From assembly GCA_902464015.1 (NCBI GenBank), contig CABQHM010000001.1, positions 91,244-155,243 of the forward strand: 64,000 nucleotides of DNA, in the 5' to 3' direction. Source of the stretch: an uncultured Coriobacteriales bacterium (GTDB lineage: Bacteria; Actinomycetota; Coriobacteriia; Coriobacteriales; UMGS124). The notes under the pieces are model-generated. The model saw only the letters and a program-made list of their open reading frames with translations, was not told the DNA's origin and did no database searches. Position numbers and translations under genes: made by a program. Every line of letters starts with the position of its first letter. The stretch's first letter is position 1. Positions 1-64,000 of the stretch are shown piece by piece.

Positions 1-1
1 G

Positions 2-415
2 AGGCGCGCGCTTGAGGTGAACGCCCCCGACGCAGACGACCCTCTCGACATGCTCGCAAAGCTGGGAGGCTTCGACATCGCAGGCCTTGTGGGACTCTAT
101 CTGGGGTGCGCTGTGCAGCGCATGCCCGTCGTCATCGACGGTTTCATCAGCTCGGTCGCAGCGCTTTTGGCCTGCCGCATCGCCCCTGCGAGCCGCGCCT
201 TCATGCTTGCCTCGCATCGCTCGGCCGAACCCGCGGCGGCGGCCGTGATGCGCGAGCTCGGCCTCTCCCCCATCATCGACGCTGGCATGCGCCTGGGCGA
301 GGGCACGGGGGCCGTGTGCCTCTTTCCCCTGCTCGACATGGCGTGCGCGCTTTACCGCGACGGCATGACGTTTGACGAGTACCACATGGACGCATACCAG
401 GAGCTGGGTAAATGA
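2..415 (+). CDS. cobT: Nicotinate-nucleotide--dimethylbenzimidazole phosphoribosyltransferase CobT, C-terminal part (5' end outside the window)
   Basis: The frame is open from base 2, so the GTG at 17 is only the first start-like codon. The sequence ...GGFDIAGLVGLYLGCA..PVVIDGFISSVAALLA..ASHRSAEPAAA..MRLGEGTGA matches the conserved CobT C-terminus. Its stop overlaps the next start (ATGA at 412). Confidence 0.8.
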   Translation, partial: RRALEVNAPDADDPLDMLAKLGGFDIAGLVGLYLGCAVQRMPVVIDGFISSVAALLACRIAPASRAFMLASHRSAEPAAAAVMRELGLSPIIDAGMRLGEGTGAVCLFPLLDMACALYRDGMTFDEYHMDAYQELGK

Positions 416-1125
416 TCTGCCTGGTGTGGGGTCCCTCGGCCAGCGGCAAGAGTGCCTGGGCCGAGACGCGGGCATGCGAGCTGGCGCAGGGCGCATCGAG
501 CGGGCAGGCGACGCCTGAGGCAGCGCCCGCCAACGGCGTGCGGCCCGCCCCAGATGAGACCGAGACGGCCGCCCCCGCGCGTCTCGCCTACTTCGCAACC
601 ATGCAGCGCGGCGGGCGCGAGGCTCAGGCGCGCATCGAAAAGCATCTGGCACAGCGGGCGGGAAAAGAATTCGTTACATATGAGACGCCCGTGCTTTCTG
701 CCCTAGCAGATACCCTGGTAGATGCGAGCGCGACCGTGCTTCTCGACGATTTGGGCAACCTTGTGGCCAACGAGATGTTCGGCGCGGAGACCCCGAACGC
801 AGACATCGAAGAACTTGCCGGGCGCATATGTGCGCGTTTGCTGGACCTCGCCGGACGCGTGCGCCACCTCGTGGTGGTAGCCGACGCCGTGGGCGAGGCG
901 GGCTGGCGGGGCGGCGGGCTCACCCTTGCGTGGATCGAGTGCTGTGAGACGTGCTGCTGCCTGCTTGCAAACGCCGCCGGCGAGGTCGTGGAGGTGCGCG
1001 GGGGCATCGCGCAAACGGTGAAGTCCCTGCGTCCGGCCCGCCTCGAGCAAATTGCCACAGAGACATTCACGAACCTGCCCACACATCCCTCACCACGAAA
1101 GGCCGCCCCATGCGACACCCGATAG
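412..1125 (+). CDS. cobU: Adenosylcobinamide kinase / adenosylcobinamide-phosphate guanylyltransferase (CobU/CobP family) with a low-complexity insert
   Basis: P-loop WGPSASGKSAWAE, an ARIEKHLAQR segment that contains a His, and LLDDLGNLVANE (CobU-like DClT.W..N). It sits between cobT and cobS. The C-terminal third is divergent and overlaps the cobS start by 16 nt. Confidence 0.7.
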   Translation: MICLVWGPSASGKSAWAETRACELAQGASSGQATPEAAPANGVRPAPDETETAAPARLAYFATMQRGGREAQARIEKHLAQRAGKEFVTYETPVLSALADTLVDASATVLLDDLGNLVANEMFGAETPNADIEELAGRICARLLDLAGRVRHLVVVADAVGEAGWRGGGLTLAWIECCETCCCLLANAAGEVVEVRGGIAQTVKSLRPARLEQIATETFTNLPTHPSPRKAAPCDTR

Positions 1126-1913
1126 AGAGCCTCCGTGCCGCCGGCCGCGCCGTGGCCATGGCGTTCTCCACGTTCTCTCGCATACCCATGCCCCAGATAT
1201 GCTGGGAAAAGGCCAACATGCGCTATCTTATGTGCGCCTTTGTGCTCGTGGGCGCGGTTGTGGGGGCGGCTCAGGTCGCCTGGCTTGCGCTTGCCGGCGC
1301 CTTGGGGCTCTCAAATCTTCTGCAAGGCGTGGGATACGTGCTTGTCGCCGTGGGCGTAACGGGCGGTATCCACCTCGACGGCCTCGCTGATGTGGCCGAC
1401 GCCCTTTCGAGCCACGCCGAACCCGCTCGCAAGGTTGAGATCATGAAGGACCCACACGCCGGCGCCTTTGCCCTCATCGCCCTTGTCTGCTACCTCATGG
1501 CGCAGGTGGCTCTTGCCGGCGAAGCAGGCATCTCGGGCGTGCGCGACCTCGTGGCGCTCGGCCTCATCCCCCTTGCCTCACGCTGTACAGCCGGCCTCGC
1601 CACACTTGTGCTGCCCAGCGCAAGCAAGCACGGCATGCAGCAGTCCTTCCGCGATGCGGGACGGACAGACACACGACCGCTTATACTGCTTGGCGCCGAG
1701 GGAGCCCTTGTGGCGTGCGCCATGGTGGCGGTGCGCCCTGTGTTCGGCCTGGTCGGCGTGGTCGTATGCGCTGCCTGCGCGGCACTCGCCGCCCGGCGTG
1801 CCCGCAAAGAATTCGGTGGCTTCAACGGCGACCAGGCGGGTTGTTTGCTCCAGACATGCGAGCTTGCGCTCCTCGCCCTGCTCGTGGTGGTCCAGAAGGC
1901 AGGACTTGCATGA
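1110..1913 (+). CDS. cobS: Adenosylcobinamide-GDP ribazoletransferase (cobalamin synthase) CobS
   Basis: Polytopic membrane protein. AMAFSTFSRIPMP and GGIHLDGLADVADAL are classic CobS motifs. I chose the internal ATG at 1110; the track ORF begins at 951 with an Arg-rich stretch that overlaps cobU. Confidence 0.85.
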   Translation: MRHPIESLRAAGRAVAMAFSTFSRIPMPQICWEKANMRYLMCAFVLVGAVVGAAQVAWLALAGALGLSNLLQGVGYVLVAVGVTGGIHLDGLADVADALSSHAEPARKVEIMKDPHAGAFALIALVCYLMAQVALAGEAGISGVRDLVALGLIPLASRCTAGLATLVLPSASKHGMQQSFRDAGRTDTRPLILLGAEGALVACAMVAVRPVFGLVGVVVCAACAALAARRARKEFGGFNGDQAGCLLQTCELALLALLVVVQKAGLA

Positions 1914-2311
1914 TTCTCATTGTGGGCGGGACAAGCTCGGGCAAGGCGACCTTTGCACGCAACCTCGCAGCACAGCATGGTTGGAGCGAGGACGACATCG
2001 CCTTCAACGTGGAAGAACTGCTGTGGGGGCAAGCCAAGGGCACCGACCAGATTACCCCGGCTGACGGCGATGCTGCCGACCATACCAGCAGCAAGGCCCT
2101 ATCGGCAACGCTCGAACTGCTTGAGCGGCTCGCGGCCAAAGAAATCGTCACCTGCTCTGAGGTGGGTGCAGGCATCGTGCCGCTCGACGCGCAGGAGCGC
2201 GCCTGGCGAGAGGCCGTGGGCCGCATGTCCTGCGAGCTGGCGAACCAAGCCGACGTCGTCGTGCGCATGGTCTGCGGCATCCCCGTCGTGCTCAAGGGAG
2301 AACTTGCATGA
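1910..2311 (+). CDS. Short CobU-like P-loop protein (133 aa), a truncated paralogue of adenosylcobinamide kinase
   Basis: ILIVGGTSSGKATFA P-loop plus a CobU-like C-terminus, SEVGAGIVPLD..R.WREAVGR..ELAN.ADVVV..VCGIPVVLKG. The central His-containing segment is missing. ATGA overlap with the cobS stop. Confidence 0.55.
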   Translation: MILIVGGTSSGKATFARNLAAQHGWSEDDIAFNVEELLWGQAKGTDQITPADGDAADHTSSKALSATLELLERLAAKEIVTCSEVGAGIVPLDAQERAWREAVGRMSCELANQADVVVRMVCGIPVVLKGELA

Positions 2312-3069
2312 ATGGCGCAGGTCGCACGGGATTGGCACCCAGCGCCCATGAACCCAGCCCCCTGCGCATCGCCCTCATCAGGCACGCGCCCACGCAGGGC
2401 AACCTGGAGGGACGCTATGTGGGCGCCACTGACGAGGACCTAGACGACCAGGGCCGCGCACGTGCCAGCGAGGCGGCCCCTGCGCTCTCCGGCCTGGCGC
2501 CCCGCCATCTCTTCACGAGCGGCATGCAGCGCTGCGACGAGACGGCGGTCATCCTCTTCCCAAAGCTGGTTCCTGCGCACCTGCCCGGCTTGGCCGAGAT
2601 GCACTTTGGAGCCTTTGAGGGCAAGACGTACGCCGAGATGGGCGAAGACGCGCGCTACCAGGCCTGGGTGGACTCGGGATGCACCGCGGCATGCCCCGGC
2701 GGCGAAGCGCAGGCAGAGTTTATCGCACGCGTGCGCACGGCGTTTGAGCAGGCACTCGACGACCTCGCAGGCGTGCAAGCAGGGAGCGGGAATCAGGGCT
2801 TGCAAGGCAGCGGGCGGCACGCAAACCGCGCAAGCCCGGATGCGCACAGGGACGCTCGCGCCATGGGAGCCGTAGACGCCGCTTTTCTTGTGCATGCAGG
2901 AACCATCATGGCGGCGATGTCGGAACTGGCAGAACCCAAGCGCAGCTACTGGGACTGGAAAACGACCTATTGTGCAGGCTTCGAGGCATGGGCACGGCAC
3001 GCGGAGAATGGCTGGCGACTCACAGATGTGCGGGAGCTGCCGCGTCGCATGGAGTATCATGGCGCCTGA
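2308..3069 (+). CDS. cobC: Alpha-ribazole phosphatase-like histidine phosphatase (CobC family)
   Basis: LRIALIRHAPTQGNLEGRYVGATDEDL (RHG-type phosphoglycerate-mutase-family motif) and FGAFEGKTYAEM. Located after cobS, with an ATGA overlap to the preceding gene. Contains a Gly/Gln-rich insert. Confidence 0.7.
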   Translation: MNGAGRTGLAPSAHEPSPLRIALIRHAPTQGNLEGRYVGATDEDLDDQGRARASEAAPALSGLAPRHLFTSGMQRCDETAVILFPKLVPAHLPGLAEMHFGAFEGKTYAEMGEDARYQAWVDSGCTAACPGGEAQAEFIARVRTAFEQALDDLAGVQAGSGNQGLQGSGRHANRASPDAHRDARAMGAVDAAFLVHAGTIMAAMSELAEPKRSYWDWKTTYCAGFEAWARHAENGWRLTDVRELPRRMEYHGA

Positions 3070-3084
3070 CCGTATCAAGCGCGA

Positions 3085-3275
3085 CACCCGGGGATTGTGC
3101 CTGGGTATTGCAGGGGGAACCGGGTGAGATTCCCGGACTAGGGACATAACTGTGAGGGCACGCGCCCGTAGTCAGATTACCCTGCCCGCCTGAGCGGCCA
3201 TCCCGCAAACGGGAGGCCGCGCACCGCATCCGCCCTGTGAACCCCGAGGCAGGTGCCTGCCAGAAGGCAACGCCG
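3085..3275 (+). promoter_or_regulatory. Cobalamin (B12) riboswitch
   Basis: Core elements read directly from the sequence: CAGGGGGAACCGGGTGAGATTCCCGG (3111-3136), ATAACTGTGAGG, and the B12 box GTAGTCAGATTACCCTGCC (3168-3186). It lies in the 265-nt gap upstream of the cbiK-like gene. The outer boundaries are approximate. Confidence 0.8.
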
Positions 3276-3334
3276 AGCCACACGTCCGGCGGGCCTTGGC
3301 GTGCGCGTACTCCACGAGAGAATTGGACACGCAC

Positions 3335-4237
3335 ATGTTCGAGACCGCACTTTCCCGTCGCACCGCCATCGCCGCAGGACTCACCGCCGCCGGCGCCAGC
3401 CTCGTCGCCCAGGCGGGCATCGCCCAGGCCGACGAGGCCAAGGCCCCCAAGCCCGTCATCCTCGTGGTGAGCTTCGGCACGAGCTACAACGACTCTCGCC
3501 ACATCACCATCGGTGCCATCGAGGACGCCATCCGCGAGGCCTACCCCGACTACGACGTGCGCCGCGCCTTCACCGCGCAGATCATCATCGACAAGCTCGC
3601 CGAGCGCGACGGCATCGTCATCGACAACTTCGAGCAGGCCATGGACAAGCTCGTGGAGGAGGGCGTGCAGAAGGTCATCGTGCAGCCCACCCACCTTATG
3701 GCCGGCTATGAGTACACCGACGTCCTCAACTCCCTGCAGAGCAATTACGCCGACAAGTTCGACGCCATCGTGCTGGGCGACCCGCTGCTCACGAGCGACG
3801 AGGACTATAGCGAGGTCGTTGAGGCCATCTGCGACGCCACGGCAGAATACGACGACGGTCAGACCGCCATCTGCTTCATGGGCCACGGCACCGAGGCCGA
3901 CTCCAACGGGGACTACACGCACCTGCAGCAGGTCCTGACCGACGCGGGCCACACGAGCTACTTCGTGGGCACCGTCGAGGCAACCCCCACGTTCGACGAC
4001 GTTGTCGAGGCCGCCCAGGCCGCCGGCTTCACCAAGGCCGTACTGCGCCCGCTCATGGTCGTCGCCGGCGACCACGCCAACAACGACATGGCCGACACCG
4101 AGGACCCCGACTCCTTTGCCAGCAAGTTCATCGCCGCTGGCTTTGAGGTCGAGTGCGTCGTCGAGGGCCTGGGCCAGCTCGTGGCCATCGACGACATCTA
4201 CGTGCGCCACGTGGCCGACGCCATCAACCAGCTCTAA
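3335..4237 (+). CDS. cbiK: CbiK-family sirohydrochlorin cobaltochelatase homologue with a twin-arginine signal peptide (predicted exported)
   Basis: MFETALSRRTAIAAGLTAAGASLVAQAGIAQA/DE is a Tat motif plus h-region plus AxA cleavage site. The mature part shows VILVVSFGTSY, VIVQPTHLMAGYEY and FMGHGTE, typical of CbiK. The track ORF starts at a TTG at 3296; I use the ATG at 3335. Confidence 0.8.
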   Translation: MFETALSRRTAIAAGLTAAGASLVAQAGIAQADEAKAPKPVILVVSFGTSYNDSRHITIGAIEDAIREAYPDYDVRRAFTAQIIIDKLAERDGIVIDNFEQAMDKLVEEGVQKVIVQPTHLMAGYEYTDVLNSLQSNYADKFDAIVLGDPLLTSDEDYSEVVEAICDATAEYDDGQTAICFMGHGTEADSNGDYTHLQQVLTDAGHTSYFVGTVEATPTFDDVVEAAQAAGFTKAVLRPLMVVAGDHANNDMADTEDPDSFASKFIAAGFEVECVVEGLGQLVAIDDIYVRHVADAINQL

Positions 4238-4267
4238 GCCTGCATAGCTTCCATATTTCAAGCAACA

Positions 4268-4319
4268 GGCCCCGCGTCGCACCGGCGTTTCCCCAGGCCG
4301 GCATGCATGGCGCGGGGCC
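4268..4319 (+). other. Intra-operon stem-loop (9-bp GC stem GGCCCCGCG / CGCGGGGCC); possible attenuator or processing site
   Basis: Inverted repeat 4268-4276 / 4311-4319 in the 97-nt gap between cbiK and the next gene, followed by CTTCCTCATTTCTGC. The loop is long (34 nt), so this is not a canonical terminator. Confidence 0.3.
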
Positions 4320-4334
4320 CTTCCTCATTTCTGC

Positions 4335-5264
4335 ATGAAGCGCATCATCCAAGGACAGCACATGACCTACAGCACACATCGCAACGCCATTGCACTCGCA
4401 GCGCTCAGTCTCACACTCCTCTGCGCGCCCCTGGCTTGGAACGCAGACCAGGCCCATGCTGCCGTGCGCATCCAGCCTGCCGCGACCCAGCAGGCTGGCG
4501 ATACCGGCAGTTCCTCCGACAAAGTAGCTCAGGGTGCGGCAGCGGCCCAGCAAGACCTGCCCGACACCAAGAAGCTCACCGCCGTGAAGGCCTCCGACCT
4601 TGAGGAGGGCACCTACACGATCGAAGTCGCCTCAAGCTCGAGCATGTTCCGCATCACCGAAGCAAAGCTCACCGTTGCTGACGGAAAAATGACCTGCGAG
4701 CTCACCATGAGCGGCAAAGGCTACGGCAAGCTTTTCATGGGCACGGGCGAGCAGGCCGCACAGGCCGACGAGAAGGACTGCATCCCCTACGTGGACAATG
4801 CGGGCGGCACGCACTCCTTCACGGTGCCGGTGGAGGCGCTCAACACCGAGATCGACTGCGCCGCGTGGAGCATCAAGAAAGAGTCCTGGTACGACCGCAC
4901 CCTGGTGTTCCTCGCCGACACGCTGAAGCCTGCCGAGGCCACGCTTGCCAACGGTACCTACACGGCCAGCGTGGCGCTTGAGGGCGGCACGGGCCGCGCG
5001 AGCGTAGAGACGCCCTGCACCCTCAAGGTGGAGAAGGGTGCCATGACCGCCACCGTGGTGTGGTCGAGCCCCAACTACGACCAGATGGTCGTGAACGGCA
5101 CGCAATACCTTCCCGTGAACAAGACCGGCAACTCGACGTTCGAGATCCCCGTGGCGGCGCTCGACACGCCCCTGGCCGTGCAGGCCGAGACGTGCGCGAT
5201 GAGCGAGCCGCACATGATTGACTACACGCTCACCTTCTCCGCACCCGTCGCGCAGAAGGGCTAG
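4335..5264 (+). CDS. Secreted protein with two tandem ~105-aa beta-rich domains; family unknown (candidate tetrapyrrole-binding surface protein)
   Basis: Signal peptide ...AIALAALSLTLLCAPLAWNADQAHA/AV (alternative start at ATG 4362). There is an internal repeat: aa 85-197 and aa 200-305 align (GTYT..V, [KT]L.V..G.MT, F..PV.AL.T, D.TL.F). I recognise no enzyme motif. Confidence 0.6.
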   Translation: MKRIIQGQHMTYSTHRNAIALAALSLTLLCAPLAWNADQAHAAVRIQPAATQQAGDTGSSSDKVAQGAAAAQQDLPDTKKLTAVKASDLEEGTYTIEVASSSSMFRITEAKLTVADGKMTCELTMSGKGYGKLFMGTGEQAAQADEKDCIPYVDNAGGTHSFTVPVEALNTEIDCAAWSIKKESWYDRTLVFLADTLKPAEATLANGTYTASVALEGGTGRASVETPCTLKVEKGAMTATVVWSSPNYDQMVVNGTQYLPVNKTGNSTFEIPVAALDTPLAVQAETCAMSEPHMIDYTLTFSAPVAQKG

Positions 5265-5268
5265 ACGG

Positions 5269-6567
5269 ATGACCCAGAGCCGCGAACGCACACGCACATG
5301 GCCTGCGAAAACCCTCACACGCAGGGATTTCATCGACTTAGCCGCTGCTGCTGGCGCAGGTGCGGCGTGCGTTGCGGCTCTGGGACTTGCGGGATGCTCT
5401 TGCGCCGACGACGGCGAGGTCGCAAACGGCGCGGCGACGTCGGCGAACCAGACGAGCGGCTCTGATGGGGACAACCCTGCGAGCGCCGAGCGTCCCTCGT
5501 GGAGCAACCCCGAGGTGGGAGGCAACCTTGTGCACACGGGCAGCCTCGACCTCGCCTGGGCCACAGGCTTCACCGTGGACCTCTACGAGGGAGACCGCGC
5601 CCTTGTCTGCATCGCCGACGGCACGCGCTACCTTTTTGTGCCCGCAGGCGATGCGTCCCAGGAAATCGCCGACGACATCACGGTGCTTGAGCGGCCCCTT
5701 TCGAACATCTACCTCGCAAGCTCCTCAACGCTGTGCCTCTTTGCGGCCCTCGACGCCGTGGATTGCGTGAGCCATGTGAGCGTCACGCAGGAAACTTGTA
5801 CGGTAGAGGCGTTTACGCAGGCCATCGCCTCGGGGGACATCGTCTACGGCGGCAAGTACAGCGCACCCGACTACGAGGCGTTTCTCAACGGCGGCTGCAG
5901 GCTCGCCGTGGAGAACACGATGATCTACCACACCCCCGAGGTGCGCGAGAAGCTCATGCAGCTCGGCGTTCCCGTCATCGTTGAACAATCGAGCCTGGAG
6001 AGCGCCCCGCTCGGCAGGCTCGAATGGATCATGCTGTGGGGCGCCATGCTCGACAAGGTGTCGGCGGCCCAAGAGGTTCTCGACAGGCAAGCCCAGCTTA
6101 TCGCAGACGTTGAGGCGCGTGTGGCAGCCCAGCCGCTCGACTGCACCGTCGCCTTCTTCTACATCAACGCCAACGGCGCGGCCGTGGTGCGAAAACCCGG
6201 CGACTACGTGGCGAAGATGATTGCCATGGCGGGCGGCACCTACGCGTTTGCCCAGCTCGCAGGCGCTGACGAGAACCGTTCCTCCTCCACCACGCTCGAG
6301 ATGGAGGCGTTCTACGCCCAGGCAAAAGACGCTGACGTCATCATCTACAACTCCACGGTGGCAGGCAGGCTCAAAGGACTCGACGAGCTTGTGGCGCTCA
6401 ACCCCTTGCTCGCTGACTTCAAGGCCGTCAAGAACCGCCGGGCCTGGTGCTGCGAGCAGAACGTCTACCAGCAGATGACTGCGACGGGCGAAGTGGTGGC
6501 CGACCTGCACGAGGCGATAGCCGACACCGAACGCGATGAGCTCACCTTCTTCTTCAGGCTCACATGA
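5269..6567 (+). CDS. ABC transporter substrate-binding lipoprotein, BtuF/FecB (periplasmic binding protein type 2) family, with Tat-type signal
   Basis: TRRDFIDLAAAAGAGAACVAALGLAGC is a twin-Arg motif plus a lipobox Cys. The body resembles cluster-A binding proteins (IYLASSS, PVIVEQS, WIMLWGAML, DVIIYNS). ATG at 5269; the track start at 5218 is Arg-rich and overlaps the previous gene. Confidence 0.8.
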   Translation: MTQSRERTRTWPAKTLTRRDFIDLAAAAGAGAACVAALGLAGCSCADDGEVANGAATSANQTSGSDGDNPASAERPSWSNPEVGGNLVHTGSLDLAWATGFTVDLYEGDRALVCIADGTRYLFVPAGDASQEIADDITVLERPLSNIYLASSSTLCLFAALDAVDCVSHVSVTQETCTVEAFTQAIASGDIVYGGKYSAPDYEAFLNGGCRLAVENTMIYHTPEVREKLMQLGVPVIVEQSSLESAPLGRLEWIMLWGAMLDKVSAAQEVLDRQAQLIADVEARVAAQPLDCTVAFFYINANGAAVVRKPGDYVAKMIAMAGGTYAFAQLAGADENRSSSTTLEMEAFYAQAKDADVIIYNSTVAGRLKGLDELVALNPLLADFKAVKNRRAWCCEQNVYQQMTATGEVVADLHEAIADTERDELTFFFRLT

Positions 6568-7622
6568 CACACGAAAGGCGCACGATGAGGCACACAGACA
6601 GCTGGCGAGACAGCAAGCGGCGATTCGTCGTGACCATGGTGCTGGCAAGCCTGGTGCTGGTGGCGCTTCTGTGCGCGAACCTGTGCATCGGGTCGGTGGG
6701 CATGAGCCCTGCCGAGCTGCTGGGAGCGCTCGCAGCAGGCCCGGGGGCAAGCGGCCTTGAAGCGAGCGTCATCTGGCAGATACGCCTGCCCCGCGCCGTG
6801 AGTGCCGCCATTCTCGGCGGGGCGCTTGCGTGCTCGGGCTTCTTGCTGCAGACCTTCTTCAACAACCCCATCGCGAGCCCCTACATCCTGGGCATCTCGG
6901 CAGGCGCCAAGTGCGCACTGGCCGCCGTGACGATCTGCGTCATCGGAGCAGGCGGGGCGCTTGCGTCCTGGCAGGTGGTGGGCGCGGCGTTTGTGGGCTC
7001 GCTGGCGGCAACCGCCCTGGTACTGGGCTTGTCAACAAAGATTCGCTCTATGAGCATGCTCATTGTCGCCGGCGTGATGGCAGGCTATGTCTTCAACGCG
7101 ATCACCGACTTCCTCGTGACCTTTGCAAGCGACCAGAACATCGTGAACCTGCACAACTGGGCCCTGGGCAGCTTCTCGGGGGCTACCTGGAGCCAGGTGG
7201 GCGTTGAGGCAGCCGTGTGCGCCGCGGGCTTCGCGGCCTCGATGGCGCTGGCAAAACCTATGGCGGCTTTCCAGCTCGGCGAGGGCTACGCCAAGAGCGT
7301 CGGCGTCAACGTGCGGCTCTTCCGCGCGGCGCTCATCGCCGTGGCAAGCCTTTTGGCCGCCTGCGTCACCGCTTATGCCGGCCCCGTGGGATTCGTGGGC
7401 ATCGCGGTGCCCTACCTGGCGCGTACGGCGCTTGCCTCCTCGAAGCCCGTGCGCGCAGTGCCGGCGTGCCTGGTGATGGGGGCTGCCTTCTGCCTTCTGT
7501 GCGACCTGGTGGCGCGCACGCTCTTCTCCCCCACCGAGCTCAACCTGGGCACGGTCACAGCCGTGTTCGGCGCACCGGTGGTCATCACGCTCATGATGCG
7601 CCGCACCCGGGAGGGACGTTAA
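6564..7622 (+). CDS. FecCD/BtuC-family ABC transporter permease
   Basis: About 10 hydrophobic helices. IRLPRAVSAAILGGALACSGFLLQ, NPIASPYILGISAGA and GPVGFVGIAVPYLAR are FecCD signatures. ATGA overlap with the binding-protein gene. Confidence 0.85.
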   Translation: MTHERRTMRHTDSWRDSKRRFVVTMVLASLVLVALLCANLCIGSVGMSPAELLGALAAGPGASGLEASVIWQIRLPRAVSAAILGGALACSGFLLQTFFNNPIASPYILGISAGAKCALAAVTICVIGAGGALASWQVVGAAFVGSLAATALVLGLSTKIRSMSMLIVAGVMAGYVFNAITDFLVTFASDQNIVNLHNWALGSFSGATWSQVGVEAAVCAAGFAASMALAKPMAAFQLGEGYAKSVGVNVRLFRAALIAVASLLAACVTAYAGPVGFVGIAVPYLARTALASSKPVRAVPACLVMGAAFCLLCDLVARTLFSPTELNLGTVTAVFGAPVVITLMMRRTREGR

Positions 7623-8846
7623 ATGATCAGGCAGATGGCGTTGCAGACGTACGGCCTCAATGTGGGATACGGGCGACGCTGCGTGGTGGGAGGCGTCACG
7701 CTCGACCTTGTGCCCGGCGAAGTGCTCTGCCTCGTGGGGCCCAACGGCTCGGGCAAGTCGACCCTGCTCAAGACAATCGCCGGCCAGATTGCGCCCCTAG
7801 GCGGCACCGTGCTGCTCGATGGGCGCGACGCGAGCTCCTTCAAGGCAGACGAGCTGGCCCGCAGCCTCTCGGTGATGCTCACGGGGCGCATGGCCTGCGA
7901 GATGCTGAGCTGCCTAGACGTGGTGGAGACGGGCCGCATCCCCTACACGAACGCCCTGGGCACACTGCGCGAGGCCGACCGCGAAGCGGTGAAGGGTGCC
8001 ATGCAGGCCGTGGGCGCCTGGGAGCTGCGCGAGCGCGACTTCATGCAGATAAGCGACGGCCAACGCCAGCGCGTGCTGCTGGCCCGCGCCATCGCCCAGG
8101 ACGCACCCGTGATGGCGCTCGACGAACCCACCTCCTACCTCGACATTCGCCATCAGCTGGAGCTGCTTGCCTGTGTGCGCGACCTTGCGCGCACGCGCGG
8201 GTGGACCTGCCTGCTGTCGCTGCACGAGCTCGCCTTGGCCCAGAAGGTTGCCGACCGGGTGGCCTGCGTGTGCGAGGGCGGCATATATGCGCAAGGTGCC
8301 CCCGAGGACGTGCTTGACGCGCCCACGGTGGCCCATGTGTTCGACTTGGGGCGCGCGGCTTGGAGCGCGGCGCTGGGATGCGTGGAGGATGCGCCGCTCG
8401 AAAGCGCGGCCCGCGTGTTTGTGCTTGGAGGCGCGGGCACAGCGGCAGCCTCGATGCGTGCGCTGCGCCGCGAGGGCGTGGGCTTCTGCGCAGGCGTGCT
8501 GCCTGAAAACGACGTGGATTGTGTGCTTGCACATAGGCTCACGGCCCACGTGGTGAGCACGTCGGCCTTTACTCTGCCCGGCAAGGAGACGATGGCGCTG
8601 GCCCGTGAGATGCTTGCGGGTTGCGAGGCACTTGTGGACTGCCTGAGCTCGATGGATGCGGGGCCTCTGGAGGCCTGCCGACGCGATATGCTCGCGTGCG
8701 CACAAGCGGCAGGGCTTCCCGTCCATGGGAGCGCAGTACAGTATTTGGAAGCGTTGCGCAATCAAAAAGCACACGAAGATGCAGGCAGAGAGGTATGTAT
8801 TTGCTGCGATGCCACGGCGGCGCGAGCAGAGGCGGTGAGGCCATGA
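7623..8846 (+). CDS. ABC transporter ATP-binding protein (BtuD/FecE-like) with a ~145-aa C-terminal extra domain
   Basis: Walker A GPNGSGKST, signature ISDGQRQR, Walker B VMALDEPT, H-loop LSLHE. Residues ~262-407 (VFVLGGAGTAAASMRALRREGVGF..) lie beyond a normal ATPase. The stop overlaps the cbiD start (ATGA at 8843). Confidence 0.85.
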   Translation: MIRQMALQTYGLNVGYGRRCVVGGVTLDLVPGEVLCLVGPNGSGKSTLLKTIAGQIAPLGGTVLLDGRDASSFKADELARSLSVMLTGRMACEMLSCLDVVETGRIPYTNALGTLREADREAVKGAMQAVGAWELRERDFMQISDGQRQRVLLARAIAQDAPVMALDEPTSYLDIRHQLELLACVRDLARTRGWTCLLSLHELALAQKVADRVACVCEGGIYAQGAPEDVLDAPTVAHVFDLGRAAWSAALGCVEDAPLESAARVFVLGGAGTAAASMRALRREGVGFCAGVLPENDVDCVLAHRLTAHVVSTSAFTLPGKETMALAREMLAGCEALVDCLSSMDAGPLEACRRDMLACAQAAGLPVHGSAVQYLEALRNQKAHEDAGREVCICCDATAARAEAVRP

Positions 8847-10057
8847 CGCTCGAGCACTATGTCGAGGTCGGCAAGAAGCGCCTGCGCTGCGGCTACACCA
8901 CGGGCACCTGCGCGGCCGCGGCGGCCCAGGCCTGCGGGCAGGCGCTTCTTGCGGGGAGCTTTCCCCACTCCCTGCGCATCGACACCCCGGCGGGCGTTGC
9001 TGTGGTAGTGGAACCCGAAGAGATGCATCGGGGCACCGATGCACAGGGCACCCCCTGGTCAAGCTGCGGGGTGCGCAAGGACGCAGGCGACGACGCGGAT
9101 GCCACCGACGACGCGCTGGTCGTGGTACGCGTGAGCCTCACGGACACTCCGGGCACAACAATTGAGGGTGGTGCCGGCGTGGGGCGCGTGACGCGCGCCG
9201 GGCTCGACCAGCCCGTGGGAGCCGCGGCCATCAACTCGGTACCCCGCGCCATGATTGCCTCCGAGCTCGAGCGGATTGCCCGCGAGCATGGCTGGCATGG
9301 CGGCTTTGCGGTGGAGGTGTCGGTGCCCGGCGGAGAAGAAATCGCACGCAAGACCTTCAACCCGCGCCTGGGCATTGAAGGGGGCATTTCGATTCTGGGA
9401 ACGTCGGGCATCGTGCGGCCCATGAGCGAGGAGGCCCTCGTCGAGTCCATCCGCCTGGAGATGCGCATGAGACGTGCGCAGGGACTGCGCGACCTTGTGC
9501 TCGTGCCGGGAAACTACGGCCAGGACTGGGCGCAAGACAGGGAAGGCGTCGACCCCACACATATCGTGAGCTGCTCGAACTTCCTGGGCGAGGCGCTTGA
9601 TTACGCTGGTGTGCTCGGCTTTGAGACGCTTGTGCTCGTGGGGCATATGGGCAAGCTCGCCAAGGTCGCAACGGGCGCCATGAACACCCACTCGCGCGTG
9701 GCCGACGGGCGCGCCGAGGCGTTCGCGGCACATGCAGCCCTGGCAGGTGCAGGGCGCGACGACATCGCCCGCCTTATGGAGTGCGCCACGACCGACGAGG
9801 CGCTTGAGGTGCTCGCGGGGCACGGCCCAGGCGAGACGGCCGTCTCAGATGAGCGAGAGTGCCTGCTCGCCACAACGCTGCGCGGCCTCACGCAGGCAAT
9901 TGCGTGGCACGTAAGCCGGCGAGGAGACCCCGTACGCTGCGAGGTCGTGGTGTTCTCGAAGGCATGGGGCGAGTTGGGACGATCGGGTGGGGCGCAGGAA
10001 CTCTTGGACAGGCACCGCGTGCGCGGCACGGCGGCAAGGAAGGAAGGCCGGATATGA
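8843..10057 (+). CDS. cbiD: Cobalt-precorrin-5B (C1)-methyltransferase CbiD
   Basis: LRCGYTTGTCAAAAA, GVGRVTRAGL, GISILGTSGIVRPMS and LVPGNYG are CbiD hallmarks. The internal ATG at 8843 was chosen. Confidence 0.9.
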   Translation: MTLEHYVEVGKKRLRCGYTTGTCAAAAAQACGQALLAGSFPHSLRIDTPAGVAVVVEPEEMHRGTDAQGTPWSSCGVRKDAGDDADATDDALVVVRVSLTDTPGTTIEGGAGVGRVTRAGLDQPVGAAAINSVPRAMIASELERIAREHGWHGGFAVEVSVPGGEEIARKTFNPRLGIEGGISILGTSGIVRPMSEEALVESIRLEMRMRRAQGLRDLVLVPGNYGQDWAQDREGVDPTHIVSCSNFLGEALDYAGVLGFETLVLVGHMGKLAKVATGAMNTHSRVADGRAEAFAAHAALAGAGRDDIARLMECATTDEALEVLAGHGPGETAVSDERECLLATTLRGLTQAIAWHVSRRGDPVRCEVVVFSKAWGELGRSGGAQELLDRHRVRGTAARKEGRI

Positions 10058-10935
10058 TCGACTTTGTGGGAGCGGGCCCGGGCGCCGTCGACCTCATAAC
10101 CGTGCGCGGCATGCATGCCCTGCAGCAGGCAGACGTCGTGGTGTACGCAGGCTCACTGGTAGATCCCGAGATGCTGTCGTATTGCCGTCCCGAGGTGAAA
10201 GTGCACGACTCGGCACATATGACGCTTGAGGAAGTCGTCGACGTGCTCGTGGCAAGCGACCGCGCAGGCAAGCACACCGTGCGCCTGCACACGGGAGACC
10301 CGGCCATGTACGGGGCCATCCGCGAGCAGATGGACCTGCTCGACGAGGCAGGCGTGACCTATCGGGTGATACCCGGCGTGTCGAGCGTGTTTGCCGCGGC
10401 AGCGGCCCTCAACTGCGAGTTCACCCTGCCCAGCGTGTCCCAGTCGCTCGTGCTCACACGCGTGGAGGGGCGCACGCCGGTGCCGAGCGGCGAGGAGCTG
10501 CGCACGTTTGCCGCCCATGGCTGCACCATCGCGCTCTTTCTCTCCTGCGGTCTGCTCGAACGCGCCCGTGAGGAGCTGCTTACAGGAGACCTGTCGCCCC
10601 AGACCCCGGCGGCCCTTGTGTATCGTGCAAGCTGGCCCGATGAGAAAATCGTGCGCTGCGATGTAGGGAGCCTGCCCGAAGCGGCCCGCGAGGCAGGACT
10701 CAGCAGGCAGGCAATCGTGCTCGTGGGAGACGCCCTAGCCGGCAGCCTTAAAGCCGCCCACGCCGAGCGGTCGCTGCTCTACGACCCGAGCTTCACGCAC
10801 GGCTACCGCGTGGGAACGGGTGGAGACGAAACGCTGGCAGGCAGCGCGGATGCGGGCCCGGCGGCGCAGGATGACACGCAAGGTATGCAGGGCACGCAGG
10901 ACCTACGCGACCCGCACGACGAGGCGCACGCATGA
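10054..10935 (+). CDS. cbiF: Cobalt-precorrin-4 C11-methyltransferase CbiF
   Basis: IDFVGAGPGAVDLITVRG, VVVYAGSLV, RLHTGDPAMYGAIREQ, IPGVSSVFAAAAAL and LTRVEGRTPVP. ATGA overlap with cbiD. Has a ~45-aa low-complexity C-terminal tail. Confidence 0.9.
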   Translation: MIDFVGAGPGAVDLITVRGMHALQQADVVVYAGSLVDPEMLSYCRPEVKVHDSAHMTLEEVVDVLVASDRAGKHTVRLHTGDPAMYGAIREQMDLLDEAGVTYRVIPGVSSVFAAAAALNCEFTLPSVSQSLVLTRVEGRTPVPSGEELRTFAAHGCTIALFLSCGLLERAREELLTGDLSPQTPAALVYRASWPDEKIVRCDVGSLPEAAREAGLSRQAIVLVGDALAGSLKAAHAERSLLYDPSFTHGYRVGTGGDETLAGSADAGPAAQDDTQGMQGTQDLRDPHDEAHA

Positions 10936-12089
10936 GCCAGATTGCCATCGCGGGGTTCACGACAAGCGGCTGCGTTCTGGCCCAAAAGATAGTCAGCGAA
11001 CTGGAAGGCGCCCGTGCCTGGGCACCGCACCGCATCTCCGAAGAAGTGGGCCTACCCGGCTTCGACAGTGTCGGGGCATGGGCAGGCGAGGCTTTTGCGC
11101 ACGGCTGCGACGGCATCGTCTTCGTGGGAGCGTGCGGCATCGCCGTGCGCGCCATAGCCCCGTATGTGACCAGCAAGATGCACGACCCCGCTGTCGTGTG
11201 CGTGGACGAGGCCGGCACTTGGGCAATATCCCTGCTCAGCGGCCATGTGGGCGGCGCAAACGACCTTGCGCGCCACATCGCGCGCATCGTGGGGGCCACG
11301 CCTGTCGTCACCACGGCCACCGACGTGCGCGGCGCCTTCGCCATCGACGAGTGGGCGGCACGGCAAGGCCTCGTCATCGCAAATCCCCAGCTCATCAAGC
11401 ATGTTTCAGGCGCACTGCTCGAGGGTGGGCACGTTGGGGTGCGCGTGGGACGGCAGGTGTCCCTGACAGGCGAGCTTCCCGCGGGGTTCGTGCGCGAGGA
11501 GTGCGCAGGCGACACGAGCAGCGCAAGCGACACGAACGACACTGGCGACATCCGCAAGCCCTGCCCCGCAGGAGCCGCCCCCGACTCAGCGGATGCATCT
11601 CACGTTCTTCACGCGCACGTCCACATCGGGCCCGAGCTGCCCTGTGAAAACGACCCCGACACGCTGCATCTCATCACGCGCAACGCAGTGGTGGGCGTCG
11701 GGTGCAGGCGCGGTTGCGAGCCGGCAATCCTGCAAGACTGCGTCGAGGCAGCGCTGGTCGGCCTTGGTTTGGCGCCGGAATCAGTGCGCGCTCTGGCCAC
11801 CATCGACCTCAAGGCCGCAGAGCCCGCCGTGGTCGAGCTTGCCGCAAAGCACGGCTGGCTCCTGCGCACCTTTAGCGCCCAGGCACTCGCCGCGCAAAGC
11901 GGTGACTTCGCATCGTCGGAGTTCGTGCGGGCCCACGTGGGCGTGGACAACGTGTGCGAGCGGGCCCTTGCCTGCTGCGGGGCCACGCGCATCCTCAGCA
12001 AGCAGGCCCATCAGGGAACGACCGTGGCCGTGGGCCTTGTGCCCAAGGCGCTCAGCTTTGATATGAAGGAAGGAAGCGACCATGCCTAA
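10932..12089 (+). CDS. cbiG: Cobalt-precorrin-5A hydrolase CbiG
   Basis: GIVFVGACGIAVRAIAPYV, PAVVCVDEAG, SLLSGHVGGANDLA and the C-terminal CbiG domain (VVGVGCRRG...LATIDLKA.EPA). ATGA overlap with cbiF. Confidence 0.85.
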   Translation: MSQIAIAGFTTSGCVLAQKIVSELEGARAWAPHRISEEVGLPGFDSVGAWAGEAFAHGCDGIVFVGACGIAVRAIAPYVTSKMHDPAVVCVDEAGTWAISLLSGHVGGANDLARHIARIVGATPVVTTATDVRGAFAIDEWAARQGLVIANPQLIKHVSGALLEGGHVGVRVGRQVSLTGELPAGFVREECAGDTSSASDTNDTGDIRKPCPAGAAPDSADASHVLHAHVHIGPELPCENDPDTLHLITRNAVVGVGCRRGCEPAILQDCVEAALVGLGLAPESVRALATIDLKAAEPAVVELAAKHGWLLRTFSAQALAAQSGDFASSEFVRAHVGVDNVCERALACCGATRILSKQAHQGTTVAVGLVPKALSFDMKEGSDHA

Positions 12090-12825
12090 GCTCTACGTTG
12101 TGGGCCTGGGACCCGGAGCGGGAGCCGACCTCACCCAGCGTGCCCGCGCGGCGCTCGAAGAAAGCCAGGTCATAGCCGGATACACGACCTACGTCAACCT
12201 TGTGCGCGATGCCTTTCCCGAAAAAGAGCTGCTCGTAAGCGGCATGCGCGGCGAGGTTCAGCGCTGTCGGGCGGCCCTGGAGCATGCGGCAGGAGGGGCG
12301 ACGGTGGCTCTCGTGTGCTCGGGCGATCCGGGCGTCTACGGCATGGCGGGCCTCGTGCTCGAACTCGCCCAGGACATGGGCCTGGCAGACGCAGTCGAGG
12401 TTGAGGTCGTGGCCGGTGTCACCGCCGCCACGGGAGGAGCGGCGCTTTTGGGCGCGCCCCTCATGCACGACTTCTGCCTCGTGTCGCTTTCCGACCTGCT
12501 CACACCCTGGGATGCCATCGAGGCGAGGCTGCGTGCGGCAGCGCGTGCCGGCTTTGTCATCTGCCTCTACAACCCCTGCTCCCACGGCAGGCCCGACCAC
12601 CTGGCACACGCGACGCAGATCCTGCTTGAGGAGCTGCCGGCGAGCTGCGTGTGTGGCATCGCACATAACGTGGGCAGACCCGGCGAAAGCGCGCGCGTGC
12701 TCACCTTGGGCGAACTCGCGGATGCCCCGGCCGACATGACGAGCGTTGTCTACGTGGGCAACGCCACAACGCGCGAAATCGCCGGCCGCATGGTGACGCC
12801 GCGCGGCTACCAGGTGAGGCAGTAG
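12082..12825 (+). CDS. cbiH: Cobalt-precorrin-3B C17-methyltransferase CbiH
   Basis: LYVVGLGPGAGADLT, VIAGYTTYV, VCSGDPGVYGMAG and LSDLLTPW. 8-nt overlap with cbiG. Confidence 0.9.
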   Translation: MPKLYVVGLGPGAGADLTQRARAALEESQVIAGYTTYVNLVRDAFPEKELLVSGMRGEVQRCRAALEHAAGGATVALVCSGDPGVYGMAGLVLELAQDMGLADAVEVEVVAGVTAATGGAALLGAPLMHDFCLVSLSDLLTPWDAIEARLRAAARAGFVICLYNPCSHGRPDHLAHATQILLEELPASCVCGIAHNVGRPGESARVLTLGELADAPADMTSVVYVGNATTREIAGRMVTPRGYQVRQ

Positions 12826-13599
12826 ATGGCAGGCGGCTCTCAGGCATGCCGCGTCCTCGTGTTCGCCGGAACCACAGAGGGCCGCGAGCTGGCATCATGG
12901 CTGAGCACGCAAGACGGCGTGGAAACGTGCGTGTCGTGCGCGACCGACTTCGGGGCGCACCTTCTAGGGGCGCTCCCCCACACTCGCGTCTTGGCACAGC
13001 GTCTGGACGAGGTGGGCATGGAACACCTCATGGCACAGGGCGCGTTTGATGTGGTGGTTGACTGCACGCACCCCTACGCAAGCGTTGTCACCGCGAATGC
13101 CCGCGCGGCAGCCCTGGCGCAGGGATGCGAGTACCTGCGCGTTGTGCGCGAGGGGGAGCCCGTTGGCGATTGGATTCGGGCGGAGTCGCCGGCGCATGCC
13201 GCCGAACTGCTGGCCGGCCTTCCCGGAGACATCCTGCTCACCACGGGCACGAAGGACATCGCCGCCTACTGCTCGCAACCCGGCCTTCGTGAGCGCATCT
13301 GGGTACGCTGCCTTCCCAACGAGGCATCGGTTCAGGCGGCGCGGCAAGCGGGCATCCCGCCCGAGCGCATCGTGGGTGCCATGGGACCGTTCTCCCTGGA
13401 AGACAACGTGGCGCTCATCAGACACAGCGGCGCGCGCATCCTCGTGACAAAGGCCTCGGGCACGACGGGCGGTTTTTGGGAGAAAGTGCAGGCAGCACGA
13501 AAGACGAGGTGCACGCTTGTCGTCATTGGGCGGCCGACGAAAGAAGAGGGCCTCACGCTTGAGGAGGCCAAGGCACAGCTGGCAAGGAGGTTTGGATGA
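12826..13599 (+). CDS. cbiJ: Cobalt-precorrin-6A reductase CbiJ
   Basis: VLVFAGTTEGRELA, VVDCTHPYA, LLTTGTKD and LVTKASGTTGG. Position in the cbi string supports the call. Confidence 0.85.
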   Translation: MAGGSQACRVLVFAGTTEGRELASWLSTQDGVETCVSCATDFGAHLLGALPHTRVLAQRLDEVGMEHLMAQGAFDVVVDCTHPYASVVTANARAAALAQGCEYLRVVREGEPVGDWIRAESPAHAAELLAGLPGDILLTTGTKDIAAYCSQPGLRERIWVRCLPNEASVQAARQAGIPPERIVGAMGPFSLEDNVALIRHSGARILVTKASGTTGGFWEKVQAARKTRCTLVVIGRPTKEEGLTLEEAKAQLARRFG

Positions 13600-14837
13600 G
13601 GGTCGACATCGTAGGCGCAGGACCCGCAGGTCGGGAAGGCATGACCCTTGGCGGCATGCAAGCACTCGAAGAGGCGCAGCTCGTCATCGGAGCCGCCCGC
13701 GTCTTGCAAGAGCTCGCCCTGGAGACAGATGCCCGCCAAGTGGCCCTGGTGAGTCCCTCGGACATCGCCGAGGTGCTGGCCGGCCAAGCCCAAGCAGGCA
13801 TCGAGCGCGCGGCCGTGGCAGTCTCGGGCGACGTGGGGCTCTACAGCCTCGCCGCCCCCCTGCGTGCCACTCTGGCAAGCATGCCGAACATCGAGCTCCA
13901 CGAGCACCCGGGCGTCTCCTCCCTGCAATGCCTGTGCGCGAGGCTCCATATGCCCTGGCAGGATGCCCATGTGCTCTCGGCTCACGGGCGGGCGTGCGAT
14001 GTGGCCGGAGCCGCCCAATGCCACCGGCTCACCTTCGCGCTCACGGGCGGGGCGATTCGCGCCCACAACGTGTGCGCCGACCTCACAAGCCGCGGCATGG
14101 GCGACCTCACCGTGCACGTGGGCGAAAACCTCTGCAGCCCCCGCGAGCGCGTGCTGAGCGGCACGGCCACCGAACTCGCCCGCGAGACGTTTGAAGACCT
14201 TGCCTGTATGCTCGTTGAGAATCCCTCGCCTGTCGAGCGCGCCTGGCAGGCACCAGGCCTGCGCGACACCGACCTCACGCGCGGCGACGCTCCCATGACA
14301 AAGGAAGAGGTGCGCCAGGCCATCGTGTGCAAGCTGCGCCTCGTGGCCGACGCCTGCGTGTGGGACATCGGCGCAGGTACGGGCTCGGTGAGCGTGGAAT
14401 GCGGCCTGGCGGCATGCGCCGGGCGCGTGTACGCCGTGGAGGAAGTACCCGAGCGCGTCGACCTCATCGCCGAGAACGCCCGCAAGCTCGGGGCGCTCAA
14501 CGTCTTCACCGTCGAGGGGAAGGCGCCCGCAGCGCTTGACGGCCTGCCCGCCCCCACGCACGCCTTCATCGGGGGCTCGGCAGGCTCGTTTGCCCAGATC
14601 GCAGACGCGGTGCTCGCCGCCAACCCTGAGGCGCGCATGGTGGCAAGCGCCGTCACCATCGAGACGCTCTACCAGGCGCTTCAGGCATTTCAGGCACACG
14701 ACATGGCCAACGTCGAGGTCGCGCAGCTCGGTGTGGCGAAGGCGCGCGATCTCGGCGGATTGCACCTCATGGCCGCCCAGAACCCCGTGTGGATCGTAAG
14801 CGGCCAAGGCGTGCGAAACGAGGGTGCCTCATGCTGA
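13596..14837 (+). CDS. cbiET: Fused cobalt-precorrin-7 C5-methyltransferase / cobalt-precorrin-6B C15-methyltransferase (decarboxylating) CbiE-CbiT
   Basis: N-terminal tetrapyrrole-methylase fold (VDIVGAGPAG..SGDVGLYS). C-terminal SAM-MTase (MTKEEVRQAIVCKLRL..VWDIGAGTGSVSVE). ATGA overlap with cbiJ. Confidence 0.85.
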   Translation: MRVDIVGAGPAGREGMTLGGMQALEEAQLVIGAARVLQELALETDARQVALVSPSDIAEVLAGQAQAGIERAAVAVSGDVGLYSLAAPLRATLASMPNIELHEHPGVSSLQCLCARLHMPWQDAHVLSAHGRACDVAGAAQCHRLTFALTGGAIRAHNVCADLTSRGMGDLTVHVGENLCSPRERVLSGTATELARETFEDLACMLVENPSPVERAWQAPGLRDTDLTRGDAPMTKEEVRQAIVCKLRLVADACVWDIGAGTGSVSVECGLAACAGRVYAVEEVPERVDLIAENARKLGALNVFTVEGKAPAALDGLPAPTHAFIGGSAGSFAQIADAVLAANPEARMVASAVTIETLYQALQAFQAHDMANVEVAQLGVAKARDLGGLHLMAAQNPVWIVSGQGVRNEGASC

Positions 14838-16237
14838 CACCGCTGCCGCGCATCCTCATCACGGCGCCCAAAAGCGGCGCGGGCAAGACGACACTCACCT
14901 GCGCGCTCATGGGGGCCCTGCGCGAGCGTGGCCTGCGCATGCTGGCATGCAAGTGCGGCCCCGACTACGTGGACCCCACCTTCCATGAACGGCTGGGCGC
15001 CGTGCGCCGCCTCAACCTCGACGCGTTCTTTCAGTCCGAGACCCTCATGCGCGACCTTCTCGCCCACGCCGGGCGCGATTGTGACATCGTCTGCATCGAG
15101 GGCGCCATGGGATATTACGACGGCGTGGGGACAACAACCAAGGCCAGTGCCTGGGACGTTGCCTGCATCACCGACACGCCCGCCTTGCTTGTACTCGACG
15201 CACGCGGGGCATGTGCCTCGCTTGCCGCACAGGTGCTCGGCTTTGTCGCCATGCGCACGCCCAGTCATGTGGCGGGCGTCGTGCTCGACCACGCGAGCGC
15301 CGCACTTGCCGACAAGGTGGCGCCCGTCATTGAGCGGGAGTGCGGCGTGCCCGTGCTGGGCTATCTTCCCCACGACGAGGCGATTGCGCTTCCCAGCAGG
15401 CATCTCGGCCTCGTTTTGGCCCAGGACCTGCCTGACCTCGACGAGAAGCTCGCCCGCCTGGCCTCGCTGGCGCAGGATTGCCTCGACGTCGACGCGATCC
15501 TCGCGCTTGCCCAGGCGGCCCCGCAGCTCAGCTCCAGCGGCGCATGGCCCCTTCCGCCCTGCCTGGATGCACACGAATCCGCCCCCGTTATCGCCGTTGC
15601 CCGCGACGAGGCATTTTGCTTCTACTACGCCGAGGAGCTCGAGCTTTTGGAGGACCTGGGGGCCAAGCTTGCCTTCTTTTCTCCCCTACACGACGAGAAC
15701 CTGCCCGAGGGAGCAAGCGGGCTCTTTTTGGGCGGAGGCTACCCCGAGCTGCACGTGCGCGAGCTTTCCTCCAATACCGCCATGCGCGAGGCCGTGCGCG
15801 CGGCACTGGCACAGGGCATGCCTGCGATTGCAGAGTGCGGAGGGTTCCTCTACCTGCTCGAACGCCTGACCGACGACGATGGCACAGCCTGGCCGCTCGT
15901 GGGCGCATGCCCAGGCGGGGCCGAGCGCAAGAAGCATGGGCGTTTTGGCTACACCGAGCTTGAGACACAGGGCGCAGGGCTTCTTGGACCCACCGGCACC
16001 GCACTGCGCGGGCACGAGTTCCATCGCTGGGAGGCCGATTACACCGACGCTGACGTGCTCGTTCGCAAACCCGAAAGCGAGCGCTTTTGGCATGCAGGGC
16101 ACCACACCCCCAGCCTCTATGCGGGATTTCCCCATCTCTACCTGCCTGGATCTGTCGACGTTGCACGCAGGTTTGTGCATGCGTGTGCCGCATGGGGCGC
16201 GCAGAGAAAGGACGCGACGTGTACCTGCACCTTGTAA
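14831..16237 (+). CDS. cbiA: Cobyrinate a,c-diamide synthase CbiA
   Basis: RILITAPKSGAGKTTLT, CKCGPDYVDP, IEGAMGYYDG and GATase CGGFLYL..GHEFH. The internal ATG at 14831 overlaps the cbiET stop. Confidence 0.9.
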   Translation: MLTPLPRILITAPKSGAGKTTLTCALMGALRERGLRMLACKCGPDYVDPTFHERLGAVRRLNLDAFFQSETLMRDLLAHAGRDCDIVCIEGAMGYYDGVGTTTKASAWDVACITDTPALLVLDARGACASLAAQVLGFVAMRTPSHVAGVVLDHASAALADKVAPVIERECGVPVLGYLPHDEAIALPSRHLGLVLAQDLPDLDEKLARLASLAQDCLDVDAILALAQAAPQLSSSGAWPLPPCLDAHESAPVIAVARDEAFCFYYAEELELLEDLGAKLAFFSPLHDENLPEGASGLFLGGGYPELHVRELSSNTAMREAVRAALAQGMPAIAECGGFLYLLERLTDDDGTAWPLVGACPGGAERKKHGRFGYTELETQGAGLLGPTGTALRGHEFHRWEADYTDADVLVRKPESERFWHAGHHTPSLYAGFPHLYLPGSVDVARRFVHACAAWGAQRKDATCTCTL

Positions 16238-17205
16238 GCCTGGCCGCAGGCTATGTAGCCGACCTCGCTCTGGGCGACCCACACGGCTGGCCCCACCCCG
16301 TGCGCTGGATGGGCTCCCTCATCGCTCGGCTCGAGCCTGCCCTGCGCCGTACCTTCCCCGACACACCGCGCGGCAAGCGGGCTGCGGGCGCAGCGCTTGT
16401 GTGCCTGGTCACGGGCATCAGCGGTGGTGCGTGCGCGGCCGCGCTCGCCCTGGCGGGAGCCGTCAGTCCCTATCTATCCTGCGCGGTAGGGGCGCTTGTA
16501 AGTTACTGGATGCTTGCGACCAAATCGCTCAAGGACGAGAGCATGGCCGTGCTCGACGCCCTGGAACACGCGGGCCTGCCCGAGGCGCGCATGCGCGTCT
16601 CCATGATCGTAGGCCGCGACACGGCAGCGCTCACCGAAGAGGGCGTCACGAAGGCCGCGGTGGAGACGGTAGCCGAAAACGCCTCGGACGGCGTCATCGC
16701 TCCCCTTTTCTACCTGGCGCTGTTGGGACCAGTGGGCGGGGTCGTCTACAAGGCGATCAACACCATGGACTCGATGGTGGGTTACAAAAACGACCGCTAC
16801 CTCGACTTCGGCCGCGCAGCCGCCAAGCTCGACGACGCGGTGAACTTTATCCCCGCTCGCCTGGCCGGCGCTCTCATGTGCCTGGCCGCCCCCCTTGCAG
16901 GCTTTGACGGCAAGCGCGCCTGGCGCACCTTTCGGCGCGACCGGCTCGCCCACACCTCGCCCAACTCCGCCCACACCGAGGCGGCCTGCGCGGGAGCCCT
17001 GGGCATACAGCTGGCCGGACCCAACTACTATGGCGGCGTGCTGGTGGAGAAACCCACGCTGGGCGAGGCATGCCGTGCGGTGGAACCCGCCGACATCCGC
17101 CGAGCAAACAGGCTGCTCTATGCCACAAGCCTGCTGGCACTGCCCGTATGCGCAGGACTCGGGACTCTTGTGTGGACGCTTGTGAGAGCGGCGGCGGGAC
17201 TATGA
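16192..17205 (+). CDS. cbiB: Adenosylcobinamide-phosphate synthase CbiB
   Basis: DLALGDPHGWPHPVRWMG, VGRDT..L, ENASDGVIAPLFY and SPNSAHTEAA. The start is uncertain: ATG 16192 or GTG 16219, and both overlap the cbiA 3' end. Confidence 0.85.
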   Translation: MGRAEKGRDVYLHLVSLAAGYVADLALGDPHGWPHPVRWMGSLIARLEPALRRTFPDTPRGKRAAGAALVCLVTGISGGACAAALALAGAVSPYLSCAVGALVSYWMLATKSLKDESMAVLDALEHAGLPEARMRVSMIVGRDTAALTEEGVTKAAVETVAENASDGVIAPLFYLALLGPVGGVVYKAINTMDSMVGYKNDRYLDFGRAAAKLDDAVNFIPARLAGALMCLAAPLAGFDGKRAWRTFRRDRLAHTSPNSAHTEAACAGALGIQLAGPNYYGGVLVEKPTLGEACRAVEPADIRRANRLLYATSLLALPVCAGLGTLVWTLVRAAAGL

Positions 17206-17263
17206 GAAGACATGTTTGGATGAAGCCGCGCACACGTGCGGCACAGCGAACGGGAGGAGCGGC

Positions 17264-18889
17264 ATGACCAACAAGCGCGCCAAGGCGATTATGGTGCAGG
17301 GCACAATGTCGGGCGCAGGCAAGAGCCTCATCGCCGCAGGTCTATGCCGCATCTTTGCCCAGGACGACCTTGCGGTGGCCCCTTTCAAGTCGCAGAACAT
17401 GTCGCTCAACTCGGCCGTCACGCCACATGGCTTTGAGATTGGACGCGCCCAGGCGTTGCAGGCGCAGGCCTGCGGCATCCCCGCCGAGCCCGCGATGAAC
17501 CCCATTCTGCTCAAACCCACAACCGACGTGGGGTCGCAGGTCGTTGTCATGGGCAAACCCGTGGCGAACATGGCGGCCCGCGACTACTTCAAATATAAGA
17601 CGAGTCTCATTCCCACCGTGCAAGCAGCCTATGACGACCTGGCCTCGCGCCATGACGTCGTGGTCATCGAAGGCGCGGGCAGTCCGGCCGAGATCAACCT
17701 CAAGCACAACGACATCGTGAACATGGGTATGGCCAAAATGGCGGCCTCACCTGTGCTGCTTGTGGGCAACATCGACTGCGGCGGCGTGTTCGCCCAGCTT
17801 GTGGGCACGCATGCCCTGCTTGAGGACGACGAGCGGCGCATGCTCAAGGCTTGCGTTATCAACAAGTTCCGCGGCGATGTGACCCTTTTGCAGCCCGGCC
17901 TCGACGAGCTTGAGCGGCGCATGGGGATACCGGTGGCCGGCGTGGTGCCCTACACACCCCTTGACCTCGACGACGAGGACGGCTTCTCCGCCATACAGGG
18001 GTCGGGCGCAGCAAACGCCCTGCTCGACATCGCCGTCGTACGTCTGCCCCACATCTCGAACTTCACCGACCTCGACGCCCTCACCGCCCTGCCCGAGGTG
18101 CGCGTGCGCTATGTGAGCCATGCCGAGGAGCTGGGCCAGCCCGACCTTGTCGTGGTCCCCGGCACCAAGGCCACCCTGGGCGACCTCGCCTGGGTGCGCG
18201 CATACAACCTGGATGCCGCGCTGCGCCAGCATGCCGAGGCAGGTTGCCTCGTCTTGGGCATCTGCGGCGGGTACCAGATGCTGGGCCTGGAGATACACGA
18301 CCCCCTGGGGGTGGAAGGCGGCGGGTGCCAAGAGGGTCTGGGGTTGCTGCCCGTACGCACCGCGTTCACCCAAGAAAAGACGCTTTGCAGCAGTGCGGGC
18401 ACGACGTTGCAGCTTGAGGAGCCCTTTGCGGACCTGTCGAACCTGGACGTTGCGGGATACCAGATCCACATGGGACAGACGATGCTCGAGGGCGGCATGC
18501 CGTTCTGCCTGCTTGCAGATAACGGCGATGCAGCGGGCAATACCGCACAAGCATACGCATGCGTCAACGACAACGATACGGCCTATGACCAGCGAGGATG
18601 TATGCCCAGCAACGGCAGGCCCAGTGACGACGCGGGGCAGTCCACCTACGAGGATGGCTGCGTTGCAGGCACCGTGATGGGCACGTACCTGCATGGCCTC
18701 TTCGACTCCGTGCCCTTCACGCAAGCGCTTATCGACATGCTCCTCGCGCGCAAGGGAATCTCCGGCACGCGCATCAACGCGCAAGACCGCGCCACCCGCA
18801 GGGAACAGCAGCTCAATATACTTGCCGACACACTGCGAACCAGCCTCGACATGGACCTCGTCTATCGAATCTTGGAGGAAGGCATATGA
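17264..18889 (+). CDS. cobQ: Cobyric acid synthase CobQ/CbiP
   Basis: IMVQGTMSGAGKSLI, FKSQNMSLNS, IEGAGSPAEINL and GATase ICGGYQMLG. Carries a ~45-aa low-complexity insert (NGDAAGNTAQ...STYEDG) before GTYLHG. Confidence 0.9.
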   Translation: MTNKRAKAIMVQGTMSGAGKSLIAAGLCRIFAQDDLAVAPFKSQNMSLNSAVTPHGFEIGRAQALQAQACGIPAEPAMNPILLKPTTDVGSQVVVMGKPVANMAARDYFKYKTSLIPTVQAAYDDLASRHDVVVIEGAGSPAEINLKHNDIVNMGMAKMAASPVLLVGNIDCGGVFAQLVGTHALLEDDERRMLKACVINKFRGDVTLLQPGLDELERRMGIPVAGVVPYTPLDLDDEDGFSAIQGSGAANALLDIAVVRLPHISNFTDLDALTALPEVRVRYVSHAEELGQPDLVVVPGTKATLGDLAWVRAYNLDAALRQHAEAGCLVLGICGGYQMLGLEIHDPLGVEGGGCQEGLGLLPVRTAFTQEKTLCSSAGTTLQLEEPFADLSNLDVAGYQIHMGQTMLEGGMPFCLLADNGDAAGNTAQAYACVNDNDTAYDQRGCMPSNGRPSDDAGQSTYEDGCVAGTVMGTYLHGLFDSVPFTQALIDMLLARKGISGTRINAQDRATRREQQLNILADTLRTSLDMDLVYRILEEGI

Positions 18890-19554
18890 GTGCAACCACC
18901 CTGGGCACGCTCGAGCATGTGAAGCCCGGTGACATCGAGACGCGCTCGTTTGAAATCATTACCGAAGAGCTCCGCCAGCGCGGCGTCAGCCTCGACCCCG
19001 CGACGGCGCCTGTCATCATGCGCGCCATCCACACGACGGCCGACTTCGACTATGCCGAGAACCTGCTCTTCTCCCCTGGTGCGATGCAGGCGGGAGTGGA
19101 GGCGCTCAAGGCGGGGGCATCCGTGGTGACCGACACCACCATGGCGCAGTCGGGCATCAACAAGCGCGCCCTGGCACGCCTGGGCGGCGAGGCCCTCAAC
19201 TTCATCCGCGACCCCGAGGTCATGCAAGAGGCACGCGACAAGGGCGTCACGCGTTCCGCCATGGCCATGGAGAAGGCCGCCGGGTTGGGGCGCCCCCTCA
19301 TCTACGCCGTGGGCAACGCCCCCACCGCCCTCGTGCAGCTGCGCGAGCTCATTGACAAGGGAATGGACATACCACCTGCGCTTATCATCGGTGTGCCAGT
19401 CGGCTTTGTAAACGTGACAGAATCAAAAGAGCTCATCATGGGGCTCAAGGACGTACCTTGGATCGTGGCGCAGGGCCGCAAGGGTGGCAGCAACGTGGCG
19501 GCCGCAATCGTCAATGCGCTGCTGTATGTGGCAACTGATAATGTGAGGGAGTGA
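18886..19554 (+). CDS. cbiC: Cobalt-precorrin-8 methylmutase CbiC
   Basis: IETRSFEII, RAIHTTADFDY, GNAPTAL and GVPVGFVNV. ATGA overlap with cobQ. Last gene of the operon. Confidence 0.9.
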   Translation: MSATTLGTLEHVKPGDIETRSFEIITEELRQRGVSLDPATAPVIMRAIHTTADFDYAENLLFSPGAMQAGVEALKAGASVVTDTTMAQSGINKRALARLGGEALNFIRDPEVMQEARDKGVTRSAMAMEKAAGLGRPLIYAVGNAPTALVQLRELIDKGMDIPPALIIGVPVGFVNVTESKELIMGLKDVPWIVAQGRKGGSNVAAAIVNALLYVATDNVRE

Positions 19555-19560
19555 GTTGGG

Positions 19561-19834
19561 GGCCTGAGGGGGTTTGTTTCTCGCTGGTCCTCGCCGCAAA
19601 AATCGCGGCTGCGGATTCGCTCGAAACAAGCCCCCTCAGGCCCGCACGCGCCATGCTGACCTGGCGCAAAGCGCGGGGATTGCGGGCTGGGGGGATCAAG
19701 GGAAATGCAAAGCGTCCCCCTGATCCCCCTGCCAGGTACGGGCCCGATACAGCAGGGGCCCACGTCTGCCATCGAGCGAATCCGCAGCCGCGCTGTGCGC
19801 GGCGAGGACCAGCGAGATGACAGACGTGGGCCCC
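19561..19834. repeat. Block of nested palindromes containing a 43-bp module in two inverted copies
   Basis: The module TCGCTGGTCCTCGCCGC-N6-CGCGGCTGCGGATTCGCTCG occurs at 19581-19623 and as its reverse complement at 19773-19815, identical outside the 6-nt centre. Each copy is enclosed by its own outer stem (19561-19580/19623-19642, 20 bp with 1 mismatch; 19755-19768/19821-19834, 14 bp). Further hairpins lie between them. Confidence 0.7.
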
Positions 19835-19861
19835 GTCCGGGATGTATCGTGCCCTAGCTGC

Positions 19862-21091
19862 CTAGATGCTTTCCATCTCCCCCAACACGGCGTAGTACCA
19901 CTCCTCGCCGGGGTCGCAGTAGGTGTTGGCAGCATCCATGGTGAGCTTGCCACCGTACATGTAGCCGAGGTACTCAACGTGAGCCCAGATGGCCTCTTCC
20001 CAGCTTGAGAAGCTGTGGCCCATCCAGCCCCAGGCGTTGTACGGCCTGAAGCAGTACGCGCCCATCGTCGACTCGATGCAGGAAATGGCCGGCGACCAGC
20101 GGGGATCGACACCGTAGGCAAGGGCAGCCTGGGCAAAAACGCGACCGTATCCCGACAGCGTGGAGCCGGCGAGGTAAGCGTCGATGCGGGCAGCCCATGC
20201 GTCGACAGTGGAATCGCCGGAGGTGGAGTTGTCGGGCTGGGAGGGTTCAGGCTCGGGCTCGGGAGTCGGGGCAGGTTCCGACCCGTTCGACTCAGAGGAA
20301 GACCCCTGGTTGGCATTTTGGTTCGAGTTGATGATCTCGTCGGCGCGGTCCTCGTCCACGCGCTCGGTGGTTCCGTCGGGCTTCGTCTCGATGAAGATGG
20401 TCTCGCCTGTGGACGGATCAGTCTCGGTCGTCACCGTGGACTGATCGCGCGACGCGGCAACCTGTGCAGCAAGCGCGGCCTGCCTGGCAGCCTCTTCCTC
20501 GGCAACGCGCGCCTCAGCCTCATCGGCAGCTGCCTGCACCTGGGCAAGCGCCTCAGCAGCCTCGTCCTCGGCCTGCTGGGCCTCGACGAGCAGGCTCTCT
20601 AGGTTCGCCTGTTCCTGCTCAAGTTCATCTTGGAGCTCGAGCAAGCCCTCAAGCTGGCCAGACGTGTAGGTTTGCACCGTATTGAGATAGGTCAGCGTGG
20701 CAACAAAGTTCTCAAAGCCATCCGAAGACAGAATGACGTTCAAAAGGCCGGCGGAATTCTGCGAGAACTTGTACTGCGTGACCATGGCCGAAGCGGCCTT
20801 TTCCTGCGCACCGGGTATACGGGCCTCGATGTCGGCAATGCGCGCACGGCAATCTTCGACATCAGCCTGAGCCTGAGCGGTGGCCTCCATGGCCTCGTTG
20901 TATGCCTGACTCTTTGCAGAGACCTCTTGCCGCAGCTGAGCCAGGGTCTCCCTGGAGTCGGCATGGGCGTCACCAATGGTCGGGCCCAGCGCCCAAGCAC
21001 CGCCAACCGTTATTGCAAGCCCCAGGGCCACGGCCGCAATTGCGCGGCCATACGGCCTAGAGCAGGCTTTGCTTTCATCTGAAAGCGCCAT
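19862..21091 (-). CDS. Membrane-anchored/secreted coiled-coil protein with a C-terminal lysozyme-like (glucosaminidase/SLT-type) domain; putative peptidoglycan hydrolase (PcsB/CwlO-style architecture)
   Basis: ATG at 21091 preceded by AGGAGG. N-terminal TM/signal AIAAVALGLAITVGGAWA. About 200 aa of heptad-like A/E/Q-rich sequence. C-terminus GVDPRWSPAISCIESTMG..NAWGW has an E-S catalytic-type motif. Confidence 0.5.
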   Translation of the reverse strand: MALSDESKACSRPYGRAIAAVALGLAITVGGAWALGPTIGDAHADSRETLAQLRQEVSAKSQAYNEAMEATAQAQADVEDCRARIADIEARIPGAQEKAASAMVTQYKFSQNSAGLLNVILSSDGFENFVATLTYLNTVQTYTSGQLEGLLELQDELEQEQANLESLLVEAQQAEDEAAEALAQVQAAADEAEARVAEEEAARQAALAAQVAASRDQSTVTTETDPSTGETIFIETKPDGTTERVDEDRADEIINSNQNANQGSSSESNGSEPAPTPEPEPEPSQPDNSTSGDSTVDAWAARIDAYLAGSTLSGYGRVFAQAALAYGVDPRWSPAISCIESTMGAYCFRPYNAWGWMGHSFSSWEEAIWAHVEYLGYMYGGKLTMDAANTYCDPGEEWYYAVLGEMESI

Positions 21092-21167
21092 ACGTTTCCT
21101 CCTGAAAGGGGTAGGGATCATGGCGTATAGCGCTCTATTGTAATATAAGAATGTGTGCATAGAAAGA

Positions 21168-21226
21168 AGCCGGGTTCTGCGCTTCGTTTCAGGTGCTTGA
21201 ATAACCCCTGATGGCAGAACCCGGCT
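21168..21226 (-). terminator. Candidate terminator hairpin downstream of iaaA
   Basis: 13-bp inverted repeat AGCCGGGTTCTGC / GCAGAACCCGGCT. On the minus strand it is followed by TCTTTCT. The loop is long (33 nt), hence the low confidence. Confidence 0.35.
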
Positions 21227-21251
21227 CTGTATACACGCTGTACGAAAAGAC

Positions 21252-22187
21252 CTAGTTGTGGGTCACGCGGACGTCACCGAATGCATAACCCCAGTCCATC
21301 TGAGCGCAGGCGTTGTGAGCGACGACTGCTTCGCCCTCAACGGGAATGCAGATGAGGCCACCGTCGCCGCCGCGGTCTTCCACGGCCTCAAGCACGGCCT
21401 TCGCCGCGTCGCTGGGAGTCTGGCCCGCCCACAGCACGCGGGCATGCAGCTGGTAGCCGGCGCTTTCCTGGATGAAGCGCTCACCCGTGCCCGTGCATGA
21501 AACAGCCAGCGTCTGCTGGTTGGCGTACGTGCCTGCGCCGGCAATGGGAGAGTCGCCCACACGACCCGGCTGCTGGTTGGTCACACCACCCGTGGAGGTA
21601 CCTGCCGCAATGTTGCCTGCAGCGTCACGTGCGACGACGCCGATGGTGCCGTGGCCGGGCTTGTCCCAACCGCCGTCAGGCAGAGCCTGAAGCTCGGCGA
21701 GTTGCTTGACGCGCTCGGGCAGAATGAAGTACGACTGCGGGGCAGTCTCGACGCCCCAGGCCTCGCACTGGGCCTCGGTGGGCTCCACCATGAGGACGTG
21801 CGGAGTCTTCTCCATGACGGCGCGGGCAGCGTCGATGGGGTTGCGCACGCAATCGGCACCCGCGACGGCGCCGCAGCGGCCGTCGCCGGTCATGACGCAG
21901 CTGTCCATCTCCGCCCTGCCCTCGCTCGTGAGAGCCGCACCGCGGCCCGCGTTGAACTCGGGGGCGTCCTCCATCACATGCACGCCGGCAACAACGGCAT
22001 CGAGGGCGCTACCGCCTGCGTCGAGCACCGCCATGGCGGCGTCGAGGGCGCGCTTGATGTCTGCAGCGGCCTGCTGCTCGCGCTCGGGCGTGAAGGGGTG
22101 ACGGCGACGGCCGGCACCGCCGTGGACAACGACGACCGGCTTGCCGGCAGCGCCTTCAGTGGAATAAACGATAGGAGTCTCAGCCAT
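21252..22187 (-). CDS. iaaA: Isoaspartyl peptidase / L-asparaginase (Ntn-hydrolase, IaaA family)
   Basis: VVVHGGAG, NAGRGAALT, HGTIGVVARD (autoprocessing Thr) and AAGTSTGG. Start at ATG 22187. The 166-aa N-terminal part of the 477-aa track ORF is S/T/R-rich and was rejected. Confidence 0.85.
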   Translation of the reverse strand: MAETPIVYSTEGAAGKPVVVVHGGAGRRRHPFTPEREQQAAADIKRALDAAMAVLDAGGSALDAVVAGVHVMEDAPEFNAGRGAALTSEGRAEMDSCVMTGDGRCGAVAGADCVRNPIDAARAVMEKTPHVLMVEPTEAQCEAWGVETAPQSYFILPERVKQLAELQALPDGGWDKPGHGTIGVVARDAAGNIAAGTSTGGVTNQQPGRVGDSPIAGAGTYANQQTLAVSCTGTGERFIQESAGYQLHARVLWAGQTPSDAAKAVLEAVEDRGGDGGLICIPVEGEAVVAHNACAQMDWGYAFGDVRVTHN

Positions 22188-22374
22188 TTGAGCGACCTTT
22201 CGTGTGACATGGGCAATGGGCAAAAACAGCCCCGCGGGCGCTTCCCGCATGGGTGTGAGCAGTGTAATCCACCTTGATGCAGCATGCTTGTGCAAATCGC
22301 TAAAGATAGATGTCTTGAAAGGTGCAGTTGCCCTCAAATGGTAGAGTCTTTTCGCACATGCGAAGGGAGACGTG

Positions 22375-23148
22375 ATGGAAAGAAGCGAGCTGCTCGCGCT
22401 TTTGGACGAGGTTTCACAAGGTCGCGTGCCTGCCGAAGAGGCGGCACGGCGCATCGGCACAGCCGACGTGGCCAAACTCGAATACGCCACCCTCGACCTA
22501 CAGCGCGGCGCACGCCAGGGCGTGTCGGAAGTTGTGTACGGCGCAGGAAAGACCGCCGAGCAAATTGCCGGCATCGTAGGCGCCCTCGTGCAATCCGGCC
22601 AGGCCCGCGTCATGGTGACGCGCCTTGACCAGGAAAAAGCCGCCGAAGTCCAGTCTCTCTTAGAAAACGGTACACAATCAGACATTACTCTCGCCTACCA
22701 TGAGCAGGCTCGCATGGGCATCGTAGGCGATAAGCCCGCAGCGGATAGCGAGGGGACGATTCTCGTCGTATGCGCAGGTACGAGCGACCTTCCCGTGGCC
22801 GAAGAGGCGGCCCTTACCGCCGAGATGCTCGGCAACCGCGTCGTGCGCGCCTGGGACGTGGGCGTGGCCGGCATCCATCGCCTCCTTCGCCATGCCGACG
22901 ACATCGCAGACGCAAGTGTCATCGTCGCCGTCGCCGGCATGGAGGGGGCGCTTCCCAGCGTCGTCGCAGGCCTGGCGAGCTGCCCCGTCATCGCCGTGCC
23001 CACAAGCGTGGGTTACGGGGCGAGCTTTGGCGGAGTCACCGCCCTGCTGGCCATGCTCAACAGCTGCGCCAGCGGCGTGAGCGTCGTCAACATCGACAAC
23101 GGCTTTGGGGCCGGCTACCAGGCGAGCCTCATCAACCACCGCCGCTAG
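22375..23148 (+). CDS. larB: Nickel-pincer cofactor biosynthesis protein LarB (PurE-like carboxylase/hydrolase)
   Basis: LDLQRGARQGVSEVVYGAGKT, ILVVCAGTSDLPVAEEA, AVAGMEGALPSVVAG and PVIAVPTSVGYG. The track start at 22372 is a GTG; the adjacent ATG at 22375 has better spacing to GGGAGA. Confidence 0.85.
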   Translation: MERSELLALLDEVSQGRVPAEEAARRIGTADVAKLEYATLDLQRGARQGVSEVVYGAGKTAEQIAGIVGALVQSGQARVMVTRLDQEKAAEVQSLLENGTQSDITLAYHEQARMGIVGDKPAADSEGTILVVCAGTSDLPVAEEAALTAEMLGNRVVRAWDVGVAGIHRLLRHADDIADASVIVAVAGMEGALPSVVAGLASCPVIAVPTSVGYGASFGGVTALLAMLNSCASGVSVVNIDNGFGAGYQASLINHRR

Positions 23149-23183
23149 CGGCACGTCATCCCGCCGCCGGAAAGGATGATCTC

Positions 23184-24566
23184 ATGAGAAAGACCCTCTA
23201 TCTCGAATGCGCGTCGGGCATCAGCGGCGACATGGTCGTCGCATCCCTGCTCGATTTGGGGGCCGATGAGCAGCGCCTGCGCAAGACGCTCGCAAGTCTG
23301 CCGCTCACGGGGTACGAGGTCGTCGTGAGCGAGGTGGCGAAGAACGGTGTGCGCGCCCGCGACTTCGACGTGCGACTCCAGGCCGAGCTGGAAAACCACG
23401 ACCACGACATGGCGTGGCTCTACGGCCATCTTGAAGGTGATGCCACGTGCGCCCATGCGCACGAGCATGGGCAGGCCGAAAATTCCAGGCACGACCACGA
23501 TCACTCCCATGCGCATGAGGGTGAGCATTCCCACGAGGGCGCGCACCACCACCATGAGCATCGCAGTCTGGCCGATGTTCTTGCCATCATCGACGCCGGC
23601 ACGTTGACCCAACGCGCAAGGTGCACGGCCCAGCGCGTATTCGAGGTCCTGGCCCAGGCGGAGGCGCAGGCGCACGGCACTACGCCGGAAATGGTCCACT
23701 TCCACGAGGTGGGTGCCGTCGACTCCATCGTCGACATAGTATCGGCGGCCGTGTGTCTCGATGCGCTCGACATCGACGAGGTCGTGGTCCCCTTTCTTTG
23801 CGAGGGAAGCGGAACCGTGCGCTGCGCGCATGGCATACTGCCCGTGCCCGTGCCTGCTGTATGCGCCACGGTGGCTCAGCACGGCATCGCCCTGCATGTA
23901 CTGCCTGTCCAGGGCGAACTCGTCACGCCCACAGGTGCAGCCATCGTGGCTGCAACGCGCACACAGGACAAGCTGCCCGCCGCTTTCCGCATCATCGCGA
24001 CCGGCGTGGGGGCCGGCAAGCGCGACAACAAGGGAACAAGCGGCATCCTACGCGCGCACCTCATTGAAACGGATGCACCGCAGCACAGCGACGCGCAAGA
24101 AGACACCACGCCTCGCGAAATCTGGAAGCTCGAGTGTGATGTGGACGACTGCACGGGAGAAGCGCTCGGCTATTGCATGGAAGCGTTGCTCGCAGCGGGT
24201 GCAAAAGAGGCCCACTTCGTCCCCGTCTTTACAAAGAAAAACCGCCCCGCGTGGCAGATTCAAGTCATCTGCGACGAGGGGCGGCGCGAGTGCTGCGAGA
24301 ATATTCTCTTCTTGAACACGACCACCATCGGCGTGAGGCGTCAGCGCATGGAGCGCACGGTGCTTGTACGCAGGTCCTGCAAGGTGGCGACCCCGCTTGG
24401 CACAGTAGAAGCCAAGACGGTGGAGCTTCCCGGCGGGCAGACGCGCACAATGCCCGAGCACGACAGCCTTGCAGCCCTTGCGCACGCAAGCGGCAAGGGC
24501 TACCAGGAAGTTTTGCGCATCGCGCTTGCTAGCATGCTGCCTGAATCACCTTGCGGGCAAGCATAG
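23184..24566 (+). CDS. larC: Nickel insertion protein LarC (pyridinium-3,5-bisthiocarboxylic acid mononucleotide nickel chelatase)
   Basis: LYLECASGISGDM, His-rich tract HAHEHGQ..HDHDHSHAHEGEHSHEGAHHHHEH, FHEVGAVDSIVDIV and a C-terminal LarC domain. ATG at 23184, inside a longer Arg-rich track ORF. Confidence 0.85.
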   Translation: MRKTLYLECASGISGDMVVASLLDLGADEQRLRKTLASLPLTGYEVVVSEVAKNGVRARDFDVRLQAELENHDHDMAWLYGHLEGDATCAHAHEHGQAENSRHDHDHSHAHEGEHSHEGAHHHHEHRSLADVLAIIDAGTLTQRARCTAQRVFEVLAQAEAQAHGTTPEMVHFHEVGAVDSIVDIVSAAVCLDALDIDEVVVPFLCEGSGTVRCAHGILPVPVPAVCATVAQHGIALHVLPVQGELVTPTGAAIVAATRTQDKLPAAFRIIATGVGAGKRDNKGTSGILRAHLIETDAPQHSDAQEDTTPREIWKLECDVDDCTGEALGYCMEALLAAGAKEAHFVPVFTKKNRPAWQIQVICDEGRRECCENILFLNTTTIGVRRQRMERTVLVRRSCKVATPLGTVEAKTVELPGGQTRTMPEHDSLAALAHASGKGYQEVLRIALASMLPESPCGQA

Positions 24567-25098
24567 AGGCCTCGCCCTTTCCACTCTGGGCATCAAACGC
24601 GAGACGATCGATAATTGCCTGGCGCACGGCAGGGTCGATATCGACCTGGACAAACTCAACGAGCGCCTGAAGCATCTCAGGGTACTCCTCGTCGCCATGC
24701 ATGCACTGGATGGCCTCGTCCATGAGCGGCCATGCCTTGCTCGACCACTCCGGGCCGCACATGCCCAGGCTCACGAAATAGAGGAACGCATTGAGGCGCA
24801 CGAGGCCCGACTCTTCCTCGAACAGGCAGTCTTCGGCACTCGTAAATGCCTCGGCGACGGCCTCGGGCGCATAGGGCGCGATGTGGGCAAGCGCGTCAAG
24901 CGACTCCCACCGCGTCTGGGCCTCGGGGCGCCCGACGGCGCTCACGAGAACGTCGGCATAGGCGGCAACCTTTTCGGGAACAGAAACGCTGGCCACGGCA
25001 AAGGCGTGGGCGGCAATCTGACGCTCCTTACGGCTGCGGCCAGAAAGGGCCTGCTGCCACAACTGCATTACCTGCTCTTCGGCTGACATGTCGCTCAT
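24529..25098 (-). CDS. Hypothetical helical-repeat (HEAT-like) protein, 189 aa
   Basis: ATG at 25098 with AGGGGG upstream. The amino-acid composition is protein-like, unlike the opposite-strand ORF. No motif I can name. Its 3' end overlaps the larC 3' end convergently by 38 nt. Confidence 0.5.
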   Translation of the reverse strand: MSDMSAEEQVMQLWQQALSGRSRKERQIAAHAFAVASVSVPEKVAAYADVLVSAVGRPEAQTRWESLDALAHIAPYAPEAVAEAFTSAEDCLFEEESGLVRLNAFLYFVSLGMCGPEWSSKAWPLMDEAIQCMHGDEEYPEMLQALVEFVQVDIDPAVRQAIIDRLAFDAQSGKGEASMLARKVIQAAC

Positions 25099-25154
25099 AG
25101 CTGCCCCCTGATTGACTTGGTTGATGTAGACCTCCCATTTTAGTCAAAAGGGCA

Positions 25155-25216
25155 GGAAAAAGGCACCTCGCCGCTGGCCCTTGTCTCAAAAACCAAACAA
25201 ACGGCCAGCGGCGAGG
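25155..25216 (-). terminator. Rho-independent terminator after rlmKL
   Basis: 14-bp perfect stem CCTCGCCGCTGGCC (25166-25179) / GGCCAGCGGCGAGG (25203-25216). On the minus strand it is followed by TGCCTTTTTCCTGCCCTTTT. Confidence 0.6.
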
Positions 25217-25224
25217 ATGCAAAC

Positions 25225-27588
25225 TTAGCGAACGCGACGAGCCAGATAGCAGTGATGGATGCGAGCGTTGCGCTCGAAGTCGCGCGGAATGGTGGAGGCG
25301 GTCACATCCTCGAGCTCGATGCCGGCCTTGTCGAGCTTCTCAAGGTCGGGCTCAAAACCGCGCAGGTTGCACGAGAAGATGATCGAGCCGGTGCGCGTGA
25401 GAAGGCGCGATGCGCCGATGATGAGCTCGGAGTGGTCGACCTGCACGTCAAAGCCGCGCTTGTGCATGCGCGCGGAGTTGGAGAACGTCGGCGGGTCGAT
25501 GTAGATGAGGTCCCAGCGGTTGCCGGTGCGGCGCTGCTGCGAGATCCACGGCATGACGTCGGCCTGCACGTACTCGTGCATGGGGCCGGAGAAGCCGTTC
25601 TGCTCCATGTTGCGCTGCGCCCACGCCAGATAGGTCTTGCTCATGTCCACCGTGGTGGTCTGATATGCGTCACCCGCAGCCGCATAACAGCTGGCAGCGC
25701 CGGTGTAGGCAAACAGGTTGAGGAACCGCACGCGGCTCGAGCGCTCGGCGATCATCGAGCGCACGATGCGGTGGTCGAGGAAGAGACCGGTGTCGAGGTA
25801 GTCGGAGAAGTTGACCTCAAAGAGCAGGCCGCCCTCCTCGACAAGGGCCGTGCGGCCCTGACGGACGCGCTCGGAGTACTGCGAGCCGCCCTTGGAGTGG
25901 CGGCGCACCTTGAGGAAGACGTTCTCGGGATCGACGCCGAGCACGCGCGGCGTGATGGCGAGCGCGTCGGCCAAACGGCGCTGGGCCAGGTTCTGGTCGA
26001 TGCCGCGAGGAGCGGCGTACTCGCTCATGACAACCCAACGACCAGGCGTGATGTCGCTTCCCTGGTAGAGGTCGATGCTCACCGCGTAATCGGGCAGATC
26101 GGCGTCATAGATGCGGTAGCAGCTGATGTTCTCCCTGCGGGCCCACTTGCCTGCAGCCTTGGCGGCCTTGTGCAGGCGCGCCGCAAACTGGTCGGAAGCA
26201 GGCACGAGCACGTCGATCTGGCCGGCGTCACCGGGAAGGTCGATGGTATGGAAGAGCTGCGGGGCAGGTGCGGCCTGGGCGGCACGGGAACCCTCGAGGG
26301 CCTCGCCCTCAGACTGGGAAGCGTCCTCGTCCTTGGCGCCGGCCGCGGCCTTCTGCACCATGGCGCGGGCAGCCTGGGCGGCGCTGGGGAAGACGAGGAT
26401 GGAGGCGTCGTCCTTGCCGTTGATGACGTTGCACACAACCTCGGGCTCGATGGAGAGCGTGCGCTGGAGGATGTCGGTGGTGACGAGGGCCGCAAGGGGC
26501 GCCTCGGCCAGCTGCTCGCCACGGGTGAGGGCCGCCATGGCCGCCAGGCGGGCAGGCAGGTCGCCCATGAGGCCCACGATGCCCTCGTCGGGCAGGGCAC
26601 ACACCACGACGGGGTCGCTCAGGCGCTCCTCCCCCAGGTCGAGCACGGCGGGGCCACAGGCCTGGACGTCGAGCAGGCCGTCGACACCGGCGCGCTTGGC
26701 CATGTCGGCGAGCTCCACGCGTGCCGCGGGGTCGGTGCAGGCAACGCTCACGCGCACGCCGCATGCGCGCCCCGCCTCAAAGCGGGCCTGGGCGTCGCGC
26801 AGGATCTCGTCCCATGCCTGGGCGTCATGGCCGAGCCAGCCGGTGAAGCCCCAGTAGCGCTTTACGAGGCGCGGAGCGCGGTCGGCGGCGATGCATGCGG
26901 CCTCGACGTCGAGCGCGGGCGAGGTGCCGAGCGGGTCGACGAGATGGGCGCGGTTGTTGCGACGGCAGACCTTGGTCCAATCTGCCAGGCTGAGCAGCAG
27001 GTCGGCCATGTCCTCGCGCACGAAACCCGCACGGCCAGAGGCGACGCGGCCGCGGGAAGGCACGCGATACCCATGGTCGATGAGCGAGCCGCCGCCCAGG
27101 TCGAGCGAGAAGAGCGTCTTGTTGGCACGCACGGTGGCCACAATGCGCACATCGGGACGGTCGACGTCAACGAAGGGGCGGCTGCCGCGCAGCTCGCGCA
27201 GACGGTCGCAGATGGCATCCTTCACGCGCAGGGTCGCAAAGCGCATGTCGCGCACGCCGTCGTTGCCGCCGCGCGCCTCAACGGCGATGGTGGCGTTCTC
27301 GCCGACGTGGCGCTCCCACGGGAACGCCTTTGCGGCCTCGTACAGCTCGTCGATGCTTGCCACGGGGTAGCGCCCCAAGACGAGCGTGACACGGCTTGCC
27401 AAGCGCGCCCACAGGCATACCCGATACGCGCAGGCAAGATCGCCGTAAAACGAGACGCTGCCGCGCAGGGGCCTGATGCGACGCGCACCCAGCCCATGGA
27501 GCTCCTGGGCGAGCGGCTCCTCGAAGCCTGCGGGACACAGTGCCGCGAACTCAAGCTCGGCGGCGGTATTGTCGATGTCGGTGCCCAT
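25225..27588 (-). CDS. rlmL: Bifunctional 23S rRNA methyltransferase RlmKL-like (THUMP + two SAM-MTase domains)
   Basis: N-terminal THUMP-type region (LCPAGFEEPLAQEL..RV..) and C-terminal LNLFAYTGAASCYAA..DLIYIDPPTF (class I MTase with DPP[FY] motif). The 787-aa length is typical. Confidence 0.8.
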   Translation of the reverse strand: MGTDIDNTAAELEFAALCPAGFEEPLAQELHGLGARRIRPLRGSVSFYGDLACAYRVCLWARLASRVTLVLGRYPVASIDELYEAAKAFPWERHVGENATIAVEARGGNDGVRDMRFATLRVKDAICDRLRELRGSRPFVDVDRPDVRIVATVRANKTLFSLDLGGGSLIDHGYRVPSRGRVASGRAGFVREDMADLLLSLADWTKVCRRNNRAHLVDPLGTSPALDVEAACIAADRAPRLVKRYWGFTGWLGHDAQAWDEILRDAQARFEAGRACGVRVSVACTDPAARVELADMAKRAGVDGLLDVQACGPAVLDLGEERLSDPVVVCALPDEGIVGLMGDLPARLAAMAALTRGEQLAEAPLAALVTTDILQRTLSIEPEVVCNVINGKDDASILVFPSAAQAARAMVQKAAAGAKDEDASQSEGEALEGSRAAQAAPAPQLFHTIDLPGDAGQIDVLVPASDQFAARLHKAAKAAGKWARRENISCYRIYDADLPDYAVSIDLYQGSDITPGRWVVMSEYAAPRGIDQNLAQRRLADALAITPRVLGVDPENVFLKVRRHSKGGSQYSERVRQGRTALVEEGGLLFEVNFSDYLDTGLFLDHRIVRSMIAERSSRVRFLNLFAYTGAASCYAAAGDAYQTTTVDMSKTYLAWAQRNMEQNGFSGPMHEYVQADVMPWISQQRRTGNRWDLIYIDPPTFSNSARMHKRGFDVQVDHSELIIGASRLLTRTGSIIFSCNLRGFEPDLEKLDKAGIELEDVTASTIPRDFERNARIHHCYLARRVR

Positions 27589-27605
27589 AAGCGTAGGGTC
27601 CTTCC

Positions 27606-28718
27606 TTACTCTCGAGACCCGGACGGGTCGTAGAAACTCTCCAGGCCATAGGCCTGGGCAAAATCAAAGTCTTCAAAATCCTCGTCGTCATCATCGGCGT
27701 CATGGACCTGGTTGCAAGCGTTGTCATGATCGTGGTTATGGCCGCAACCGCATGCATCGCCACCCGCGTGTCCATGCTCCTCGTCCTCGTCAAAATCAGA
27801 GGTACCCAGGGCCGACCAGTCCAGGCCATGGCTGGCACAGGTCTGCTCGTCCTCATACATGAGGGCAACAGCCTGCGTGCCGAGTTTGCCTGCACCGATC
27901 GCGGAAAGCACGCCATAGAGGTCGCGAGCCGTGTCAACACCAGGAAGCGTGAGTTCCATGGACTCGGCTGCCTGCTCGATAAGGTCGATGTCCTTCACGT
28001 AGTGGTCGACGGTGAAGCCGGGCGCATAGTCACCCGCGAGCACCTTGGGCCCAAAGGTCGAAAGCGCCTTGGAATCGGCCATGCCACCAGCGAGGGCGTC
28101 GAGGGTCTGAGCGAGGTCAAGGCCGGCCTGCTTAGCAAAGGCGAGACCCTCGGCAAAGCCTACCATTGCGCCGGCGAGCGCCGTCTGGTTGGCGAGCTTG
28201 GCAAGCTGACCCTTGCCAGCCGCACCAAAACACACGATTTTCGAGCCCATGCAGGCAAGCACGTCGCGCACGCCGGCGAGCGTCTCGGCGTCGGTGCCAC
28301 AGAAGATGGTGAGCGTGCCTGCCGCCGCACCCTGGGGGCCGCCCGTGACAGGGGCGTCGAAGGCATGCTTGCCGGAGAGCTCGGCGACCTCGGAGATGTC
28401 GCGTGCGAGCTGCGGGGAGGACGTGGTCATGTCGATGAGGTAGGCGCCGGGCGCACTGACCTCGAGAATGCCGTCGTGACTCAGGTAGAGGTCCTCAACA
28501 TCGGAGGGAGTGCCCACCATGGTGATGACGACGTCGGCATCGCGCACGGCAGAGGCGACGTCGGGGGCAAGCTGGGCCCCGCGGGCAACGAGGGGGGTGC
28601 ACTTTTCGGGAGTGCGATTGAATACGCGCAGCTCATGGCCAGCGTCGATGAGGTGGCCCGCCATAGCGGCCCCCATCGTGCCGCAGCCGATGAAAGCTAT
28701 CGTGCGCTTTGAGGTCAT
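27606..28718 (-). CDS. NAD(P)-dependent 3-hydroxyisobutyrate/2-hydroxy-3-oxopropionate-reductase-family dehydrogenase with an ~80-aa His/Cys/Asp-rich C-terminal tail
   Basis: IAFIGCGTMGAAMAGHL Rossmann motif, DAPVTGG, GAAGKGQLAKLANQ. Tail: EHGHAGGDACGCGHNHDHDNACNQVHDADDDDEDFEDFDF. ATG at 28718. Confidence 0.75.
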   Translation of the reverse strand: MTSKRTIAFIGCGTMGAAMAGHLIDAGHELRVFNRTPEKCTPLVARGAQLAPDVASAVRDADVVITMVGTPSDVEDLYLSHDGILEVSAPGAYLIDMTTSSPQLARDISEVAELSGKHAFDAPVTGGPQGAAAGTLTIFCGTDAETLAGVRDVLACMGSKIVCFGAAGKGQLAKLANQTALAGAMVGFAEGLAFAKQAGLDLAQTLDALAGGMADSKALSTFGPKVLAGDYAPGFTVDHYVKDIDLIEQAAESMELTLPGVDTARDLYGVLSAIGAGKLGTQAVALMYEDEQTCASHGLDWSALGTSDFDEDEEHGHAGGDACGCGHNHDHDNACNQVHDADDDDEDFEDFDFAQAYGLESFYDPSGSRE

Positions 28719-28772
28719 GGATGTCCTTTCACAGTCGAGGCGCCCGCAGGCGCCCCGTCGAAACAACGTGTG

Positions 28773-29711
28773 TTATCGCTTGGATGCCCGCGCGTCCTGC
28801 GCACGGTCGGTGCCCCAGAAGGCCAAGGCCACCATTCCGGGACCGACATGGCCGCCGATAGTGGGGTCGAGCGTGAAGCGCTGTATGGAGGGGCAGGCAT
28901 CGCCCAGCTCGGCGCGTACCATCTCCTCGACCGCTTCGGCCGCCTCGGTATCGTCGGCGTCGACGATACCGATCATGTGCTCGGCATCACCGCGATAGAA
29001 CTCCTTGAACTTCTTCACGAGACCCTTGAGCGCCTTCTTGCGACCGCGCGACACGCCCGTCAGTGTGAGCGAGCCGTCGAGGCCATACGTAAGGTCGGCC
29101 TTCATGTCGAGCACAGCGGAGACGGACGCAGCCGCCTTGGGCACGCGGCCGCCGGCAACGAGCCAATCGAGCGACTCGAGGGTGAAGTAGCCGTGGATGC
29201 GATGCTTGTTGGCCTCAACCCACTCGACGATCTCGCACATCGTCTTGCCCTCGTCGCGCAGCTTGCATGCCGCTTGGCACAGAAGGGTCGCCGTGAGGGA
29301 AGGAGCGCAGGAGTCAATGACCGCAAGGTCGAAATCCGGGTGCTCGTCCTTCAAAAGGTACGCGGCCTGGCGAGCGTCGTTCACCGAGCTCGAAAGGCCA
29401 CCGGTAAGCGAAAGGTACATCGTGGGCACGCCGTCTTCGGCGCAGGCGCGGAAGATTTCCACGAACTCGCCCGTGGGCACGGCGCTCGTCAAGACGCGCT
29501 CGCCGGCGCGCATCCTATCGTAGAACTCCTTGACCCCTATCGACTTGTACTGGTCATCCCAATGCTGGCCGTCGGCCATGACAAAGGGGAACTCCACCAC
29601 ATCGACGCCCATGCGCTCGGCAAGCTCATCGGTGACAGCGGAGGTGGAGTCGAGGATGATGCGACAGGCGGGATGGGTCGAGAACGTCTTGAAGTGCGAC
29701 ACAGCTGCCAT
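28773..29711 (-). CDS. DegV-family fatty-acid-binding protein
   Basis: ILDSTSAVTDEL, LTSAVPTGEF, YLSLTGGLSSS and IGGHVGPG. The start is ATG 29711 or ATG 29732. Confidence 0.8.
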   Translation of the reverse strand: MAAVSHFKTFSTHPACRIILDSTSAVTDELAERMGVDVVEFPFVMADGQHWDDQYKSIGVKEFYDRMRAGERVLTSAVPTGEFVEIFRACAEDGVPTMYLSLTGGLSSSVNDARQAAYLLKDEHPDFDLAVIDSCAPSLTATLLCQAACKLRDEGKTMCEIVEWVEANKHRIHGYFTLESLDWLVAGGRVPKAAASVSAVLDMKADLTYGLDGSLTLTGVSRGRKKALKGLVKKFKEFYRGDAEHMIGIVDADDTEAAEAVEEMVRAELGDACPSIQRFTLDPTIGGHVGPGMVALAFWGTDRAQDARASKR

Positions 29712-29783
29712 AGGGCACCTTTCATGAAACAAGGCGGGGCGACCACGCAGGCCGCCCCGCCCGAAACTCGATTGACTTGCCTG

Positions 29784-30377
29784 TTACTGAGCCATCGCGG
29801 GCGCGGGGGCAATCGGCTTCAGGATACCGAAGCCGCCGTCCTTGCGACGGTAGATGACGTTGACGTCGCCCGTGTCCTTGTTGGTGAACACGAAGAAGTC
29901 GTGGCCGAGCAGATCGGTCTGGAGCAGGGCCTGGTCGACGGAGAGCTCGGTGAACTCGATGAGCTTCTCGCGCAGAATCTCCTCGGAGTCCTCCTCAACC
30001 GCGGGCTCAGCAGGCTGCTCGATGAGGTCGGCAAGGTCAACCTCGCTGGCGGGCGCAGGAGCGGCGCCGCGCTGACGACGGTCGACGACGCGCGTCTTGT
30101 ACTTGCGCAGCTGGCGGGAAACGCGGTCGGCTGCAAGGTCGATGGCGGCGTACATGTCCACAGCGGCCTCGCTGACACGCACGACGGCGCCCTTCACACG
30201 CACGGTGACCTCAACGACCTGGGGAACCGGGTTGGACGGGTTGTGCTCGACGCGCAGCACGGTCTCGGCTTCCATAGGCATATCAAGCACGTTGGTGGCA
30301 GCCTGGAGCTTTTCCTCGACGTAAGAACGCATGGCAGCGGTGACTTCGATGCCACGACCGGTGACGGTGATGTTCAT
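29784..30377 (-). CDS. hpf: Ribosome hibernation-promoting factor (long HPF)
   Basis: MNITVTGRGIEVTAAMRSYVEEKL, AAIDLAADRVSRQLRKYK and C-terminal dimerisation domain DFFVFTNKDTGDVNVIYRRKDGGFGIL. ATG at 30377. Confidence 0.9.
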   Translation of the reverse strand: MNITVTGRGIEVTAAMRSYVEEKLQAATNVLDMPMEAETVLRVEHNPSNPVPQVVEVTVRVKGAVVRVSEAAVDMYAAIDLAADRVSRQLRKYKTRVVDRRQRGAAPAPASEVDLADLIEQPAEPAVEEDSEEILREKLIEFTELSVDQALLQTDLLGHDFFVFTNKDTGDVNVIYRRKDGGFGILKPIAPAPAMAQ

Positions 30378-30499
30378 ACTCGCTCCTATCTCTCGACTTA
30401 CTGGATGGCCAAAGCATACCCCATCTTTGACAGAATATGTTCGTGACTGCGGCAAATGGTGGCAGATAGAAAGCGGCCGTTTTGTCACCAGGGGCGCGA

Positions 30500-31450
30500 T
30501 TACTCCTCGCCCTCGCCCTCCTGGGACTCCTCGGCCGCAGCCGCATCGGCAGCCGCCTGCGCGGCCTGGGCGTCGGCGTACTGCTGGGCAACGCCGTTGA
30601 TGACGAGCTGGTTGGACGAGGAGATGGTGGCGAGGTCGCCGACCCAACGCTTGCGGATGGCGCTGAGCTCACCGGAAGAGGTAAGCGCGTCGAACGCCGA
30701 GGTAACCGCGGAGGGCAGGCTCGTGTTGGTGGCGGCGATGGCCACACCGCGCGCATCGGCCAGGTAGAAGGCAGCGGCCAGGCTGATGTCGGAATAGCCC
30801 ATGGCCAAATAGCCGCCCATGAACGAGTCGCACGCCACATAGGCCACACCGCCCGACTCAAGCGCCGCAAAGGCGTCGTTGAGCGTGGAGAAGCCGCTGA
30901 GCTGGGCGCCGGGGGCCGCCTGCTGGGTGGCGCGGGCGCTCGCGGAGTCGTTCTGCACGCCGACCGTGGCACCCTCGAGGTCGGTGTCAGAAAGCGTCCC
31001 GGAGAAGTTGCGGGCAAAGACGGCAGGTGCCGACTCGGCATAGTTGCCCACGAGGACCTCGCTGCCGGGCAGCGTGGAGGTGCTCACTCCCATGGCAATG
31101 TCGCACGTGCCGCCCGCGGCGCCGTTGTAGGTGGCGCCGACGTTGACGAACTTGACCTCGCAGCCCAGCTGCGTGCCCAGGGCAAGGGCCACGTCGACGT
31201 CGATGCCCTGTAGGCGGGTGCCGTCGGAAGTGGGCCAGCAATAAGGGGCGTTGGAGGTGTTGACGCCCACCGTGAGGACGCCCTGCTCAAGCGTTGCGCC
31301 CGCCGGCAGACTCGAGACCTGCTTGACGTTGCCCAGAGCCTCCTGGGTGGATGGGTAGTTTGCGCAACCCGTGCACAGGGCCGCCAGGCCCATCGCCGCA
31401 GCCGCACCCAACCCCGCCACAAAACGGCGGCGCGTCATCGTCTGGTACAT
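30500..31450 (-). CDS. ABC transporter substrate-binding lipoprotein, family 3 (polar amino acids), Tat-type signal, acidic C-terminal tail
   Basis: MTRRRFVAGLGAAAAMGLAALCTGC (twin-Arg + lipobox), LTVGVNTSNAPY, GIDVDVA. No cognate permease or ATPase is adjacent. Confidence 0.75.
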   Translation of the reverse strand: MYQTMTRRRFVAGLGAAAAMGLAALCTGCANYPSTQEALGNVKQVSSLPAGATLEQGVLTVGVNTSNAPYCWPTSDGTRLQGIDVDVALALGTQLGCEVKFVNVGATYNGAAGGTCDIAMGVSTSTLPGSEVLVGNYAESAPAVFARNFSGTLSDTDLEGATVGVQNDSASARATQQAAPGAQLSGFSTLNDAFAALESGGVAYVACDSFMGGYLAMGYSDISLAAAFYLADARGVAIAATNTSLPSAVTSAFDALTSSGELSAIRKRWVGDLATISSSNQLVINGVAQQYADAQAAQAAADAAAAEESQEGEGEE

Positions 31451-31831
31451 CTTCGCAGGCTCCTGCCTCATCAGGGGGCGCACCAGGCGCGCCCCAACTT
31501 GCTTGTCAAGCGTTCCCCTCGCCTGACCTGGTATTTGACCCCACACTCGCGTGCTGGGACTTTCGCTACGGACGCCACGGCGCCCTCACTGGAGGCCCTC
31601 TCGCCCGCGGGGCTGTTTGCCCTCAAAGTATACGGGCGGCACGACTTACTTCTAGGACGCGCCATGCTCACCCCCGCGCGCACGCGGGTGGCTTACGTGG
31701 ATCCTTTTGGCCGCGTTTGCCTTGGACTAAGGTTCGCCCCCGCAGGGGCTCCCCCGCAACCACAGACACGAGGAGAACCTGCTTAGCATACCAAAGCCCG
31801 ATGTGTCCTGCGCGCGTCGTATACTTACGGC

Positions 31832-33073
31832 ATGGAAAAGATTGCTTCGGACATACACACAACATGGCAGGGCAGAGCCGTGGGGCTTCTCGACCTCGAC
31901 GCGTTCTTCGCCTCAGTGGAGGTGCTCGACCACCCAGAGTGGCGGGGCCTCCCCCTCATTGTGGGCGGCGACGCCGACAAGCGCGGCGTCGTGTCCACAT
32001 GCTCTTACGAGGCGCGCGAGTTTGGCGTGCACTCGGCCATGCCCTCTGCGCAGGCAAAGCGCCTGTGCCCCGACGCCATTTGGGTGCAGGGCCGCCACAA
32101 ACGCTACAACGAGGTGTCCCGCCAGGTGATGGGCCTCATCCTCGACGAGACGCCCTACATGGAGCAGATGAGCGTGGACGAGGCATACTTCGACGTGACG
32201 CCGGGGCGTTTCTCGTGCACCGACCCGGTCGAGGTCTGCGCCCGCATCAGCGCGGCCGTGCAGCGCCTGGGCATCACATGCTCAATCGGGCTCTCCACCA
32301 GCAAGACGGTGAGCAAGATTGCAAGCGAACGCAACAAGCCCAACGGCACAACGGTGGTGTACCCCGGCTGCGAGGCCGACTTCTTGGCCCCCATGGGCGT
32401 GCGGGCCCTGCCGGGCGTGGGGCCGCAGACCGCCGCCACGCTCGAGCGGCTCGGCATACGCACGCTCGGAGCCCTGGCACAGGCCGACACGGCAACCCTG
32501 GCGCAACTGGGCAGCGTGGGCACATCGCTTGCCGCACGGGCGCGTGGCATCGACCCCTCCCCCGTGCAAGACTACTCCCTGCGCGCAGAAACCAAGAGCG
32601 TGTCGAGCGAGCGCACGTTTGTCCACGACCTCACAGGGGCCGAGGAGGTCCGCGACGCCCTGGCGTCGGTGTGCGCGCAGACAGCGCGTCGCCTTCGCGC
32701 AAAGGGACTCAAAGGCCGCTGCGTGTGCGTGAAATGCTGCCAGGAGTTCGGGCACACACGCACGGCGCAGCAGACACTGGAGCGACGTGTGGATGACGAG
32801 CACGACATCCTCCCCGTTGCCTGGGAGCTCCTGGGCCAGCTCTGGCGCCCCGGCGAGCACGTGAGACTTTTAGGTGTAGGGGTGTCAAACTGGCAGGAAA
32901 GTCTGCAGCAGGCAAGCCTCTTTGACGATGTGGAGCAGCTCGACCACGAACGCGAGCGACGCGAGAAGATTGCAGGCACAAAGGATGCACTGCGCGGAAA
33001 GTTCGGCGACGGGGTGCTCATGAGCGGCTCCGAGCTGCGGATGCGCCGAAGAACGCAAGACGGGCAGGCGTAG
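31832..33073 (+). CDS. dinB: DNA polymerase IV (Y-family)
   Basis: LLDLDAFFASVE, PLIVGG, VVSTCSYEAREFGV, MSVDEAYFD and SIGLSTSK. Confidence 0.9.
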   Translation: MEKIASDIHTTWQGRAVGLLDLDAFFASVEVLDHPEWRGLPLIVGGDADKRGVVSTCSYEAREFGVHSAMPSAQAKRLCPDAIWVQGRHKRYNEVSRQVMGLILDETPYMEQMSVDEAYFDVTPGRFSCTDPVEVCARISAAVQRLGITCSIGLSTSKTVSKIASERNKPNGTTVVYPGCEADFLAPMGVRALPGVGPQTAATLERLGIRTLGALAQADTATLAQLGSVGTSLAARARGIDPSPVQDYSLRAETKSVSSERTFVHDLTGAEEVRDALASVCAQTARRLRAKGLKGRCVCVKCCQEFGHTRTAQQTLERRVDDEHDILPVAWELLGQLWRPGEHVRLLGVGVSNWQESLQQASLFDDVEQLDHERERREKIAGTKDALRGKFGDGVLMSGSELRMRRRTQDGQA

Positions 33074-33093
33074 CGGTCGAGCAGCCCTGGGCT

Positions 33094-33180
33094 GGCTGGC
33101 CCGCCCAGGCGCGGGCGAAAACAGGGCGCCGGGGCGCCATCGGGCCGCAGGGCGGCTAGCCCGCCCAGGCGCGGGCGAAA
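33094..33180. repeat. 60-bp-spaced direct repeat duplicating the 3' end of comF
   Basis: GGCT[G/A]GCCCGCCCAGGCGCGGGCGAAA at 33094-33120 and 33154-33180, 27 bp with 1 mismatch. The mismatch creates the comF stop in the second copy. The repeat contains a GCCCGC/GCGGGC hairpin. Confidence 0.7.
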
Positions 33181-33968
33181 GTCAGGCCGAACACCCGCGC
33201 GGCGCCGCAGACCTTGAGGGCGCGCGCCGCCTCCCCCATGGTGGCGCCCGTCGTAAAGACATCGTCGACAAGCAGGATGGTTTGCCCATCGAGGTGATGG
33301 AGCACGGCAAACGTGCCCCGGACGTTCGCCGCTCGACCCAGGCGCCCCAGGTCACGCTGGTCCTTGAGGGACCGGCGCGCCAAAACGTCGTCAAGGGGGA
33401 CGCCGAGGAGGCCCGCAAGCTCTCGTGCCACCGCCTCCATGTGGTCAAAGCCGCGGCGGGCATATGCCTGCGGGGTACAGGGGACAAACGCGACGCAATC
33501 GAGCAAAGTGAGCTCCTGGGGCCAAGCCGCCCGCGCAGCCCGAGCCATCCCCTGCGCGATGAGCACGGCGAGCCGGCGCTCGCCGGCGTCCTTGTAGGCT
33601 CTCACCATGCGGTCGTGGGGCCACTCGAGCATAGCGTAGCTGCGCACACCGTCGAGCGAGGCGATGACGTCGGCGAGGCTTTCCTGGTCGGGCGCGGCGC
33701 CCCCTGCGTCCTCGTCGTCCTCGTCGTGCATCCGGCATGCGCATTCGGTGCACACGAGGCTGCCGAACGGCGCCCCGCACCGCGGGCATGCAAGGGCCTG
33801 GTCTATCTCCCAGAGGCGGGAGCGGCACTGGCTGCACAGGAGCTCCCCCATGGCATCGCATCCCACACACCGTGTGGGCCACAGCACCTCCTCCAACCCC
33901 GCACCGAGCGCTTTTGCTGCCGCGACCGCACCCGGGAAAAGGGCGCGTTTGCGCATACACCCGTCCAT
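33156..33968 (-). CDS. comF: ComF-family phosphoribosyltransferase-like protein (ComFC)
   Basis: Zinc-finger-like C..C pairs (CVGCDAMGELLCSQC, CPRCGAPFGSLVCTEC) and PRTase motif ILLVDDVFTTGAT. The start is uncertain (ATG 33968 or 33956). Confidence 0.7.
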   Translation of the reverse strand: MDGCMRKRALFPGAVAAAKALGAGLEEVLWPTRCVGCDAMGELLCSQCRSRLWEIDQALACPRCGAPFGSLVCTECACRMHDEDDEDAGGAAPDQESLADVIASLDGVRSYAMLEWPHDRMVRAYKDAGERRLAVLIAQGMARAARAAWPQELTLLDCVAFVPCTPQAYARRGFDHMEAVARELAGLLGVPLDDVLARRSLKDQRDLGRLGRAANVRGTFAVLHHLDGQTILLVDDVFTTGATMGEAARALKVCGAARVFGLTFARAWAG

Positions 33969-34246
33969 TCGCCTGCGGATGGGAACTCGCGTCTCCCATC
34001 TCCCCAACCTGACAAAGGGCATCGTATGCCGAGCAGGCGCCATGTGTCATGGAGCCCCCATGGATTTGAACCCAGAGGTCACGTAGACATAACAGGCCTG
34101 GTTAGATGGGCAAAATTAGGCTCTTCGGACAGGTGAAACTGACCCGCAAACAAGCGAACGGTGACACAAAGGCCCGCCCGGCACGTACATGCTCGAGCGG
34201 GCCAGACATTGACCGGCATATGTGCTGGGGTCGCACCGAGGCGACC

Positions 34247-36673
34247 TTACAGCTCCATGTTGGGCACCGCGTCGGCGGTGAGGGGCGCCGTCTCGCCGCG
34301 GTCGAACTTGCGGCGGGCGACGAGGGCAATCATTGCGGCGTTGTCGGTGCAGGCCGAAAGCGGCGGCAGGGTCACCCGCACATGGCGGCGGCCAAACGCC
34401 TGCTTGAAGGCCTCACGCAGCTCGGGGTTGGCTGTGACGCCGCCGCCGGCGCAGAAGTCGGTGACATGGCACTCGCGCACCGCCGTGACGGCCTTTGCCA
34501 CCTGCACGTCGACGACGGCAGCCTCGAAGCTTGCGGCAAGGTCGGGCAGGTTGATGGCACGACCGGCGGCGTTCTCGGCGTTGATGTAGGTGACGACGGC
34601 CGTCTTGAGGCCCGACAGCGAGAAGCGGTAGTCGTGGCTGTGCAGCATCGCGCGTGGGAAGTCGATGGCCTTGGGGTTGCCCGTCTTGGCAAGGCGGGAG
34701 ATGATGGGGCCGCCGGGATAGCCCAGACCGAGCGCCTTGGCCACCTTGTCGAACGCCTCGCCCACCGCGTCATCGAGCGTCTCGCCCAGAATGCGGTAGT
34801 CACCCCAGTCGCGCACGTGCACGAGCATGGTGTGGCCACCCGACAGCAGGCTCGCCACGAACGGCGGCTCGAGGTCAGGCGTCTCAAAGAGGTTGGCGAA
34901 GAGATGTCCCTCGAGGTGGTTCACGCACACGAGGGGCTTGTCAGCCGCCCAGGCAAGACCCTTGGCAAATGCCATGCCCACGACAAGCGCACCGACAAGA
35001 CCCGGACCCTGCGTGACGGCAACGGCGGCCAGGTCGTGCGGGGAAAGCATGGCGCCCAAGCCGAGCGCCTCGCCTGCCTGCTCCATGGTCTCCAGGTAGA
35101 CGCCCACAACGGCCTCGGTGTGTTTGCGCGAGGCAATCTCGGGCACGACGCCGCCGAAGCGGGCGTGAAAGTCAATCTGAGTGGCAACGACGTTGGCGAT
35201 GATCTTGCCCGCGCCGTCGATGACGGCCATGGCCGTCTCGTCGCAGCTGCTCTCAACCGCCAAAATGAGCTCGCCGGCCGCCTTGAGAGCCTCGGCCTGC
35301 TCGGGCGTGCGCTCAGGATAGACGGGCGGCCACGCGCAGGAGCACGCCTGGGGGCCGGGCTCGACATCGGGGTTGGGGGCGGTGTCTTTGAGCGGAAGCT
35401 GCGCGGCCATGATGCGCGCACCCACGCCCGGAGCGTAGTAGTTGGGGCGAATGCCCTGCTCAACATAGCCAAGACGCTCGTAGAGACGCTCGGCGGGGGC
35501 GTTGCCCACCTCAACCTCGAGCGTTGAGGTTGTAACGCCGAGCATCTGGGCGTCGTAGGCAACGCGGCCCATGAGGCGCGCGGCGATGCGCTCGCCTCGA
35601 CGCTCGGGGGCAACGGCGACGTTTGCAATCTGCAGCTCGCCGTCCACGACGGTGCCGCCCGCATAGCCCACGATGGTGCCGCGGTCATGCGCCACCCACC
35701 AGATATGGCCGGGAAGGGCAACGTCGTCGTAGAACACGCTCTCAGGCCAGGGCGTGTGGTGGGCATCGGCGAAGACAGCCGCCTCGAGCGCTGCCACGGC
35801 AGCGACGTCATTGACGCTCATGGGGCGCAGCTGCAGGTGGATGTCGCCCAGGGCGTCGTCGACGCCGCTCACGCGCACGCTTTCGGGCTCGGGCATGCCC
35901 AGGCGGATGCGCTCGTTTTCCTCGGCGTCGGACAGGCGCGTGTAGACAGGCAGGACAAGCGCGGGGTCGCCAGTCTCGGCTGCATCGAAGCGCTGCGCCG
36001 CCAGGCTTGCGCGCAAAAGGCCCTCGCCACTGGGGTACCAGGCCTCTTCGGGGGCAAAGCGAGCAAAACCCGCCTCCGCGTAGAGCGCGCGGTACTTGGC
36101 GATGCCGTCACCGGCAAGCACGATGTCGCCGGCGTCGGCACGACCGGCCCACAGGGCCACGGCGTCGGGGACCTTCATCACCGACTCGCTGGCAAACAGG
36201 CGATGTGCGCCCTCGTCGTCGACGCGATAGAGGCCGGGGTAGACCTCCTTGCGCATGGCATCGCCCACGACGCCCACTAGGCCGCGCACACCGCGGCGCC
36301 ACACGCCCCAGGCCACGGCGTCGAGCGTGGAGGTGCCGTGCAGCGCGACCTCAAGGCCACATGCCACGCCCTTGGCAGTCGCCACGCCGATGCGCACGCC
36401 CGTGAAGGAGCCCGGGCCCGTGCCCGTGAGCACCGCGTCGACCTCGTCGCGCTTCATGCCGCACTGGGCAAGCATGCCGTCAATCACGCTCACGAGCTGT
36501 TCGTTTGCGTGTCGGCGGCACATCTGGTCGGCGCTGGCGATCATCTCCAAGCCACAGGGGCTTCCCGCCTCGTCGACCTCCATGCGGCCCAAAGCGCAAG
36601 CCAGCATGTCGGTCGAGGTGTCAACGGCCAGAATGTTCCATGCGCACGGGGCGCCTTGCTTTACAGCATTCAC
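34247..36673 (-). CDS. tsaD: Triple-fusion protein TsaB - RimI - TsaD (t6A threonylcarbamoyl-transfer dimerisation partner, ribosomal-protein-alanine N-acetyltransferase, tRNA N6-adenosine threonylcarbamoyltransferase)
   Basis: A single 808-codon frame starting at a GTG. aa 12-250: ILAVDTST..GTGPGSFTGVRIG (TsaB). aa ~278-425: GNAT motif IANVAVAPERRGERIAARLM (RimI). aa ~468-808: LAVESSCDET..GGVVPEIASRKH..SGGHT..GYPGGP (TsaD). Confidence 0.8.
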   Translation of the reverse strand: MNAVKQGAPCAWNILAVDTSTDMLACALGRMEVDEAGSPCGLEMIASADQMCRRHANEQLVSVIDGMLAQCGMKRDEVDAVLTGTGPGSFTGVRIGVATAKGVACGLEVALHGTSTLDAVAWGVWRRGVRGLVGVVGDAMRKEVYPGLYRVDDEGAHRLFASESVMKVPDAVALWAGRADAGDIVLAGDGIAKYRALYAEAGFARFAPEEAWYPSGEGLLRASLAAQRFDAAETGDPALVLPVYTRLSDAEENERIRLGMPEPESVRVSGVDDALGDIHLQLRPMSVNDVAAVAALEAAVFADAHHTPWPESVFYDDVALPGHIWWVAHDRGTIVGYAGGTVVDGELQIANVAVAPERRGERIAARLMGRVAYDAQMLGVTTSTLEVEVGNAPAERLYERLGYVEQGIRPNYYAPGVGARIMAAQLPLKDTAPNPDVEPGPQACSCAWPPVYPERTPEQAEALKAAGELILAVESSCDETAMAVIDGAGKIIANVVATQIDFHARFGGVVPEIASRKHTEAVVGVYLETMEQAGEALGLGAMLSPHDLAAVAVTQGPGLVGALVVGMAFAKGLAWAADKPLVCVNHLEGHLFANLFETPDLEPPFVASLLSGGHTMLVHVRDWGDYRILGETLDDAVGEAFDKVAKALGLGYPGGPIISRLAKTGNPKAIDFPRAMLHSHDYRFSLSGLKTAVVTYINAENAAGRAINLPDLAASFEAAVVDVQVAKAVTAVRECHVTDFCAGGGVTANPELREAFKQAFGRRHVRVTLPPLSACTDNAAMIALVARRKFDRGETAPLTADAVPNMEL

Positions 36674-36741
36674 GTTCGATGCGTGCCTTTCGTCTTCGTC
36701 TTACCGCAGCGCCCGATGGCGCCGAGCCTTGTATCCCAAGC

Positions 36742-37266
36742 TTACAGGGAAAGCGCGTTGCGCTCAAACGCATGGGCAAGCTGGGCTGCCCTCTCCCCTG
36801 CTGCCGACAGTTCCACCACGCGCGCGGGCTCGGCGGCATCGGCACCCACGGGCTCGCGCGTGATGCGCACCTCAAGATGCTCGTCGCCCAATTCCTCGGC
36901 AAACATTTCCGCCCACTCTATGAGGCAGGCGCCGTCGTCCTCGAGGGCCTCGAACACGCCCACATCCTCAAGCTGGTCTGCGCTCTCGAGCCTGTAGAGG
37001 TCGAAGTGGAACAGCGGCATGCGCCCGGCGTCATGGACGCACATGATTTGAAACGTCGGGCTTGTGACAGGGCCCGCGTCGCCCAACCCGGCCGCCACGC
37101 CTCCCGTGAAGCACGTCTTGCCCGCGCCGAGGTCGCCGGTGAGAAAGACGACGTCGCCGGGCTCAAGGGCGCGGCCCAGCGCCTCGCCAAGGACACGCAT
37201 GGCTTGTGAGCTGGCACAACGGAAGCGACCGGGGCCCAGGACCTCAGGGGTTTCTTGCTGACTCAC
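36742..37266 (-). CDS. tsaE: tRNA t6A biosynthesis ATPase TsaE
   Basis: LTGDLGAGKTCF P-loop, SPTFQIM, FHFDLYRL. GTG start overlapping the udg stop (GTGA). Confidence 0.85.
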   Translation of the reverse strand: MSQQETPEVLGPGRFRCASSQAMRVLGEALGRALEPGDVVFLTGDLGAGKTCFTGGVAAGLGDAGPVTSPTFQIMCVHDAGRMPLFHFDLYRLESADQLEDVGVFEALEDDGACLIEWAEMFAEELGDEHLEVRITREPVGADAAEPARVVELSAAGERAAQLAHAFERNALSL

Positions 37267-37910
37267 CGAGCTTGCTCCTTTCCGGGGGCGGCAAGGCCCT
37301 CGGGCCTCACTTCGCCGCGCACAATCTGGCCCATGAGCCTAAAGTCGGCCTCAAGCGCCTCCATCTTGAACGGGTCGCGCAACACGGCCGCCGGGTGGAA
37401 CGTGGGCAGCACGTAGAAATGGCCCGTCTTGAACACCTTGCCGCGCAGGTGCGTGATGCCCGCCTCGGTGCGCAAGATAAAGCGCGTCGCCGGGTTGCCC
37501 ATCGGCATGATGACGTCGGGCCAGATGCTGCGAATCTGCTCACGTAGATAGGGCGAGCAGAGCTGGACCTCGTCGGGCCGGGGGTCGCGGTTGCCCGGTG
37601 GGCGGCACTTGAGGACGTTGGCGATGTAGACGTCCTCGCGGGGCATGAGCGCGGCCTGCGCAAGCATGCGGTCGAGCAACTCGCCGGCACGGCCCACGAA
37701 CGGCAGGCCCTGCTCGTCCTCGTTGGCACCCGGTGCCTCTCCCACAAGAACCACCCGGGCGTCTTGAGACCCCGTTCCAAAGACGATGTTGCGCCGCGTC
37801 TCGCACAACGGGCACAAGCGGCAGTCACCCAGCGCCGAGCGAATCTCCTCCAGCTTGACCTCACGGGCGTGAGGCGACGGATGACCAGGTATCTTCAAGA
37901 CGCAAGGCAT
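37263..37910 (-). CDS. udg: Uracil-DNA glycosylase, family 4
   Basis: C.LC..R (CRLCPLCETRRNIVFG), VLVGEAPGANEDEQGLPFVGRAG, NVLKCRPPGNR and HPAAVLR. Confidence 0.85.
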   Translation of the reverse strand: MPCVLKIPGHPSPHAREVKLEEIRSALGDCRLCPLCETRRNIVFGTGSQDARVVLVGEAPGANEDEQGLPFVGRAGELLDRMLAQAALMPREDVYIANVLKCRPPGNRDPRPDEVQLCSPYLREQIRSIWPDVIMPMGNPATRFILRTEAGITHLRGKVFKTGHFYVLPTFHPAAVLRDPFKMEALEADFRLMGQIVRGEVRPEGLAAPGKEQAR

Positions 37911-37973
37911 GGTTGCACGACCTTTTCCCTGTTCAGGTGCCCAAGGGCCGCCGTTGCGACGGCCCCGGGAACG

Positions 37974-39140
37974 CTAGACGTACACCTTGGGCAGACGGAT
38001 GTCGAAAAGACAGGCAACCTCGTAGTTGATGGTGCCCATCTTCTCGGCAAGCTCCTCGATGCTCACAAACTCGTCGCCGTCGGAACCCACCAAGGTCACG
38101 ACGTCGCCCTCCTCAACGGGCTTGAAGCCGTCGGCGCCCGCCGCAAGCTCGGGCGGGACCTCAAACATGCACTGGTCCATGCAGATGTTGCCCACCTGGC
38201 GCAGGCGACGACCCTGGCAGAGCACCGAGAGGTTGTTGCTGTACACGCGCGACAGGCCGTCGGCATAGCCCACAGGGATGGTGCAGACCTGTGTGCCCTC
38301 ATGGGCGATGCGGTACGTCATGCCGTAGCCCACGCCCTCCCCCACGTTGGGCTGCACGGCACGGGTCACGCGGGCGCGCACGCTCATGGCCTGGGTGAGC
38401 TCGAGCTTGTCGCGCGTGGTGTCGGCCGGATGCAGGCCGTAGAGACCCACGCCCACGCGCACCATGTCGAAATGGTACTCGGGATGTAGCACCGTGGTGG
38501 GCGTGTTTGCGCAGTGCACGATGCCCGGGTCGATCCCTGCGGCGCGGATGGATGCCACCGCGTCCTGGAAGCGTCGCGCCTGGACGGTGAAGTCCCAGTC
38601 GGTGATGCGGTCGGCCGTGGCAAAGTGCGTGAACGTGCCGTCGACCTCGACGCCGAGCAGCTTGTCGGCCATGCGCATGAACTCGGCCGCGCAGTCAGGC
38701 GCGACGCCGATGCGGTCCATGCCCGTGTCGATGGCAAGGTGATAGCGGGCCTTCGTGCCCTGGGCAAGGGCCTCCTCGGAGAGCCTGCCCAGAAACTCGA
38801 GGTCATAGACGGCAGGCATGATACGGTGCTCGACAAGGGTGCCCACCGAGGAGATCGGGGGCTGGGCCAGCATGATGATGGGTTCGGTGATGCCGCCCTC
38901 GCGCAGGCGCACGCCTTCGGCGACCGTGGCGACGGCGAACATGTCCACACCCACGCTGCGCAGCGCCTGGGCGACGCGCACGGAACCATGACCATAGGCG
39001 TTGGCCTTCACGACCGCGCAGAAACGCGTGGGAGGCTGCGTGAACGACTTCCACGCACGGGCGTTCTTCTTTATGGCCTCCAGGTCGACCTCGACCCAAG
39101 CCCAACGGTCCTGTGGAAGCAGACGCTCATCTGGTAACAC
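37974..39140 (-). CDS. alr: Alanine racemase
   Basis: AVVKANAYGHG (PLP Lys), RIGVGLYG-type segment VGVGLYGL, GYADG. GTG start with GAGGAGG 4-5 nt upstream. Confidence 0.9.
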   Translation of the reverse strand: MLPDERLLPQDRWAWVEVDLEAIKKNARAWKSFTQPPTRFCAVVKANAYGHGSVRVAQALRSVGVDMFAVATVAEGVRLREGGITEPIIMLAQPPISSVGTLVEHRIMPAVYDLEFLGRLSEEALAQGTKARYHLAIDTGMDRIGVAPDCAAEFMRMADKLLGVEVDGTFTHFATADRITDWDFTVQARRFQDAVASIRAAGIDPGIVHCANTPTTVLHPEYHFDMVRVGVGLYGLHPADTTRDKLELTQAMSVRARVTRAVQPNVGEGVGYGMTYRIAHEGTQVCTIPVGYADGLSRVYSNNLSVLCQGRRLRQVGNICMDQCMFEVPPELAAGADGFKPVEEGDVVTLVGSDGDEFVSIEELAEKMGTINYEVACLFDIRLPKVYV

Positions 39141-39219
39141 GGTTCCTCCTCACTGGCGCGTCGTCGTTGGCGTGCGCGCGAATGCAAAACTGCAAATCGG
39201 ACAGTATAGCGCGCGGTCG

Positions 39220-41781
39220 TTACTTCTTGCGGCGAACACGATGGGCGCGAGGACGTTCCTGCACGGGCGTCACCTCATCTTCGCCGGCGCGCATCGTGGC
39301 ACGCTCATGAAACTCCTCCAGACGCGTCCGGCTTTCCTGACGCTGCCTGACATCGGGGCTCAAGTGCTCGGAGGAATCCGATACGGCCTGCTCGGACTCG
39401 CGCGCGGTGGCTGCCTGCGCCGTGGCACGGGCAATGTCTTCCAACGTGAGTGCGGGCATGACCGTAGTGGCGCATGCCGACGCAGGCATGGGCTTGGCCT
39501 GCGAGGAGGACGCCACTTGGCTCAGGAAAGCAGGGACGCCTGCGGGAGCCACCGGGGCCTGTTGCTCGACGGCACCCGCTTCAGCAGCGGAGGCCGCGTC
39601 GTTTGCACGTGCTTCCTTGTCGCTCCCCTCATCGGCCTTCGCCCTCTCGACCTTGGCAAGGAAGGCCGGGACGGCGCCCGTCTGAGCCGCCTTGGGGGCG
39701 GCGGGAACGACGGGCTTGGACAAGGACGGATCCTCGCCGGCCTGGACGACCTGGGCGGGGCGCTTGGGGGCAACGGTGGCACCGATGGCGGCAAGGAACG
39801 ACGGGATGCCCGCCGAAAGCTTCGCCGCCTTGGGCGCACTGGCTGTGGGGGCGTCGCCTTCCTCGACCGTCTCGCAGGCGACGGGCTTCTCGTCAGGCTC
39901 AGGCTCGCCCATCTCGCCGGCCTGCTCGGAGGCGTCCTCGACGTCTTCGACGTCCTCGGAATCCTCCTGCTCGGAGGCGTCCTCGTCGACGTCGTCGAGC
40001 TCGGGCTCGTCGAGATCTCCCTCGTAGGCGTGCACCTCGCCGGGAACCACAGGCTTGCGCACGGCGGCCTCGGCGGTGATCGAGTCGGTCACCTCGGGGG
40101 CGAGCGCAAGCTTCGGCTCGTCGTCAAGCTCGTCGTCGCCAGCCGCGGGGTCGGCATTGGCCGCAAGCACCGCGTGGGCGTACACGTCGTCGAACGCCAC
40201 GCCCACGAGGTCGATGAGGTCGGTCGCGATGACGCCGCGGGTGCCCACGCGCTTCACGGCCGCATCGGCCGCACGGGCCTGGATGCGCAGGGCCGCCGCA
40301 AGCATGAGCGCCAAGTCGGCCGAACCAACCTCGTCAGCGCCGAGGTCGCTCACCTGCTGGGAAAGAAGGCCAGCCACGATACCGGCGAGCACGTCGCCCG
40401 TACCTGCGGTGCCCAGGGCCGAGGGGCCGGCCTTGGGCACAAGCGTGGTCTCAATGCACGACACACAGCTCGTGGCGGCCTTTGCAACGACGGCGAAGTT
40501 GGACGAGCCCACCGCCCAGGCAAGGCTTTGGGCGGCATCCATCAGGTCGGTCAGGCAGCAGATGGAGCCCGTCTCCTTGCCGAGCAGGCGCGCCAGCTCG
40601 CGGGCATGGGGCGTGAGCACGAGCGGGGCCTCGCGGCGAAGGGCGTTGGGATGCACGTCGGCGTTGCCCAGGCAGATGCTGGCAGCGACGTTGAGCGCGT
40701 CGGCGTCGAGCACGAGGGGCGCCGACGATGCAATGAGGGCGCGCACGACCTCGCCGGCGCCAAACGAGGTGCCCATGCCGGGACCTGCGAGAACGCAGTC
40801 GGCCTTGGCGGCAAGATCGGACAGCTCCTGTGCGGCCGCGGCCTCAAACGTGCCGTCTTGCGCGGCAGGCAGGCCCACCACGGGAATGCTGAGGAGATGT
40901 GCCTGCGCAATGGGCACCACGGGCGCGGGAACGGCAAGCGTCACGTAGCCGGCGCCGCTGCGAGCCGCGGCCTTGGCCGCCATGATGGCCGCGCCGGGGA
41001 ACCGCGTCGAGCCCGCCACGACAAGGACGCGGCCGTGGCCGTACTTGTCGGCAAACTCGTCGCGCTCCGGCAGGGCGTCGAGGTAGTCGGCCTCGCCGAG
41101 CAGGTAGGCGCCCGCGGTGTCGGCAAGCTCCTCGGAGCCCTCGTCGTCGCCCACAAGGCTCGCCACCACAAGCTGGCCGGACGCCTGCTTGCCGAGGCCG
41201 GCGATGAGACCGGGCTTAAGGGCGAACATGGTGAGCGTCGTGTCAGCCTGGAAGAAGGGGCCTTCCGCCTCGCCCGTCGCGGCGTTGATGCCGCTGGGGA
41301 CGTCGACCGAGAGCACCATGCCCTCGAAATAGTCGTCGACGACCTCGACCCACATGTCGAACGGCTCGGACATCGCGCCCTTGAAACCCGTGCCGAACAC
41401 CGCGTCGATGACGACGTCGGCCTCCACCAGCAGGGCCGCGAGCTCCTCGTAGTCGGGTGCCACATGGACGGGGATACCGACGGTGCAGGCGCGCTGGGCT
41501 GCCTGGTGCGCCGCGGCGCTGCGGATGAGCGAGGGCTCGGCGGCAGTGACGACGTTGACCTCGAGACCGTGTCCGGCCAGGTAGTCAGCCGCCACCCAGC
41601 CGTCGCCGCCGTTGTTGCCTGGGCCGCAGAGCACAACGACGGCGCCCTGGTCGACCTCGCGCATGGCCTGCTGGGCGACGACCGTGCCCGCTCGGCGCAT
41701 GAGCTCGGCAGCATCGACGCCGCGCTGCTCAATGGCGGCCTCGAGTCCGGGTACATCGCGCACGTTCAGAACCGGCTGCAT
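39220..41781 (-). CDS. nnr: Bifunctional NAD(P)H-hydrate repair enzyme Nnr (epimerase + ADP-dependent dehydratase) with a ~330-aa low-complexity C-terminal extension
   Basis: LCGPGNNGGDG (YjeF_N), YGHGRVLVVAGS..GAAIMAA.. and TAGTGDVLAG (YjeF_C). A normal enzyme ends near aa 520. aa 545-853 are acidic and Ala/Pro-rich and carry three [IV]P[SA]FL motifs. Confidence 0.85.
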   Translation of the reverse strand: MQPVLNVRDVPGLEAAIEQRGVDAAELMRRAGTVVAQQAMREVDQGAVVVLCGPGNNGGDGWVAADYLAGHGLEVNVVTAAEPSLIRSAAAHQAAQRACTVGIPVHVAPDYEELAALLVEADVVIDAVFGTGFKGAMSEPFDMWVEVVDDYFEGMVLSVDVPSGINAATGEAEGPFFQADTTLTMFALKPGLIAGLGKQASGQLVVASLVGDDEGSEELADTAGAYLLGEADYLDALPERDEFADKYGHGRVLVVAGSTRFPGAAIMAAKAAARSGAGYVTLAVPAPVVPIAQAHLLSIPVVGLPAAQDGTFEAAAAQELSDLAAKADCVLAGPGMGTSFGAGEVVRALIASSAPLVLDADALNVAASICLGNADVHPNALRREAPLVLTPHARELARLLGKETGSICCLTDLMDAAQSLAWAVGSSNFAVVAKAATSCVSCIETTLVPKAGPSALGTAGTGDVLAGIVAGLLSQQVSDLGADEVGSADLALMLAAALRIQARAADAAVKRVGTRGVIATDLIDLVGVAFDDVYAHAVLAANADPAAGDDELDDEPKLALAPEVTDSITAEAAVRKPVVPGEVHAYEGDLDEPELDDVDEDASEQEDSEDVEDVEDASEQAGEMGEPEPDEKPVACETVEEGDAPTASAPKAAKLSAGIPSFLAAIGATVAPKRPAQVVQAGEDPSLSKPVVPAAPKAAQTGAVPAFLAKVERAKADEGSDKEARANDAASAAEAGAVEQQAPVAPAGVPAFLSQVASSSQAKPMPASACATTVMPALTLEDIARATAQAATARESEQAVSDSSEHLSPDVRQRQESRTRLEEFHERATMRAGEDEVTPVQERPRAHRVRRKK

Positions 41782-41791
41782 TGCATCACTC

Positions 41792-42271
41792 TCATTCTTG
41801 TGTGTCGAGCTCGTCCAAAAGCGAACGAACCTGCTTGAACTGCTGCGCTATCTGCGCTTTCTCGTCTTTCACATCGCGGGGGCGGGGCGGTTGGGACTCC
41901 TCGTCGGCCGCGAGGGCGTTGGCAATTGCAAGCCCGCCGGTGTGGGAGATGGAAAGGAAGACCTCGCTTATACCCTGGCTGGCGGCCGCTTCCTTGGCAC
42001 CACCCTCCAGGCGCGCCACGGGGCGGCCCTTGGAATCGTGGTCGACCCACACGTCGGCAAAGCCCACGCCCGAACCAAAGCCGGTGCCGAGCGCCTTGAG
42101 CACCGCCTCGCGGGCAGCGAAGAAACCCGCATAGGTCACGAACGGGTCACGGCGCCTGCTCGCCCACTCGCGTTCCTTCGGGGTAAAGACGCGCTCCTCA
42201 AAACGAGGCGTACGTTGAAGGATCTGTTTGATACGGTCAATCTCGACGATGTCGACGCCGATACCTGCCAC
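41792..42271 (-). CDS. acpS: Holo-[acyl-carrier-protein] synthase
   Basis: GIGVDIVEIDRI, FTPKE, EAVLKALG and SISHT. I prefer the GTG at 42271, which has 6-nt spacing to AGAGGA; the track start is the GTG at 42277. Has a ~35-aa C-terminal extension. Confidence 0.85.
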   Translation of the reverse strand: MAGIGVDIVEIDRIKQILQRTPRFEERVFTPKEREWASRRRDPFVTYAGFFAAREAVLKALGTGFGSGVGFADVWVDHDSKGRPVARLEGGAKEAAASQGISEVFLSISHTGGLAIANALAADEESQPPRPRDVKDEKAQIAQQFKQVRSLLDELDTQE

Positions 42272-42281
42272 GTACACTCCT

Positions 42282-44111
42282 CTACTCAGTCGTCACGGAC
42301 TTGGCAAGGTTGCGCGGCTTGTCAATGTCACAGCCACGCGCAAGGGCAACCTCGCGGGCAAGCTGCTGCAGTGCCACGGCAACGCTCACCGGATAAGCCC
42401 ACTCGGGTGCGGGCGGGACCCACATCATGCGGTCGGCAAGGGCAGCGACCTCGTCGTCGCCCTCGGTCGCAACCGCGCACACCGTAGCCCCGCGCGCCTT
42501 GATCTCGGCGATGTTGGAGACTGTCTTGGCGCGCACCGAATCGTCGGGCACAACCACGAGTACGGGGAAGCCGGGTTCAAGCAGGGCGATGGGCCCGTGC
42601 TTCATCTCGCCGGCGGCATAGGCCTCGGCATGCAGGTAGCTGACCTCCTTGAGCTTGAGGGCACCTTCCTCGGCGCTTGCGGCATTGAAGCCGCGACCCA
42701 GGAAGAGCGCACTTGCGGCGTTCTCGAAAGCGCCGGCGCACACGTTTGCCTGGTGCTTGCGGTCAAGCATCGCACGCAGCTGCCCGGGGATGGCTCGCAA
42801 GGCCGCCGCGCGCTCGCCGAAGTCGCGGCCCGTGAGGTTGCCGCGCGCCTGGGCGAGGAAGAGTGCCACAAGCGCCATGGCCACAAGCTGGGCGGTGTAG
42901 GCCTTGGTGGAGGCAACGGAAACCTCGGGGCCCGCTTGCAGGTAGATGGTGGCGTCGGCCTCGCGGGCGGCGGTGGAGCCCAGGACATTGGTCACCGCAA
43001 GCACCTTGGCACCGGCGGCCTTCATCTTGCGCGCCGCCATGAGCGTGTCGGCCGTCTCGCCCGACTGCGTGATGACGATGCACAGGGTGCGCTCGTTGAC
43101 GAGCACGTCGCGGTAGTTGAACTCGCTTGCAACATCAACCTCGACACGCAGGCGCGCCCACGACTCGATGAGGCGCTTGGCGTAGAGGCCCGCATGGTAG
43201 GAGGTGCCGCAGGCAACGATGTAGACCTGGTCGAGACCGGCGAGCTCCTCGTCGGTGATGTCAAGCTCGTCAAGCGTGACGCCCTGCGGCGTAAGTCTGC
43301 CCTCGAGCAAGCGCTCGATGGCCTGGGGCTGCTCGGAGATCTCCTTGGCCATGAAGTCGGGCCAACCGCCCAGACTCGCCGAAGAGGCGTCCCAGTCGAC
43401 ATGGAGGACCTCAGGGGTGACAGGGGCGCCCTGGGCATCGACAAGCTCAATGGTGCCATCGGCGCGCATGCGGCCGACCTGGCCATCTGCCAGCATAATC
43501 ATGTCATGCGTCATGCCGAGGAGCACCGTGAGGTCAGAGGCGCACGCGCAGCAGCCTTCTGTGCTCGCAAGCACCAAAGGAGATCCCTTGCGCGCGACGA
43601 CGACCTCACCCGGAAGCTCGGCACATACGACGGCGAGCGCGTAGGCGCCTTCGACCTGCGAGACCGCCTGCTGCACAGCGGCCATGAGGTCGCCCTCGTA
43701 GGCTGCCTCGACAAGGTGAACGACCACCTCGGTGTCGGTGTCGCTCGTAAAGCAATGGCCCTCGCTCACGAGACGCTCGCGCAGCTGGGCGTGGTTTTCG
43801 ATGATGCCGTTGTGCACGACGGCAAAGTTGCCCGAGCAGTCACGGAAGGGATGGGCGTTGCGCTCGGACGGAATGCCGTGCGTGGCCCAACGCGTATGGG
43901 CGATGCCGGTGCAGCCCGGCATGGGATCTGCCTGAGCCGCCTCCTCAAGCACCTTCACGCGACCCTTGCGGCGAATGCTGCGAAGAACCTTGTCTTGCGA
44001 GACGACGGCCAAACCCGCCGAGTCGTACCCGCGATACTCAAGTGCCTCAAGACCCTGGAGAAGAAACGGTTGAGCCTGATCATGGCCTACATATCCGACA
44101 ATGCCGCACAT
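42282..44111 (-). CDS. glmS: Glutamine--fructose-6-phosphate aminotransferase (isomerising)
   Basis: MCGIVGYVG (N-terminal Cys nucleophile), two SIS domains, C-terminal KPRNLAKSVTTE. Confidence 0.95.
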   Translation of the reverse strand: MCGIVGYVGHDQAQPFLLQGLEALEYRGYDSAGLAVVSQDKVLRSIRRKGRVKVLEEAAQADPMPGCTGIAHTRWATHGIPSERNAHPFRDCSGNFAVVHNGIIENHAQLRERLVSEGHCFTSDTDTEVVVHLVEAAYEGDLMAAVQQAVSQVEGAYALAVVCAELPGEVVVARKGSPLVLASTEGCCACASDLTVLLGMTHDMIMLADGQVGRMRADGTIELVDAQGAPVTPEVLHVDWDASSASLGGWPDFMAKEISEQPQAIERLLEGRLTPQGVTLDELDITDEELAGLDQVYIVACGTSYHAGLYAKRLIESWARLRVEVDVASEFNYRDVLVNERTLCIVITQSGETADTLMAARKMKAAGAKVLAVTNVLGSTAAREADATIYLQAGPEVSVASTKAYTAQLVAMALVALFLAQARGNLTGRDFGERAAALRAIPGQLRAMLDRKHQANVCAGAFENAASALFLGRGFNAASAEEGALKLKEVSYLHAEAYAAGEMKHGPIALLEPGFPVLVVVPDDSVRAKTVSNIAEIKARGATVCAVATEGDDEVAALADRMMWVPPAPEWAYPVSVAVALQQLAREVALARGCDIDKPRNLAKSVTTE

Positions 44112-44261
44112 GGGGCACCTCCTTTAGAGCGTGCGCGTTGCATACAAACAGGATGGCGAAACAGACGCCATAACTGACTGATTGTATCAGCCCAACGCAA
44201 ACCGCCCACCGACTATGGGGCGAGTACACGCCACTTCGACGTGGATGACCCGAGCAGGAAA

Positions 44262-44293
44262 CAAAAAAGGAGCCCCACACAAGGTGAGGCTCC
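44262..44293 (-). terminator. Rho-independent terminator after rpsI
   Basis: Minus-strand GGAGCCTCAC-CTTGT-GTGGGGCTCC stem followed by TTTTTTG. Lies 29 nt after the rpsI stop. Confidence 0.7.
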
Positions 44294-44321
44294 TCTTGTA
44301 CACAAAAGCTGGAGGTAAAGC

Positions 44322-44714
44322 TTAGCGCTTGGAGAACTGCGGGCGCTTACGAGCCTTCTTGAGGCCGTACTTCTTACGCTCGACCACGCGGGCGTCGCGG
44401 GTGAGGTAGCCAGCCTTCTTGAGGACGGGACGGTAGTCGCCAGCCTCGAGAAGGGCGCGGGCAATGCCCAGACGCAGAGCGCCGGCCTGACCGGAGATGC
44501 CGCCGCCGTCGCACAGGGCGATGACGTCGAAGTGGCCCTCGGTCTCGGTGACCTTGAGGGGCATCAGGGCCATGTCGACGAGCTGCTGACGGCCGAAGTA
44601 CTCGACAGCGTCGCGCTTGTTGACGGTGACCTTACCGGTGCCGGGAACGATGTGAACACGGGCGACGGCGTTCTTACGACGGCCGGTGCCCCAGTAAATG
44701 GCTTCGTTGCTCAT
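44322..44714 (-). CDS. rpsI: 30S ribosomal protein S9
   Basis: [22 protein letters not shown] and C-terminal [12 protein letters not shown]. Confidence 0.95.
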
Positions 44715-44717
44715 CGG

Positions 44718-45170
44718 TTACGCCTCCACGGAAATCTTGCGAGGGTTCTGGGCCTGGTGGGGATGCTCGGGGCCAGCGTACACCTTGAGCTTGGTGAACT
44801 GCTTGCGGCCGAGGGAGCTGTGGGGGAGCATGCCCTTGACAGCGCGCTCAACAATGCGCTCGGGGTGCTTCTCCATGGCCTCCTTCCAGGTCTCCTTCTT
44901 GAGGCCACCGATGTAACCGGTGTAACGGTACCAGACCTTTTCCTCTTCCTTGTTGCCAGAGAGGCGCACCTTGTCGGCGTTGACGATGACAACGAAGTCA
45001 CCCGTGTCGACATGGGGGGTAAAGGTCGGCTTGTGCTTGCCGCGCAGGATAGCAGCAACCTGGGCGGCCAGACGACCGAGAATCATGCCGCCATTCTTGC
45101 CCTCGGCAGCGTCAATGAGCAGCCACTCGCGCTCGACTTCACCGGGCTTGGCGTAGTACGTGGTCTTCAC
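44718..45170 (-). CDS. rplM: 50S ribosomal protein L13
   Basis: [42 protein letters not shown]. The GTG at 45170 has GGAGGAG 6 nt upstream; the track ATG at 45185 lies over that SD. Confidence 0.95.
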
Positions 45171-45253
45171 GTAAAACTCCTCCAACTCATACTCGCATAG
45201 GATTTGTCACTGAAACAGAGGTTTCACGGGGCTCTGCGAAAGTGAACTAAAAG

Positions 45254-45282
45254 AGTCTATGAGGAAGGCTCCTGAGTGTCAA
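45254..45282 (-). promoter_or_regulatory. Sigma-70-type promoter for rplM-rpsI
   Basis: The minus strand reads TTGACA (45282-45277), a 17-nt spacer, then TAGACT (45259-45254). It is followed by a ~75-nt leader with GTTCAC/GTGAAC and GAAAC/GTTTC hairpins. Confidence 0.5.
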
Positions 45283-45355
45283 TGCGAAATGACCCTCGCG
45301 CGGGGCTTTCCTACTCTTACTCCACAAATCACAGGACAGGAAACCTTGAGGCCGA

Positions 45356-46210
45356 CTACGCCTTGAGCGAAAGTACGGTAAGGGTCGCCGTGCCGAAATA
45401 CTCGTTGGTATAGGACTGCCAGGCGCTGTACTGGGCAGAGGAAGCCTGGCCGTACAGCTGGGAGGCAACGCTATATGCCGCAAAGGCCATCTGGTAGTTT
45501 GCCAGCTCACCATTGAAGTCGTAGGCCTCAAGAGCGCTTGCATAGGGGCTGCCGTCGGCCCACGTCTTGTTCTCAGCGTCCCAATCACTGCCGGCAAGCT
45601 CCACGATGTAGGCGGCATAGTCGGCATTGGCGGCAGAGTTGTCGCCGTCGGCAGGAGACTCAGGCGCCTGGGGAGACGAACCGATCGAGCCGCTCACCGT
45701 GTCGCGCAGCTTGGCCACTGCGGCACCCTCGGTGATGATGGTCTTGGCCTTTTCCTCATCGAGACCGTAGTAGTTGGCCACCGTGGCGAAGTCCTGAGCT
45801 CCCAAGGTGTTCTGCATGTAGGCAGAGACCTCGTCATCGCTCACTTCAATGCCGTTGGCCTGCACAAGGGTGCGCAGGATCTCGTTGCGCACGTAGGTAA
45901 GGATGTCCTCGGTGCTGGGAGTGGAGTAGGTGCCGTCGTCGTTCTTGCGCTGCTCGATGTTCGTGGCGTCCTCGATGACCATGCGCGCCGTGATCTCGGT
46001 GGCCTTGCCATCGTAGGTGTAGGCGGCAATGGCGTCGTCGAGCTGGTCTTCCGTGAGGTTCACCGGGCAGGCGACAAGCTTGGAGACCGTGTCGGCGAGC
46101 GATTCAGACTTCGCCTCGTCGGCAAAGGCCGATGCGGTTCCCGCGCAAGCAAGGGCCATCAGGCCGCCGGCAAGCATCTCACGGCGCGACATTGACGTGA
46201 TCATGGTCAT
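45356..46210 (-). CDS. Tat-signal secreted protein with a SurA-N-terminal-like chaperone region (no parvulin domain seen); paralogue of 61272-62300
   Basis: MSRREMLAGGLMALACAGTASAFA signal. ILTYVRNEILRTLVQANGIEVSDDEVSAYM resembles the SurA/PrsA N-domain. Collinear similarity to the 61272-62300 product through to the C-terminus (..TLTVLSLKA vs ..AIVIYTLRA). Confidence 0.5.
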   Translation of the reverse strand: MTMITSMSRREMLAGGLMALACAGTASAFADEAKSESLADTVSKLVACPVNLTEDQLDDAIAAYTYDGKATEITARMVIEDATNIEQRKNDDGTYSTPSTEDILTYVRNEILRTLVQANGIEVSDDEVSAYMQNTLGAQDFATVANYYGLDEEKAKTIITEGAAVAKLRDTVSGSIGSSPQAPESPADGDNSAANADYAAYIVELAGSDWDAENKTWADGSPYASALEAYDFNGELANYQMAFAAYSVASQLYGQASSAQYSAWQSYTNEYFGTATLTVLSLKA

Positions 46211-46398
46211 ACCCCTTTCGCACAGCACGGGGCAGACGACAGGTCCACCCCGCACACAGACGTTTGCATCATCATCCCTCAAAGCGAACGACTCACGAGG
46301 GCTGGGCGCCCACATCGCACAACAAGGGCATCCCTGAAGCGGGCACAAACAAAAAAAGCCCGCAGCGCATGCGCGTTGCGGGCTTTCTAAGAGACAAA

Positions 46399-46475
46399 TG
46401 GTGCCCCCAGCGGGGTTCGAACCCGCGATCTTCGCCTTGAAAGGGCGACGTCCTAGGCCGCTAGACGATGGGGAC
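46399..46475 (-). tRNA. tRNA-Glu (anticodon TTC), CCA encoded
   Basis: Reverse complement GTCCCCATCGTCTAGCGGCCTAGGACGTCGCCCTTTCAAGGCGAAGATCGCGGGTTCGAACCCCGCTGGGGGCACCA. It has a 7-bp acceptor stem, anticodon loop CTTTCAA, GTTCGAA T-loop, and is 77 nt long. Confidence 0.9.
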
Positions 46476-46531
46476 AGCGGACGTACATTATGCACAATCA
46501 CTTGCAGCTGTGCAAGACCATCAGCGATTCT

Positions 46532-48223
46532 TTACAACTCGAGTCGCTCCGACAAAGCCTTGTTCACAATCTTGAGTGCCTTGACGCGCGCATAGCGCTT
46601 GTCGTCGGACTGTATGATGTGCCACGGCGCATAGGGAGTGGACGTAAGACGCACCATGTCGTCGACGCACTCGTAGTACAGGTCGTTCTTGGCGCGGTTG
46701 CGCCAATCGTCGGGCGTGATCTTCCAGCGGCGAGCAGGATCGGCCTGGCGCGACTCGAAGCGTGCAAGCTGCTCGGCCGAACTCACGTCGATCCAGAACT
46801 TCACGAGCACGGCACCCCAGATACGCAGGTCATCCTCGAACTCGTTGATCTCGTCGTAGGCGCGGCGCCACTCGTCCTTGGTCGCAAACCCCTCGATGCG
46901 CTCCACAAGCACGCGACCATACCAGGTGCGATCGAAGATGGCGGTGTGACCCGAGCGCGGCAGGCGGTTCCAGAAGCGCCACAAGAAAGGACGGGCAAGC
47001 TCGTCGCGCGAGGCCGGGCCAATGGGGTTCACACGATACCCGCGCGCATCCATTGCGGCGGTGAGGCGCTTGATGTTGCCGCCCTTGCCGGCGGCGTCCC
47101 ACCCCTCGTAAGCCACGATGAGAGGAACCCTATGGCGGTACATCTCAAGCGACAGACGCGCCAGCTTCTCCTGCTCGCGCTTCAGCTCATGGTGGTACTC
47201 GTCGTCGCTGTCCATCTCGTGGGGCTTACGGCGCGAGCGGGCCAAGTCGGGCACCGTCTCCAACTCGAACCTCGAGGTAAGCTTGCTCGCGTCTCCCATA
47301 CGGCGCTTGGCCTTCTTTACCTCGCGGGCAAGGATCTCGGGCTCGCTGAGAATCTCGACGGGCTCTTCAGGTGCAGCAGACGGAGCTGCGGCAGCGCCGC
47401 CGGCGGGCGTCTCAAGCGCCTCGCCCTGGCCGATGGGCTGGTCGGGGTCGATGCCGCGGGCGCGCAGGCCTTCGTCCATGCGCCGGACGAGCTCCTCCAT
47501 AATCAAGATGTTGGAGTTGCGGCGAAACTCCGCCGGCACCAGGCACCACTGGTCCTTGGCCGAATCGCTCGTAAGCCAGCGCTCGTAGACCTGCACATAC
47601 TCGTCGTAGTGCTGAATCTGACGAATGTCGGACTGGTCGACCTTCCAGGCGCTCGCCTCGTCACCCATGAGCTCCATGAGCCGACGCGACTGCATCTTGC
47701 GGGTGATGTGCAGGAAGAACTTCACGATGATGAAGCCGTCGTCGGTGAGCTGGCGCTCAAAAGCGCGGGCGGACCTGATGTGCTCGCGCACCCGCTGGTC
47801 TGCCCGGGCTGCCATTTGCACGCGCGCGGCGCTGTCTTGACTCGGGTCTCCCTGCAGGCGTACGTCCTCCACCCAGGCGCGCGACAGTTCGTCGTAGTAG
47901 GCCTGGTCAAAGATGGTCATGGTGCCCCGCTTGCCCAAGCGCATCCAATAGCGCGCCATAAAGGGCAGGCGTCCCTCGTAGCCCACGGGCTCTTCCATCG
48001 TGTGCACGCTGTAGGCGCGCGAGTCAAGGTCAACCACGAGGTCGGAAATGCGGCTTCCCTTGCCTGAAGCGCCCCAACCCTCAAAGAGGATGACCGTGCC
48101 CATGTTTGCCTTGATGGCATGTTGCTGGAGAAGCGCCAGGCGCGTCTTCAGCTCCTCGCGCCGAGCCCGGTACTCATCGCGGCCCATCTCGGCGGGAAAC
48201 ACCATGTCCTTGAGTACGCCCAT
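46532..48223 (-). CDS. ppk2: Two-domain polyphosphate kinase 2 (PPK2; polyphosphate:AMP/ADP phosphotransferase type)
   Basis: Two PPK2 modules: ILFEGWGASGKGSRI..FDQAYY, and IVAYEGWDAAGKGGNI..FDRTWYGRVLVERIEG..PWHII. ATG at 48223 with AGGAGG upstream, 6 nt after the ccmD-like stop. Confidence 0.85.
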   Translation of the reverse strand: MGVLKDMVFPAEMGRDEYRARREELKTRLALLQQHAIKANMGTVILFEGWGASGKGSRISDLVVDLDSRAYSVHTMEEPVGYEGRLPFMARYWMRLGKRGTMTIFDQAYYDELSRAWVEDVRLQGDPSQDSAARVQMAARADQRVREHIRSARAFERQLTDDGFIIVKFFLHITRKMQSRRLMELMGDEASAWKVDQSDIRQIQHYDEYVQVYERWLTSDSAKDQWCLVPAEFRRNSNILIMEELVRRMDEGLRARGIDPDQPIGQGEALETPAGGAAAAPSAAPEEPVEILSEPEILAREVKKAKRRMGDASKLTSRFELETVPDLARSRRKPHEMDSDDEYHHELKREQEKLARLSLEMYRHRVPLIVAYEGWDAAGKGGNIKRLTAAMDARGYRVNPIGPASRDELARPFLWRFWNRLPRSGHTAIFDRTWYGRVLVERIEGFATKDEWRRAYDEINEFEDDLRIWGAVLVKFWIDVSSAEQLARFESRQADPARRWKITPDDWRNRAKNDLYYECVDDMVRLTSTPYAPWHIIQSDDKRYARVKALKIVNKALSERLEL

Positions 48224-48228
48224 ACGCT

Positions 48229-48417
48229 CTATTCCTCCTTGCGCTCGCGACGCTCGATGGCCTCCCTCAGGGCGTCGATGTCCTTCTGAGTCTTCTTCGT
48301 GCGGCTCAGCATCACGATGGCGAACACGAGAAGGATAACCCAAATGAGCGCGTAGCCGGCGATGAGATACGGGGCGGCGTCGATATTGGTGTAAAGCTCG
48401 GCAAGAACGGGATCCAT
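48229..48417 (-). CDS. ccmD: Small single-TM protein, CcmD-like (haem exporter subunit D), assigned by position
   Basis: 62 aa with one TM (YLIAGYALIWVILLVFAIVML) followed by a basic/acidic tail. It lies directly after ccmC, as ccmD does in System I operons. I have no sequence motif to verify the call. Confidence 0.5.
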   Translation of the reverse strand: MDPVLAELYTNIDAAPYLIAGYALIWVILLVFAIVMLSRTKKTQKDIDALREAIERRERKEE

Positions 48418-48465
48418 GGTTGGCTCCTTTGCTAGATACGACGAAACGACAGGCGACGGCCAAGA

Positions 48466-49233
48466 TTAGCGGGAAAGGTCTTCCCAGCGTTGCTTGAGCT
48501 CGGCAAGCTCCTCGGACTGCTCGGCAGTCCTCAGCGCCAGATGATAGAGGCCAAAAGCCACGAACATCATGCCGAAGATGCCGCAGATGAACGGGATGAG
48601 CATGGCAGGCTCAAGGCCGGAGTACGAGATCACCGGATGCAACGAGGAGGGCACCATGCGCGTGATGAAGTACGAGATAGGCGCATCGATGGCAGCGAGG
48701 ATGGAGAAGACACCCGACAGACGCGCGCGGCGCTCGGGGTCGTCGATGGCGGCACGCAGGATGAAGTAGGCCAGCGTGAGCATCGTGAGGATGAAGTACG
48801 TGGTGAGGCGCGGATCCCAAGTCCACCACACACCCCACTCGGCGCGGGTCCATGTGTCGCCCGAAACCATGGTGGCGCAGATGAAGACGAGGGCGATAAC
48901 CATGCAGGTCTTGCTGCGCAGGTCGTAGCGGGCCTCCTTCTTCACCAGGTAGAGCACGGCATAGACTGCCGCTACGATAATGAAGATGAACGAGACGATG
49001 GCAACAGGCACGTGGAAGTAGAAGATCTTCTGCGTGAGGACCTGCATGTGGTCGATGACGACGCCGCCAATGACATAGGTCTGGCTGAGCTCGAGGTCGC
49101 CGTTGACCATGGGTGCCTTGAGAAGCGCCCAGAGGAAATCGAACGTCGTGAGCAGAAGTCCCACGACCAGGGAGACGACGCCGGCCGTTCCCCAGTCGAA
49201 GCGCCTCTTCACCTTCGCTTCGGTTTGTGCCAT
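48466..49233 (-). CDS. ccmC: Haem exporter protein CcmC
   Basis: Trp-rich WWD-type motif WGVWWTWDPRLT and a polytopic membrane profile. ATG at 49233. Confidence 0.9.
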   Translation of the reverse strand: MAQTEAKVKRRFDWGTAGVVSLVVGLLLTTFDFLWALLKAPMVNGDLELSQTYVIGGVVIDHMQVLTQKIFYFHVPVAIVSFIFIIVAAVYAVLYLVKKEARYDLRSKTCMVIALVFICATMVSGDTWTRAEWGVWWTWDPRLTTYFILTMLTLAYFILRAAIDDPERRARLSGVFSILAAIDAPISYFITRMVPSSLHPVISYSGLEPAMLIPFICGIFGMMFVAFGLYHLALRTAEQSEELAELKQRWEDLSR

Positions 49234-49310
49234 GACAAGGTTCCTTTCTATAAGACATGCCGCCACGGCGCACATGGCAGCGGACACCGACCAAAAGGGC
49301 TGGCAGATGT

Positions 49311-50060
49311 CTAGGAGTTGACGATAAACTCGTAGAGGCCCCAGGCTGCGGCAACCATGATGACGTCGTAACCGCCCGCCAGTATAAGGCTGCGCCAGAA
49401 CGTGACCATCTGCCCCTCCACGCCAAGCAGCGCGACGGAGGTGGCGCTCACGCACGCGTAGAGCAGCGGGAAGATGACCGGGATGAAGAGAATCGCGAGC
49501 AGCACGTCCTTGCCGCGCGTGTCCATCGTCATCGTGGACAGAAACGTGCCGACGCCGGCGATGCCGATGGAACCCACGAGCAGCGGCAGCACGATGTAGG
49601 GAGTCGTATCGGCGAGCACAGCCCCCGAGAGGAAGAACACGAAGAACAACGGCACGGCGATGAGCTCCACCACGCAGAGGAACAACAGGTTGGAGGTCAT
49701 CTTGGCCAGGTAGATAGCGGCGCGGGAGACGGGGGCGAGCAACACGCCCTCAAGGCAGCCGTTCTCCACCTCGTTGGCGAAGGAACGGTTGAGGCCCAGA
49801 AGCGAAGTGAAGACGATCATCGCCCACAGCAGGCCCGCCGCCACGGACAAGATGTCGAAGGCGTCGCCGGTCTGGGACATCGTCGCGCCGTAAACCGTGA
49901 GCACAAGCAGCGCGTAGACGCCCATGGAGACGATCATGTCGCGTGTGCGCAGCTCCATGCGCACGTCTTTGATGAGTAGTGCCTTGTACTGAGCCCAGAA
50001 GCTCACGCGAGGAAGGGCGGCCCCACTAGCCTGGCCAGCAGAAGAGCAGTTGGAAGCCAT
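49311..50060 (-). CDS. ccmB: Haem exporter permease CcmB
   Basis: Six-helix profile, FANEVENGCLEGVLLAP (CcmB-like E..G.LE.L..P). Located between ccmA and ccmC. ATG at 50060. Confidence 0.85.
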   Translation of the reverse strand: MASNCSSAGQASGAALPRVSFWAQYKALLIKDVRMELRTRDMIVSMGVYALLVLTVYGATMSQTGDAFDILSVAAGLLWAMIVFTSLLGLNRSFANEVENGCLEGVLLAPVSRAAIYLAKMTSNLLFLCVVELIAVPLFFVFFLSGAVLADTTPYIVLPLLVGSIGIAGVGTFLSTMTMDTRGKDVLLAILFIPVIFPLLYACVSATSVALLGVEGQMVTFWRSLILAGGYDVIMVAAAWGLYEFIVNS

Positions 50061-50064
50061 AGTC

Positions 50065-50784
50065 TTAAGCCACCCCCATTCCGACGGTAGACAGATACAG
50101 CTTGCGGAACGCCTCGCGCTCGAGCGCGGCCTTCTCGTCGAAGCACACCACGCGGCCCGCAGCCAGGATGAGGGCGTGCGATGCCAGCTCATAGCCCTTG
50201 TCAAGGTCATGAGAGACCATGACGAAGGTGCGGCCCCGACGAACGCGCGCGATGAGCTCGTCGAAGAGCTGCATGGCATGCGGGTCCAGGCCCGAGTACG
50301 GCTCGTCGAGCAGCACGATGGCCGGGTCGTTGATAAGGGCGCGCGCAATGGAGAGGCGCTGGGTCATGCCGCGGGAGAACGTGCGGGCCGCATCGTTTCG
50401 CCTGTGGTCGAGCTCGACGAGCTCAAGCAGGTCAAGGATGCGGTTGCGGGCATCGGGCACGCCGTAGAGCTTGGCGAAGAACTCAAGGTTCTCCATGGCC
50501 GTGAGGTCGCCGTACACCATGGGCTTGTGCGAGATGAGCCCGATGCGGCCGCGCAGCTCCTCGGGGTTCTCGAGCGCGTCGATGCCAAGCATGGTGAGAC
50601 TGCCGGCAGTGGGACGGCTCACAGTGGACAGGATGCGCAAAAGCGTCGTCTTGCCTGCACCGTTGGGCCCGAAGATGGAAAGGAACGCACCCTGCGGGAG
50701 GTCGAACGAGACGCCGTCGAGCGCGCGACGGGTCCCGAACGCCTTCTTGATGTCGTGCACCGCAAGCGCGGGGGTCTCCACCAT
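50065..50784 (-). CDS. ccmA: Haem ABC exporter ATP-binding protein CcmA
   Basis: Walker A GPNGAGKTT, signature FSRGMTQR, Walker B VLLDEPYSGLD. Confidence 0.85.
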   Translation of the reverse strand: MVETPALAVHDIKKAFGTRRALDGVSFDLPQGAFLSIFGPNGAGKTTLLRILSTVSRPTAGSLTMLGIDALENPEELRGRIGLISHKPMVYGDLTAMENLEFFAKLYGVPDARNRILDLLELVELDHRRNDAARTFSRGMTQRLSIARALINDPAIVLLDEPYSGLDPHAMQLFDELIARVRRGRTFVMVSHDLDKGYELASHALILAAGRVVCFDEKAALEREAFRKLYLSTVGMGVA

Positions 50785-50788
50785 GGGG

Positions 50789-53008
50789 CTACTCCTTCGG
50801 CTCGGCAGGCTCGGCCGCGCCCTGCTCGCCGGCGCCGCCGGGCAGAACCTCGAGCTGGTCCTTGATCGAGGAGCGCTTGGGGGCGGCAGCGCAGACGATG
50901 CCGATGGTCATGACGATGAAGCCCGCCCACACAAGCGAGATCATGGGGTTGATGCGCGCGTTGACGATGTAGCCCGAGGAGCTGTAGCCCTGGTAGGACA
51001 CGAAGAGGTCCTCGAAGGGGTTGGAGACGGTGCAGGCGGTGACGAAGGTCTGGCCGTAGTAGCTCTTGGCCGTCCACTCCGCGGGGTTCAGGGTGTCGAT
51101 GACCTGCCCGCCCTTGGAGACCTCGACGGTCACGTCGGAAAGGCGGTTGTTCTGCTCGTCGTAGTGAGCCTCGGTGGCGTCGGTGAGCTTGAGCGTGTAG
51201 GCACCCACGCGGGCCGTGTCGCCCTCGTTGAAGATGTAGGTGCGGTCGGTGATGTACATGGCCGAGCCCACCAGGCCGATGAGCACGATGCCCAGGCCCA
51301 GGTGCGTGAGGTAACCACCCGTCTGAGCAGGGGTCTTGGTCACGATGCCGGCAATCGCGCGGGGCAGGCTCTCGCCCTTGTTGTTCATGCGGGCACGCAC
51401 GCCGCGCACGACCAGGTAGGCGGAGTCGGCGACAAGAAGCGAGCCCACGAGCATGGCGATGACCGCAAGGCCGTTGTAATACCAGGCAGGACCCATGTTC
51501 TGCAGGTCGGCGGCGGCGACGGTGTCGGCCTGGGAGAGGTTGGCCTCATAGGCGGGCAGCAAGTTGAAGGCCCAGTGGCCGATGAGCGCCACAGCGAGCA
51601 CGGCCGCGATGATGAGGGGCAGGCGCATGTTGGACCAGAACTGCTTGCCGTCGGTCTTCTTCCACATGAGGAAGGGGCACACGGCAGCCAGGGCGCACAG
51701 GATGACGCCCAGAGGACGGGCGACCGTCTCGTAGGCACCCGTGCCGATGGTGAGGCCACCGGCGGGCAGCCAACTAGGCAGGGCGCTCGACACCGTGAGG
51801 TAGGCAAGCAGGATGCCGGCGAACACCATGACGAGGTTCGTGAGGTAGTACGAACCGTTCTTGGAGACGACCTTCTCGATGTCGTCGGAGCTCTGGAAGC
51901 TCTGGCGACGCATGATCCAGGCAACGAGCAGGACGATCAGGGCGCCGAGCATGACGGCGAGGAACAGGTAGAGCGACACGGGGTCGTTGTCGAAGGCATG
52001 GACCGACTCGACGAGGCCCGAGCGGGTGATGAACGTGCCGAGCACGACAAAGACGAACGTGAGGGTGGCGGTGAAGACGGCCCAGCCCTTCATCATGTTG
52101 CGACGACGGTACACGGTGAAGGTGTGAATCATAGCGACGGCGACAAGCCAGGAGAGAAGCGAGGCGTTCTCGACCGGGTCCCAGCCCCAATAGCCGCCCC
52201 AACCCAGGCAGACGTAAGCCCACACGGCACCCAGACCGATGCCGGCGGTGAGGAAGATGAAGGAGAACAGGGCGATGCGCTGGCAAAGCTCAACCCAGCG
52301 CTTGGAGGGGTCGTTGCACACGAGGGCCGCGATGGCATAGGCGAACGGCACAGTCATGCCGGCGTAGCCGATGAACAGCGTCGGCGGATGGATGGCCATG
52401 GCCCAGTGCTGCAGCAGCGGGTTCATGCCCCAGGCAGTTGCCTGGCCGACAAGGGCGCCGGTGGTCTCGTCGATGTAGGCGCGGTCAGTGAGAATGAAGG
52501 GGTTGTTGCCCGAGCTGAACAGCATGACGGCAATGAAGAGCAGAAGGACGGACATGATGACGACGAGCGCGACATCGGAAAGGTGCTCGGGGTGCCTGTG
52601 ACGACGCCAAGCAACGTAGCCAGCAAAGGCGCTGATGAGAAACGCCCAGGTGAGAAGCGAGCCGGCGCGTCCCGCCCACAGGCCGGCGAGCTGGTAGAAC
52701 CAGAAGAGCGAGCCCGTGTCGGTGGGATACTGGGTGGCGACGTAATACAGGGCGACGTTATGCGTGAAGAAGCCCTCGACGATGATGCCGCAGGCCAGAA
52801 GCAGGGCGAACATGGCGACGAAAACGCAGATGCGACCCACGCGCAGGGAAGCGGCGTCCTTCGACGCGCCGGCCTTGGCCACGCCTTTACCAGCGGGCTT
52901 GCCGGCCTTGAGGTGACCTGCAATCAGCAAGACGATGGCACCGATGGTGGCCGCGAAGGCAACCCACAGCGCCCCCGCGCCAATGGCGCCCATAGCATAC
53001 GAAACCAT
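50789..53008 (-). CDS. ccmF: Cytochrome c-type biogenesis protein CcmF (haem lyase/haem handling)
   Basis: WGGYWGWDPVENASL WWD motif and about 15 TM helices. ATG at 53008 with AAGGAGAGG 7 nt upstream; the track start is a TTG at 53014. Confidence 0.9.
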   Translation of the reverse strand: MVSYAMGAIGAGALWVAFAATIGAIVLLIAGHLKAGKPAGKGVAKAGASKDAASLRVGRICVFVAMFALLLACGIIVEGFFTHNVALYYVATQYPTDTGSLFWFYQLAGLWAGRAGSLLTWAFLISAFAGYVAWRRHRHPEHLSDVALVVIMSVLLLFIAVMLFSSGNNPFILTDRAYIDETTGALVGQATAWGMNPLLQHWAMAIHPPTLFIGYAGMTVPFAYAIAALVCNDPSKRWVELCQRIALFSFIFLTAGIGLGAVWAYVCLGWGGYWGWDPVENASLLSWLVAVAMIHTFTVYRRRNMMKGWAVFTATLTFVFVVLGTFITRSGLVESVHAFDNDPVSLYLFLAVMLGALIVLLVAWIMRRQSFQSSDDIEKVVSKNGSYYLTNLVMVFAGILLAYLTVSSALPSWLPAGGLTIGTGAYETVARPLGVILCALAAVCPFLMWKKTDGKQFWSNMRLPLIIAAVLAVALIGHWAFNLLPAYEANLSQADTVAAADLQNMGPAWYYNGLAVIAMLVGSLLVADSAYLVVRGVRARMNNKGESLPRAIAGIVTKTPAQTGGYLTHLGLGIVLIGLVGSAMYITDRTYIFNEGDTARVGAYTLKLTDATEAHYDEQNNRLSDVTVEVSKGGQVIDTLNPAEWTAKSYYGQTFVTACTVSNPFEDLFVSYQGYSSSGYIVNARINPMISLVWAGFIVMTIGIVCAAAPKRSSIKDQLEVLPGGAGEQGAAEPAEPKE

Positions 53009-53029
53009 CTTCAAACCTCTCCTTATGAG

Positions 53030-53704
53030 TTACTCGGACTGCACGGAAGCGTCGAGCGCGACATCGGTGGCGACGAACGTCTCGCCGTCGGCGTCCAGAG
53101 CGCCGCTCACCACGACCGCGCTGCCATCCTCCATGCCTTCGGGCAGAGCATCCTTATAGTTGACATTGAGACTTGAACCCTGGGAGTTCACGACGAAACG
53201 CACGTCCTGGGACGCGGCGGCGATGGAGCCCTCGGTGACGTAGCCGGCAAGCTTGACGTCGACACCGACGTAGCTTGCGGGAGAAGCGGCGATGACGGCA
53301 GCCGTGACCGCGCCCTCGGCGCTTTCGTACTTGGAGGGACACTTGGTGGCAAGCTCGGAGCACAGCAGCGTGCCGTCCTGCAGGGTGCCCGTGCAGATGG
53401 CAGTCACGCCCGTGCCGAACGAGGAGGGCATGCCCTTGCCGTAGATGACCTCGAGCTCGGCATTGGAGCCTTCCTCGGAGCCGGCAATCTTAAAGATGCA
53501 GTTCGTTCCCTCGGTGGCGTACGAGTCCTTGACGACAGGGCCGGACACCTGGATCTTCTTGCCCTCGTAATCGCCCGAGACAGCCTGCTCCACCGTGAGC
53601 GTGGCGGCAGCCGCACCGCCTCCCAGCACAGCGAACAGCGCGAGGGCGACAACGACGATCACGAGTCCCACAACGATGAGGCGTTTTTTGGCTGCTTTGT
53701 TCAT
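53030..53704 (-). CDS. ccmE: Haem chaperone CcmE, tandem-OB variant with a Cys-type (CxxxY) haem-binding motif
   Basis: N-terminal TM anchor. OB domain 1 GKKIQVSGPVVKDS..LEVIYGKGMPSSFGTGVTAICTGTL ends in KCPSKY (TGTCCCTCCAAGTAC at 53341-53327). A second OB-like copy, GVDVKLAGYVTEGS..LNVNYKDALPEGMEDGSAVVVSGAL, lacks a haem motif. Confidence 0.8.
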   Translation of the reverse strand: MNKAAKKRLIVVGLVIVVVALALFAVLGGGAAAATLTVEQAVSGDYEGKKIQVSGPVVKDSYATEGTNCIFKIAGSEEGSNAELEVIYGKGMPSSFGTGVTAICTGTLQDGTLLCSELATKCPSKYESAEGAVTAAVIAASPASYVGVDVKLAGYVTEGSIAAASQDVRFVVNSQGSSLNVNYKDALPEGMEDGSAVVVSGALDADGETFVATDVALDASVQSE

Positions 53705-53869
53705 ATGAAAAAGCCCTCCCTCTCCACGTAGAGCAGATACATGCATTCAAAACAGCATGGTACCTGCCCGCCATGGGAAGGAAAGGCTTGAAAGGCTTTG
53801 TTGTGAAAATGCAACTTTTAAAACGATGAGCTACTCAGCTGCGAGAAATGGGCAACGAGCTGCGGATTC

Positions 53870-54475
53870 CTAACGCGCGGCAATGGAAGGGATGGCAGCG
53901 CGCAGGGCCCAGGCAACCAGCACGGCGGCAACGCACTTGAGCACGTCGGGCAGGATGAAGGGAACGACGCAGACGCCCAGCACATAGCCGAGCTCGACCG
54001 AGGTGCCGGCCAGGGCGCTCACCGCGATGAAGTGAGCGGTGCCGATGGCGTAGCACACGACAACGGTGGCCACGCAGGCAACGACGTCAGAGGCGATGCG
54101 GCGCGGCTTGCCGGCGCGGGCGGGATCGCCCAGAACCAGACGGCGCAGCAAGGCGCCCAGAAACGCCGAGACGACGAAGCCGTAGAGGTAGCCGCCTGTG
54201 ACACCGCAGAGCTTGGCAAAGCCGCCGGCGGCACCGGAGAACACCGGCAGGCCCACAAGGCCGAGGAGGATGTAGCCGGCAAGGGCGATAAAAGCCTGGC
54301 GCGGGGTGAAGATGAGCGAGGCGAGCACCACGACGAGCAGCTGCAGGGTGAAGGGAACTGGGCCAATGGCCACGATGACCTGGGCCGCCACCGCAATGAG
54401 CGCGATGACGACACCGCACTGGGCGATGTCGAGCGTGGAGATGCCGGGCTTGGATACGGCGGCCGTCTGATTCAT
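53870..54475 (-). CDS. bioY: Biotin transporter BioY (ECF S-component)
   Basis: VPFTLQLLVVVLA, LLGLVGLPVFSGAAGG and GGYLYGF. ATG at 54475. Confidence 0.85.
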   Translation of the reverse strand: MNQTAAVSKPGISTLDIAQCGVVIALIAVAAQVIVAIGPVPFTLQLLVVVLASLIFTPRQAFIALAGYILLGLVGLPVFSGAAGGFAKLCGVTGGYLYGFVVSAFLGALLRRLVLGDPARAGKPRRIASDVVACVATVVVCYAIGTAHFIAVSALAGTSVELGYVLGVCVVPFILPDVLKCVAAVLVAWALRAAIPSIAAR

Positions 54476-54541
54476 GCGGGTGCTCCCTCTTCTCATATGG
54501 ACAAACCTCAACGATGCGCTCATGCGCAGGCGTGGAGTCTA

Positions 54542-55387
54542 CTACTCGGGGCGCAGCGAGACCATTTCGGACGTGTAAACAACCTCGACGCCATCGTCGC
54601 GCCTGACAGTGGCGCGGCCCCAGCAGTCCAGGCCGGCGAAGTACCCCGTGCAGACCAGCTCGCCTTCGGGAGAAAGTGCCCTCAAACGGTGACCCAGCAG
54701 GGGGCAGCAGTCGAAGTACTCGTTGAGGATGGGGGCGAGGGGGCCGGCCTGGGCCCTCCCCTGCCGACACGCAAGGTCCCAGGCATCCACACGCGCCACA
54801 ATGCGGCGGCGCAGGAGCTCGGCGACATCCTCGAAGGCAGGAAGCTTCGAGGGGTCTTCAACCAATTCCTCCAGGCACGTACGCGCCAGGGCCTCGGGGC
54901 TCGGGACGGCATCCGTCTCGGGGGTCGCTTGGGCCTGAGGGGCGCTGTCAGCCATGGCGGGGGCCACGTTGACGCCGACGCCGCACACGGCAAAGGTACC
55001 CATGGCAGAAGAGCCAGCCTCGACGAGGATGCCGGCAAGCTTGGAAGGGCCCGCGATGATGTCGTTGGGCCACTTGAGCGCCGCTTGGGCGATGCCGAGG
55101 TCGTCGCGCAGGCAGTCGAGCACGCCCAGGGCGCACACCGCAGGCAGGCCGGTGAAGAAGTGCATGGGCACGCTGGGCCTCAAGACGCATGAGAGATAGA
55201 GGCTGCCGCGCGGCGACTCCCACACGTGGCCACGCCTGCCGCGACCCGCCGTCTGCACACGGGCAGCGACGGCAGAGCCGTGCGGAGCCCCCTCGCGGGC
55301 CGCCTCGCGGGCGTCGTCATTGGTGGAAGTGGTCACATCTACGACCCTGAGCAGGTCGTTTGTCTCGAATTGCGACAAGGTGCTCAT
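54542..55387 (-). CDS. birA: Biotin--[acetyl-CoA-carboxylase] ligase (group I, no HTH domain)
   Basis: QTAGRGRRGHVWESPRGSLYLS (GRGRxGR.W motif), KWPNDI, GILVE. Confidence 0.85.
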   Translation of the reverse strand: MSTLSQFETNDLLRVVDVTTSTNDDAREAAREGAPHGSAVAARVQTAGRGRRGHVWESPRGSLYLSCVLRPSVPMHFFTGLPAVCALGVLDCLRDDLGIAQAALKWPNDIIAGPSKLAGILVEAGSSAMGTFAVCGVGVNVAPAMADSAPQAQATPETDAVPSPEALARTCLEELVEDPSKLPAFEDVAELLRRRIVARVDAWDLACRQGRAQAGPLAPILNEYFDCCPLLGHRLRALSPEGELVCTGYFAGLDCWGRATVRRDDGVEVVYTSEMVSLRPE

Positions 55388-55440
55388 GGGAGCCGCCTTT
55401 CAGGATAAAGTTCGAGTTGAAGGTACAGGTAAGCTCGAAT

Positions 55441-56793
55441 CTAGGCGAGGTTGCCCAGGACGCGCTCGATGTGGCCCACCCGCTGCTCGGCCGGCACGCA
55501 TGCGATGCCCTCACGGGCGCAAAACGCCTCGACGTCGCCCACGAGGTCGCCGAGGGGCACAAGCACAAAGTCGCGCTCGCCGATGAGGGGATGCGGGCAG
55601 GTAAGGCGCGGGCCCGCATGGCGCTCGCCTTCCATCCACAGCAGGTCGACGTCGAGGCAGCGGGGGCCGTTTTTCACCGTGCGCACCCGTCCCGCAGCAT
55701 CCTCGATGCCGAGAAGCGCCTCGATGAGGGCGCGGGGGTGCAGACGGGTAGAGACCTCGACCACGGCGTTGGCGAACAGGTCCTGGTCGCCCAGGTAGGC
55801 AGGCTCGGTCTCGTAGACCCTGCTTGCGGCGACCACTCTGGTCTGAGGCAGAGCGTCGAGAGCGGAGCAGGCGGCCTTGAGCGAGGCCAGGCGGTCGCCC
55901 ATGTTGCCGCCCAGGGCGATGAAGGCACGACGGGCGGGAGCGATGCCCACGCATGCCTCCAGGCAACGCAGGGCCTGAGCGCTGGTGCGCACGTCGTGGA
56001 CACGCACGATGCGGGCACCTGCCAAGGCTGCCGCACACACCACACCGGCCGTTGCCGCATCGCGGGCAACCGCGGGGTTGGACCCGGAGACGGCGCCGAC
56101 AAAGCGCTTGCGCGAGGGGGCACACAGATAGGGATAGCCCAGGCGCGTCATGGCCGAGGTGGCCGCCTGCACGGCAAGGTCCTCGTCGGCGTTCGTGCCA
56201 AAGCCAGGACCTGGGTCAATGCAGATGGAAGAGGGGTCAACGCCTGCTTGCTCAAGCACGTGCGCTTGATGCAGCAGGTACGCCTCGACCTCACGCGCGA
56301 AGCCCTCGGGGTCCTTGCCCGCGTCGGCTCGCGCCTGGCCTGCCAGATAACCCTTGCAGGCGTGCATGGCCACAACACCGCAGCCATACTCAGCGGCAAC
56401 CCGCACCATCTCGGGGTCCTCGAAGCCCGAGACGTCGTTGAGGATGTGCGCGCCTGCGTCAAGCGCGGCTCGCGCGACACCTGGATGGCGCGTGTCCACC
56501 GAGACGAGCACGCCGCGTGCCGCAAGGGCCTCGACCACAGGGACGACGCGGGCAATCTCCTCGTCCTGCCCCACCGGCGTAAAACCGGGGCGGGTGGACT
56601 CGCCGCCCACGTCGATGAGATCGGCACCGTCGTCGAGCATCTTGTCGGCCCAGGCGAGCGCCTCGGCAAGGGAGTCGTGCGCGCCGCCGTCGCTGAAGGA
56701 GTCGGGCGTCACGTTGAGCACTCCCATGATGCGGGTGCGCCCCAAGTCAAGCACGCGACTGCCACAGCGCCACTCTTGTGCCAGCTCAGCCAT
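55441..56793 (-). CDS. folP: Fused dihydropteroate synthase / 6-hydroxymethyl-dihydropterin pyrophosphokinase (FolP-FolK)
   Basis: N-terminus: IMGVLNVTPDSFSDGG, DVGGESTRPG, DPGPGFG. C-terminus: AFIALGGNMGDR, YETEPAY, GPRCLDVDLL and HPLIGERDFVLVPL. Confidence 0.85.
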   Translation of the reverse strand: MAELAQEWRCGSRVLDLGRTRIMGVLNVTPDSFSDGGAHDSLAEALAWADKMLDDGADLIDVGGESTRPGFTPVGQDEEIARVVPVVEALAARGVLVSVDTRHPGVARAALDAGAHILNDVSGFEDPEMVRVAAEYGCGVVAMHACKGYLAGQARADAGKDPEGFAREVEAYLLHQAHVLEQAGVDPSSICIDPGPGFGTNADEDLAVQAATSAMTRLGYPYLCAPSRKRFVGAVSGSNPAVARDAATAGVVCAAALAGARIVRVHDVRTSAQALRCLEACVGIAPARRAFIALGGNMGDRLASLKAACSALDALPQTRVVAASRVYETEPAYLGDQDLFANAVVEVSTRLHPRALIEALLGIEDAAGRVRTVKNGPRCLDVDLLWMEGERHAGPRLTCPHPLIGERDFVLVPLGDLVGDVEAFCAREGIACVPAEQRVGHIERVLGNLA

Positions 56794-56807
56794 ATCGCAG
56801 CCCTCCC

Positions 56808-57365
56808 CTAGTCGAGAAGCGAGAGGGCGCGGGCCGCAAGGGCGGCGTCATCGGCGAAGACACCACGCGTCGCCAGGGTCACCGTGTGCGAGCCGGGCTT
56901 GGAGACGCCGCGCATCGTCATGCACATGTGCTCGGCGCTCATCTTGACGATGACACCCTGAGGGGCAAGGTTGTCCATCACCGCGTCAGCCACCTGCGAG
57001 GTGAGACGCTCCTGAAGCTGCAGGCGACGCGCAAAGAGCTCCACCGTGCGGGCAAGCTTACTGATGCCGCAGACACGACCCTGCGCACTGGGCAGGTAGG
57101 CAACGTGGGCCACACCGTAGAACGGCAGCAGGTGGTGCTCGCACATGGAGAAGAACTCGATGTCGCGCACGATAACGATCTCGTGGTGGTCGGCCTCAAA
57201 CATCGTGGTGAAGAGTTGGGCCGCGTCCTGCCCCATGCCGCCAAGAAGCTCCGTGCAGGCGCGTGCCACGCGGGCGGGCGTGTCGAGCAGGCCTTCCCGC
57301 GCGGGGTCCTCCCCCATTCCCTCAAGAATCAGGCGGACTCCCTGCTCGATCTTGTTCGAATCCAT
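56808..57365 (-). CDS. folE: GTP cyclohydrolase I
   Basis: [37 protein letters not shown] at 57365. Confidence 0.9.
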
Positions 57366-57561
57366 CAAGTGACGACCTCCCAGACGGGCCATGCAGCCGG
57401 CGCGTTTGACGCCTTCCAGCAATTCTCAGCAGAAATGTGCGCCCAATTGTAGCAGTCATGGCCGAGGTCCCCGCCCCGCCAAGGGCTGCTATCATGGCCT
57501 GCGCACACCCAGGGTGCCCTCGCAGCAGCGCGGGGCACGACGAGGAAGGAACGCCCGGGCA

Positions 57562-58344
57562 ATGGAGACACAGAACAAGCCGCTGCGCTTTGTGAGCTGG
57601 AATGTGAACGGCCTGCGTGCCGTGATGAAGAAGGGGTTCGCCGAGCTTTTCGACAGCTTCGACGCTGACGTGGTGGCTCTGCAGGAGACGAAGCTTCAAG
57701 AGCCTGACCAGGAGAAACTCTGCTTCAGGCCCGAGGGCTACCATCAGGTGTGGAACTACGCCGAGAAGAAGGGCTACTCGGGCACGGCCGTGTTCAGCCG
57801 CGAGGAGCCCCGCAGCGTGCGCATGGGGTTCGCCGACGACCCCGACAACGAGGGACGCATCTGTGCGCTCGAGTTCGATCGGTATTGGTTCGTGGACGTC
57901 TACACGCCCAACGCCCAGGAGGGGCTGGCGCGCATCGACTACCGCATGGCGTGGGACAGGCGCTACCGCGAGTTCCTCAAAGACCTTGAGGCCACCAAAC
58001 CCGTGGTCACCTGCGGCGACTTCAACGTTGCGCACAACGAGATCGACCTGAAGAACCCCGGTCCCAACAGGGGCAAGGCAGGCTTTTCCGACCAGGAGCG
58101 CGCAGCGTTCACCGAGCTGCTCGACGCCGGCTTCGTCGACACCTTCCGCATGCTCCACCCCAGCCTCACCGGGGCCTACAGCTGGTGGAGCTACCGCTTC
58201 AAGGCCCGCGAGAAGAACGCCGGCTGGCGCATCGACTACTTCCTCGTAAGCGAGGCCCTGGCAGGCAGAGTGGCCGACGCCTCCATCCTCAGTGACGTCT
58301 ACGGCTCAGACCACTGCCCGGTAAGCCTGGACCTCATGCTGTAG
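57562..58344 (+). CDS. xthA: Exodeoxyribonuclease III
   Basis: LRFVSWNVNGLR, ALQETK, CGDFNVAHNEIDL, WWSYR and GSDHCPV. ATG at 57562. Confidence 0.9.
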   Translation: METQNKPLRFVSWNVNGLRAVMKKGFAELFDSFDADVVALQETKLQEPDQEKLCFRPEGYHQVWNYAEKKGYSGTAVFSREEPRSVRMGFADDPDNEGRICALEFDRYWFVDVYTPNAQEGLARIDYRMAWDRRYREFLKDLEATKPVVTCGDFNVAHNEIDLKNPGPNRGKAGFSDQERAAFTELLDAGFVDTFRMLHPSLTGAYSWWSYRFKAREKNAGWRIDYFLVSEALAGRVADASILSDVYGSDHCPVSLDLML

Positions 58345-58385
58345 GGTCATATTCGCCAAGCACGCACGCCTGCACCATATATACA

Positions 58386-58437
58386 AAGAGGGGCCGACCC
58401 AGCCTTGCGACACGCGCAGGCTCGGCCGGCCCCTCTT
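58386..58437. terminator. Candidate bidirectional terminator between convergent xthA and fbp
   Basis: 11-bp stem AAGAGGGGCCG (58386-58396) / CGGCCCCTCTT (58427-58437) with a partly self-pairing 30-nt interior. Modest T-runs on both flanks. Confidence 0.45.
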
Positions 58438-58461
58438 GTGTGTTTGGCAATTCCCTGGAGC

Positions 58462-60030
58462 TTAGAGCGCCTGGGCGGTATGGCCCATGTCGACGCAAGA
58501 AGTGCGCACGGCATCCAGGCCGGGGAAATCGGCATGGCTCACCAGCGTGAGCTCGTCGCCCTTGCGCACGAGCGTGTAGCCAGCAATGCCCGTGGTCTTG
58601 CGATAGGCCTGGCAGAGGCCTCCATCGATCACGAGGCGGCGGCCCTCGGCACGCACGGGATTCTCGCCCTTGGGCAGCTTCACCGGCGTGTGGCCGTTCA
58701 CGATGCGGCCGTGCACGGGGTCGACCCCGAACTCGGCAAGCACCGACTGGGCCGCATGCGCATCTTCGCGCGTGAGGGCATAGTAGGGATCCTCAGGCTC
58801 GGTCCAGGTGGACTTGTCCTCAAGGTAGGTGCGCTCGAACGTCTTGACGACGCGGCCCGCAAACGTGGACTGCCAGCCGCACCAGAGGTACCCCATCCAG
58901 TCGAGGTCGGTCTGGCGGCGCTCCTCCCAGGCGCGACGACACAGGGCGTCGACCCAATCAAGCAGGAGCCTGCCGGAGCGCGCCACACCAGAGCCGCAGT
59001 CTACCTGGGCAAGCGTGCCGTCCTCGTTCATGGGGACGCAGCCGTGGAAGAGCAGCAGGTCGCCGTCGACCTTGTAGACCGAACCGTGGTCGTAGAGCCA
59101 CTGCACCTGCGACTGCAGCCTCTCGCTCGACAGGAACGCCTCGACGAGCCCATCGAGCACCTCCTGCTCGCGAGCCGTGAGCGCAAAGGGGTCGGCCACG
59201 TCGAACGTGGGGAAGTCGCGCGTCTTGAGCGGATAGAGGGCGTCGCCGATTCGCACCTGGCCGGCTTCCAGGTCCATTGCGGCCCACAGGAGACGCTCGT
59301 CCATGTGCCACTCGGGGTGACGGCGCACGGCCTGGCCCTCGCACTTGAACAGGATGGCGTTCATGGCCTTGAGGCACGGCGTGAGCGAGCCCTCTTCGGT
59401 GTAGGTGTCTTCGGCGAACGTGAAGAGGGGCTCCAGATCGATGTCGTAGCCCTCTTCGAACTGCTCGACGTTCATGTACTTGATGTTGTTGCGCAGAAGC
59501 GTCGCGATGCACACGGGGTCGCCGGCAGCGGCGCCCATCCAGCACACGTCGTGATTACCCCACTGCACATCGACGCGAGGGGTGGAGATGAGGGTCGCCA
59601 TGACCTCGTCGCCACGCGGGCCGCGATCCCAAATATCACCGATCAGGTGGAAGGCCCCCGTGCAACGCTGGCGCACATCTTCGGCCAGGTCAACGAGGTC
59701 GTCGACGTCGAGGCCCTCGCACGCGCGCTCCCACTCGTCCTCGTAGGCAAACTCAGGGTAGTAGAGCAGCGTACACACGCAGTCGAGCTCCTCGGAGGAG
59801 AAGCCCTCACCCAAAGTCTGCTCAACAAAGCGACGCACCTGGCCCGAGGCGGAACGCACAAGATGGTCGAACGCCAGCGAGTCGCCGTGGATGTCGCTCA
59901 TGAGCTGCTCGTCAACGGGCGTGCATGCCGCAAGCGCCGCATGCACGCACACAATCGCCTCGGCAAGGCGGTCGGGAGCGATGCAGACAGAACGCTGTGC
60001 GTCGTACGGTTTGAAGGCGGCCTCTTCCAT
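58462..60030 (-). CDS. fbp: Fructose-1,6-bisphosphatase class 3 (Firmicute-type Fbp)
   Basis: HLIGDIWDRGP, QWGNHDVCWMGAA, LLRNNIKY, LLFHGCVP and IVNGHTPVK (metallophosphoesterase core). ATG at 60030 with AAAGGAG upstream. Shorter at the N-terminus than the versions I remember. Confidence 0.75.
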   Translation of the reverse strand: MEEAAFKPYDAQRSVCIAPDRLAEAIVCVHAALAACTPVDEQLMSDIHGDSLAFDHLVRSASGQVRRFVEQTLGEGFSSEELDCVCTLLYYPEFAYEDEWERACEGLDVDDLVDLAEDVRQRCTGAFHLIGDIWDRGPRGDEVMATLISTPRVDVQWGNHDVCWMGAAAGDPVCIATLLRNNIKYMNVEQFEEGYDIDLEPLFTFAEDTYTEEGSLTPCLKAMNAILFKCEGQAVRRHPEWHMDERLLWAAMDLEAGQVRIGDALYPLKTRDFPTFDVADPFALTAREQEVLDGLVEAFLSSERLQSQVQWLYDHGSVYKVDGDLLLFHGCVPMNEDGTLAQVDCGSGVARSGRLLLDWVDALCRRAWEERRQTDLDWMGYLWCGWQSTFAGRVVKTFERTYLEDKSTWTEPEDPYYALTREDAHAAQSVLAEFGVDPVHGRIVNGHTPVKLPKGENPVRAEGRRLVIDGGLCQAYRKTTGIAGYTLVRKGDELTLVSHADFPGLDAVRTSCVDMGHTAQAL

Positions 60031-60035
60031 GGTCG

Positions 60036-61211
60036 TTACTCCTTTCCCTGTGCAACTGATTCGGGCACGTCGGTGGCCATCGGGCAGCCAGAAAGCGAAG
60101 TGATGTCGCGAGGCAGGCCGTCGGGGCCAAGCTCCCAGCCTTCCTCGCGCGCCTCGCGTGCCACGACTGCCTTCATCGCGGCGATGGCGCACTCAAGGTG
60201 GCAGGTATCGGGCTCGTTGGTGGTGATGAGCTGCATGGCCATACCCGGGGCAAGCACGATCTTCACCAGAGGGTTGTCGGGATGCTGGCCGGCCCAGCGC
60301 ACGGTGACCTCATAGGAAAGGCCCGCCACAATCGGCAGCAAGACGATGCGGGTGAGAAGCACCACCAGGAAGCGCCCCACGCCGCCCTCGAGGCCCAGGG
60401 CCTCCACGAGCATGTCGGTGGGGAACACGGTGAACACGATGATGGACACGATGAGCACCATGATGATGAACGCGGTGCCACAGCGCACATGCTGGCGGGA
60501 GAACGCCATGCAGTTCTCGGGCGTGAGTGGGAGGCCATGCTCCAGGCAGTGGATTGTCTTGTGCTCCGCGCCGTGGTAGCGGTACATCTTCCTGATGTCA
60601 GGCATGAGGGCGATGAGCCACATGTACAGCACGAAGATGGCGGCGCGCAGCACGCCGTCGAGCAGGTTCCACGCAACCATGTTGTCATGGGAGTAATCGC
60701 CCACGACGAGGTTGGTCACAAAGGCAGGCACGAAGATGAAGAGGGCCACACCCAGCAGCACGCCCAGGGCCATGGAAACGGCCATCCAGCCGGCCATGCC
60801 CTTCTCCTCGGCTTCCTCGCTGGCCTGTCGCTGCTCCTCGGCAATCTGCTCGGCCGCCTCGGCGCGCGCCGCCTGCTTCTCAGCCTCGCTTTTGCCCTCG
60901 AGCTTCTTGGCCTGCTCCTCGTCCTCGTCGAAGTCATAGGCGTGGGCGGCGGTGATGCCCATGGCCTTGTACTGCAGCACGAGCGACTCAACCATGGCCA
61001 CGCAACCGCGCACGAGCGGCCACTTGCGCCAGGGCTGCTTCTTGCCGTAGCCGGGAACGTCGTGCTCCTCCACGTAGATGCCGCCCTCGGGCTCACGCAC
61101 GGCAACGGCCCAGGAATAGCGACCGCGCATCATGACGCCCTCGAGCATGGCGGCACCACCGATGTGGGTCTGGAAGAGCTCCCCGGTGTTTTGGTCCTTA
61201 GTGTCAGCCAT
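60036..61211 (-). CDS. DUF1385-family membrane protein (YqhQ-like)
   Basis: IGGAAMLEGVMMRG..WAVAVREPEGGI, HGAEHKTIHCLE and multiple TM helices. Contains an acidic coiled insert (DEDEEQAKKLEGKSEAEKQAA..). Confidence 0.75.
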   Translation of the reverse strand: MADTKDQNTGELFQTHIGGAAMLEGVMMRGRYSWAVAVREPEGGIYVEEHDVPGYGKKQPWRKWPLVRGCVAMVESLVLQYKAMGITAAHAYDFDEDEEQAKKLEGKSEAEKQAARAEAAEQIAEEQRQASEEAEEKGMAGWMAVSMALGVLLGVALFIFVPAFVTNLVVGDYSHDNMVAWNLLDGVLRAAIFVLYMWLIALMPDIRKMYRYHGAEHKTIHCLEHGLPLTPENCMAFSRQHVRCGTAFIIMVLIVSIIVFTVFPTDMLVEALGLEGGVGRFLVVLLTRIVLLPIVAGLSYEVTVRWAGQHPDNPLVKIVLAPGMAMQLITTNEPDTCHLECAIAAMKAVVAREAREEGWELGPDGLPRDITSLSGCPMATDVPESVAQGKE

Positions 61212-61271
61212 TGTGGTTCGAGAATCCTTCCCGTCGGCCCCGCGCATGCCAGGCCGCCCTCGCCGCAGCCC

Positions 61272-62300
61272 TTAGGCGCGCAGCGTGTAGATGACGATAG
61301 CGGCCTTGTCGAGGTAGGTGTTGACGTAATCGGTCCAGGCAGCCGACGAATCGCCCGCTGTGCCGCCGGCTTGCTGGTATGCCACGTTATACGCAAGCAT
61401 TGCAGCATTGTAGCTGGCAGAACCCTGCGCGAAAACCTGGTCTTTGAGCACGGCATAGTAGGCGTTGTCGGTGTTGGCCCACGACTGGGTGGCTGCGTCC
61501 CAGTTGGCGCCGAGCAGGCCGATGATGTAGTCGGCGTATTCGGGATGGCCCAGCTCGGTGTTCCCGTCGGAGGGCCACACAGGCTCCTGAAGCGTCTGGG
61601 CAGAGGCGGGGCATACGCTGTCCTTGAGCTTGGAGATGGCGCACGCCTGCTGCAGGGCCGCCTGAGCCTGGTCGACATCCATGTGCAGGTAGGCAGCTGC
61701 CTGGGTGATGTCGGTTGTGCCCACGAGCTGCTGCATGTAGGCATTCACCTCGTCGGCGCTCGCCGTGATGCCGGCGTCGGCGGCGATTTGGGCAAGCACC
61801 TGGTTGCGGGCATACGCAAGGACCATGTCCGAGGAGGGTGCGTCGTACGTGCCGTCGGCGTTGAGCGAGTACGAGAGAGACTGCGTGCCCTCGATGGCCT
61901 CGCGTGCCGTGATATCGAACGTCTCGCCGTTGTAGGTGTAGGTGCCCACCACGCAGGAGAGCTCGGTGTCGGCCAAGGCGGGCGCAACGGGATCGAGCTT
62001 CGTCGTGCCCCAGCCAAAGACAAACCTGGCCAGGACGATTGCGGCGAGCACGCCTACCGCGAGGCCGATGAGCGCCGTGACAGCCGCCGTGCGGTGCGAC
62101 TTCGCGCGAGCCTGCTGCTGTACGTCGTCGATGCCCTTCTGCAGCATGGCCATCTGCTGTTGCTGCCAGGCAACGACCTGGGCACGAGAGTAAACGGGCA
62201 CGTTGTCGGCCTGCTGATATTGACCCTGAGGCGTCTGCTGGTACTGACCCTGGGGGTTCTGCTGGTTGCCGTACGGATTGCCGTCCTGGTACTGGGACAT
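61272..62300 (-). CDS. Membrane-anchored protein with a Gln/Pro/Tyr-rich cytoplasmic N-terminus and a SurA-N-like extracytoplasmic region; paralogue of 45356-46210
   Basis: MSQYQDGNPYGNQQNPQGQYQQ.., TM AAVTALIGLAVGVLAAIVLA, then MVLAYARNQVLAQIAADAGITASADEVNAYM. ATG at 62300 with AGGAGA upstream. Confidence 0.5.
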   Translation of the reverse strand: MSQYQDGNPYGNQQNPQGQYQQTPQGQYQQADNVPVYSRAQVVAWQQQQMAMLQKGIDDVQQQARAKSHRTAAVTALIGLAVGVLAAIVLARFVFGWGTTKLDPVAPALADTELSCVVGTYTYNGETFDITAREAIEGTQSLSYSLNADGTYDAPSSDMVLAYARNQVLAQIAADAGITASADEVNAYMQQLVGTTDITQAAAYLHMDVDQAQAALQQACAISKLKDSVCPASAQTLQEPVWPSDGNTELGHPEYADYIIGLLGANWDAATQSWANTDNAYYAVLKDQVFAQGSASYNAAMLAYNVAYQQAGGTAGDSSAAWTDYVNTYLDKAAIVIYTLRA

Positions 62301-62322
62301 GACACGCTCTCCTGAAGTTTGA

Positions 62323-63003
62323 TTACAGTTCGGCCGGACGCGGATAGGGGTTGCCACAGCACATCTTGCCCTCCGGGCATGCCCCACGCATGCAGCCCGG
62401 GCCCGCCGTGCGGAAAATGAAGGGGGCCGTGGGCCTTACAAGCTCGAGCATCTTCCAGGCAAGCTCGCGAATCTCCCACTGCGCGCGGTTGCAGCAGCGG
62501 TTGGAGAAGAAGTGCATGAGCTCGCGGATGTTCATGGTCACGACGATCTTGGTCTCGCAGGCGTTGGGCAGGATATAGCGCGCATCCTCGGCAGGAACGC
62601 CAGCCTGCACGAGCTTGTCGTAAGCCTGCCAGCACGCATCGATGGCCTCGTCAAAGGCCTGGGCGGCCTCGGGATTGGTGTCGACGCTGGCGGGACGCAC
62701 GATAGGCGGCTCTTCCTTGAACTTGACGTAGCGCTGCGACTGCTGGTTGTAGCTCGCAAGACGATGGCGCACAAGCTGATGGGTGAGCGCACGGCTCACA
62801 CCCTCAACGGCAAACGTGTAGCTGGCATGCTCAAGCGTGGAGAAGTGACCGCTCGACATGATGGTGGTGAGAACCTTGCGGATCTTCTCGTCGGTCAGGC
62901 TCTCCATGAGCTCGCGGCCGCCCACGGGGGCATAGCAAAGGCGGGCAGCAGTCGCCACGGCGCGCTCGGGTTCAGGCGTGTGGTAGAGAAGCGTAACGTC
63001 CAT
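62323..63003 (-). CDS. thyX: FAD-dependent thymidylate synthase ThyX
   Basis: ThyX motif RHRLASYNQQSQRY, plus HFSTLEH. ATG at 63003 with GGGAGGA upstream. Confidence 0.9.
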   Translation of the reverse strand: MDVTLLYHTPEPERAVATAARLCYAPVGGRELMESLTDEKIRKVLTTIMSSGHFSTLEHASYTFAVEGVSRALTHQLVRHRLASYNQQSQRYVKFKEEPPIVRPASVDTNPEAAQAFDEAIDACWQAYDKLVQAGVPAEDARYILPNACETKIVVTMNIRELMHFFSNRCCNRAQWEIRELAWKMLELVRPTAPFIFRTAGPGCMRGACPEGKMCCGNPYPRPAEL

Positions 63004-63027
63004 GGAATCCTCCCAATCCTTCGGTAC

Positions 63028-63068
63028 GAAAAAAGCCGGCCCCTCGGTATGACTCGAAGGGCCGGCTT
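63028..63068 (-). terminator. Rho-independent terminator after rpmE
   Basis: Minus-strand AGCCGGCCCTTCG..CGAGGGGCCGGCT stem followed by TTTTTTCG. Confidence 0.7.
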
Positions 63069-63106
63069 AAAGAACGTGCTGGTGCCTTGCGTGGCAGGGC
63101 TAAAGG

Positions 63107-63505
63107 CTACTCGGCCTCGGGAGCCTCGGCCTCAGCGGCAGGAGCCTCGACGGGGTCGTTGGCGTGAGCAGCAGCGTACTCAGCGGCGCGCTTGGCCTTC
63201 TCGGCGGCCTTCTTCTCGCGCTCAATCTTAGCAGCGGCCTCGGCCTCGGCGGCCTTGGCAGCGCGGGCAGCCTTCTCAGCGGCCTGCTTCTCGGCCAGAG
63301 CGGCAGCGGCGCCACCGAACTTGCTGGCGAAGCGCTGGACGCGACCGGCGTTGTCAACGAACTTCTGCTGGCCAGTGTAGAAGGGGTGGCAAGCGTTGCA
63401 AAGCTCGACGGTGAGCTCAGAAACGGTCGAGTGGGTCTTGAAGGTGTTGCCGCAGGTGCAACGGACGGTGCACTCGACGTACTCGGGGTGGATACCCTGC
63501 TTCAT
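63107..63505 (-). CDS. rpmE: 50S ribosomal protein L31 (Zn-ribbon type A) with a ~60-aa Ala/Lys/Glu-rich C-terminal tail
   Basis: [11 protein letters not shown]..(CTCGN) and [13 protein letters not shown] at 63505 with AAGGAG upstream. Tail: [39 protein letters not shown]... Confidence 0.9.
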
Positions 63506-63727
63506 GATAAAACTCCTTATGGTAGATGACGGACGCTGGTTTCCGACCAGGCGCCCCGTGAGCTGAGGAAGCATACCAAACTTGAGGGCCCTCATGCCAG
63601 TGAATCACGAAGGGAACATGAGATTGCGCGTCTTGCAAGGAGGTCCGTCGCAGACCCGTGCGAGAACAGGCGCCGCGGGGCATATACTGGGCTGAAAGCA
63701 CCAGGCACTCACCACAAGGAGGCAAGC

Positions 63728-64000
63728 ATGGACCGGATGGACATCGCGATTGTCGGCACGGGACCGGCGGGCGTATCGGCTGCCGTGACGGCCAAGCTGC
63801 GCAACAAGAAGGTGGCGCTTTTTGGAAGCGCCGAGCTGAGCGCCAAGATGAGCAAGGCGCACGACATACGCAACTACACGGGCCTGCCCGACGTCGGCGG
63901 CGCGGAGTTGGCAGCGCACATGCGTGCCCACCTCGACGCGATGGACGTGGCAGTGACGCCCGAGCAAATCGTGGCCGTCTACCCCATGGGCGACTACTTC
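63728..64000 (+). CDS. FAD-dependent pyridine-nucleotide-disulfide oxidoreductase, thioredoxin-reductase-like (3' end outside the window)
   Basis: My own translation from ATG 63728 (AAGGAGG 7 nt upstream): MDRMDIAIVGTGPAGVSAAVTA..IRNYTGLPDVGGAELAAHM. It has a GxGxxG dinucleotide fold and the NYPG-like segment seen in TrxB. The frame is open to the window end and is absent from the ORF track. Confidence 0.6.
   Translation, partial: MDRMDIAIVGTGPAGVSAAVTAKLRNKKVALFGSAELSAKMSKAHDIRNYTGLPDVGGAELAAHMRAHLDAMDVAVTPEQIVAVYPMGDYF

What the first reader, a model, noticed from the sequence alone, without database searches (positions are those of the whole stretch)
39220..40221. Nnr repair enzyme carries a 330-aa disordered tail with three [IV]P[SA]FL motifs at an exact 45-aa period
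Seen in sequence:
- After the complete YjeF_N/YjeF_C enzyme (about aa 1-530) the frame continues through an acidic stretch (DEPELDDVDEDASEQEDSEDVEDVED).
- Then come GIPSFLA (aa 658-664, nt 39790-39810), AVPAFLA (aa 703-709, nt 39655-39675) and GVPAFLS (aa 748-754, nt 39520-39540).
- The protein ends in a basic terminus, RPRAHRVRRKK.

Established knowledge: the conserved C-terminal peptide of FtsZ has the form D-[IV]-P-x-F-[LM], for example IPAFLR. It is the docking site for FtsA, SepF, ZipA and others.

Inference: the tail may mimic that peptide, or use the same kind of short linear motif, to tether the protein to the divisome or the membrane. This is speculative.
Basis: partly seen in the sequence, partly recalled or inferred. 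Interest (0 to 1): 0.6.

Follow-up and report, generated by a model that had tools for sequence, protein, structure and literature searches.

The report
Repair enzyme with conserved docking-motif tail
A normal NAD(P)H-hydrate repair enzyme of an uncultured gut Coriobacteriia lineage carries a long, mostly disordered tail that is found only in this lineage and holds a few short, strictly conserved peptide motifs, one of which partly resembles the docking peptide of the cell-division protein FtsZ; what the tail binds is unknown.

Summary
ORF 39220-41781 (-) encodes an 853-aa protein: a complete bifunctional Nnr (aa 1-~530) plus a 323-aa tail with IPSFL, VPAFL and VPAFL at aa 659, 704 and 749.

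The tail is not a mis-joined ORF. About 40 protein clusters from independent assemblies, down to 47% enzyme identity, encode Nnr with a 230-680-aa tail in the same operon. The tail-less relatives Olsenella and Collinsella have the same gene order and no extra gene.

The tails are hypervariable but keep four islands:
- an N-proximal acidic/helical block;
- 1-3 copies of [VLM]-P-[PA]-F-L-[AS]-x-[AV] (43 copies in 27 tails, 0.05 expected);
- one TT[VI]M-type motif;
- a C-terminal FHxRAT...RP plus basic block.

The 45-aa period holds only in this species; spacing elsewhere is 17-112 aa.

A tail profile searched against 1.84 billion proteins found only Nnr tails. Pfam, NCBIfam and PDB sequences gave no match.

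The FtsZ comparison is partial. Pro, Phe and the hydrophobic flanks match. The Asp that is invariant in FtsZ is absent in 49 of 49 copies, and the motifs are internal. I could not test a partner.

Verdict: a new variant of a known enzyme carrying a docking tail built of short linear motifs (SLiMs). Divisome targeting is an open, minority hypothesis.

The parts
40192..41781 (-). Bifunctional NAD(P)H-hydrate epimerase/dehydratase (Nnr), aa 1-530; complete enzyme
   Evidence: Pfam YjeF_N 1.3e-38 and Carb_kinase 6.1e-34. NCBIfam yjeF_nterm and yjeF_cterm score above their cut-offs. PDB sequence match to T. maritima TM0922 Nnr, E = 4.9e-55. AlphaFold2 pLDDT above 90. Foldseek TM-score 0.85 to 3rss_A over 526 columns.
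40000..40137 (-). N-proximal conserved tail block, aa 549-594 (DDELDDEPKLALAPEV..ITAEAA..PGEVHAYEGDLDEPE). Orthologue consensus: LEGDLAFEDESRIxPPPEVxRLI..PGELxxYxGxLEEPE.
   Evidence: Conserved columns in alignments A1 and A2. Predicted helix aa 562-574, pLDDT about 74; equivalent helix 569-583 in P0022.
39889..39999 (-). Acidic, indel-prone linker, aa 595-631 (LDDVDEDASEQEDSEDVEDVEDASEQ...). Net charge of aa 531-640 is -36.
   Evidence: A 9-nt tandem repeat lies at 39933-39958 and 45-nt direct repeats at 39921 and 39966. Population variants of 838 aa lack exactly the 15 aa between the two DASEQ repeats.
39790..39810 (-). Motif copy 1, GIPSFLA (aa 658-664)
   Evidence: No variation at aa 654-668 among nine population variants.
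39655..39675 (-). Motif copy 2, AVPAFLA (aa 703-709), followed by a predicted short helix aa 706-716
   Evidence: No variation at aa 699-719. Corresponds to VPAFLAQ in P0016 and P0017.
39520..39540 (-). Motif copy 3, GVPAFLS (aa 748-754)
   Evidence: No variation at aa 745-761. Corresponds to GVPAFLSQ in P0016 and P0017.
39448..39474 (-). Second short motif, CATTVMPAL (aa 770-778). Family pattern: T[TRQ][VIAQ][MLF][APR][PA].
   Evidence: Exactly one copy in 24 of 27 tails, against 0.11 expected over all 27 tails. Its order relative to the PFL motifs is permuted between lineages.
39391..39447 (-). Predicted helix, aa 779-797 (TLEDIARATAQAATARESE)
   Evidence: AlphaFold2 helix 780-797, pLDDT about 55-72.
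39223..39363 (-). C-terminal conserved block, aa 807-853 (LSPDV..RLEEFHERAT..DEVTPV.ERPRAHRVRRKK). Invariant H, R and P; nearly invariant F, A, T and P; basic end. The stop codon is at 39220-39222.
   Evidence: Alignment A3. One variable site in aa 802-853 within the species. Helix 809-828 with pLDDT up to 80; the equivalent helix in P0022 has a block mean pLDDT of 89.

Best explanation
The gene encodes a normal, complete Nnr metabolite-repair enzyme. In one lineage of uncultured Coriobacteriia it acquired a 3' extension. The extension encodes a flexible, mostly disordered tether carrying a small set of peptide docking elements.

**Shown:**
- The tail is one ORF with the enzyme.
- It is restricted to this lineage.
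- It has no homologue outside Nnr.
- It is hypervariable in length and sequence apart from four islands under purifying selection: an N-proximal acidic/helical block; 1-3 copies of [VLM]-P-[PA]-F-L-[AS]-x-[AV]; one TT[VI]M-type motif; and a C-terminal FHxRAT...RP plus basic block.
- The order and spacing of the short motifs are free.

**Inferred:**
- Each P-F-L copy is disordered on its own and forms a short hook or helix that places Phe, Leu and the first hydrophobic residue in a hydrophobic pocket of a partner protein.
- Several copies per chain, on an enzyme whose homologues are oligomers, would make the binding multivalent.
- The result would be recruitment of NAD(P)HX repair to a particular place or complex, or regulation of the partner by the enzyme.

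The partner is unknown. The most concrete candidate class is proteins that recognise the FtsZ C-terminal peptide (SepF, FtsA). I give that specific version about 15% (see rivals).
For: - **One ORF, real coding frame.** GC3 is 0.73-0.88 along the tail in this frame. The same 853-aa gene is called in an independent ENA assembly. About 40 clusters of 764-933 aa come from ENA, NCBI, JGI and Logan, plus a 1213-aa form, P0175.
- **Same operon.** Tail-bearing orthologues have acpS-nnr-alr-udg-tsaE. Tail-less Olsenella and Collinsella have the same order, an nnr of about 540 aa and no extra ORF.
- **Motif conservation.** 43 motif copies in 27 tails against 0.05 expected. Pro, Phe and Leu are invariant in all 49 copies found by a pattern that fixes P and F and allows L or M.
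- **Selection within the species.** The enzyme is 98-99% identical and the tail 90-93%, but no site varies in the three motif islands and only one varies in aa 802-853. Codons in the motifs differ synonymously between species.
- **Motif order is free.** The two short motifs occur in the orders FFT, TFF, FTF, FT and TF (F = P-F-L motif, T = TT[VI]M-type motif) in different lineages.
- **Structure prediction.** AlphaFold2 gives a confident enzyme core and pLDDT below 50 for most of the tail. Motif 2 has a short helix in the window protein. In P0022 the second motif forms helix 738-752, with block mean pLDDT 58-69.
- **No other home for the tail.** A profile search over 1.84 billion representatives gave 16 hits, all Nnr tails or fragments of them. 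The tail has no Pfam, NCBIfam or PDB-sequence match.
Against: - No partner, localisation or binding data exist; everything beyond 'conserved motifs in a disordered tail' is inference.
- AlphaFold2 confidence at the motifs is low, so even the helical tendency is weakly supported.
- One divergent orthologue (P0045) has a tail without the P-F-L motif, so the motif is not indispensable for keeping a tail.
- The oligomeric state of this Nnr was not determined here; the multivalency argument rests on general knowledge of YjeF_C homologues.
Confidence: 0.6

Rival explanations
1. FtsZ C-terminal-peptide mimic. The P-F-L copies dock in the same pocket of SepF (or FtsA) that binds the FtsZ C-terminal peptide. 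This would place Nnr at the Z-ring or membrane, or let it compete with FtsZ for its anchor, coupling redox-cofactor damage to division.
For: - The core [VLM]-P-x-F-L matches the C. glutamicum FtsZ peptide DDLDVPSFLQ at V, P, F and L. P438 and F440 are two of the three strictly conserved residues, and binding is mainly hydrophobic, with Kd about 15 uM (PMC7118173).
- The peptide that follows often has R, K, H or Q at +2, loosely like the basic variable end of FtsZ (PMC9939409).
- Like the FtsZ peptide, the motif sits after a long disordered linker and has a helical tendency.
- Metabolic enzymes that moonlight as FtsZ regulators are known, for example OpgH (PMC3723540).
Against: - The Asp described as fully conserved in the FtsZ peptide (PMC9939409; D436 in PMC7118173) is absent in 49 of 49 copies, and the preceding residues are never acidic.
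- The motifs are 68-208 residues from the C-terminus.
- FtsZ, SepF and FtsA of this lineage were not available. No division gene lies in the 64-kb window: no FtsZ signature was found, and none of the roughly 35 proteins annotated hits a division family.
- Five-residue hydrophobic motifs can converge by chance on similar patterns.
Confidence: 0.15
2. Intramolecular or intersubunit regulation. The conserved islands fold back on the Nnr core or a neighbouring subunit and tune epimerase or dehydratase activity or oligomerisation, rather than binding another protein. The best candidates are the C-terminal FHxRAT helix and the N-proximal helix, and possibly the P-F-L copies.
For: The N-proximal and C-terminal helices reach the highest confidence in the tail, with block mean pLDDT 74-80 in the window protein and up to 89 in P0022. 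This would fit packing against something in the same chain. The invariant His, Arg and Thr in the C-terminal block could contact a nucleotide or the active site.
Against: The P-F-L motifs themselves stay at pLDDT about 35-69. Their variable copy number, order and distance from the core are unusual for a fixed intramolecular contact. Model coordinates and predicted aligned error (PAE) maps were not available, so contacts could not be checked.
Confidence: 0.12
3. Direct membrane tether. The P-F-L helices and the basic C-terminus bind anionic membranes and hold the enzyme at the cell periphery.
For: Each motif is followed by an Ala/Val-rich helical stretch, often with Arg or Lys. The protein ends in a cluster of Arg and Lys. 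There are several copies per chain.
Against: Each motif has only two or three large hydrophobic residues. No Trp, or further Phe or Leu, is placed at helical intervals, unlike known membrane-targeting helices (general knowledge). Most of the tail is strongly acidic, with net charge -36 over aa 531-640.
Confidence: 0.07
4. Non-specific spacer or artefact. The tail is a translated former intergenic sequence or an assembly or annotation artefact with no specific function, and the motifs are leftovers of duplication.
For: The tail is low in complexity and prone to indels. One NCBI assembly splits an orthologue into pieces of 614 and 278 aa. Motif copies 1 and 2 in this species arose by local duplication.
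Against: The tail is retained as one ORF across roughly 40 clusters down to 47% enzyme identity. The islands do not vary within the species. Motif codons differ synonymously between species. Motif enrichment is about 800-fold.
Confidence: 0.03

Closest known systems
Canonical bifunctional Nnr / YjeF (T. maritima TM0922, E. coli YjeF)
   Same: Both domains are present and complete, with the same fold. The gene clusters with acpS and alr, as described for yjeF in several phyla (PMC5938422).
   Different: Characterised Nnr proteins end at about 500-540 aa. This lineage adds 230-680 residues with conserved motifs. No such extension is mentioned in the Nnr paper read, and my literature searches found no description of one.
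FtsZ C-terminal conserved peptide (D-[IV]-P-x-F-[LM]; docking site for SepF, FtsA, ZipA and others)
   Same: It has a hydrophobic-Pro-x-Phe-Leu core, lies after a long disordered linker, has a tendency to fold on binding, and is often followed by a basic or polar residue.
   Different: The invariant Asp is missing in every copy. The motif is internal and present in 1-3 copies rather than being a single C-terminal peptide. It is attached to an enzyme, not a tubulin-like GTPase (PMC9939409, PMC7118173).
Metabolic enzymes that moonlight in cell-division control (OpgH, UgtP, GdhZ/KidO)
   Same: The concept is the same: a metabolic enzyme with an added interaction surface could couple metabolism to the division machinery (PMC3723540; PMC7794046, which appears in the search list but was not read).
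   Different: Those proteins were shown experimentally to act on FtsZ, and none is known to use a copy of the FtsZ docking peptide. Here there is only a sequence resemblance.
GarA/OdhI ETTS phosphorylation motif (relevant to the second motif, TT[VI]M)
   Same: It is a Thr-Thr pair followed by hydrophobic residues in an unstructured extension, often preceded by Asp or Glu, for example AAETTVFAPV in P0039 (PMC5448819).
   Different: No FHA (forkhead-associated) domain or Ser/Thr kinase gene was seen among the window proteins annotated. Phosphorylation is entirely untested. The resemblance is four or five residues long.
SSB C-terminal tip (D-D-D-I-P-F, or DDEPPF in actinobacteria; from memory)
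   Same: A Pro-Phe hydrophobic tip at the end of a disordered tail serves as a docking hub.
   Different: The SSB tip needs the free C-terminal carboxylate and preceding acidic residues. The Nnr motifs are internal and not acidic. Rejected.

Membership tests
Bifunctional NAD(P)H-hydrate repair enzyme Nnr (YjeF) | N-terminal YjeF_N (epimerase) domain | tested here: met
   PF03853 E = 1.3e-38, covering positions 2-169 of 169. TIGR00197 scores 140.9 bits against a cut-off of 88.6.
Bifunctional NAD(P)H-hydrate repair enzyme Nnr (YjeF) | C-terminal carbohydrate-kinase-like (dehydratase) domain | tested here: met
   PF01256 E = 6.1e-34. TIGR00196 scores 141.9 bits against a cut-off of 129.85.
Bifunctional NAD(P)H-hydrate repair enzyme Nnr (YjeF) | Full-length similarity in sequence and fold to a solved Nnr | tested here: met
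   TM0922 matches at E = 4.9e-55 over aa 14-485. Foldseek gives TM-score 0.85 (normalised by target length) to 3rss_A. The full-length equivalog model PRK10565 scores only 196 bits against its cut-off of 703, so this is a divergent member, not an E. coli-type equivalog.
Bifunctional NAD(P)H-hydrate repair enzyme Nnr (YjeF) | Conserved epimerase lysine (K192 in E. coli YjeF, PMC5938422) | tested here: inconclusive
   K189, in the motif ALKPGL, is invariant in 29 and in 32 sequences and aligns with a Lys of TM0922. I did not align E. coli YjeF itself.
Bifunctional NAD(P)H-hydrate repair enzyme Nnr (YjeF) | Enzymatic activity on NAD(P)HX | not testable with these tools
   Needs a biochemical assay.
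FtsZ C-terminal conserved peptide (or a mimic of it) | Invariant Asp just before the [IV]-P | tested here: not met
   Position -1 is A, P, G, S, Q or V in 49 of 49 copies and never D or E. The Asp is reported as fully conserved in FtsZ (PMC9939409; D436 in PMC7118173).
FtsZ C-terminal conserved peptide (or a mimic of it) | Invariant Pro and Phe two residues apart, flanked by hydrophobic residues | tested here: met
   Pro, Phe and Leu are invariant in all 49 copies; position 0 is V, L, M or I. The search pattern fixed P and F and restricted position 0 to V/I/L/M, so only the exclusive use of Leu at the last position is an independent result.
FtsZ C-terminal conserved peptide (or a mimic of it) | Located within about 10 residues of the C-terminus, after a disordered linker | tested here: not met
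   A disordered linker is present, but the motifs lie 68-208 residues from the C-terminus.
FtsZ C-terminal conserved peptide (or a mimic of it) | Binds SepF, FtsA, ZipA or another FtsZ-peptide receptor | not testable with these tools
   Complexes cannot be modelled here, and the lineage's SepF, FtsA and FtsZ sequences could not be retrieved.
Short linear motif in an intrinsically disordered region (generic class) | Short conserved island in a fast-evolving, unalignable, low-confidence region; position and copy number free | tested here: met

The most novel reading that the evidence does not exclude
The P-F-L copies are working mimics of the FtsZ C-terminal docking peptide. Through them an oligomeric NAD(P)HX repair enzyme would occupy the FtsZ-binding pockets of SepF or FtsA. 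It would then either concentrate cofactor repair at the division site or membrane, or act as a metabolic brake or bundling factor on Z-ring anchoring. The TT[VI]M motif could serve as a Ser/Thr-kinase switch. This would be the first case of a metabolic enzyme that has evolved copies of the FtsZ 'grappling hook' peptide.
Probability: 0.12. Interest if true: 0.75.

Novelty: new variant of a known kind. Interest (0 to 1): 0.42.

Why it matters
Conserved short linear motifs in disordered regions are well mapped in eukaryotes but poorly mapped in bacteria. This locus is a clean natural example:
- A housekeeping repair enzyme gained a tail within one lineage, apparently by 3' extension and not by gene fusion.
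- The tail carries four short elements under clear purifying selection, with free order, spacing and copy number.

It gives defined peptides of 8-15 residues that can be synthesised and used as baits to find a partner. If the partner turns out to be an FtsZ-peptide receptor, it would link cofactor damage repair to cell division. It would also show that the FtsZ docking pocket is used by proteins other than FtsZ.

It is also relevant to the published suggestion that Nnr/YjeF has a second function (PMC5938422).

If no partner is found, the locus remains a lineage-specific oddity of modest importance.

Tried and rejected
- **Mis-joined or separate ORF: rejected.** There is no stop codon, GC3 is coding-like throughout, the same gene is called in independent assemblies, and no stand-alone homologue of the tail exists.
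- **Antisense ORF 39001-41838 (+), 945 aa: rejected.** It is a shadow ORF of a high-GC gene. Its GC3 is lower (0.75 against 0.83), and all the conservation is explained by the minus frame.
- **135-nt tandem DNA repeat as the source of the period.** TRF finds none. Only short matches at 77-93% identity occur at spacing 135/138. I read this as an old local duplication, not a repeat array.
- **First search with the tail alone.** It returned only four hits of at least 90% identity, because low-complexity words filled the candidate list. Searching with the enzyme domain and reading off protein lengths solved this.
- **Profile of the C-terminal block alone.** It found only six short fragments and was uninformative.
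- **Genome-contig scan with the Nnr alignment.** It gave useful negative controls (Olsenella, Collinsella) but no named tail-bearing genome.
- **Taxonomy.** Cluster look-ups give only 'Coriobacteriaceae bacterium' or 'Coriobacteriales bacterium' MAGs.
- **FtsZ, SepF and FtsA of the lineage.** They are not in the window: no GGGTG[ST]G signature and no division genes at the window ends.
- **Literature searches.** Searching for the peptide strings returned only casein peptides. I found no paper linking YjeF/Nnr to FtsZ.
- **SSB-tip analogy and beta-clamp motif.** I considered both from memory and rejected them on sequence grounds.
- **Other copies of the motif.** In the window they lie only in frames judged non-coding by GC3. 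The flanks of three orthologous loci have none.
Full report
**1. What is there**

The minus-strand ORF 39220-41781 encodes 853 aa. It sits in a conserved operon, confirmed in an independent assembly that carries the identical protein (the TsaB-RimI-TsaD Pfam domains are):

| Gene | Window coordinates |
|---|---|
| rplM-rpsI | upstream |
| glmS | 42282-44111 |
| acpS | 41792-42271 |
| nnr | 39220-41781 |
| alr | 37974-39140 |
| UDG-family gene | 37263-37910 |
| tsaE | 36742-37266 |
| tsaB-rimI-tsaD fusion | 34247-36673 |

- Residues 1 to about 530 are a complete bifunctional NAD(P)H-hydrate repair enzyme.
  - Pfam finds YjeF_N and Carb_kinase.
  - NCBIfam yjeF_nterm and yjeF_cterm score above their cut-offs.
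  - The T. maritima Nnr TM0922 matches at E = 4.9e-55.
  - AlphaFold2 gives pLDDT above 90, and Foldseek gives TM-score 0.85 to 3rss_A.
- Clustering of yjeF with alr and acpS is already described (PMC5938422).
- Exact look-ups of neighbouring proteins give 'Coriobacteriaceae bacterium' MAGs.
- The window also carries Ccm cytochrome c maturation genes and cobalamin genes.

**2.

- Shuffling the tail gives three such motifs in none of 100,000 trials.
- No other likely coding frame in the window has the motif.
- Third-position GC is coding-like along the whole tail.
- AlphaFold2 predicts most of the tail as low confidence (pLDDT below 50). Helices are predicted at aa 562-574, 706-716, 780-797 and 809-828.

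**3. The tail is a conserved feature of one lineage, not an artefact**

- A search with the enzyme domain alone returned about 40 clusters of 764-933 aa, down to 47% identity. All closer-than-50% homologues from Atopobiaceae and related families are about 540 aa.
- Tail-bearing orthologues from JGI and NCBI assemblies have the same operon.
- Olsenella and Collinsella have the same gene order, an nnr of about 540 aa and no additional ORF.
- The tail therefore looks like a 3' extension that arose within the lineage. It does not look like a fusion with a pre-existing gene.
- A profile of 21 tails searched against 1.84 billion representative proteins found 16 hits. All are Nnr tails or fragments of them, including a 1213-aa Nnr with a tail of about 680 aa.
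- The tail has no match in Pfam, NCBIfam or PDB sequences.

**4. Anatomy of the tail**

Alignments show hypervariable, Ala/Pro/Glu/Asp-rich linkers with four conserved islands.

- **(a) N-proximal block.** Consensus LEGDLAFEDESRIxPPPEVxRLI...PGELxxYxGxLEEPE; window aa 549-594.
- **(b) The P-F-L motif.** There are 1-3 copies of [AGSP]-x-[VLM]-P-[PA]-F-L-[AS]-[RAQKH]-[AV]-[VA]. Forty-three copies occur in 27 tails against 0.05 expected. In the 49 copies collected, Pro, Phe and Leu are invariant, although the search pattern itself fixed P and F.
- **(c) A TT[VI]M-type motif.** Exactly one copy (window CATTVMPAL, aa 770-778) occurs in 24 of 27 tails, against 0.11 expected over all 27 tails.
- **(d) C-terminal block.** [LV]E.FH.[RK]AT......P...RP followed by a basic end, with invariant H, R and P.

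Further properties:
- The order of (b) and (c) differs between lineages: FFT, TFF, FTF, FT and TF, where F is the P-F-L motif and T the TT[VI]M-type motif.
- Spacing between P-F-L copies ranges from 17 to 112 aa.
- Within the window's own species the enzyme is 98-99% identical and the tail only 90-93%. No site varies in aa 654-668, 699-719 or 745-761, and only one varies in aa 802-853.
- Motif codons differ synonymously between species.
- The acidic linker carries a 15-aa insertion/deletion polymorphism that lies exactly between two 45-nt direct repeats.

Together this is the signature of short linear motifs on a disordered tether.

**5. The 45-aa period**

- The spacing is exact in all nine population variants.
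- The sister species P0016 and P0017 have two copies, 58-64 aa apart.
- Units 1 and 2 of the window protein share APKAA..G.P.FLA (z = 4.1).
- The extra copy therefore arose by a local duplication of about 135 nt. The period has no conserved structural meaning.

**6. The FtsZ comparison**

- The C. glutamicum peptide DDLDVPSFLQ binds a mostly hydrophobic pocket of the SepF dimer. D436, P438 and F440 are strictly conserved, and Kd is about 15 uM (PMC7118173).
- The Nnr motif shares V/L/M, P, F and L, follows a disordered linker, and is predicted to form a short helix: aa 706-716 in the window protein and aa 738-752 in P0022.
- It lacks the Asp in 49 of 49 copies, has no acidic residues before it, and lies 68-208 residues from the C-terminus.
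- It therefore fails two defining features of the FtsZ peptide while sharing its hydrophobic core.
- That lowers 'it is an FtsZ-peptide copy' more than 'it docks in a similar kind of hydrophobic pocket'.
- I could not obtain FtsZ, SepF or FtsA from this lineage, and I could not model complexes. The partner is untested.

**7. Most likely mechanism**

- I commit to a flexible docking tail. The P-F-L copies, and probably the C-terminal helix and the TT[VI]M motif, bind partner surfaces. They would do so multivalently, because several copies sit on an enzyme whose homologues are oligomeric.
- The effect would be to place or regulate the repair enzyme (confidence 0.6).

| Rival | Confidence |
|---|---|
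| Docking to an FtsZ-peptide receptor | 0.15 |
| Intramolecular regulation (suggested mainly by the relatively confident N-proximal and C-terminal helices) | 0.12 |
| Direct membrane binding | 0.07 |
| Spacer or artefact | 0.03 |

**8. Novelty and score**

- The enzyme is known. I found no description of the tail in Pfam, NCBIfam, PDB sequences or the literature searched.
- It is confined to one uncultured lineage that is nevertheless common in metagenomes; neighbouring proteins are seen on 1000 or more contigs.
- I classify it as a new variant of a known kind.
- Interest is moderate (0.42). The pattern of sequence constraint is clear and gives directly testable peptides, but the functional reading is speculative and the most exciting version fails one defining feature.

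Noticed in passing
window 39448-39474 (-), aa 770-778; same motif in orthologues P0016-P0046: A second conserved short motif, T[TRQ][VIAQ][MLF][APR][PA] (DATTVMAPV-like), occurs exactly once in 24 of 27 tails, against 0.11 expected over all 27 tails. Variants such as AAETTVFAPV and GETTILPPV recall the GarA/OdhI ETTS phospho-acceptor motif, so it could be a Ser/Thr-kinase site.
   Followed up: partly
window 39889-40010 (-), acidic linker: A 15-aa insertion/deletion polymorphism (853-aa against 838-aa variants) lies exactly between two 45-nt direct repeats (39921-39965 and 39966-40010) and next to a 9-nt tandem repeat. It looks like repeat-mediated slippage within a coding disordered region.
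   Followed up: partly
window 34247-36673 (-): A single 808-aa protein combines a TsaB-like domain, a GNAT acetyltransferase (RimI-like) and TsaD. The triple fusion is also present in the orthologous loci L082 (835 aa) and L084 (802 aa).
   Followed up: partly
window 37263-37910 (-): A UDG-superfamily gene sits between alr and tsaE and overlaps tsaE by 4 nt. ORFs of matching size and position occur in the Olsenella and Collinsella loci. This is an unexpected but conserved member of the nnr-alr-tsaE operon.
   Followed up: partly
window 48466-53746 (-): A system-I cytochrome c maturation cluster (CcmC-like, CcmB, CcmA, CcmF, CcmE) suggests a respiratory, Eggerthellaceae-like lifestyle for this 'Coriobacteriaceae bacterium'.
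   Followed up: no
window 63107-63595 (-): Ribosomal protein L31 carries a C-terminal extension of about 65 aa rich in Ala, Lys and Glu ([34 protein letters not shown]...). It is another low-complexity tail on a housekeeping protein in the same genome.
   Followed up: no
window 45356-46501 (-) and 61272-62387 (-): Two proteins with no Pfam match share a C-terminal region of about 250 aa (…YTY.G..….ITAR..IE…DEV.AYMQ…), judged by eye. One has a signal-like N-terminus, the other a Gln-rich N-terminus and a predicted membrane helix. They look like an uncharacterised paralogue pair.
   Followed up: no
window 46532-48463 (-): A 643-aa polyphosphate kinase 2 with two PPK2 matches (a two-domain form) lies next to the ccm cluster.
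   Followed up: no
window 412-6567 (+): The cobalamin genes cobU, cobS and cbiK are followed by a NEAT-domain protein and a periplasmic binding protein. This may be a corrinoid or haem uptake module.
   Followed up: no
P0045 (919 aa; 'Coriobacteriales bacterium' MBR2835062.1): The most divergent tail-bearing orthologue has lost the P-F-L motif but keeps the TT motif and the C-terminal block. In place of the P-F-L motif it has a run of acidic Phe-containing repeats (EQVAEFAEEFVEQPVEEFIEEPF).
   Followed up: no
cluster of P0017: One NCBI assembly splits the orthologue into proteins of 614 and 278 aa on the same contig, while other members are 907 aa. This is probably a frameshift or assembly error in the low-complexity tail.
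   Followed up: no

Follow-up and report, generated by a model that had tools for sequence, protein, structure and literature searches.

A haem chaperone CcmE with two OB barrels and the haem motif in the linker between them in the ccm operon of a gut Coriobacteriales bacterium

The ccmE gene of an uncultured gut Coriobacteriales bacterium encodes two consecutive CcmE-type OB modules in a single chain, which go back to an old event in which the entire soluble module was duplicated or fused. The protein differs from every characterised CcmE in that its haem motif is situated in an invariant linker of ~12 residues between the two barrels, a segment predicted to be flexible. We consider it likely that the ORF encodes a functional CcmE haem chaperone that belongs to a streamlined System I operon with the gene order ccmE-F-A-B-C-D. 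CcmE is the textbook haem chaperone, and to our knowledge all mechanistic and structural work on it assumes one barrel with the haem residue on a free C-terminal tail. Full-text searches on CcmE and cytochrome c maturation with CXXXY, Coriobacteriia, Eggerthella and Gram-positive taxa, mainly in papers outside subscription journals, returned no description of a two-domain CcmE. That a whole bacterial class carries the motif between barrels suggests that the motif also functions within an internal loop, and makes the job of the second barrel a clear question.

Two CcmE-type modules in one chain

The features of the gene are given below as positions in the window, i.e., the whole 64-kb stretch of DNA that was analysed.

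53030..53704, minus strand: ccmE coding sequence, 224 aa plus stop, probable tandem-OB haem chaperone (from the ORF list and the sequence)
53714..53725, minus strand: Shine-Dalgarno-like run GGAGAGGGAGGG, 9 nt upstream of the ATG at 53704 (read from the sequence)
53621..53680, minus strand: putative N-terminal membrane anchor, aa 9–28, hydrophobic and preceded by the basic MNKAAKKR
53342..53611, minus strand: OB unit 1, aa 32–121, predicted haem-carrying CcmE module, Pfam 51.3 bits, strands at 50–121
53312..53347, minus strand: linker block T120-K-C-P-S-K-Y-E-S-A-E-G131, 96–100% conserved within the family
53327..53341, minus strand: haem motif Cys122-Pro-Ser-Lys-Tyr126, within the linker and directly after the last strand of unit 1
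53054..53311, minus strand: OB unit 2, aa 132–217, second CcmE-type module without haem motif, Pfam 54.4 bits, with invariant Arg169
53033..53053, minus strand: C-terminal tail, aa 218–224, aligning with KCPSKYE of unit 1 (BLASTP register), Cys and Tyr lost

The start was placed at 53704 because M1 and N2 of MNKAAKK are 98–99% conserved among relatives. An in-frame ATG at 53746, which would open a 238-aa ORF, was rejected since the relatives begin at MNK. R8 and L9 at the anchor are invariant, the AlphaFold2 (AF2) model contains a helix at residues 3–28, and residues 1–128 of the protein match positions 1–129 of model NF009728. From these features we infer a topology with a single N-terminal anchor and the soluble part outside the cytoplasm. 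The length of 224 aa compares with 159 aa in E. coli CcmE and ~125–145 aa in single-domain Cys-type CcmE, in keeping with a first-pass annotation of this DNA that had put the protein at about 1.5 times the usual CcmE length.

That annotation had also described the protein as a tandem of two OB units; profile searches, profile–profile alignment and structure models agree with this description, and the proposed unit boundaries hold. The Pfam CcmE profile (PF03100; cut-off 24.6 bits) matches the whole protein with 100.6 bits in two separate stretches. Taken alone, unit 1 is matched over profile positions 5–98 of 99 and unit 2 over positions 8–89 of 99 (scores as listed above); as the latter match stops at position 89, the motif end is missing in unit 2. 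The two units share 24% identity by BLASTP (E 0.001), and their profiles, built over 81 species, align in HHalign with a probability of 98.7% and an E value of 2.9e-16, with 83 columns in register. The full-length AF2 model displays two five-stranded barrels (residues 50–121 and 150–217), the second of which is preceded within unit 2 by a short strand and a helix. Modelled on its own, unit 2 does fold in silico as an OB domain (pLDDT 91.8, pTM 0.80), and the top three PDB matches of this model are all CcmE (1LM0, 1SR3 and 8CE8_E). For the whole model, 2KCT ranks first among the fold matches, and the CcmE-type fold matches comprise 2KCT, 1LM0, 1SR3, 1J6Q and 8CE8_E. Full-length fold matches also included tandem-OB proteins (Teb1 AB, Deinococcus SSB and HIN-200 domains), which likewise have two consecutive barrels per chain. 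These nucleic acid binders share 9–14% identity with the tandem CcmE and no sequence relationship, and since the inter-domain orientation of the model is not confident (pTM 0.45), the likeness is uninformative on function.

A recent internal duplication is unsupported, as the two units are only 24% identical. Best profile scores against some single-domain CcmEs reach up to 70 bits for unit 1 and up to 53 bits for unit 2, and the unit 2 profile scores just 21–24 bits against truncated proteins that consist of unit 1 only. The higher scores against single-domain CcmEs, together with the low identity, indicate that the event is old or that already diverged genes were fused, with about 80 alignable columns and distance methods as the basis for telling the two apart. 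An assembly or fusion artefact was rejected because an ORF of 220–230 aa is found in 80/80 species loci and in >800 clusters at 90% identity.

A relative is encoded in at least 513 species genomes. The best 80 of these all carry the full-length tandem protein, and nearly all of them are labelled Coriobacteriia. Tandem proteins with a named taxon are labelled as Coriobacteriia or as an unresolved actinobacterial MAG, save for a few labels that resemble mis-binning, and a second homology search for divergent tandem variants named only actinobacterial or Coriobacteriia sources. Within the Eggerthellaceae, the tandem form is found in Adlercreutzia, Gordonibacter, Slackia and Raoultibacter. Overall, two barrels are the standard arrangement within the class Coriobacteriia.

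The haem motif in the inter-barrel linker

The first-pass annotation had read KCPSKY at nt 53341–53327, which is exact for Cys122 to Tyr126 but leaves out the codon of Lys121 (53344–53342). Its assignment of a Cys-type CxxxY to unit 1 only was borne out, the equivalent residues of unit 2 being Ala219 and Ser223. Across 81/81 species, both C122 and Y126 are invariant. Residues 124–127 have a pLDDT below 50 in the AF2 model, and the motif segment is thus predicted to be flexible. The linker displays the lowest dN/dS of any segment (0.17, vs. 0.36 in unit 1 and 0.44 in unit 2), although these values are simple Nei-Gojobori counts, taken from pairs that are GC-rich and in part saturated, and serve only as a rough guide. 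The motif is followed by 98 further residues that form a folded domain, and hence it is internal and not part of a free C-terminal tail. In the wider tandem family the motif is not universal, as some relatives have KCPEKK, without the Tyr, and one cluster has NQPAEY, without the Cys. Phe96 of unit 1, kept in 80/81 species, aligns with Phe103, a haem-platform residue of E. coli CcmE. Unit 1 further contains an additional and almost invariant Cys104, at a position where D. vulgaris CcmE has Ile.

The arrangement of unit 1, with an N-terminal anchor, an OB barrel and the Cys motif directly after the last strand, resembles that of Cys-type CcmE from D. desulfuricans, D. vulgaris (2KCT) and M. acetivorans. 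In a PDB sequence search, 2KCT aligns to residues 71–126 of unit 1 (E 0.23), and single-domain relatives of 125–145 aa align with residues 5–130 of the tandem protein. Many of these single-domain relatives share the exact K-C-P-S-K-Y, whereas the D. vulgaris construct has TKCP at that point. However, Cys-type single CcmEs stop between a few and about 20 residues past the motif, where the tandem protein continues with a complete second module of ~90 residues. The variant System I (Allen 2006, Goddard 2010), as cited in PMC9084895 and PMC3884852, combines a Cys-type CcmE with the lack of CcmH and CcmG. The operon studied here shares with it the replacement of HxxxY by CxxxY (KCPSKY), and there is no ccmH within the operon.

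In Methanosarcina acetivorans CcmE, Cys120 is needed for haem attachment (PMC9084895), and D. desulfuricans CcmE is cited in the same paper as binding haem via its Cys. Both broadly agree with the statement of the first-pass annotation that CxxxY variants bind haem covalently through Cys. D. vulgaris CcmE does not, as it binds ferric haem non-covalently via Cys127 according to a review (PMC3884852), and covalency in CxxxY CcmE is therefore not uniform in vitro. Haem was also detected on C-terminally tagged wild-type CcmE (PMC9084895), which indicates that a C-terminal extension is no bar to haem attachment.

His-type CcmE (E. coli 1SR3 and 8CE8 chain E; Shewanella 1J6Q and 1LM0) has the same fold and the same place in the pathway, with His in place of the Cys. 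Unit 2 is nearer than unit 1 to these proteins, with a PDB sequence E value of 2e-4 (Shewanella, E. coli) and a Foldseek TM-score of 0.72 normalised to the query. In canonical CcmE, haem is bound on a C-terminal tail that is flexible (PMC10457321); in the tandem CcmE, this tail corresponds to the inter-barrel linker, and its counterpart behind unit 2 has lost the motif. The NCBIfam CcmE equivalog models reach at best 66.6 bits (e.g., NF009727) against a cut-off of 126. These models were built on proteobacterial His-type proteins, and the tandem protein is therefore a CcmE by domain and not an equivalog of those subfamilies.

The ccm operon and the proposed haem pathway

Downstream of ccmE, the operon continues on the same strand as follows.

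50789..53014, minus strand: ccmF, 741 aa, haem lyase and presumed acceptor of the haem from CcmE, Pfam Cytochrom_C_asm and CcmF_C
50065..50784, minus strand: ccmA, ABC ATPase, Pfam ABC_tran
49311..50060, minus strand: ccmB, ABC permease, Pfam CcmB 93.2 bits, start approximate
48466..49233, minus strand: ccmC, WWD protein presumed to load CcmE with haem, Pfam Cytochrom_C_asm
48229..48417, minus strand: single-helix ORF of 62 aa, probably ccmD, TIGR04391 CcmD_alt_fam with E 0.0025, below the cut-off

The ccmF product matches T. thermophilus CcmF (6ZMQ; E 1.5e-48) and keeps the WGGYWGWDP, HWAMAIHP, IHT and SVHAF motifs. The ccmC product matches E. coli CcmC (E 5e-18) and retains the His of FHVP, the His of SLHP and the WGVWWTWDPRL loop. 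For ccmA, the score against TIGR01189 (128.1 bits) falls slightly below the cut-off of 131.6. A ccmD-like ORF was found by tblastn in the same position at most related loci. The order ccmE-F-A-B-C-D is observed at most of the 80 loci and also in a divergent environmental clade, and ccmE is normally the first gene of this operon. No ccmH, ccmG or ccmI was detected in the operon or in its 8-kb flanks with Pfam gene calls. The 64-kb window contains no CxxCH-rich ORF, i.e., no c-type cytochrome gene, and thus the cytochrome substrates are not seen within it.

In the pathway that we propose, the N-terminal helix would anchor CcmE in the membrane and both OB modules would be extracytoplasmic. By homology, unit 1 would carry the haem, with Phe96 as the platform, followed by C122-P-S-K-Y126. 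CcmC, by means of the WWD loop and the two His residues, would load haem onto Cys122, and Tyr126 would next ligate the iron, after which CcmAB, probably together with CcmD, would release the holo-chaperone and CcmF would take the haem for attachment to apocytochromes. As the motif is located in the inter-barrel linker, it would have to enter the WWD pockets as a loop.

Coriobacteriia (Eggerthella and relatives) transform drugs and dietary compounds in reactions in which c-type cytochromes take part. Haem c was not obtained in E. lenta Cgr1 in heterologous hosts by Koppel et al., who suspected incompatible maturation factors (PMC5953540). The compact ccmEFABCD operon with its tandem CcmE is an obvious candidate cassette for co-expression.

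Constraint on unit 2 and its possible roles

Our best guess for unit 2, and a tentative one, is that it serves as a lid or docking surface. It may fold over onto the linker, with its acidic E127 and E130, and onto the haem face that lies exposed, or it may touch CcmC or CcmF, and holo-CcmE would thereby be stabilised or shielded in a compartment open to the medium. The low pTM of the full-length AF2 model indicates no fixed packing of one barrel on the other, in line with a flexible linker. No confident inter-domain contact was found in this model, so that it lends a lid no direct support. A more specific and somewhat more speculative version is a two-jaw CcmE that works like a clamshell. Here, after the loading of Cys122, unit 2 would swing over the invariant acidic linker by way of Arg169 and Lys151, cover the haem face otherwise exposed to solvent and open only on docking to CcmF, and the duplication would have adapted periplasmic System I to an open Gram-positive surface. 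If true, this could be one reason why the cytochromes c of gut Coriobacteriia resist heterologous maturation.

The first-pass annotation had suggested that the second barrel may be a spacer or a module for docking to partners, suited to a cell wall. As a spacer, it would extend the reach of CcmE as an adaptation to the thick Gram-positive cell wall. Coriobacteriia are Gram-positive, and the tandem proteins with a named taxon indeed come from Gram-positive lineages, apart from a few labels that look mis-binned. However, Chloroflexota are monoderm, and archaeal CcmE has one barrel, judged partly from Cys120 sitting where a single barrel would end. An Anaerolineales MAG encodes a single-barrel Cys-type CcmE with KCPTKY, and archaeal CcmE carries a motif of the same Cys type (PMC9084895). 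A cell that lacks an outer membrane can thus do without a second barrel, which weakens the cell-wall idea. Moreover, unit 2 is situated C-terminally of the haem motif, so that it does not lengthen the tether between anchor and haem. CcmC and CcmF both present their WWD haem sites at the membrane surface (PMC10457321), and a spacer is therefore not obviously needed. Taken together, we regard a spacer function as unlikely.

Unit 2 could also take over the apocytochrome handling of CcmH and CcmI, with the unfolded apocytochrome bound beside the haem. Binding of extended ligands is common among OB folds, and neither ccmH nor ccmI occurs in or beside the operon, here or at the gene-called related loci. 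Desulfovibrio and archaeal Cys-type CcmEs, though, are single-barrel proteins. As cited in PMC9084895 and PMC3884852, cytochromes c are matured with a Cys-type CcmE both in Desulfovibrio, which lacks CcmH, and in archaea, which lack CcmD, CcmH and CcmI, and we consider a role in substrate handling unlikely.

As a bona fide CcmE fold, unit 2 might hold a second haem non-covalently or hand haem on, and its profile scores 40.8 bits with E. coli CcmE and 37.7 bits with Shewanella CcmE, more than the 22.5 and 24.3 bits of the unit 1 profile. The residues speak against such a site, which we judge highly improbable. From residue 132 to the end, 53/81 species contain no His or Cys at all; across the 81 species, unit 2 has no conserved Cys or His, and its barrel lacks any conserved Tyr, Met or His column. 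The position equivalent to Phe96 is occupied by an aliphatic residue (V, I, M or L). As had been noted from the sequence at the outset, unit 2 ends without a Cys/His-xxx-Tyr, the protein stopping at residue 224. Since conserved Cys, His or Tyr ligands and the platform Phe are all missing, unit 2 presumably binds no haem of its own.

The same losses of the Cys/Tyr motif and the platform Phe would be expected of a functionless relic of the duplication that is slowly decaying. The tail of unit 2 and the helix before its barrel evolve fastest, and the tail columns are variable or gapped across the 81 species; the pairwise identity of the tail (0.34) is below that of all other segments. Unit 2 as a whole is nevertheless under constraint similar to that on unit 1, with a mean pairwise identity of 0.47 compared with 0.50 and a dN/dS close to that of unit 1. 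Arg169 is kept in 81/81 species, with K151 and F170 close to invariant. Decay is thus quite improbable, as relatives extend to at least 513 species genomes, unit 2 is full length in 80/80 species loci, and it retains a Pfam CcmE score of 54 bits and a modelled pLDDT of 92.

The tandem repeat in CcmE

The ccmE gene encodes two CcmE units in tandem, as the first-pass annotation had described. Two stretches of the whole protein match Pfam CcmE (PF03100), that of unit 2 scoring better. Taken alone, unit 1 (the first CcmE-type OB module, aa 30–131) scores 51.3 bits over profile positions 5–98 of 99, i.e., nearly the whole profile, and unit 2 (the second module, aa 132–224) scores 54.4 bits over positions 8–89, relative to a curated cut-off of 24.6 bits. 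Unit 2 therefore matches all but the end of the profile, where the motif lies. BLASTP puts the identity between the units at 24% (E 0.001), and HHalign places their 81-species profiles in register across 83 columns (probability 98.7%, E 2.9e-16). The repeat reaches beyond the barrel to the entire soluble module, comprising a short strand, a helix and five strands (residues 32–118 and 129–215). In this register Cys122 and Tyr126 of the haem motif are replaced by Ala219 and Ser223, so that unit 2, which ends with the protein at residue 224, retains the tail in degenerate form.

An AlphaFold2 model of full-length CcmE (51-sequence alignment) has a mean pLDDT of 86 and contains two five-stranded barrels (residues 50–121 and 150–217), with a pLDDT below 50 at residues 124–127 and a pTM of 0.45; each domain is thus predicted confidently, their mutual orientation is not. 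The best solved-structure matches of this model are CcmE (2KCT, 8CE8 chain E, 1LM0, 1SR3 and 1J6Q), and those spanning its full length are unrelated two-OB proteins. Modelled by itself, unit 2 reaches a pLDDT of 91.8 and a pTM of 0.80, and CcmE structures make up its top three PDB matches (1LM0, TM-score 0.72; 1SR3; 8CE8_E), in keeping with the OB fold originally proposed for it.

Against E. coli CcmE, the profile of unit 2 scores 40.8 bits and that of unit 1 scores 22.5 bits. Among single-domain Cys-type proteins, some score up to 53 bits with the unit 2 profile and others up to 70 bits with the unit 1 profile; unit-1-only fragments score only 21–24 bits with the former. These cross-scores point either to an old duplication with asymmetric divergence or to a fusion of two already diverged ccmE genes.

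The protein, which bears the plain database name 'cytochrome c maturation protein CcmE', begins MNKAAKKR, followed by a hydrophobic helix of 20 residues, and a Shine-Dalgarno-like run, GGAGAGGGAGGG, lies 9 nt 5' of its ATG. An in-frame upstream ATG at 53746 was rejected as the start because the proteins of relatives begin with MNK (M1 in 99%, N2 in 98%).

Haem-binding features are absent from unit 2

Assignment of the haem motif to unit 1 alone also held up, both in position (nt 53341–53327 encode Cys122-Pro-Ser-Lys-Tyr126, with the Lys121 codon one further upstream) and in conservation.

Residues of the two units among 81 species-level sequences (window plus 80 genome loci)
Haem motif: unit 1, C122 and Y126 in 81/81; unit 2, Ala219/Ser223 in the window, columns variable or gapped
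Platform Phe: unit 1, Phe96 in 80/81; unit 2, V, I, M or L
His or Cys: unit 1, Cys104 in 75/81; unit 2 (residues 132 to end), none in 53/81 species
Own conserved residues of unit 2: Arg169 in 81/81, Lys151 in 77/81, Phe170 in 76/81

By alignment, Phe96 is the equivalent of E. coli Phe103, and the block T120-KCPSKYESAEG-131 is 96–100% conserved among close relatives. The unit 2 barrel has no conserved Tyr, Met, His or Cys column across the 81 species. Arg169 (codon at 53198–53200, minus strand) aligns with a variable position of unit 1 and may have a function in the second barrel.

Mean pairwise identity is 0.77 in the linker between the units, 0.50 in unit 1, 0.47 in unit 2, 0.39 in the helix that precedes it and 0.34 in the tail, and dN/dS (simple Nei-Gojobori count, 41 least diverged pairs) is 0.36 for unit 1, 0.44 for unit 2 and 0.17 for the linker. 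The high GC content and codon bias of the genes make both sets of figures crude, but the two agree on about equal constraint on unit 2 and unit 1.

A second near-invariant cysteine of unit 1, Cys104 (codon at 53393–53395, minus strand), lies in an A-I-C-T-G strand where D. vulgaris CcmE has Ile, and Cys115 occurs in about half of the species. Cys104 may have a redox or disulfide role.

The motif-bearing loop and the role of unit 2

Domain, motif and operon place the protein with the CcmEs of Cys-type variant System I; it departs from expectation only in lacking the 'free C-terminal tail' and in falling short of the score cut-offs of the proteobacterial equivalog models. By homology, CcmC would load haem on Cys122 with Tyr126 ligating the iron, CcmAB(D) would free holo-CcmE, and CcmF would receive the haem. 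Haem attachment to M. acetivorans CcmE depends on Cys120 of the same motif type, and the wild-type protein with a C-terminal tag still bears haem (PMC9084895); an extension beyond the motif is therefore no bar to attachment. One review describes non-covalent binding of ferric haem by D. vulgaris CcmE, via Cys127 (PMC3884852), so the bond at Cys122 need not be covalent. In characterised CcmEs the haem residue lies within a 'flexible C-terminal tail', and in a cryo-EM complex His130 and Tyr134 of CcmE face the membrane (PMC10457321). By contrast, the same segment of the window's CcmE is a loop held at both ends, which is a new feature. The full text that we searched, with most subscription journals outside its coverage, yielded no description of a two-domain CcmE.

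The earlier suggestion that unit 2 is a spacer suited to a cell-wall setting is unsupported as it was put. Unit 2 does not extend the tether because it is located after the motif, the haem sites of CcmE's partners sit at the membrane surface, and an Anaerolineales CcmE gets by with a single barrel. Archaeal CcmE is likewise single-barrelled. It bears the same Cys-type motif (PMC9084895). A docking or shielding role for unit 2 is possible. One could speculate that it closes over the acidic linker and haem face, or docks to CcmC or CcmF, the sole hints being Lys151 and the invariant Arg169 opposite invariant Glu127 and Glu130.

The tandem protein is a natural system for testing how the CcmE motif interacts with WWD sites, and a practical lead for heterologous maturation of cytochromes c from gut Coriobacteriia; heterologous attempts with E. 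lenta Cgr1 were unsuccessful, possibly owing to incompatible maturation factors (PMC5953540).

The ccm operon and its relatives

Genes around ccmE (window coordinates)
46532–48463, minus strand, two-PPK2-domain (polyphosphate kinase 2) protein, 643 aa, directly 3' of the ccm operon
48229–48417, minus strand, ccmD-like ORF, 62 aa, single helix, directly after ccmC
50789–53014, minus strand, ccmF, 741 aa (660 aa in T. thermophilus CcmF chain 6ZMQ_A)
53030–53704, minus strand, ccmE, 224-aa protein
53870–54523, BioY
54542–55387, biotin-ligase-family gene
55441–56793, FolP-FolK fusion
56808–57422, GTP cyclohydrolase I
57391–58344, plus strand, exonuclease III-like gene
58462–60192, class 3 fructose-1,6-bisphosphatase

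On the same strand, ccmE is followed 3' by ccmF, ccmA, ccmB, ccmC and the ccmD-like ORF. The partners are canonical in nature: CcmC keeps the WGVWWTWDPRL loop and two His aligning with the E. coli haem ligands, and CcmF, whose PDB sequence alignment with 6ZMQ_A spans residues 49–473 only, keeps the WWD loop and the HP, IHT and SVHAF His motifs. The 62-aa ORF matches the CcmD_alt family weakly (E 0.0025, below cut-off), and tblastn locates it at this position in most of the related loci; it is probably an unannotated CcmD. We saw no ccmH, ccmG or ccmI in the operon or its flanks, and no CxxCH-rich ORF within the 64-kb window. Upstream of ccmE the genes (53870–60192) are unrelated and housekeeping; BioY–ccmE adjacency recurs in the closest relatives, and the PPK2 gene is syntenic in the closest of the related genome loci (L001, L003 and L005).

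The order E-F-A-B-C-D was seen in nearly all loci of sufficient length, and also in a divergent environmental clade in which haem-synthesis genes follow, a gene order that links haem synthesis and haem export. In this clade, loci L083 (10238–13633) and L084 (10388–11751) carry a second Cytochrom_C_asm gene (284 aa) after the operon, beyond which L083 has a sirohaem-synthase-like gene, a short-chain dehydrogenase and a glutamyl-tRNA reductase. Other arrangements are E-A-B-C-D with no ccmF nearby (L007), E-A-B-C-D-F (L045), and ccmE without ccmF, ccmB, ccmC or ccmD within 8 kb (L011, Collinsella vaginalis).

A word-indexed search returned 802 clusters at E 1e-3 or better, the best 120 of which are nearly all 219–232 aa long, with CPSKY in 119. 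An exhaustive search of 1.84 billion representatives gave 503 hits, with roughly 55 clusters at 50% identity having tandem length; the other matches listed comprise fragments of tandem proteins, and ~125–145-aa single-domain proteins that align to residues 5–130 and stop shortly past K-C-P-S/T-K-Y. Among GTDB contigs (one genome per species), at least 513 stretches encode a relative. The best 80 of these are labelled Collinsella, Adlercreutzia, Slackia, Gordonibacter, Raoultibacter, Rubneribacter, Ellagibacter, Senegalimassilia, or unnamed Coriobacteriia, Coriobacteriales or Eggerthellaceae, apart from a few implausible labels that probably reflect mis-binning. The window's protein is 97% identical to that of one MAG from the Hadza gut ('uncultured Coriobacteriales', CAKUAI010000009). 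In a search with a profile made from the most divergent tandem proteins, the sources that had a name were again labelled only Actinomycetes, Coriobacteriia or Adlercreutzia, and the next-best matches were single-domain Cys-type CcmEs, one from an Anaerolineales MAG. Some tandem-length relatives, all from short contigs, have altered motifs: K-C-P-E-K-K/Q with Tyr lost (P0143, P0148, P0164), K-C-P-S-K-W (P0168), and N-Q-P-A-E-Y with Cys lost (P0171, a cluster of 7 sequences).
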